This document shows positions 1 through 24,000 of a stretch of 24,000 nt of DNA, piece after piece. The position numbers were made by a program, and so were the translations under genes. Numbering within the stretch: the first letter of the stretch is position 1; each line of letters starts with the position of its first letter. The notes under the pieces are model-generated. The model was not told the origin of the DNA. It made no database searches and was given only the letters and a program-made list of their open reading frames with translations. Source of the stretch: Crassaminicella profunda (GTDB lineage: Bacteria > Bacillota > Clostridia > Peptostreptococcales > Thermotaleaceae); the NCBI RefSeq assembly GCF_019884785.1, contig NZ_CP082326.1, positions 465,355 to 489,354 of the forward strand, given 5' to 3'.

Positions 1-1
1 T

Positions 2-673
2 GCCTACAACGAAGCGGTACCAGCAGTAGATGGAAATGTTATGCGCGTTTTTTCTAGATTATTTTATATCAAAGAAGATATAGGAGAAAATAATACGAGA
101 AAAGAAATGGAAAAAATAGGACAAATGGTAATCAGTCAAAACAATCCATCCTTTTTTAATCAAGGACTCATGGAACTAGGAGCTCTTATTTGTACTCCTA
201 CTTCTCCAAAATGCATTGCTTGTCCTCTTTTTATGGAGTGCACTGCACGAAAACTTATAGTACAGGAAACACTGCCTATAAAGAAAAAGAAAATAAAAGT
301 AAAATCTATAGAAATGGAGCTTGCAGTCCTATGGAAAGATAAAAAAATATTGATTATGAAAAGACCTACAGAAGGACTTTTAGCAAATCTTTGGGCACTT
401 CCTAGTGTTGAGCGAGAAAAGAATACTGAAGAAGGAAAAAGCATTGAGTTAGAATTAGAAGAAAATTATGGTATGCACATAAAAAAGGGAAAATATTTAT
501 TTGAAAAACAGCATGTATTTACCCACCGAAAATGGAAGATGAAAGTCTATGCTTTTGAGCTTATTAAAGAGCAAAAAATAGATTATCCAGAAATTCAATG
601 GATTTCATTAGAGGAAATCAAAAAATATGCTTTTCCAACAGCTTTTATGAAAGTAATTAAAGATATTAGGTAA
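2..673 (+). CDS. mutY: A/G-specific adenine DNA glycosylase MutY, C-terminal part (5' end outside window)
   Basis: The frame is open to the window edge (AYNEAVPAVDGNVMRV precedes the first ATG). It has the Cys-rich 4Fe-4S loop CTPTSPKCIACPLFMEC. A NUDIX-like C-terminal domain follows (LAVLWKDKKILIMKRPTEGLLANLWALP), which distinguishes MutY from Nth. Confidence 0.85.
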   Translation, partial: AYNEAVPAVDGNVMRVFSRLFYIKEDIGENNTRKEMEKIGQMVISQNNPSFFNQGLMELGALICTPTSPKCIACPLFMECTARKLIVQETLPIKKKKIKVKSIEMELAVLWKDKKILIMKRPTEGLLANLWALPSVEREKNTEEGKSIELELEENYGMHIKKGKYLFEKQHVFTHRKWKMKVYAFELIKEQKIDYPEIQWISLEEIKKYAFPTAFMKVIKDIR

Positions 674-846
674 CATTAGTATTTTAATATGAAAATGAAT
701 TTGAAAAATATTCCAAAAACCTGTAAGATGGAATTAGAATAGTATGTTTGTTTACTATAAAAATTAAAAGATTTAATGTTTAAAAGGGATATAGGGAGAG
801 CTATGGTGTAGAAGGTAATACAATATTTAATTGGGGGGATGGAAAG

Positions 847-1353
847 ATGAAAGTACTTATTACCACAGAAAGCTTAAATATTTGTCCAGCAAAAGAGGAA
901 GATATTCCTATCATCATGAAGATGGAGAATGATGAAGAGAATAAAAGCTTTATTTGGCAAGGATCTTTCCAAGAACATTTAGATGAAATCAATAGTGATA
1001 CAGCTTTACTACTGATTTTTAGAGAAAAAAAGGAAAATAATATTGTAGGCTATGCATTAGCTAGGATGAATTTTAAGTTTGATGTTTTTGAACTTCGTCG
1101 CATTGCCATTTCAAAAAAGAAATATGGTTATGGAAAGGAAGCTCTTTTAGGAATCATGAAATATAGCTTTGAAAAGCTTAATACAAATAGATTTTGGTTA
1201 GATGTATATCCTCATAATAAGGTTGGGATTCATCTATATAAAAGTATTGGCATGCATCTAGATGGGGTAATGCGTCAATCTTATAAAGATGAAAGAGGAT
1301 ATTTGGATCAAATGATTTTTTCTATGTTGAAAGAAGAGTATTCTGCTAAGTGA
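847..1353 (+). CDS. GNAT-family N-acetyltransferase (RimJ/RimL-like)
   Basis: 168-aa ORF with a G-rich RBS (ggggggatgg) upstream. GNAT core pattern: RRIAISKKKYGYGKEAL (acetyl-CoA binding Q/RxxGxG/A-like) and NRFWLDVYPHNKVGIHLYKSIGM. Confidence 0.8.
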   Translation: MKVLITTESLNICPAKEEDIPIIMKMENDEENKSFIWQGSFQEHLDEINSDTALLLIFREKKENNIVGYALARMNFKFDVFELRRIAISKKKYGYGKEALLGIMKYSFEKLNTNRFWLDVYPHNKVGIHLYKSIGMHLDGVMRQSYKDERGYLDQMIFSMLKEEYSAK

Positions 1354-1453
1354 AAATCATGAATATATATGATTAAAATAATACAAAAAATCATAATGAA
1401 AAACAAAGTTAAAACAAATAAAAAATAATCAAAATAACTTTTCATCTTGACTA

Positions 1454-1491
1454 TGACAAATATATAAACTAATATGTTTACATATTTGTCA
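1454..1491. repeat. 38-nt palindrome/hairpin (TGACAAATAT...ATATTTGTCA with inner TAAAC/GTTTA), possible GNAT terminator or IS-end relic
   Basis: Perfect 10-bp arms at 1454-1463 and 1482-1491, plus an inner 5-bp pairing. T-rich tract downstream (gttgtcttttgaaaagtttttttt). It sits between the GNAT stop and the 3' end of the transposase remnant. Confidence 0.3.
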
Positions 1492-1502
1492 GTTGTCTTT
1501 TG

Positions 1503-1739
1503 AAAAGTTTTTTTTGATATATTAAACCTTCGAGGATGAAGCTTATGTGCTGATTCATATAGTTCCTTTCTTCACCTCAGGATTTCTTCATCTTGTCCAT
1601 TGTGTCTGCTATTCGGTGTCAAAAAGTTTATTCCACTATGCTAGTGTTTATTGTTGTACAAATCAATAAAGGCACAAATCTATTCTCTAGTAGGCTGACC
1701 TTCTAAAGTTTTTAATTTCCATGTTGATAATGTAGAGTT
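1503..1739 (-). pseudogene. Decayed C-terminal fragment of an rve/DDE-type (IS3/IS481-like integrase-core) transposase
   Basis: Minus-strand translation reads ...STWKLKTLEGQPTRE*ICAFIDLYNNKH*HSGINFLTPNSRHNGQDEEILR*RKELYESAHKLHPRRFNISKKTF. The pattern YNN.H.HSGI.F.TP..RH.G.D.EIL..R...Y..A...HP.R is the typical C-terminus of integrase-core transposases. Three in-frame stops, and no N-terminal part present. Confidence 0.5.
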
Positions 1740-1932
1740 ATATATACCCGTTTCATTTGAAAGTTTGGTTACTGAATAATTTTTTGAAGGTAGTATTCTT
1801 TTTATCAATTGAATATCTTTTATTGTTTTTTGCCAAAATTGTTTTTAGTATATTCAAATGAACTATGCCTTGCGATTTATTTTCTAATAAGAGATGATTA
1901 TGGTTATATGGTTAACTGTACCCATAGAAAAA

Positions 1933-1989
1933 ATTTCCTAATAAAAAGGAAATCATTTATTGGAAATAGATATTAAAATAGAATATATT
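1933..1989 (+). promoter_or_regulatory. Conserved operator + sigmaA-like promoter module, copy 1 (upstream of nagA)
   Basis: ATTTCC-N9-GGAAAT inverted repeat (1933-1953) nested in a longer imperfect IR (ATTTCCTAATAAA / TTTATTGGAAAT). -35-like TTGGAA at 1960-1965, 18-nt spacer, -10 TATATT at 1984-1989. The same architecture recurs at 3967 and 10377 with identical spacing. Confidence 0.55.
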
Positions 1990-2060
1990 AATATGCGAAG
2001 GTGCAATAATTTAAAAGAAATCTGTTTCAAACAACAGAGAAGTAGACAAGGAGGATAAAT

Positions 2061-3206
2061 TTGCTATCGGCCTTAGTGAATGGAAAAATCATTTATAATG
2101 ATACAGTTTTAGAGGGTAAAGCAATACTGTTTTCAGAAAAAATAGTAGAAATTACGGATAATGTTGAAAAATACGGAAAAATCAAGGTGTATAATGCAAA
2201 GGGAAATTTTATTTCAGCAGGATTTATAGATATTCATACGCATGGTTTTGCTGGAAAAGATGTTATGGATGGGAATCATGAATCCTTGAAGGTGATTTCG
2301 AAGGGCATCGTCCAAAATGGGGTGACTTCTTTTTTACCTACTACAATGACTATGGAGATGTATAAAATAGAAGAAGCTTTAAAAGCCATAAAAATCGGAA
2401 TGAATATGAAAATGCTAGGTGCAAATATCATAGGAGCACATCTCGAGGGTCCTTTTATCCATCCAGAATATAAAGGAGCACAACAGGCTGAATCTATTAG
2501 TGATCTTGATTTTGAATTTGTAAAAAAATATGAGGATGTCATAAGGTATATAACCTATGCACCAGAAAAGGATGGAAATTTAACATTTACTAAAAAAATG
2601 AGAAATCTTAAAAAAATATATCTTTCTATAGGACATTCTGGTGCAACCTATGATGAAGCCATGAAAGCAATTGAATATGGTGTAAAAAGCGCAACACATA
2701 CTTTCAATGCAATGAAAGGAATGCATCATAGAGAGCCAGGAACTGTAGGTGCTGTGATGGATTCTGATGTTTATGCTGAAGTAATAGTGGATAATATACA
2801 CTTACATCCTGCAATGGTGAGGATAATTACAAAAATTAAGGGATTAGATAAAATAATCTTAGTAACAGATTCTATGAGAGCAGCATGTATGAAGCCGGGG
2901 ATATATGAATTAGGAGGACAAACTGTAGAGATAAAGGACCATACTGCTAGGTTGAAGGATGGTACTTTAGCAGGAAGTATTTTAAACATGAATGATGCTT
3001 TAAGAAATTATAAAAATATTTCAAGGCTTAATATTGTAGATGTAGTGAAAATGGCTACTGAAAATCCAGCAAGACTTATGGAGATATTTGATCAAAAGGG
3101 CTCATTAAATGAGGGGAAGGATGCAGATATTACTGTATTTGATGAAAATTTTCATATTAAATTTACATTTGTTCATGGGCAACTTGTACACAAGGGAGAG
3201 TGTTAA
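2061..3206 (+). CDS. nagA: N-acetylglucosamine-6-phosphate deacetylase
   Basis: TTG start 5 nt after the AAGGAGGA RBS (2048-2055). Amidohydrolase motifs: FIDIHTHG, AHLEGPF, IGHSGAT, THTFNAM, DNIHLHP, LVTDSM. Confidence 0.93.
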   Translation: MLSALVNGKIIYNDTVLEGKAILFSEKIVEITDNVEKYGKIKVYNAKGNFISAGFIDIHTHGFAGKDVMDGNHESLKVISKGIVQNGVTSFLPTTMTMEMYKIEEALKAIKIGMNMKMLGANIIGAHLEGPFIHPEYKGAQQAESISDLDFEFVKKYEDVIRYITYAPEKDGNLTFTKKMRNLKKIYLSIGHSGATYDEAMKAIEYGVKSATHTFNAMKGMHHREPGTVGAVMDSDVYAEVIVDNIHLHPAMVRIITKIKGLDKIILVTDSMRAACMKPGIYELGGQTVEIKDHTARLKDGTLAGSILNMNDALRNYKNISRLNIVDVVKMATENPARLMEIFDQKGSLNEGKDADITVFDENFHIKFTFVHGQLVHKGEC

Positions 3207-3207
3207 A

Positions 3208-3945
3208 ATGAAAGTGATAATGGCTGAAAGTTATGAGGATATGAGTAGAAGAGTGGCAGAGATTATTGCAAGTCAAATTAGTTGTAAACCCAAAAGTGTA
3301 CTTGGATTTGCAACTGGATCTACACCATGTGGAAGTTATGGAGAGCTTATTAGAATGTACAATGAAGGGAAAATAAGCTTTGAAGATATTATTGCTTTTA
3401 ATTTGGATGAGTATTGTGGCTTAGATGGGAACGATATGGAGAGTTATCATTATTTTATGAAAAAGAATTTATTTGAGTTTGTAAATATACAGGAGAAAAA
3501 TATACATATCCCAAATGGAAGATGTAAAGATATAGAAAATGAATGTATAAATTATGAAAAGAAAATAGAAGAAGCTGGTAGTATTGATTTGCAATTATTG
3601 GGAATTGGAGAGAATGGACATATAGGATTTAATGAACCAGATGTGAAGTTTGAAGCACACACACATTTAGTAACATTAGAGGAGAAGACCTTAAAAGCCA
3701 ATTCTAAATTTTTTAATTCTTACGAAGAAGTTCCAAAAACAGCAATAAGCATGGGAATTAAAACGATTATGAATGCTAAAAAAATCTTGTTATTAGGAAG
3801 TGGAGAGAAAAAAGCTGAAGTTTTAAATAAAATGATTTATGGAGAAATAACACCCAATCTACCTGCTTCAATATTGCAGCTCCATTCTGATGTAAGCATA
3901 ATTGTTGATAAGGAAGCTGGAAAATTATTAAAGAAACAGGTGTAA
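3208..3945 (+). CDS. nagB: Glucosamine-6-phosphate deaminase
   Basis: ATG at 3208, 1 nt after the nagA stop, with RBS aagggagag. The longer track ORF from 3109 overlaps nagA and is rejected. Motifs: LGFATGSTP, FNLDEY, LGIGENGHIGFNEP. Confidence 0.93.
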   Translation: MKVIMAESYEDMSRRVAEIIASQISCKPKSVLGFATGSTPCGSYGELIRMYNEGKISFEDIIAFNLDEYCGLDGNDMESYHYFMKKNLFEFVNIQEKNIHIPNGRCKDIENECINYEKKIEEAGSIDLQLLGIGENGHIGFNEPDVKFEAHTHLVTLEEKTLKANSKFFNSYEEVPKTAISMGIKTIMNAKKILLLGSGEKKAEVLNKMIYGEITPNLPASILQLHSDVSIIVDKEAGKLLKKQV

Positions 3946-3966
3946 ATTTTGTATGATAACTATAAA

Positions 3967-4023
3967 CTTTCCTAATAAAAAGGAAATAATTTATTAGAAA
4001 TTGAGTTTGTTATCTTATATATT
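3967..4023 (+). promoter_or_regulatory. Conserved operator + promoter module, copy 2 (upstream of EIIA-1)
   Basis: TTTCC (3968-3972)-N9-GGAAA (3982-3986), TTAGAA at 3994-3999, 18-nt spacer, TATATT at 4018-4023. The distance from the GGAAA end to the -10 is 32 nt in all three copies. Confidence 0.55.
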
Positions 4024-4162
4024 AGTAGATGTAAGCAATGGGGTGATCTATCAAGGAAAATAAGAATTATCTTTTACTAATTATCTATAAGATCATGTTA
4101 GCCCTAAGATATCTGGATTAAGCATAAATAAAAAAACTATATTTTATACGAGGAGGAATAGT

Positions 4163-4477
4163 ATGAACAACTTAGAAGAAACATCATTTCAAATCATATC
4201 TGCTGCAGGGGAGTCAATGTCTGATATGTTTCAAGCGTTAAGATTTGCAAAGGAAGGTAAATTTATAAAATCAGAAGAAGCAATGAAAAAAGCACAAGAA
4301 TTATTAAATAAGGCACATAAAGCACAAACAAATCTTATTGTTGAAGAAGCACAAGGGAAGAAGACGGAATATTCTATAATTATGGTACATGCACAAGATC
4401 ACCTAATGAATTGTATGTTAGCAAAAAATTTAATTAATGAATTGATAGAGATTTATCAAAAGGGTAATCTAGTTTAA
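4163..4477 (+). CDS. PTS lactose/cellobiose-family EIIA component (copy 1)
   Basis: 104 aa, RBS gaggagga. Helical EIIA-Lac/Chb signature with the phosphorylatable His in MVHAQDHLM. Confidence 0.9.
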   Translation: MNNLEETSFQIISAAGESMSDMFQALRFAKEGKFIKSEEAMKKAQELLNKAHKAQTNLIVEEAQGKKTEYSIIMVHAQDHLMNCMLAKNLINELIEIYQKGNLV

Positions 4478-4687
4478 TAAGGGGATTTAGAATGATCGAA
4501 GAAAAGCAATTTGATATAGAAAACAAGTAAGTTGTAAATTTGGGGAAAACGTTTTTAAAAATTGATTCGTATCTATGGTAGATGGATTGTCTGGAATACT
4601 TATTTACATGGAAGTATAAAAATGGGTTAGATCATATATTGTTGTATGAGCGAACAGATAAAAAATCAAGAAAAGGAGATAGAAAGA

Positions 4688-5011
4688 ATGAAAAAAATAT
4701 TTTTGTTTTGTAGTCAAGGAATGTCTACGAGTTTACTTGCAAAAAAAATGCAAGATGTAGCAGAGAAACATAAACTTCCTATTGAAGTGAAAGCATTTTC
4801 CCATGGGGAAATTGAGGGAATTGTTGAAAAATTGAATCCAGATTGTATATTGTTAGGACCACAAGTTAAGTATTTATATGATGAAACTGTAAAAAAACTA
4901 AAGGATTGTAATATTCCAATAGCGGTAATTGACTCACTAGACTATGGAATGATGGATGCAGAAAAAGTTTTGAAGAAAGCAATTGTACTTATGAAAAAAA
5001 ATAAAAAATAG
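4688..5011 (+). CDS. PTS lactose/cellobiose-family EIIB component (copy 1)
   Basis: ATG at 4688 behind RBS aaaggaga; the track ORF start at 4646 lacks an RBS. N-terminal MKKIFLFCSQGMSTSLL carries the active-site Cys. Confidence 0.85.
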   Translation: MKKIFLFCSQGMSTSLLAKKMQDVAEKHKLPIEVKAFSHGEIEGIVEKLNPDCILLGPQVKYLYDETVKKLKDCNIPIAVIDSLDYGMMDAEKVLKKAIVLMKKNKK

Positions 5012-5022
5012 GGGGACAGAAG

Positions 5023-6372
5023 ATGTTTAAATTATTAGAGAAGCTATTAATGCCAGCTGCTGAGAAATTAGGTAAAAACAAAATTTTGATTGCAATTCGT
5101 GATGGATTTTTAATATCAACACCACTATTAATTGTAGGGTCTATCTTCTTATTGTTAGCTAATTTCCCAATATCCGGATGGGAGGAGTTTTGGACAAAAA
5201 TACTTGGCGAAGGTTGGGACATGTGGTTTGTAAATGTTTCGAGAGCAACATTTGGTATTATTGCTTTATTGAGTTGTTTAGGAACTGGTTATGCATATGC
5301 TAGAGAAATAAAGGGAGATAAAATACAAAGTGCTGCTGTAGCGTTAGTGTCATTTATTATTTTAATGCCGACGTGTATCTCATTTGAAGGTGTTAAAGGG
5401 AGTGGCACAATAAGTGCATTAGCTTTTGAATATGTAGGTTCTAACGGGATATTCTTAGCACTTATTGTATCTGTGGTATCTGTGAAAATCTTTAATTGGG
5501 CTTATGAAAAAGGTTGGACTATAAAAATGCCGAATGGTGTGCCACCGGCTGTAGCTGATTCTTTTGCAGCTTTAATTCCAAGTTCGATAGTTATAGGATT
5601 CTTTTTCTTAATACGTATAGGATTTGAATTTACAACATTTGAAACAGCACATAAGTTTATATATACCGTATTACAAATGCCATTACAAGGTATAGGCAAT
5701 ACATTAGGAGCACAAATGGTTTATAGTACATTTGGTTCACTGTTTTGGTTCTTTGGAATCAATGGACCGGCAGTTACAAACACAATATTTGGACCTATTA
5801 TGAAAGTATTAACGATTGAAAATTTAGAAGCATTTCAAGCAGGCTTACCATTACCAAATATATTTACAGGCCCATTTTCAGATTTCTTTACATGTTATGG
5901 AGGTGGAGGAAGTACCCTTTCATTAGTTATTGTTATGATGTTATTTTGTAAATCAAAAAGAATTACCCAATTAGGGAAGTTGTCAATTGTTCCAGGAATC
6001 TTTGGGATTAATGAACCTATTATTTTTGGTTTACCAATCGTATTGAATCCAGTATTGATCGTTCCTTTTATAGTAGTTCCATCAGTGAACTTGATACTTT
6101 CTACATTTGCTACTAATCTAGGAATTATTCCTTATACTACAGGGGTAGCATTACCATGGACAACTCCTATAGGATTTTCAGGATACTTAGCCACAGGGAG
6201 CTTAGTTGCAGGATTATGGCAAATAGGGTTGCTAATACTTGGATGTTTCATTTACTATCCATTCATAAAAATGCTAGATAAAAAATATTTAAAAGACGAA
6301 GAAGAAGCAACAAATAGTGAATCTGAAATAGAAGATATTTCATTTGAGGACCTATCTGCGGAGGACTTTTAG
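5023..6372 (+). CDS. PTS lactose/cellobiose/chitobiose-family EIIC permease
   Basis: 449-aa polytopic membrane protein. Has the GINEPIIFGLPIVLNP motif typical of ChbC/CelB-type EIIC, and an acidic C-terminal tail. Confidence 0.9.
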   Translation: MFKLLEKLLMPAAEKLGKNKILIAIRDGFLISTPLLIVGSIFLLLANFPISGWEEFWTKILGEGWDMWFVNVSRATFGIIALLSCLGTGYAYAREIKGDKIQSAAVALVSFIILMPTCISFEGVKGSGTISALAFEYVGSNGIFLALIVSVVSVKIFNWAYEKGWTIKMPNGVPPAVADSFAALIPSSIVIGFFFLIRIGFEFTTFETAHKFIYTVLQMPLQGIGNTLGAQMVYSTFGSLFWFFGINGPAVTNTIFGPIMKVLTIENLEAFQAGLPLPNIFTGPFSDFFTCYGGGGSTLSLVIVMMLFCKSKRITQLGKLSIVPGIFGINEPIIFGLPIVLNPVLIVPFIVVPSVNLILSTFATNLGIIPYTTGVALPWTTPIGFSGYLATGSLVAGLWQIGLLILGCFIYYPFIKMLDKKYLKDEEEATNSESEIEDISFEDLSAEDF

Positions 6373-6380
6373 GAGGGAAG

Positions 6381-6905
6381 ATGATGAAAGTTTTAATGAT
6401 ATTTGATCAAATCCAATCAGGGCAAGGTGGAAAAGAAAATCCGAACTTGCCATTAGGCGGAAAAACTATGGCGATAGGTTCTGCAAGTATGTTAGGACCG
6501 ATTTTGAAAAAATTAGGTGGAGTAGTTGTAGCGTGCTTATATTGTGGAGATGGATATTTTAAAAATAATAAAGAAGAAGTAAAATTCAAAATAACTGCTA
6601 TGGTGAAAAAAATTAATCCAGATGTAGTTATATGTGGACCAGCATTTAATTATGCTGGATATGCAGAAATGTGCGCAGTATTGGCGCATGAAATAAATGA
6701 AAAAACAGACATTCCAGCTATAGCTGGAATGTCTAAGGAAAATGAACGAACTATTTTAGATCATAAAGATTTAATAGATATTGTAGTTATGCCTAAAAAA
6801 GGTGGAATAGGATTAACTGAGTCACTTGAAAATATTTGTACGTTAGCTAAAAAAATTGTTGATGGTGAGGATACAAGTGAGTATGCAAAGCAAATATGTT
6901 ATTGA
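6381..6905 (+). CDS. Short GrdB-N-terminal-domain-like protein (glycine/sarcosine/betaine reductase component B family, lacking the Sec-containing C-terminal part)
   Basis: 174 aa, RBS aggaggga. MIFDQIQSGQGGKE, YCGDGYF and PDVVICGPAFNYAGYAEMCAVLAHEINEKTDIPAIAGM parallel my recollection of the GrdB N-terminus (HYINQFFAGIGGEE, ICGDSYF, PDLFIAGPAFNAGRYGVACG...GIP..TGM). Family assignment is from memory, not from a search. Confidence 0.7.
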   Translation: MMKVLMIFDQIQSGQGGKENPNLPLGGKTMAIGSASMLGPILKKLGGVVVACLYCGDGYFKNNKEEVKFKITAMVKKINPDVVICGPAFNYAGYAEMCAVLAHEINEKTDIPAIAGMSKENERTILDHKDLIDIVVMPKKGGIGLTESLENICTLAKKIVDGEDTSEYAKQICY

Positions 6906-6909
6906 AAAG

Positions 6910-6935
6910 GTAGTCTAGATTTAGACTGCTTTTTT
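6910..6935 (+). terminator. Weak intrinsic terminator-like hairpin after the GrdB-like gene
   Basis: 8-bp stem gtagtcta/tagactgc (one G-U pair), loop gatt, followed by tttttt. Confidence 0.5.
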
Positions 6936-6975
6936 AATAATAATTCGCATGAATTAGGGAGGTGTAAGCTTTTAA

Positions 6976-8100
6976 ATGGAAAAGAAGTTAAATGAAAAAA
7001 TAGATGAAGTTAAGACGAAATTAATAGAAGATATTATTGAAATAGTCAAAATACCAAGTGTAAAAGGAACACCGGAGAAAAAAGCTCCCTTTGGAAGAAA
7101 TATTAACAAGGCATTATTTAAGGCTCTTGAAATATCTGAAAAGCTAGGTTTTAAAACAGAGAATATAGATGGATATATGGGATATGCTCAATTAGGAGAT
7201 GATGAGAACTATATAGGGATTGTAGGACATGTAGATGTAGTTTTAGCAAAAGAAGGATGGTGTAATCCACCATTTAGTGGAAATATTGAAAATGGTAAAA
7301 TTTATGGTCGAGGAGTACTTGACAATAAGGGACCGATAATGAGTGCATTATATGCATTATATGCTATAAAGGAATCTAAATTGAAATTATCAAAAACCAT
7401 ACGTATTATATTTGGCACGGACGAAGAAAGTGGATTTTCTGACATACCTTATTATTTAAATAGAGAAAAACCACCAATCATGGGATTTACTCCTGATTGT
7501 AAGTATCCAGTAGTTTATGGTGAAAGAGGTAGAGCAAAAATCAAAATAGGAATTGATATGAATAAAGAAAACTATGAAAAGCTAACACGAGAATTTTTTG
7601 ATTTTGTTAATACTTATTTTTTAGCAAGTAAATCAAATGGTGATAGACTAGGAATTAATTATAGTGATAAAGAATTTGGAATGATGCAAATGAGAAATTA
7701 TAATTTGGATAATAAGGATAATTATTTAAATTTCACATTTGATTTAAGCTATCCAGCAACGTGTACAATAGATGAAATCATTAAGCAAATAGAATCTAAA
7801 ATGAGTTGTAACTTAGAAATAGAGCTATTAAATAATTATAATCCAGTTAAATTTGAAAAAAAGTCTTTTTTAATTAGATCATTGCAAGAAGCGTATGAAG
7901 AAGTAACCCATTTAGATGGAAGTCCAGTTACAACGACTGGAGGAACCTATGCAAAGGTTATGCCTAATATTGTACCTTTTGGCCCATCTTTTCCAGGACA
8001 AAAAGGTATAGCACACAATCCTAATGAATATATGGATATGAATGATATCGTATTAAATGCAAAAATATTTAGCCAAGCAATATATAAACTAGCAAAATAA
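6976..8100 (+). CDS. M20-family metallo-dipeptidase (PepV/Sapep-like, short lid)
   Basis: Metal and catalytic motifs are all present: GHVDVV, GRGVLDNKGP, GTDEESG, FTPDCKYP, AHNPNE. Confidence 0.85.
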   Translation: MEKKLNEKIDEVKTKLIEDIIEIVKIPSVKGTPEKKAPFGRNINKALFKALEISEKLGFKTENIDGYMGYAQLGDDENYIGIVGHVDVVLAKEGWCNPPFSGNIENGKIYGRGVLDNKGPIMSALYALYAIKESKLKLSKTIRIIFGTDEESGFSDIPYYLNREKPPIMGFTPDCKYPVVYGERGRAKIKIGIDMNKENYEKLTREFFDFVNTYFLASKSNGDRLGINYSDKEFGMMQMRNYNLDNKDNYLNFTFDLSYPATCTIDEIIKQIESKMSCNLEIELLNNYNPVKFEKKSFLIRSLQEAYEEVTHLDGSPVTTTGGTYAKVMPNIVPFGPSFPGQKGIAHNPNEYMDMNDIVLNAKIFSQAIYKLAK

Positions 8101-8152
8101 GGTAAGAAATCATAGGAAAAAATATTTCATTAAAGAAAAGAGGTAAAAGGGT

Positions 8153-9229
8153 ATGAAATTAAGTGATTACACATTGAAATTAATGGAAGAAATTACTCAA
8201 GTTATTGGTGTTTCAGGAAATGAAAAATATATTTCTAAAGTATTGCAAAAGTACTATAAAGAATATACAAATGAGGTTGTTTTCGATAATTTAGGTTCGA
8301 TTTTTGCAGTAAGACGTTGTGGAAAAGACAATGCAAAAAAAGTTATGGTTTGTGGAAATATGGATGAGATTGGATTTATGGTCAATGGTATTACAGATAT
8401 GGGACTAATAAAAATTTTGCCATTAGGGACTATTTTCAACCAAACTATATTGGCACAAAGAGTTAGATTGATAAATAGTGAGGGAAAGGTATTTAAAGGA
8501 AGTGTAGTAACTATAAATCCTCAGGAAGACAAGCCTAGATCAGTAAAGATTAGTGAAATGTTAGTGGATATTGGTGCTACTAGTAAAGAAGAAATTGAGG
8601 AATTGGGGATAAAACTAGGGGACTCAATTGTTATAGAAGGACAATTTGAGGTATTGGCTACAGAAAAGAGAATACTTTCTAAAGCATGGGATAATCGCTA
8701 TAGTTGTATTATGGGTATTGAATTATTGGAAGCATTAAAAGATACGGATTTAGATGTGGATTTATATGTTGGATGTACAGTGCAAAATAAGGTAGGATTG
8801 AGAGGCTCTGAAACTGCGACTAAATTAGTCAAGCCAGACTTAGGTATTGTAATGGATTGTTTACAAGCAAATGATATAAAGGTCAATAAGGATGTAGTAG
8901 GTAAACTAGGAGAAGGGATATTGATTAATTATTATGATAAATCAATGATGCCTAATAGAGCGTTGTTGGGACATTTAGTTGACATTTGTAAATCAAATAA
9001 TATAAAGCATCAATATTATTATTCAATGGGAGAAAGTGATGCTAAATGGGTGCATAAATTATTAATAGGGTGTCCAACTTTAACAACTTGTATTTGTGCA
9101 AGAAATGTAAGTACAAATAGTTCAATTATCGATGTTTATGATTATATATCCGCAAAGAAAGCAATTGTAAAGGTTATTAAATCTTTAAATACAAAAAATA
9201 TTAATAAATTTAAAGAAGAAAATAGGTAA
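8153..9229 (+). CDS. M42-family (FrvX/PepA/YsdC-like) aminopeptidase paralog with degenerate metal-binding residues (likely non-catalytic)
   Basis: Aligns along its full length with the downstream paralog. It carries GNMDEIG (vs GHMDEVG), AWDNRYS (vs AWDDRIG), VQNKVGLRG (vs VQEEVGLRG) and ARNVSTN (vs RYMHSPR). Confidence 0.8.
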   Translation: MKLSDYTLKLMEEITQVIGVSGNEKYISKVLQKYYKEYTNEVVFDNLGSIFAVRRCGKDNAKKVMVCGNMDEIGFMVNGITDMGLIKILPLGTIFNQTILAQRVRLINSEGKVFKGSVVTINPQEDKPRSVKISEMLVDIGATSKEEIEELGIKLGDSIVIEGQFEVLATEKRILSKAWDNRYSCIMGIELLEALKDTDLDVDLYVGCTVQNKVGLRGSETATKLVKPDLGIVMDCLQANDIKVNKDVVGKLGEGILINYYDKSMMPNRALLGHLVDICKSNNIKHQYYYSMGESDAKWVHKLLIGCPTLTTCICARNVSTNSSIIDVYDYISAKKAIVKVIKSLNTKNINKFKEENR

Positions 9230-9261
9230 TATGTGTGACTGAAAGTATTGGAGGAGAATTT

Positions 9262-10341
9262 ATGGATAATATAGATTTACAAATGCTAAAGGAGTTAAGT
9301 GAGGCTGATGGAATATCAGGTTGCGAAAAAGAGGTCAGTAGAATTGTAAAAAAGCATTTTGACAATTATGCTGATGAAGTTTCATATGACAATTTAGGGT
9401 CAATTATTGGATTGAAAAAAGGTAAACAAAATGGTCTAAAAGTAATGATTGCAGGACATATGGATGAAGTAGGATTTATTGTAAGAGATATTGATGATAA
9501 GGGATATATAAAAATATTACCTGTAGGAAGATGGTGGGGGCATGTATTACCTTCACAAGAAATGACGATAACAACATCAATAGGTAAAAAGATAAATGGT
9601 ATAGTTGGAAGCCGTGCACCGCATGGAATGACAGCTTCTCAAAAGAAAAGTGTAATGGAACCAATGGATTTGTTCATAGATTTGGGTGTTGAAACAAGAA
9701 AAGAAGCAGAAAATTTAGGAATACAAATTGGAGACATGATCACACCTAATGCTAAATTCAAGGTTATGAATAACTCGAATTATTTAGCAGGAAAGGCCTG
9801 GGATGATAGAATAGGTGTTGCAGTAGCTATAGATGTATTAAAGGGACTTCAAAATGTTGAACATGATGCCAATATTTATGCAGTTGGTACTGTTCAAGAA
9901 GAAGTTGGATTGAGGGGCGCTAGAACAGCTACACAGGTTGTGAAACCAGATATTGCCTTTGCATTAGATGTGACAATGGCTAAGGATACACCACAGGACA
10001 AGGGAGGGTTAAATTTAGGATGTGGTGTGATACTTAGTATATTAGATGCTACAGCGTTAGCGCATAGAGGGCTGCTTAAGAATTTAGAAGAAATTTGTGA
10101 AGAACTACAATTAAATGTAAATTATGATTGTATGATAGCAGGCGGAACGGATGCAGGCAATATTCATAAAACATTTGATGGGGTTGTTACAATGGTACTT
10201 TCCATACCAACGCGATATATGCATTCACCTAGACTCATCATACATCGTAAAGATTATATTCAAACAGTGAAGACGATTGTAGAATTTTGTAAAAGAGCTG
10301 ACTTGCAATTATTGAATAAAATAAAAAGAATAGATAGATAA
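9262..10341 (+). CDS. M42-family aminopeptidase (canonical motifs intact)
   Basis: ATG at 9262 behind ggagga; the track start at 9235 (GTG) lacks an RBS. Motifs: HMDEVGF, WDDRIG, QEEVGLRGA, ALDVT, GGTDAG, YMHSP. Confidence 0.88.
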   Translation: MDNIDLQMLKELSEADGISGCEKEVSRIVKKHFDNYADEVSYDNLGSIIGLKKGKQNGLKVMIAGHMDEVGFIVRDIDDKGYIKILPVGRWWGHVLPSQEMTITTSIGKKINGIVGSRAPHGMTASQKKSVMEPMDLFIDLGVETRKEAENLGIQIGDMITPNAKFKVMNNSNYLAGKAWDDRIGVAVAIDVLKGLQNVEHDANIYAVGTVQEEVGLRGARTATQVVKPDIAFALDVTMAKDTPQDKGGLNLGCGVILSILDATALAHRGLLKNLEEICEELQLNVNYDCMIAGGTDAGNIHKTFDGVVTMVLSIPTRYMHSPRLIIHRKDYIQTVKTIVEFCKRADLQLLNKIKRIDR

Positions 10342-10376
10342 TTTCTAAATAAAAAATTCATAAGATTTTTTAGAAA

Positions 10377-10433
10377 ATTTCCTAATAAAAAGGAAAACAA
10401 TTATTAGAAGTTTAGTTTATTATTTTATATATT
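10377..10433 (+). promoter_or_regulatory. Conserved operator + promoter module, copy 3 (upstream of EIIA-2)
   Basis: TTTCC (10378-10382)-N9-GGAAA (10392-10396), TTAGAA at 10404-10409, 18-nt spacer, TATATT at 10428-10433. Confidence 0.55.
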
Positions 10434-10458
10434 AATAGATAGAAGAGAGTGGATTTGT

Positions 10459-10776
10459 ATGTACAATTTAGAAGAAATAGCATTTCAAATCATATCTTAT
10501 GCAGGAGATTCGTTGTCTAGTATGTTTCAAGCATTAAGTGTTGCAAAGGAAGGGGATTTTATAAAATCAAAAGAAATGATGAAAAAAGCGCAAGAACTAT
10601 TAAAAGAGGCACATAAAGCACAAAAGAATCTAATTGAACAAGAAGTACAAGGAAAAAAAACAGAATACTCTATACTGATGGTACATGCGCAAGATCACCT
10701 AATGAAGTGTATATTAGCAAAAAAATTGATAAATGAATTAATAGATATTTATAAAAAGGATAAGGGGGATAAATAA
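10459..10776 (+). CDS. PTS lactose/cellobiose-family EIIA component (copy 2)
   Basis: 105 aa, about three quarters identical to EIIA-1 by eye. Same MVHAQDHLM His site. Confidence 0.9.
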   Translation: MYNLEEIAFQIISYAGDSLSSMFQALSVAKEGDFIKSKEMMKKAQELLKEAHKAQKNLIEQEVQGKKTEYSILMVHAQDHLMKCILAKKLINELIDIYKKDKGDK

Positions 10777-11726
10777 TGGGTTTTGGAATGATAGCTACTT
10801 GGAGAATGGCTTTAGAGGGTGTAACATGTGCATCTGAGATGCTTAAAAATGGTTTAAAATCAGATGAGTGCATTGAAAAAGCGATTAGCATGGTTGAGGA
10901 TTATCCGTTTTATAAATCTGTAGGATATGGCGGGTTACCCAATGAAAATTGTGAAGTAGAGCTAGATTCAGCTTTCATGGATGGAAATACGTTGGCGATA
11001 GGTGCAGTAGCAGGAATAAAGAATTTTAAAAATCCAGTTTCAATTGCTAGAAAATTAAGTGAAGATCGATTCAATATTTTCCTAGTGGGTGCAGGTGCAG
11101 AAAAATTTGCTCATGAAAATGGATTTGAACGAAAAAACATGTTAACAGAGAGAGCAAAGAAAACATGGAAGAATAGATTAGAAGAGATTAAAGCGAAGAA
11201 TCTAAGTCCTTATGATGGCCATGATACAGTTGGGATGGTTTGTTTGGATAAATACAAGAACATGACTACAGCTACTTCAACAAGTGGGTTATTCATGAAG
11301 AAAAGAGGACGTGTAGGGGATTCACCTATTTCTGGTTCGGGTTTTTATGTAGATAGTAAAATAGGTGGTGCGTGTGCTACTGGATTAGGAGAAGATATAA
11401 TGAAAGGCTGTTTATCTTATGAAGTGGTAAGATTAATGGGTGAAGGAATACAGCCACAGCAAGCAGTTGAAAAGGTTATAAGTGAGTTTAGTAAAAAACT
11501 AATTGAAAGAAGAAAAAAAGCTGGAGCTATATCTATTGTATGTATGAATCATAAAGGCGAATGGGGAGTAGGAACAAACGTTGAATTTTCATTTGTTGTA
11601 GCAACAGAACGTGAAGATGCAAAAGTTTATGTTGCAAATCAACAGGGTGATAAGACAACCTATGAAGAAGCAACAAAGGAATGGATGGATGCTTATGAAG
11701 AAAGAATTAAAAGACCAATAGAGTAA
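10776..11726 (+). CDS. Cytoplasmic Ntn-hydrolase of the asparaginase-2 family, glycosylasparaginase (aspartylglucosaminidase)-type
   Basis: The ATG overlaps the EIIA-2 stop (TAATG). Autoprocessing/nucleophile motif GHDTVGMVCLD. Also ATW at the N-terminus, VEDYP..SVGYGGLP, KNPVSIAR, TSTSG....GRVGDSPISGSGFYVD, ATGLGEDIM. The protein begins directly at the conserved core, so there is no signal peptide. Confidence 0.8.
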   Translation: MGFGMIATWRMALEGVTCASEMLKNGLKSDECIEKAISMVEDYPFYKSVGYGGLPNENCEVELDSAFMDGNTLAIGAVAGIKNFKNPVSIARKLSEDRFNIFLVGAGAEKFAHENGFERKNMLTERAKKTWKNRLEEIKAKNLSPYDGHDTVGMVCLDKYKNMTTATSTSGLFMKKRGRVGDSPISGSGFYVDSKIGGACATGLGEDIMKGCLSYEVVRLMGEGIQPQQAVEKVISEFSKKLIERRKKAGAISIVCMNHKGEWGVGTNVEFSFVVATEREDAKVYVANQQGDKTTYEEATKEWMDAYEERIKRPIE

Positions 11727-11767
11727 AAAACAAATAAAGGGATCTGAAGTTGAAGAGGAGTGACAGT

Positions 11768-12079
11768 ATGAAAATTGCAGTAATTTGTTATGTAGGCATG
11801 ACTACAAGCTTATTGGTGAGCAAAATGAAAAAAGTTGCACAAGAAAGAGGTTTGGCTTTAGATATAGATGCATATGCTACAACAGAAATAGATGATGTAC
11901 TTGACGACACAGATGCAGTTTTACTAGGACCACAAGCAAGATGTGAATTAAATGAAATAAAAACAATTACAGATCCTAAGAATATACCAACGAGAGTAAT
12001 AGATAGTATGCTTTATGAAACGATGAATGCAAGTGCTATATTAGATATGGTGCAAGAGCTTGTACAAAATAAATACTGA
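11768..12079 (+). CDS. PTS lactose/cellobiose-family EIIB component (copy 2, divergent)
   Basis: ATG at 11768 behind gaggag. MKIAVICYVGMTTSLLVSKM retains the Cys. Only distantly similar to EIIB-1. Confidence 0.8.
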   Translation: MKIAVICYVGMTTSLLVSKMKKVAQERGLALDIDAYATTEIDDVLDDTDAVLLGPQARCELNEIKTITDPKNIPTRVIDSMLYETMNASAILDMVQELVQNKY

Positions 12080-12158
12080 TTCTAGGAATTCGTTCAAAAA
12101 CTCTTTGGCATTTTGCTTTAGGGTTTTTAGATTAATCAGCATAGATAAGAGGTGACGG

Positions 12159-12782
12159 ATGTATATGCGAGAAGCTTGTGTAGGATCTTTTGAAGAAGCA
12201 AAGAAAGCACAAGAATTAGGAGCTAATAGAATAGAACTATGTGATAATTTAAAAGAAGGTGGAACGACTCCGAGCTATGGAACGATTCTTATGGCAAAAA
12301 AATTTTTAGACATTCCTATAATGGTTATTATAAGACCTAAAGGCGGGAATTTTATATATTCAAAAGCAGAAATTGAAATAATGAAAATAGATATAAAGAT
12401 TTGTAAGGAATTAGGAGTAATGGGAGTGGTTTTCGGGATTTTAGATGAGCATAATTTAATAAATAAAGAGGTCACGAAGGAACTTGTAGATTTAGCAAAA
12501 CCACTTCATGTAACTTTTCATATGGCTTTTGATGAGATTGAGGACAAAAAAAGAGCTTTAGAGGAACTAGTTGAACTTAAAGTAGATACAATATTAACAA
12601 AAGGGTGCAAAACAAAAGCCTTTGATGGAAAAGAAACGATAAAAGAGTTGATTCATCTTAGTAAGGATAGAATAATCATACTTCCTGGTGGAGGGATTAC
12701 AAAAGAAAATTATCTTGAATTGATGCAATATACAAATGCAAAGGAAGTGCATGGAACAAAAATAGTGGGTCGGTTAAAATAG
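12159..12782 (+). CDS. cutC: CutC-family TIM-barrel protein
   Basis: REACVGSFEEAKKAQELGANRIELCDNLKEGGTTPSYG matches the CutC N-terminal signature (E.C....A..A...GA.RIELC..L..GG.TPS.G). Also TFHMAFD and LPGGGI. The start could alternatively be the ATG at 12165. Confidence 0.85.
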   Translation: MYMREACVGSFEEAKKAQELGANRIELCDNLKEGGTTPSYGTILMAKKFLDIPIMVIIRPKGGNFIYSKAEIEIMKIDIKICKELGVMGVVFGILDEHNLINKEVTKELVDLAKPLHVTFHMAFDEIEDKKRALEELVELKVDTILTKGCKTKAFDGKETIKELIHLSKDRIIILPGGGITKENYLELMQYTNAKEVHGTKIVGRLK

Positions 12783-12794
12783 GGAGGATATATC

Positions 12795-14717
12795 TTGATC
12801 AATATATCAAATAGACAAAAAGAGCTAATAAAATATATATGGAATAGAAGAAAGAGAATTACAGGAAAAGAATTAGCAGTTTTTTTCTCCGTTACCCCTA
12901 GAACTATTAGAACAGATATTAAAAATATAAATGCTAAGGAGAGAATCATTCATTCGAGTGGTAGGGGATATTTTATTTTAAAAGATCAAGACAAGACCAT
13001 AAAAAGTATATTAAATAATAAAAATGCCCCAGTACAACAATTTGAAAGAGTGAATTATATACTCAAGAAGTTGTTAATAGCAAAAAATAAATTGGATGTT
13101 TATGAAATAGCCGAAGAAATATACGTAAGCGAAGCAACACTAGAAAAAGATTTAAAGATGCTTTCGAATGTATTAAATGAAAAATATAAAAACCTAGGTA
13201 TCTGTAAAAAAGGGAGCAAATTTTATATTACAGGAGGAGAAAAGGATAAGCGACTTTTAATGAGTCAATTATTGTTTAAAGAATTAAAGGGCAATTTATT
13301 AAATTTATCTAATTTTCAAATTCATTTTAAATATGATCTGCCGAAGATAAAGCAAACAGTGCTTTCTATTTTAAGTAAAAATAAATTTCATGTAAGAGAT
13401 GTATCGATTAATAATCTTATTATTCACATTGCTATAACCATGGAAAGGATCGAAAAAGAAAATTTCTTAAAAAGTGGCATATCGGTCAATGAAGATAGTG
13501 AAGAATACAAAGTGGCTATAGATATATGCAATAGTATTAAAAATGAATTTAATATAGATTTCCCACAAAAAGAAGTGAAATACATAGGGTTTTTATTAAT
13601 AGGAAAGAAGGTGATAGAAAGTACTTTTAGTAGTAGATTAGAATTTTATAGAAATATACCAATAGAATATGTAAAGAGAATAGAAAGTATTGTAGAAGAT
13701 ACATGCAAAGAGTTTAGAATAAATTTTTTAGAAGATGAAGAATTAATCATAGGACTCACACTACATATGAAATTAATGCATGAAAGATTAGAAAAAAAAG
13801 CACTTAATAGAAAAAACATTTTAGAAGATTTAAAATTAGAATATCCTATAATATTTGAAATTGCTGTATTTGTATGCAAAAAATTTTATGAAACAATGGG
13901 ATTTGAAGCGGAAGAAATAGAAGAAGGGGAAGTAGCATTCATTGCATTACATTTTGGTGCATCTTATGAAAGAAGATTTAAAAAAAATAAACTTCTTAGA
14001 GTGGCACTTGTTTGTCCAACTGGATATATGACTTCGAATATCCTTTTAGAAAAGTTAAATAGGCTATATAAAAGAAGAATAGAAATAGAGGATGTATATT
14101 CTATAATGGATTTAGAAAGTATAGACAAAACTAAAGTAGATTATATATTTAGTACAGTTGAATTAGGGGCAGACATAGATATCCCAGTATTAGTAGTGTC
14201 AACTTTTTTATTAGATAAGGATTTTAAAAATATAGATAGGATAATAAAACATTTCGAGTTTAAAAATACTTTAGAAATAGAAAAATATTTTGATCCTAGG
14301 TTTTTTCATATAAAGAATACATTTAAAAACATGTTTGAAGCTATAAGTTTTATGACAGAAAAATTAGAAGTGAATAATATTGTTCCGGAAAATTACAAGG
14401 AATTAGTGATGGAAAGAGAATTAATTGCACCTACTTCCTTTGGAAATTTGGTAGCTTTACCTCATGCAGTAGAATTAAATGCTTATAAAACTGTATTTTC
14501 TGTAGTGATATTAAAAAAACCTATAAAATGGGGGAAGCATAATGTACAGTTAATATTTATGGGTGCTATAAAAAAAGGGGAAAGAAAAATGTTAAATAAG
14601 CTTATAAATCATATAACCCAAATATTAGAGGATCCTAAATCTATCAATCAATTAATAAAAATATCAAACTACAATGAATTTATAAAAAAAATAGGTAAGT
14701 TACCAAGCGAAGATTAA
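12795..14717 (+). CDS. PRD-containing transcriptional activator, LicR/MtlR/ManR type (wHTH-Mga HTH-PRD1-PRD2-EIIB-like-EIIA-like)
   Basis: TTG start behind gggagga. N-terminal wHTH (ITGKELAVFFSVTPRTIRTDI). PRD histidines at LIIHIAITMERI, LTLHMKLMHERL and FIALHFGAS. EIIB(Gat)-like VALVCPTGYMTS. EIIA(Mtl/Fru)-like LVALPHAVE. Confidence 0.85.
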   Translation: MINISNRQKELIKYIWNRRKRITGKELAVFFSVTPRTIRTDIKNINAKERIIHSSGRGYFILKDQDKTIKSILNNKNAPVQQFERVNYILKKLLIAKNKLDVYEIAEEIYVSEATLEKDLKMLSNVLNEKYKNLGICKKGSKFYITGGEKDKRLLMSQLLFKELKGNLLNLSNFQIHFKYDLPKIKQTVLSILSKNKFHVRDVSINNLIIHIAITMERIEKENFLKSGISVNEDSEEYKVAIDICNSIKNEFNIDFPQKEVKYIGFLLIGKKVIESTFSSRLEFYRNIPIEYVKRIESIVEDTCKEFRINFLEDEELIIGLTLHMKLMHERLEKKALNRKNILEDLKLEYPIIFEIAVFVCKKFYETMGFEAEEIEEGEVAFIALHFGASYERRFKKNKLLRVALVCPTGYMTSNILLEKLNRLYKRRIEIEDVYSIMDLESIDKTKVDYIFSTVELGADIDIPVLVVSTFLLDKDFKNIDRIIKHFEFKNTLEIEKYFDPRFFHIKNTFKNMFEAISFMTEKLEVNNIVPENYKELVMERELIAPTSFGNLVALPHAVELNAYKTVFSVVILKKPIKWGKHNVQLIFMGAIKKGERKMLNKLINHITQILEDPKSINQLIKISNYNEFIKKIGKLPSED

Positions 14718-14873
14718 AGATAAAAGTAAAGGAACTAGATTAAAAGTAAAGATCAACTATTAAATGATGTTTACCTTCAGATATTTTCTTATTGTAGTAA
14801 TGAAAAAGAAGCGGGTGAAGCCTTAGCAGATTTAGTGAATTTAAAATTGGATACGTAAAAGGGAGGTTGCAAA

Positions 14874-16580
14874 ATGTTACTAGGAACAGGTGCTTCTGAA
14901 GGAATTGCACTAGGAAAAGCATTACTGATTAAAAATGGGTCATTAGACATAGTAAAGCAAGAAATTGAAGATATAGAAAAAGAGAAAAAGAAATTATTAG
15001 AGGCTATAGAAGCTTCCAAAGAGCAGTTATCAAAAGTAAAAGAAAAGACTTCAAATGAATTAGGGGTGGATAAAGGAGCTATTTTTGAAGCTCATTTAAT
15101 GATTTTAGATGATCCAGAGTTTATTCAAAATACTATGAATAAAATTGAAGAAGAAAAAGTAAATGCTGAATTTGCATTGAAGGAAATTTCTAATCAATTC
15201 ATTGGTATCTTTGAAAGTATGGACAATGAATACATGAGAGAAAGAGTAGCAGATATTAAAGATGTATCAGAGCGTATCCTTCGAAATATAGTAGGGCAAA
15301 AAAATATTGATTTATCCATGTTAGATGAAGAAGTTATTTTGATTGCAGAGGATTTAACACCTTCTGATACAGCAACGATGGACAAAGAAAAAGTATTGGG
15401 ATTTTTAACAAATATAGGTGGGCGTACATCACATACAGCTATTATGGCTAGGAATTTTGAAATTCCAGCAGTTGTTGGGCTTAAAAACATTACGAAAAAA
15501 GTAAAAACAGGAGATTTTATTGTACTAAATGGAGAAACTGGACAAGTAATAGTAAGTCCTACAGAAAAAGAGATAGAGCAATATCAAAGATTAAAAAAGC
15601 AGTATGAAGAAAATGAAAAAGAATTAGAAAAAATTATAGGAAAACAGAGTAGTACGATAGATGGTAGGAAAGTAGAGCTTGTTGGCAATATTGGGACACC
15701 AAAAGATATTGCAGGACTTAAGAAAAATGATGCAGAGGGAGTCGGTTTATATAGAACAGAATTTATTTATATGGATCGAGAGAGTATGCCGACAGAAGAA
15801 GAGCAATTTAGAGCATATAAAGAGGTACTTGTAAGCTTAAATCAAAAACCAGTTGTAATCAGAACTTTAGATATAGGTGGAGACAAAAAACTTCCCTATT
15901 TGAAAATTGATGAGGAAATGAATCCGTTTTTAGGATATAGAGCCATCAGACTTTGCTTAAATCAACAAGATATCTTTAAAACCCAGTTAAGAGCATTACT
16001 GCGAGCAAGTGTATATGGAAATTTAAAAATTATGTTTCCTATGATTTCAAGTCTCGAAGAACTTTTATTAGCAAAATCCATAGTACATGATGTCAAGATG
16101 GATTTAGACAATGAAGGAATAAAATATGCTCATCCTATAGAAGTGGGAATGATGATTGAAGTACCATCTGCAGCAATCATTAGTGATATTTTAGCAAAGC
16201 ATGTAGATTTCTTTAGTATTGGGACAAATGATTTAATCCAGTATATTACTGCAGTAGACAGGATGAATGAAAAAATCTGTCATCTGTATAGTCCATTTAA
16301 TCCTGCTGTTTTAAGACTCATTAAAACAGTTATTGAAAATGGGCATAAAGAAAACATTTGGGTGGGGATGTGCGGAGAAGCCGCAGCAGATAAAAGAATG
16401 ATTCCAATCTTGCTTGGAATGGGACTTGATGAATTTAGTATGAGTGCATCCTCTATTTTACTAGCAAGAAAACTAATTCGATCACTAAAGTTTGAGGATG
16501 CTCAAAAAATTTCTCAGAAAGTATTAAGTATGAGCACAGCAGAAGAAATAGAGAACTATATAAAAAATGTTATAAAATAA
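14874..16580 (+). CDS. ptsI: PTS enzyme I (phosphoenolpyruvate-protein phosphotransferase)
   Basis: RBS aaagggagg. Motifs: GGRTSHTAIMARNFEIPAVVG (phospho-His), GLYRTEF, IRTLDIGGDK, KIMFPMISS, SIGTNDLIQY, CGEAA. Confidence 0.95.
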   Translation: MLLGTGASEGIALGKALLIKNGSLDIVKQEIEDIEKEKKKLLEAIEASKEQLSKVKEKTSNELGVDKGAIFEAHLMILDDPEFIQNTMNKIEEEKVNAEFALKEISNQFIGIFESMDNEYMRERVADIKDVSERILRNIVGQKNIDLSMLDEEVILIAEDLTPSDTATMDKEKVLGFLTNIGGRTSHTAIMARNFEIPAVVGLKNITKKVKTGDFIVLNGETGQVIVSPTEKEIEQYQRLKKQYEENEKELEKIIGKQSSTIDGRKVELVGNIGTPKDIAGLKKNDAEGVGLYRTEFIYMDRESMPTEEEQFRAYKEVLVSLNQKPVVIRTLDIGGDKKLPYLKIDEEMNPFLGYRAIRLCLNQQDIFKTQLRALLRASVYGNLKIMFPMISSLEELLLAKSIVHDVKMDLDNEGIKYAHPIEVGMMIEVPSAAIISDILAKHVDFFSIGTNDLIQYITAVDRMNEKICHLYSPFNPAVLRLIKTVIENGHKENIWVGMCGEAAADKRMIPILLGMGLDEFSMSASSILLARKLIRSLKFEDAQKISQKVLSMSTAEEIENYIKNVIK

Positions 16581-16646
16581 TTGAAAAATCAAAATAGGAA
16601 GAAATAAGATAAGTATTGAATATAAAAGCTATGGGAGGTAATTCAT

Positions 16647-16910
16647 ATGGAAAAAAGAGTAGTAATAAAAAATGAAAGTGGCATACATGCAAGACCAGCA
16701 GGCATGCTTGTTAAAAAGTCTAATGAGTTTAAATCAAATATAGAAATATCTTTTAAAGAGAGAACCGTAAATGTTAAATCAATAATGGGGATTATGAGTT
16801 TAGGACTTTCTAAAGGAAGTGAAATAAGTATAATAGCAAATGGAGAAGATGAACAAAATGCAGTAAATGAGTTAGTTAACCTTGTGGAGAGCGGATTTAA
16901 TGAATTATAA
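16647..16910 (+). CDS. ptsH: Phosphocarrier protein HPr
   Basis: 87 aa, RBS gggagg. His15 context SGIHARPA and Ser46 context VNVKSIMGIMSLG. Confidence 0.95.
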   Translation: MEKRVVIKNESGIHARPAGMLVKKSNEFKSNIEISFKERTVNVKSIMGIMSLGLSKGSEISIIANGEDEQNAVNELVNLVESGFNEL

Positions 16911-17195
16911 ATCAACCTTAAAATTATACGTGTTAACTTAAAATATATTTATAAGTGATATAAGAACAGTTAAATTCATACGAAAATAGTTAAAAGCAGG
17001 GGTTATGAGGGATGGAGTAGTTGCTCAAAGTAAGTTAGGAAGTCTTCAAGGAGAAGAAATAGCACCATTGTTTGCAAATCTATTTGACTAATTAGGTGTT
17101 GAAAGTTATAAAAAACATATTTGTACTTCTTGGAAGACTTGGGTTTGAAGATTTGAGAGAAGTGCTAGAAAAGAAAATATAGAGGAGAATAAAAT

Positions 17196-18053
17196 ATGCT
17201 AGTAACTGGTAAAGAAATACTTCAGCATGCCCATGAAAATGGATATGCAGTTGGAGCATTTAACGTAAACAACATGGAAGCAGTACAAGCAATTATTGAA
17301 GCAGCAGAGGAAACAAAATCACCTGTAATCATTCAAGCAAGTCAAGGTGGACTTAAATACGCAGGAGTAGAATATATTGCTGGAATGGGGAAAATTGCAG
17401 CAGAAAAGACTTCGGTTCCTGTTGCTATTCATTTAGATCATGGCACTGATTTTAAACAAATCATGCTATGTATTCGTAATGGATTTACTTCTGTTATGAT
17501 TGATGGGTCTCACCATCCATTAGAAGAAAATATAAATAAGACAAAGCAAATTGTAGAAATGGCTCATGCAGTAGGTGTATCTGTTGAAGCAGAACTTGGA
17601 AAAATCGGTGGAACAGAAGATGATATATCTGTAGATGAAAAGGATGCTACTTATACAGATCCAGATGAAGCCGTTCGTTTTGTAAAAGAGACGGGTGTAG
17701 ACTCGTTAGCTATTGCAGTAGGAACAGCCCATGGACCTTATAAGGGAGAGCCAAAGCTTGATTTTGATAGAATTAAAGTAATAAAAGAAAGACTAAATAT
17801 GCCTATCGTACTTCATGGTTCATCTGGTGTACCAGAAGAAAGCATTAAACGCGCAGTTAGTCTTGGAATTAACAAAATCAATATTGATACGGACATAAGA
17901 ATGGCATTTCATAAGGCAGTAAAAGAATTTGTACAAACGAATCCTGATGTTTATGATCCAAGAAAAATCGTAGGACCAGCAAGAGTAGCAATGAAGGAAA
18001 TCATTGCAGAAAAAATGAGAATGTTCGGTGCAGCAGGTACAGCTTGGAGATAG
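17196..18053 (+). CDS. fba: Class II fructose-1,6-bisphosphate aldolase
   Basis: RBS agaggaga. Motifs: AFNVNN, HLDHG, VMIDGS, VEAELG, GTAHG, VLHGSSG. Confidence 0.93.
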
Positions 18054-18066
18054 GAGGGGAGATACT

Positions 18067-19029
18067 TTGAAAACCATAGGTGTATTAACCAGTGGAGGAG
18101 ATGCTCCCGGAATGAATGCTGCCATAAGAGCTGTGGTTCGAGCAGGAATATATAATGATATGAAAGTAATGGGCATTGATCAAGGATATAATGGACTGAT
18201 CAATGGAAACATTAAAGAGATGAAGCTATCTTCAGTTGCAGATATTATTCACAGAGGAGGAACTGTTTTAAAAACAGCAAGATGTGAAGAATTCAGAACA
18301 GAAGAAGGAAGAAAAAAAGCATTAAATGTTCTAAAAGTTTTTGGTATAGAAGGACTTGTAGTCATCGGTGGAGATGGTTCCTTCACAGGTGCACAAAAAC
18401 TTAGTGAAGCAGGAATCAAAACCATTGGAATTCCTGGAACCATAGATAATGATTTAGCCTATACAGACTATACTATCGGTTTTGATACAGCAGTAAATAC
18501 AGTAGTAGATGCTATTACAAAAATAAGAGACACATCTACCTCTCATGGAAGAGCCAATATCGTTGAAGTAATGGGAAGACATTGTGGAGATATTACCCTT
18601 TATGCAGGTCTTGCAGGAGGAGCTGAAAGTGTTATTGTGCCAGAAGAACAATTTTCTATGGATGATGTATGTAGAAAATTGATTCAAGGAAGAAGCAGAG
18701 GAAAGCTTCATAGTATTATCATGCTTGCAGAGGGAATCGGTGGAAATGCCTTTGAACTCGGAAAAGAAATAGAAGAAGTAACAGGAATAGAAACAAAGGT
18801 TACAGTCCTTGGACATATTCAAAGGGGAGGAAGTCCTTCGTCCTTTGATAGAATCCTTGCAAGTAAAATGGGTGCTAAAGCAATAGAACTTATTATGAAT
18901 GATGAATCTGGAAGAGTCGTAGGAATGAAGGAGAATAAAATCATGCATATGGATATTCATGAAGCATTGAGCGTTGAAAGAGTATTTGATGAAGAAATGT
19001 ATGAATTGACAAAGATTCTTTCTATCTAA
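18067..19029 (+). CDS. pfkA: ATP-dependent 6-phosphofructokinase
   Basis: TTG at 18067 behind aggagggga gives the canonical N-terminus (M)[20 protein letters not shown] and about 320 aa. The track ORF start at 18028 overlaps fba. Motifs: [27 protein letters not shown]. Confidence 0.93.
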
Positions 19030-19039
19030 AATAAAATTT

Positions 19040-19069
19040 GAGCATGGTCATTAGACTATGCTCTTTTTT
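19040..19069 (+). terminator. Rho-independent terminator after pfkA
   Basis: 10-bp stem gagcatggtc/gactatgctc (one G-U pair), loop atta, followed by tttttt. Confidence 0.8.
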
Positions 19070-19143
19070 ATGGAAAATTTTAAAAATATGATCACATCAA
19101 TCGGGTAATAGGAATTTTTATTTGATGATTAAAAAGATAATTA

Positions 19144-19330
19144 AAAATTATGTTTCCAATGATTTCTTCTATCTGTTTGCAATATGATCAACGGATTTGA
19201 TTTGTTTGTTTAAGAAGTACACTAAAGTCAGACAAATTTTTTACTTGTAAAAACTTCGATAAGTGAATTTGCACTAAGATTAGAAAAGGAAAATATCCCA
19301 ATAAGCAATTTATCAATGAATTGCTTGAAT
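19144..19330 (+). pseudogene. Possible decayed ptsI-like fragment
   Basis: 19144-19170 encodes KIMFPMISS, identical to PtsI residues encoded at about 16025-16054. About 24 of 30 nt match. A shifted downstream frame reads SEFALRLEKENIPISN, vaguely like the following PtsI region. Broken by stops and frameshifts. Confidence 0.3.
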
Positions 19331-19431
19331 GGATATTTTAGAATTTCTATTGAAAATCATGAAGAAAACAGTTGTTTAATCAATGCTATAAAGAAAATGA
19401 TTTGAAGATTATTAAAATTAGAAGAAAAAAG

Positions 19432-19676
19432 ATAGAAGTACTTATTACCACAGAAAGATTAAATATTTGTTTAGCCCAAGAGGAAGATATTCCTATTATC
19501 ATGCAAATAGAGAATGATAAGGAAAATAAAAGCTTTATTTGGCAAGGGTGCTATGAAGAACATTTAGATGAGATCAATAGTAATGATTCAATCTTATAAA
19601 GATGAAAGAGGATATTTGGATCAAATGATTTTTTCTATGTTGAAAGAAGAGTATTCTGCCAAGTAAAAATCATGAA
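19432..19676 (+). pseudogene. Truncated, frameshifted duplicate of the GNAT gene at 847-1353
   Basis: ATG is mutated to ATA (19432). The first ~150 nt are about 86% identical to 847-995. An internal deletion of ~272 nt (junction near 19580/19581) shifts the frame to a stop at 19597-19599. The last ~95 nt are about 97% identical to 1274-1365. Confidence 0.8.
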
Positions 19677-19716
19677 AATATATCAAATTAGGAAGTATAT
19701 TCACAAATTTCATTGT

Positions 19717-19938
19717 TGGAACTGTTACAGATATGGGGGATAATTCTTTTTTCACAGTTCATTAATAATGAACTGTCCATAGGAACACGTATAATGATTA
19801 CGGTTATAGGTTGTCATATTATTGCAGAAAAAACAAAGTTTGAATTTCGGTAGGTACGTGTAGCTTATGATACGACTATTGTTTTAATAGGAATATTATT
19901 AGATGGTGTGTTTGGAATAGGTAAATGAGTAGAATCAA
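19717..19938 (+). pseudogene. Possible remnant of a YczE-like membrane protein C-terminus
   Basis: The frame reads ...ELSIGTRIMITVIGCHIIAEKTKFEFR*VRVAYDTTIVLIGILLDGVFGIGK* with an in-frame stop at 19861. This resembles the GAGPRD..M.A...K.....VR...E..VL..G.LLGG..GIG pattern. No start codon or N-terminal part. Confidence 0.25.
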
Positions 19939-20007
19939 AATAAAAACAAGTATGAAAATAAGACAATGAGATTTTAGAATTAAAAAACATACTCATGTAA
20001 AGTCAAT

Positions 20008-20036
20008 TTGACAAAAAAGTAAAATATTGTTATATT
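20008..20036 (+). promoter_or_regulatory. Near-consensus sigmaA promoter for the xre-def pair
   Basis: TTGACA (20008-20013), 17-nt spacer, TATATT (20031-20036), 37 nt upstream of the XRE start codon. Confidence 0.6.
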
Positions 20037-20041
20037 TACAA

Positions 20042-20059
20042 TGTAAGGTTAACATTACA
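20042..20059. promoter_or_regulatory. 18-bp near-palindrome (TGTAAgGTTAACaTTACA), candidate operator for the XRE regulator
   Basis: 16 of 18 positions are symmetric around GTTAAC. It lies immediately downstream of the -10. An additional TTACAaTGTAA palindrome at 20036-20046 overlaps it. Confidence 0.4.
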
Positions 20060-20072
20060 GGAGTGATTATCT

Positions 20073-20330
20073 ATGAAAAATAAATTGAAACAATTACGGG
20101 AGTCTCTTGGTTTAACGCAAGAGCAATTAGGAGAACTTGTAGGGGTATCAAGACAAGCAATTAATTCTATTGAAAAAGAAAAGTTTGAGCCGTCTATATG
20201 GTTGGCTTATGATATTAGTAAGGTATTTCATCGTTCCATAGAAGAGGTTTTTCTTTTTGAAGAAAGTGAAAGAAAATCGAGAGCACAAAAAAGTAGAGGG
20301 GGGAATGTAAATGGCATTAAGACAAATTAG
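20073..20330 (+). CDS. XRE-family (Cro/CI-type HTH) transcriptional regulator
   Basis: LKQLRESLGLTQEQLGELVGVSRQAINSIEKEKFEPSIWLAYDISKVF is a classic HTH_3 pattern. RBS caggag. Confidence 0.85.
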   Translation: MKNKLKQLRESLGLTQEQLGELVGVSRQAINSIEKEKFEPSIWLAYDISKVFHRSIEEVFLFEESERKSRAQKSRGGNVNGIKTN

Positions 20331-20760
20331 AATTTTGGGTGATGAGGTATTGAGAAAGAAGAGTAAAACAGTCGAAGTCGTAGATGATAAAATAAGACAA
20401 ATCTTAGGTGATATGGTAGATACCATGTATAATACAGAAAATGGCGGAGGACTAGCGGCGCCACAAGTAGGTATATTGAAGCGATTGGTTGTAATAGATA
20501 TGGGGCAAGGACTTATAAAATTAGTTAATCCAAAGATTATTAAAAAGGAAGGAACGCAAGAAGTTATAGAGGGGTGTTTAAGTATTCCCAATACATGGGG
20601 AAAGCTAAAAAGACCTGCAAAGGTAACTATACAAGCATTAAATGAAAACGGAGAGGAAATTACATTGACAGGTAAAGGCGATTTAGCAAAATGCTTTTGT
20701 CATGAAATAGATCATTTAGAAGGAATTCTTTTTACAGATTTAGTTACTGAATATATATAA
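20311..20760 (+). CDS. def: Peptide deformylase
   Basis: Motifs: GGGLAAPQVG, EGCLSIP, HEIDHLEG. Overlaps the XRE gene by 20 nt. Confidence 0.95.
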   Translation: MALRQIRILGDEVLRKKSKTVEVVDDKIRQILGDMVDTMYNTENGGGLAAPQVGILKRLVVIDMGQGLIKLVNPKIIKKEGTQEVIEGCLSIPNTWGKLKRPAKVTIQALNENGEEITLTGKGDLAKCFCHEIDHLEGILFTDLVTEYI

Positions 20761-20872
20761 TCATATTGTTTAATCTTTTCTATTTGTGGTATATATAGGA
20801 TTGTAAGAGGAAATATTGAAAAAATGTAGAATACAAATAGAATAAAAATATATAAACAATGGAGGAGATTAT

Positions 20873-21364
20873 ATGTCAAATAAAACTTTAGAAAATTTAA
20901 TGGCTGCATTTGCAGGAGAGTCACAAGCAAATCGTAAATATTTAGCTTATGCAAAAAAAGCAGAAGCAGAAGGAAATAAAAATGCTGCAAAATTATTTAG
21001 AGCTGCTGCTGATGCAGAAACATTGCATGCCCATAAACATTTTGAAGTAGCTGGAAAAGTTAAATCTACAAAAGAAAATTTAGAGGATGCAGTAAATGGA
21101 GAAACTCATGAATACAAAGAAATGTATCCAGAATTTTTAGAAGTAGCAAAAGAAGAAGGAAACAAGGAAGCAATCAAAACTTTTAACTTTGCATTAAAAG
21201 CAGAAGAGGTGCATGCACAGCTTTATAAAGAAGCTCTAGAAAATGTAGATAGTCAAGAAGAAGTAACTTATTACCTATGCCCAGTCTGTGGAAATATTGA
21301 AAAGGGTATACCAGGTAAATGCTTTATTTGTGGTGTACCTGGAGAAAAATTCATCAAATATTAA
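20873..21364 (+). CDS. rbr: Rubrerythrin
   Basis: Ferritin-like diiron domain (AGESQANRKY, ExxH motifs AETLH and EEVHA) plus a C-terminal rubredoxin-like CPVCG...CFICG. RBS ggaggag. Confidence 0.9.
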   Translation: MSNKTLENLMAAFAGESQANRKYLAYAKKAEAEGNKNAAKLFRAAADAETLHAHKHFEVAGKVKSTKENLEDAVNGETHEYKEMYPEFLEVAKEEGNKEAIKTFNFALKAEEVHAQLYKEALENVDSQEEVTYYLCPVCGNIEKGIPGKCFICGVPGEKFIKY

Positions 21365-21386
21365 AAAGTTTATTAGGTAGAATACC

Positions 21387-21427
21387 AACAGGATTGATAG
21401 CTTTATTGCGTGATCAATCCTGTTTTT
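21387..21427 (+). terminator. Rho-independent terminator after rbr
   Basis: Perfect 12-bp stem aacaggattgat/atcaatcctgtt running into a T tract. Confidence 0.8.
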
Positions 21428-21633
21428 GTGTTAAAGTCTTTTCAACATAAAATTTCAAGAAATGACGAGAAAAGGATTAAAATAGGGGTAATTGAAAATA
21501 TAGTTATTATTTTAACAGATTAACTGGATAATGAAGGTTGATATTTCCATTTACTGTGATAAACTATAAAGTGTGGAATGGGATGTATCTTGTATACATT
21601 ACGTTCAATATATTCTATAAGGAGGCGACTCAA

Positions 21634-22980
21634 ATGTTTAAACGTATTACAAAACTATTTGTAAGTCTTGTGCAAAAGTATTTACCAGATCCATTTTTGT
21701 TTGCTGTTATTTTAACATTAGTAGTTTTAGGACTTGGTATGGTAACAACTGGACAAGGATTAGTAGACATGGTCATGCATTGGAGCGGTGGATTTTGGAA
21801 ACTACTCGCATTCTCTATGCAAATGGCTTTAGTTCTTGTTACAGGACATACTTTAGCAAATGCGCCAATTATTAAAAAGGGTCTTAACAGATTAGCAAAA
21901 ATCGCAAAGACACCTACACAAGCAATTTTAGCAGTTACTTTTGTTTCTACTATTGCATGCTGGATTAACTGGGGATTTGGACTAGTTATTGGTGCTCTTT
22001 ATGCAAGACAGCTAGCAAAAGAGGTAAAAGGGGTAGACTACAGATTACTTATCGCTTCAGCTTATTCAGGATTCGTAGTATGGCACGCAGGTATTTCAGG
22101 ATCTATTCCACTAAAATTAGCTACAGCTGGAGAAGGATTAGCAATCGCTACAAATGGAGCTGTGGTAGATCCAATTTCAACAAGTGCAACTATTTTTTCA
22201 ACATTTAACCTAATTATATGCGGAATTATATTAATTACTATGCCATTATTAAATAAAGCTATGCATCCAAAAGCAGATGAAGTAATTGTAGTAGATGCAA
22301 GGCTTTTAGAAGATGAAGAAGCAGCTGCAAAAGTTGAAAATCCAACACCAGCTGATAAAATGGAAAACAGTCCAATTCTATCTATTCTTATTGGAGCAAT
22401 GGGCTTAATATTTGTTTTCTACTATTTTGCAGAAAATGGATTCAAATTAAATTTAAATATTGTTAACTTTATGTTCTTATTTGCAGGAATTCTTTTACAT
22501 GGTACTCCTAGAAGATTCCTTGATGCTATCAATGGTGCTGCAAAAGGAACAGCAGGAATTATCCTACAATTTCCATTTTATGCAGGGATTATGGGGATGA
22601 TGACAGGTGCTAATGCGGCAGGAGTATCTTTTGCAGGCGTAATTTCTGAGTGGTTTGTAAATATTTCAACAGCAACAACTTTCCCACTATTTACTTTCTT
22701 AAGTGCAGGGATTGTTAACTTCTTTGTACCATCAGGTGGTGGACAATGGGCTGTTCAAGCACCTATTATGATGCCAGCAGGAAAGGCACTAGGTGTTAGT
22801 GCAGCTAAAACAGGTATGGCTATTGCATGGGGAGATGCTTGGACAAATATGATTCAACCATTCTGGGCATTACCAGCATTAGGAATCGCTGGTCTTGGTG
22901 CAAGAGATATTATGGGATTCTGTATTATAGACTTACTATATACAGGGGTCATTGTTGCACTAGGTTTAATGTTCTTATAA
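21634..22980 (+). CDS. atoE: Short-chain fatty acid transporter (AtoE family)
   Basis: ATG at 21634 behind aaggagg; the track start at 21538 is rejected. 448-aa polytopic protein. N-terminal MFKRITKLFVSLVQKYLPDPFLFAVILT and PSGGGQWAVQAPIM are typical of AtoE. Confidence 0.85.
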   Translation: MFKRITKLFVSLVQKYLPDPFLFAVILTLVVLGLGMVTTGQGLVDMVMHWSGGFWKLLAFSMQMALVLVTGHTLANAPIIKKGLNRLAKIAKTPTQAILAVTFVSTIACWINWGFGLVIGALYARQLAKEVKGVDYRLLIASAYSGFVVWHAGISGSIPLKLATAGEGLAIATNGAVVDPISTSATIFSTFNLIICGIILITMPLLNKAMHPKADEVIVVDARLLEDEEAAAKVENPTPADKMENSPILSILIGAMGLIFVFYYFAENGFKLNLNIVNFMFLFAGILLHGTPRRFLDAINGAAKGTAGIILQFPFYAGIMGMMTGANAAGVSFAGVISEWFVNISTATTFPLFTFLSAGIVNFFVPSGGGQWAVQAPIMMPAGKALGVSAAKTGMAIAWGDAWTNMIQPFWALPALGIAGLGARDIMGFCIIDLLYTGVIVALGLMFL

Positions 22981-22989
22981 AAAGTTATC

Positions 22990-23021
22990 TATGAAAGTCC
23001 ATTGAATAATGGACTTTCATA
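22990..23021. other. Perfect 14-bp stem / 4-nt loop hairpin between atoE and the CoA-transferase genes (no T tract)
   Basis: tatgaaagtccatt-gaat-aatggactttcata. The downstream sequence is A-rich, so this is not a canonical + strand terminator. Confidence 0.5.
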
Positions 23022-23057
23022 AAGATATAAAGCTTTAATATTATGGAGGTGTTTGTT

Positions 23058-23708
23058 TTGAGGAATAAGGTAGTAACAATTGAAGAAGCTATGAGTCACA
23101 TCAAAGATGGTATGACAATCATGATTGGTGGTTTCATGGCTGCTGGTACACCAGAAAAATTCATGGATGTATTAGTTGAAAAAGGATTAAAAGATCTAAC
23201 AATCATTGGAAATGATGCAGCATGGCCTAATGTAGGAATTGGTAAATTAGTTTGCAATAAACAAGTAAAAAAACTAATTGCATCTCATGTTGGATTAAAT
23301 CCTGAAGTTGGAAATCAAATGAATTCAGGGGAGTTAGATGTAGAATTAGTACCACAAGGAACACTTGCTGAAAGAGTAAGAGCAGGTGGAAATGGACTTG
23401 GTGGAATTTTAACACCAACAGGAGTTGGAACAATCGTAGAAGAAGGAAAAGAAAAAATTACAGTAGATGGTAAAGAGTATCTTTTAGAAAAGCCATTAAG
23501 AGCTGATATTGCTCTAGTAGGTGCCTCTGTTGCAGATAAAAAGGGTAACCTTTGTTTCAATAAAGCAACTAGAAACTTCAATCCAATGATGGCAACTGCT
23601 GCTGATTTAGTAATTGTAGGAGCAGAAAAAATTGTTGAAGTTGGAGAAATAGATGGAAATGATGTAGTGACACCTGGACTTTTCGTAGACTACATGGTGG
23701 AGGTGTAA
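23058..23708 (+). CDS. atoD: 3-oxoacid/acetate CoA-transferase subunit A
   Basis: TTG at 23058, 7 nt after GGAGG; the ATG at 23043 sits upstream of or inside the RBS. Motifs: IMIGGFMAAGTP, NDAAWPNVGIGKL, VELVPQGTLAERVRAGG. Confidence 0.9.
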   Translation: MRNKVVTIEEAMSHIKDGMTIMIGGFMAAGTPEKFMDVLVEKGLKDLTIIGNDAAWPNVGIGKLVCNKQVKKLIASHVGLNPEVGNQMNSGELDVELVPQGTLAERVRAGGNGLGGILTPTGVGTIVEEGKEKITVDGKEYLLEKPLRADIALVGASVADKKGNLCFNKATRNFNPMMATAADLVIVGAEKIVEVGEIDGNDVVTPGLFVDYMVEV

Positions 23709-23711
23709 GAT

Positions 23712-24000
23712 ATGAACGTAAAAGAAATTATTGCTAGACGTGTAGCGAAGGAATTAAAAGATGGAGACGTAGTAAACTTAGGAATTGGTCTACCAACAAA
23801 GGTAGCAAACTACATACCAGAAGGTATGGACGTTACTTTCCAATCTGAAAATGGATTTGTAGGACTAGGACCTGCTCCAGAAGAAGGAAAAGAAGATAAA
23901 GACTTAGTAAATGCAGGTGGTATGCCTGTAACAGCAGTACCAGGTGCAGCATATTTCGATAGTGCTACTTCTTTTAGCATCATCAGAGGAGGACACGTAG
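23712..24000 (+). CDS. atoA: 3-oxoacid/acetate CoA-transferase subunit B (3' end outside window)
   Basis: ATG at 23712, 3 nt after the subunit A stop. Hand translation: [29 protein letters not shown]...[12 protein letters not shown], with the catalytic-Glu SENG motif. Open to the window end. Confidence 0.9.

Follow-up and report, generated by a model that had tools for sequence, protein, structure and literature searches.

Candidate operator-promoter modules for a PRD-containing activator at three operons of predicted glycopeptide utilization in Crassaminicella profunda

Operons and upstream modules in the window

Three operons on the forward strand were examined in the window, which is the whole stretch of 24,000 nucleotides of Crassaminicella profunda DNA that was analysed. 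The first operon (2061-3945) consists of nagA (2061-3206) and nagB (probable start near 3208, end at 3945), whose products match the NCBIfam equivalogs TIGR00221 and TIGR00502 above the cut-offs. The second operon (4163-10341) encodes, according to Pfam and NCBIfam, EIIA-1, EIIB-1 and EIIC of the Lac/Cel family, a GrdB-like no-Se oxidoreductase, a PepV-like M20 dipeptidase, and two M42 aminopeptidases; its genes all lie on the same strand, and no terminators were predicted between them. The third operon (10459-14717), with intergenic gaps of 0-79 nt, encodes EIIA-2, an Asparaginase_2 protein resembling glycosylasparaginases, EIIB-2, CutC, and a PRD regulator. The EIIA, EIIB, and EIIC proteins belong to the Lac/Cel PTS family (PF02255, PF02302, and PF02378, with TIGR00410 above its cut-off), and the EIIA-1 and EIIA-2 genes are paralogous with 83% nucleotide identity. 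The Asparaginase_2 match has an E-value of 2.5e-65, and the top NCBIfam match of this protein is beta-aspartyl-peptidase at 120 bits, far under the 567-bit cut-off; the M20 peptidase is of the PepV/Sapep-like kind.

The original prediction placed three copies of a module of about 60 bp at 1933-1989, 3967-4023, and 10377-10433, in front of nagA, EIIA-1, and EIIA-2, and the first genes downstream indeed start at 2061, 4163, and 10459. We located the palindromic 19-mer, a -35-like hexamer, and TATATT in every copy. The exact 19-mer TTTCCTAATAAAAAGGAAA is found on the forward strand at 1934-1952, 3968-3986, and 10378-10396, the second site lying 22 nt past the nagB stop codon and the third 36 nt past that of the second M42 gene. 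The window holds no further match with up to three mismatches allowed (0.09 expected by chance), and three or more matches appeared in none of 100 shuffles. A repeat finder grouped the three modules as one 75-nt family with identities of 73-84%, copies 2 and 3 being 84% identical.

The arms TTTCCT and AGGAAA define a putative operator, TTTCCT-N7-AGGAAA (equally TTTCC-N9-GGAAA), and the 7-nt centre is the same in all three window copies. Seven nucleotides separate the end of the palindrome from the -35-like hexamer, which is TTGGAA at 1960-1965 in copy 1 and TTAGAA at 3994-3999 and 10404-10409 in copies 2 and 3. Together with TTATT (1957-1961, 3991-3995, and 10401-10405) and the -10 hexamer TATATT (1984-1989, 4018-4023, and 10428-10433), these elements make up core promoters at 1957-1989, 3991-4023, and 10401-10433. 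The proposed spacer of 18 nt was recovered with TT(A/G)GAA as the -35-like hexamer and becomes 17 nt when the hexamer is read as TGGAAA/TAGAAA, while the proposed distance of 32 corresponds to the coordinate difference between the last A of GGAAA and the first T of the -10 hexamer (31 intervening nucleotides) in all three copies. Transcription is predicted from these elements to start near 1996, 4030, and 10440, giving the copy 2 transcript a predicted leader of about 130 nt. The longer inverted repeat in which the palindrome was said to be nested is not conserved: its second arm, TTTATT(A/G)GAAA, is present in the window (ATTATTAGAAG in copy 3), but the extension of the left arm, TAATAAA, differs from species to species. 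For the conserved TTATT-nGA(A), a -35 region with a short T-rich element is a better reading than an arm of an inverted repeat.

The three copies in the window all stand at operon starts. A weight-matrix scan of the 24 kb returned these three sites only and none before the peptidase genes, cutC, the regulator, ptsI, or ptsH, in agreement with the earlier statement that the peptidase genes, cutC, and the regulator have no copy of their own. Since these genes belong to the operons that begin behind copies 2 and 3, the lack of an individual copy does not put them outside the regulon, and the regulator, as a member of the third operon, is probably autoregulated.

The regulator and the conservation of the palindrome

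The regulator gene (12795-14717) is the last gene of the third operon and encodes a PRD-containing protein of the MtlR/LicR type. Activators of the MtlR/LicR/ManR type are defined by an N-terminal HTH and a Mga-like domain, two PRDs, and EIIB(Gat)-like and EIIA(Mtl/Fru)-like domains (PMC10864463). Pfam assigned to the window protein HTH_11 (residues 7-59), Mga (84-159), two PRDs (the best at 297-389), a weakly matching PTS_IIB (403-472), and PTS_EIIA_2 (498-633), and the same search found neither a sigma54/AAA+ domain (Sigma54_activat) nor a CAT RNA-binding domain. Candidate phosphorylation residues are His212 in PRD1, His324 and His386 in PRD2, Cys407 in the EIIB-like domain, and His557 in EIIA_2; H324, H386, and H557 show no variation among 13 homologues, while His212 and Cys407 (in the motif LVCPTGY) are conserved within the orthologue group. 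With TATATT as their -10 element, the promoters are of the -35/-10 kind, and the GG expected in a -24 box is missing from copies 2 and 3. A sigma54-interaction domain and a -24/-12 promoter are what distinguish LevR-type regulators from this type. The domain architecture, the conserved His and Cys residues, and the absence of sigma54 features agree with the MtlR/LicR/ManR type, as do an operator repeated next to the -35 region of each target promoter and target genes that encode a Lac/Cel PTS.

We compared the window with other loci that contain an orthologous regulator and/or an Asparaginase_2/Lac-Cel PTS cluster. In all ten independent loci (the window, L030, L031, L032, L033/34, L035/36, L049, L127, L103, which is the same site as L059, and L092), TTTCC-N9(8)-GGAAA precedes the first gene, and G. 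ferrireducens has two promoters with the palindrome. An orthologous regulator (28-61% identity) is encoded on the fetched DNA in eight of the ten, the window included; in L103 a partial regulator-like gene (38% identity) lies at a distance of about 8 kb, and the L092 sequence is too short to show whether a regulator is present. The gene set of the third operon follows the same motif in L030-L036, L049, L059, L092, and L127. Across these loci the palindrome arms are kept and the centre varies (AATAAAA, AATTGAA, AACCGGT, AATGGGT, GCGCAGC, GAATTGT, and others), the footprint expected of a dimeric DNA-binding protein. The distance from GGAAA to the -10 hexamer is 31-32 nt at 16 of 17 sites with no conservation of the intervening sequence, and in two N8 variants the distal arm alone is shifted. 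The TTATT element is conserved in the nine other organisms as well, where the flanking DNA is otherwise unalignable.

A weight matrix trained on eight non-window sites only ranked the window sites first to third, with 27.2, 21.2, and 20.1 bits for copies 1, 2, and 3, against a maximum of 12.1 bits in shuffled sequence. When metagenomes were scanned for the motif first, 64 unique matches came up; all six beside PTS or PRD-regulator genes have a -10-like hexamer where it is expected, compared with four of the other 58, and those four all lie within long open frames. Paralogous regulators are accompanied by palindromes with different arms about 29 nt 5' of the -10 hexamer, namely TCCATA-N4-TATGGA in L126 and TTGCACAG-GT-CTGTGCAA in L129.

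The likeness of the three copies could also be a relic of segmental duplication, in which a promoter was copied with its EIIA gene and again before nagA, leaving constitutive promoters without a dedicated operator. The EIIA genes behind copies 2 and 3 are paralogues, so part of the likeness of these copies is probably due to duplication, and the 83% identity of the genes is close to the 84% between the two copies. The 7-nt centre, though free to vary between species, is identical in the three window copies, and constraint from binding alone is an insufficient explanation of this; common descent is the more natural one. However, duplication accounts for the origin of the copies and not for the conservation of the arms: the arms, TTATT, and the 31-32 nt to the -10 hexamer are kept in nine other organisms whose regulators are only 28-61% identical, and a matrix built from foreign sites finds all three window sites. 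As a full account of the modules, duplication without an operator is very improbable.

A role at the RNA level, in which the element would terminate transcription of the preceding gene or serve as a RAT-like target of an antiterminator, is still harder to credit and has largely been refuted, and a dispersed repeat or mobile-element end is likewise very improbable. Copies 2 and 3 do sit shortly past stop codons, a 6-bp hairpin is possible, and the neighbouring regulator is annotated in databases as a 'BglG family antiterminator'. However, the hairpins are weak (-4.4 to -6.3 kcal/mol) and no better than those of shuffles (z of -0.7 to -1.2), terminator scans were negative at the modules, and Rfam gave no match even at E<=1. 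In L032, L033, and L035 a true GC-rich terminator lies 5' of the motif and separate from it, and the regulator carries HTH and Mga DNA-binding domains instead of a CAT RNA-binding domain. As for a dispersed repeat, the exact 19-mer had 29 single, scattered matches and was multi-copy in no genome among 185,579 species with one genome each, and searches of plasmids and phages returned no match. Folding of the leader RNA was likewise no better than in shuffles, and the copy 2 leader has neither predicted structure nor an Rfam match. We had also considered a BglG/LicT-type antiterminator with a RAT target and rejected it, as there is no CAT_RBD, no terminator-like site after the modules, and no Rfam match.

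The palindrome might instead be the operator of a different factor coded outside the window, such as a GntR/NagR-type repressor, with the PRD regulator acting elsewhere. In favour of this, nagAB is a classical NagR target and has one of the three sites in front of it, and the glycosylasparaginase locus of E. faecalis is under a GntR regulator (PMC11549559). Human-gut contigs carry a similar module near a PRD regulator with an overall identity of only about 23%, rising to about 30% across the DNA-binding region, so the arm specificity may exceed one orthologue group, or another factor may be involved. Against this, the PRD regulator is the sole regulator that recurs beside these clusters in the fetched loci, and neither the window nor the related loci contain a GntR gene, the PRD activator being found in its place. 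The site lies 5' of a weak -35 region and not over the -35, the -10, or the start, which is where an activator would be expected, and the palindrome arms shift along with the clade of the PRD regulator. TTTCC/GGAAA arms are not known to resemble GntR-type (GT-N-AC) or dre sites, which also speaks against a GntR-type factor. Overall, we consider a different factor unlikely.

The three modules are very probably binding sites of the neighbouring, sugar-sensing PRD activator, which would turn on genes to import and degrade GlcNAc-asparagine-type glycopeptide fragments. Their original description as operator plus promoter of this activator is strongly supported in silico by the regulator's architecture, the conservation at ten loci, the foreign-site matrix, and the different arms of the paralogues.

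Relation to known systems and the predicted pathway

In B. subtilis, MtlR acts at sigmaA promoters through a palindrome-containing operator that reaches to within 7 bp of the -35, was called class II-like by its authors, and also serves autoregulation (PMC3217849). The MtlR proteins of B. subtilis and G. stearothermophilus (PmtlA, PmtlR) share with the window regulator the order HTH, Mga-like, PRD1, PRD2, EIIB-Gat-like, and EIIA-Mtl/Fru-like. Common to both systems are sigmaA-type promoters, a short palindrome inside a longer conserved operator almost touching the -35, the use of one operator at several promoters including that driving the regulator gene, and PTS targets (PMC3217849). They differ in their arms (TTGTCACA...TGTGCCAA type in MtlR, TTTCCT/AGGAAA in the window), in the PTS (mannitol as opposed to the Lac/Cel family), and in the place of the regulator gene, which has its own promoter in the MtlR system and comes last in a target operon in the window; binding has been demonstrated for MtlR and is predicted for the window regulator. 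The palindrome centre in the window falls at about -53, which is neither the classical class I (-61.5) nor the class II (-41.5) position. The predicted 16-bp palindrome of UlaR2 in S. pneumoniae is similarly short, lies 5' of a PTS operon, and was defined by cross-species conservation, but its sequence is AACACA...TGTGT, its regulon is a single operon, and it came without a fixed-distance analysis (PMC4324149).

The gene content points to the ega locus of E. faecalis, where PTS uptake of GlcNAc-L-Asn is established and the genes encode a glycosylasparaginase, Lac/Cel EIIB/EIIC, a dipeptidase, and an oxidoreductase (see the summaries in PMC11549559 and PMC11976118). The window has a counterpart of each, including the Asparaginase_2 family of the glycosylasparaginase, and it also encodes a Lac/Cel EIIA, which uptake in E. 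faecalis needs (PMC11549559, PMC11976118). A glycosylasparaginase-like gene clustered with a Lac/Cel PTS and a dipeptidase is likewise found in nine other loci. Control differs, being of the GntR type in E. faecalis but exerted in the window and nine related loci by what appears to be a PRD activator with TTTCC-N9-GGAAA, and the window additionally encodes CutC and two M42 aminopeptidases, has EIIA/EIIB in duplicate, and places a nagAB operon behind the same motif. The GlcNAc-L-Asn uptake and the E. faecalis locus make the link to nagAB biochemically sensible, and we predict that the window locus transports GlcNAc-Asn through the PTS and hydrolyses it or its 6-phosphate. The alf-2 operon of Lacticaseibacillus casei/paracasei, for catabolism of fucosyl-alpha-1,6-GlcNAc-Asn, reportedly also combines a glycosylasparaginase (AsnA2) with a PepV-type peptidase for an N-glycan core glycoamino acid; it is said to rely on a permease rather than a PTS, to include a fucosidase, a kinase, and an aspartate decarboxylase, and to have another type of regulator than the window.

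The likely explanation of the modules is that each joins a weak sigmaA promoter to an operator for an MtlR/LicR-type activator, which would control a GlcNAc-Asn pathway like that of ega. The inverted repeat TTTCCT-N7-AGGAAA (predicted at about -62 to -44) would be followed by a weak sigmaA-type promoter with TTATT, a poor -35 of the form TnGAAA, and TATATT, in that order. The activator encoded at 12795-14717 would bind the operator, probably as a dimer, and, by analogy with B. subtilis MtlR, recruit or stabilise RNA polymerase from its place next to the -35. When preferred sugars are absent, HPr~P would activate the regulator at the PRD2 histidines H324/H386, and phosphorylation of Cys407/His557 by the cognate EIIA/EIIB would inhibit it while no substrate is transported. 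Three sets of genes would be co-induced: the Lac/Cel-family PTS with the peptidases; the glycosylasparaginase-like enzyme with the accessory EIIA/EIIB, CutC, and the regulator, which implies positive autoregulation; and NagA/NagB, which would process the released GlcNAc-6-P. Together, the three operons may form a pathway for GlcNAc-Asn or small N-glycopeptides.

Implications for regulon prediction and annotation

The switch is of a known bacterial type, and the window provides a well-supported but fairly ordinary new example that leaves general principles unchanged. It offers a concrete candidate operator (TTTCCT-N7-AGGAAA, 31-32 nt from the -10 hexamer) for a small, uncharacterised clade of PRD activators and ties this clade to the glycosylasparaginase/Lac-Cel PTS cluster in Clostridia-like anaerobes. 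Our results suggest that catabolism of GlcNAc-Asn or glycopeptides, a recent finding in Enterococcus where a GntR regulator controls it, is elsewhere under an activator controlled by PTS phosphorylation that co-induces nagAB, which, if true, would exemplify non-orthologous regulator replacement. No counterpart of the nagAB site was present in any other organism examined.

A broader reading, plausible but tentative, is that MtlR/LicR-type activators in Firmicutes follow a general positional code, with a fixed distance of about 30 nt from the proximal arm to the -10 hexamer and clade-specific arms. The distance would be the 31-32 nt after GGAAA in the window clade, and the arms would be TTTCC/GGAAA in the window, a 30%-identical relative, and the human-gut contigs, TCCATA/TATGGA in C. 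oceanicum, and TTGCACAG/CTGTGCAA in another relative. The window regulon would then have grown from one to three operons by copy-and-paste of an operator-promoter cassette that recruited nagAB and a second, paralogous PTS/peptidase operon, the ancestral EIIC being lost from the original operon. If true, such a code would allow genome-wide regulon prediction for these poorly charted regulators. The motif itself could serve as an inducible promoter cassette for these organisms and improve the annotation of genes labelled 'BglG family antiterminator', the label that the window regulator also bears.

Module copies and the operons they head

Read directly, the exact 19-mer TTTCCTAATAAAAAGGAAA lies on the forward strand at 1934–1952, 3968–3986 and 10378–10396; no further site with up to three mismatches exists in the window, against 0.09 expected by chance. 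A repeat finder places the three copies in one 75-nt repeat family with 73–84% identity. Each 19-mer runs into (T/A)TTATT-(G/A)-GAA, which yields a −35-like TTGGAA or TTAGAA, and each is followed by the −10 element TATATT (1984–1989, 4018–4023 and 10428–10433). The original prediction of three copies with a −35-like hexamer and a −10 is thus confirmed to the base, and the constant distance it claimed holds as well: counted between the final A of GGAAA and the initial T of the −10, the coordinate difference is 32, with 31 nt between, in all three copies. The longer inverted repeat in which it nested the palindrome TTTCC-N9-GGAAA was not retained as a functional feature, because its left-arm extension varies between species.

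Gene calls with Pfam and NCBIfam revealed one long same-strand run, consisting of a nagAB group, an EIIA-1 group, an EIIA-2 group, and then ptsI and ptsH. The heads of the first three groups are the exact positions of the modules, which therefore precede nagA, EIIA-1 and EIIA-2 as anticipated. The copy 1 group comprises nagA (2061–3206) and nagB, which ends at 3945. The longest nagB reading frame, opening at 3109, shares about 100 nt with nagA; NagB models align to it only from residue 34, and the true start is probably near 3208, directly after the nagA stop codon.

The copy 2 group (4163 to 10341) encodes EIIA-1 (from 4163), EIIB-1, an EIIC of the lactose/cellobiose PTS family, a GrdB-like no-selenium oxidoreductase, a PepV-like M20 dipeptidase and two M42 aminopeptidases, while the copy 3 group encodes EIIA-2 (from 10459), an Asparaginase_2 protein, EIIB-2, CutC and the 640-aa PRD regulator (12795–14717). 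No terminator is predicted within the three groups and the intergenic gaps are short, so the most plausible reading places the peptidases, cutC and the regulator gene inside the copy 2 and copy 3 operons. That none of these genes has a module of its own, as first noted, agrees with the weight matrix described below, which shows no fourth site in the window. As an internal gene of the copy 3 operon, the regulator is probably autoregulated. Directly downstream lie ptsI (14874–16580) and ptsH (16647–16910), with no module copy before them; the usual order in Firmicutes is ptsH-ptsI, which is reversed here.

The leader after copy 2 (4024–4162), about 130 nt, is longer than that after copy 3, and about 210 nt (4478–4688) lie between EIIA-1 and the probable EIIB-1 start at 4689; a stable fold and an Rfam match are absent from both intervals. 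At 374 aa, the M20 dipeptidase (6976–8100, PepV/Sapep-like) is shorter than its counterparts on two relatives' contigs (L031, L032; 462–463 aa), and its match to the PepV model is split in two; it may have an internal deletion or lack the lid domain.

Conservation of the predicted operator in relatives

Close relatives of the regulator are few: Geosporobacter ferrireducens (61% identity) and metagenomic proteins (39–51%). On each fetched contig the regulator adjoins EIIA, Asparaginase_2, EIIC, EIIB and often CutC, and the first gene of the cluster is directly preceded by the motif. Examples are ATTTCCTAATGGGTAGGAAATTATTTATTGGAAT (L031), the two G. ferrireducens promoters TTTCCTAATTGAAAGGAAATTATTTATTTGAAA and CTTCCTAACCGGTAGGAAAATAGTTATTTGAG, TTTCCGCGCAGCTAGGAAAAAGTTTATTTGAAA (L033), TTTCCGAATTGTTAGGAAAAAGTTTATTGGAG (L035) and the N8 variant TTTCCTAACATTAGGAAATTGTTTATTGGAAC (L032). 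Even a distant orthologue with 28% identity (L127) has the same gene cluster and the motif ATTTCCTATAGGTAGGAAG, with TATAAT 31 nt later. While the centre varies freely from species to species, the arms TTTCC and AGGAAA are conserved, a pattern typical of a DNA-binding protein that acts as a dimer. The −10 begins 31–32 nt after GGAAA in 16 of the 17 collected sites, the intervening sequence not being conserved, and in the two N8 variants the displaced element is the distal arm.

A regulator-independent metagenome scan with the pattern TTTCC-N7/8-AGGAAA-N4-TTATT-N-GAR returned 88 stretches, 64 of them unique. Six of these 64 adjoin PTS or PRD-regulator genes in the correct orientation, and three of the six are new EIIA-Asparaginase_2-EIIC-EIIB operons (L049, L059/64/103 and L092), whose Asparaginase_2 proteins are 69–72% identical to that in the window. 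A −10-like hexamer stands at the expected spot in all six linked sites, as compared to 4 of the other 58, and those four fall within long reading frames. When a weight matrix was derived from eight sites outside the window, the three window sites took ranks 1, 2 and 3 (27.2, 21.2 and 20.1 bits; maximum of 30 shuffles, 12.1), and the matrix found no other site in the window.

The link to nagAB was seen only in this window among the loci examined: no metagenome motif match precedes nagA or nagB, and among the best 120 NagA homologues the nearest is 55% identical (Clostridium) and none is from Geosporobacter.

Paralogous regulators with 27–29% identity accompany other Lac/Cel PTS clusters, where a palindrome with different arms stands about 29 nt before the −10: TCCATA-N4-TATGGA in C. 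oceanicum (L126, about 3530–3600) and TTGCACAG-GT-CTGTGCAA on L129 (about 4610–4670). On L128, with 30% identity, the same arms are kept (TTTCCGCTAGTAACGGAAA, about 2070–2140). If it is the PRD regulator that binds, the arms should differ between regulator clades at a roughly constant position, as is seen here, and no other regulator recurs at these loci.

It is worth mentioning that four human-gut contigs (L071, 1372–4028; L108, 559–2695; L039; L100) contain the same module, with TATAGT 31 nt after GGAAA. There it precedes either a YitT-like membrane protein, a nucleoside phosphorylase and phosphopentomutase, or a GH4 6-phospho-glycosidase and a YitT-like gene. About 2 kb upstream, EIIB and EIIA accompany a PRD regulator of only about 23% identity.

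The regulator and its putative mode of action

The regulator consists of HTH_11, a Mga-type HTH, two PRDs, a weak EIIB-like region and EIIA_2; Pfam found neither a sigma54/AAA+ domain nor a CAT RNA-binding domain. Across 13 aligned homologues, His324 and His386 in PRD2 and His557 in the EIIA-like domain are invariant, while His212 in PRD1 and Cys407 (LVCPTGY) are conserved within the orthologue group. Its domain content assigns the protein to the MtlR/LicR type in the sense of PMC10864463 and not to the BglG/LicT antiterminators, although its database label reads ‘BglG family transcription antiterminator’. A PDB sequence search matched only the EIIA-like domain, to mannitol EIIA, and gave no structural lead for DNA binding.

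An RNA target would fit the database label. The copies have no Rfam match at the gathering threshold or at E≤1, and the folds of motif and leader are weak: the hairpin reaches −4.4 to −6.3 kcal/mol, no better than shuffles, and the leader after copy 2 folds worse than shuffles. Nor is there a terminator-like site at any copy; L032, L033 and L035 have a genuine GC-rich terminator upstream of the motif and separate from it. Both an RNA-level role and a terminator were rejected. A sigma54 promoter is rejected by the lack of GG/GC boxes and of an AAA+ domain in the regulator, and no CcpA cre site with up to one mismatch occurs in the whole window. As for a dispersed repeat, a search of 185,579 species, each represented by one genome, in which the source genome was not matched, gave 29 single, scattered, chance-level hits to the exact 19-mer and no multi-copy genome. 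The 19-mer has no match in plasmids or phages, which speaks against a mobile element.

Strong comparative evidence supports the module as an MtlR/LicR-type operator-promoter of the PRD regulator. If transcription begins about 7 nt beyond the −10, the palindrome would lie at about −62 to −44 and TTATT at about −39 to −35, with the weak −35 (TnGAAA) directly after. By analogy with B. subtilis MtlR, the regulator would bind the palindrome as a dimer and aid RNA polymerase at the poor −35; HPr~P would activate it at PRD2, and cognate EIIA/EIIB~P would inactivate it at the EIIB-like and EIIA-like domains when substrate flow is absent. The layout of a palindrome followed by a weak −35 matches that of B. 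subtilis MtlR, which acts on sigmaA promoters through a short palindrome in a 42-bp conserved operator reaching to 7 bp from the −35 (PMC3217849). This operator is common to PmtlA and PmtlR, MtlR autoinduces, and the authors describe the arrangement as class II-like (PMC3217849). The TTTCC/GGAAA arms may already be on record for a LicR-type protein, our comparison having stopped short of the operators of B. subtilis LicR and streptococcal CelR.

Putative pathway and evolution of the locus

According to PMC11549559 and PMC11976118, which draw on Combret et al. (Res Microbiol 175:104169), E. faecalis takes up GlcNAc-L-Asn via a Lac/Cel PTS and has an ega locus that combines a glycosylasparaginase with EIIB/EIIC, a dipeptidase, an oxidoreductase pseudogene and a GntR regulator. 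Its enzymatic components all have counterparts in the window, which adds M42 peptidases and CutC. The asparaginase in the window has an NCBIfam hit far below cut-off; we infer a substrate of the GlcNAc-Asn type. PTS uptake would give a 6-phospho-GlcNAc derivative and hydrolysis GlcNAc-6-P, a product that would explain why nagAB carries the same operator. With such a substrate, the module would be attached to a recently recognised catabolic pathway. The GrdB-related putative oxidoreductase gene inside the PTS/peptidase operon (6381–6905; NF041545 above cut-off) recalls the ega oxidoreductase pseudogene (PMC11549559).

Most relatives have one motif-bearing operon, G. ferrireducens two and this genome three. 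EIIA-1 and EIIA-2 share 76% protein and 83% nucleotide identity, about the same as modules 2 and 3, which argues that module and EIIA were duplicated together. The palindrome centre AATAAAA (within 1939–1947, 3973–3981 and 10383–10391) is the same in all three copies, even in copy 1, whose −35/−10 spacer has diverged. Since this centre is free between species, binding constraint alone is insufficient as the cause, and its identity here points to common descent or gene conversion.

The copy 3 operon (10459–14717) has no EIIC, whereas every orthologous operon has one. The only EIIC in the window (5023–6372) is 36–39% identical to those EIICs, while Asparaginase_2 and EIIB-2 are 74% and 71% identical to their G. 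ferrireducens counterparts; this disparity suggests that the ancestral EIIC was lost and that a paralogous PTS is used instead. Outside the operons, a GNAT acetyltransferase gene (847–1353, within 843–1370) recurs about 18.5 kb downstream as a second copy with an internal deletion (19428–19683), in which the repeat finder matched two segments at 86% and 95% identity.
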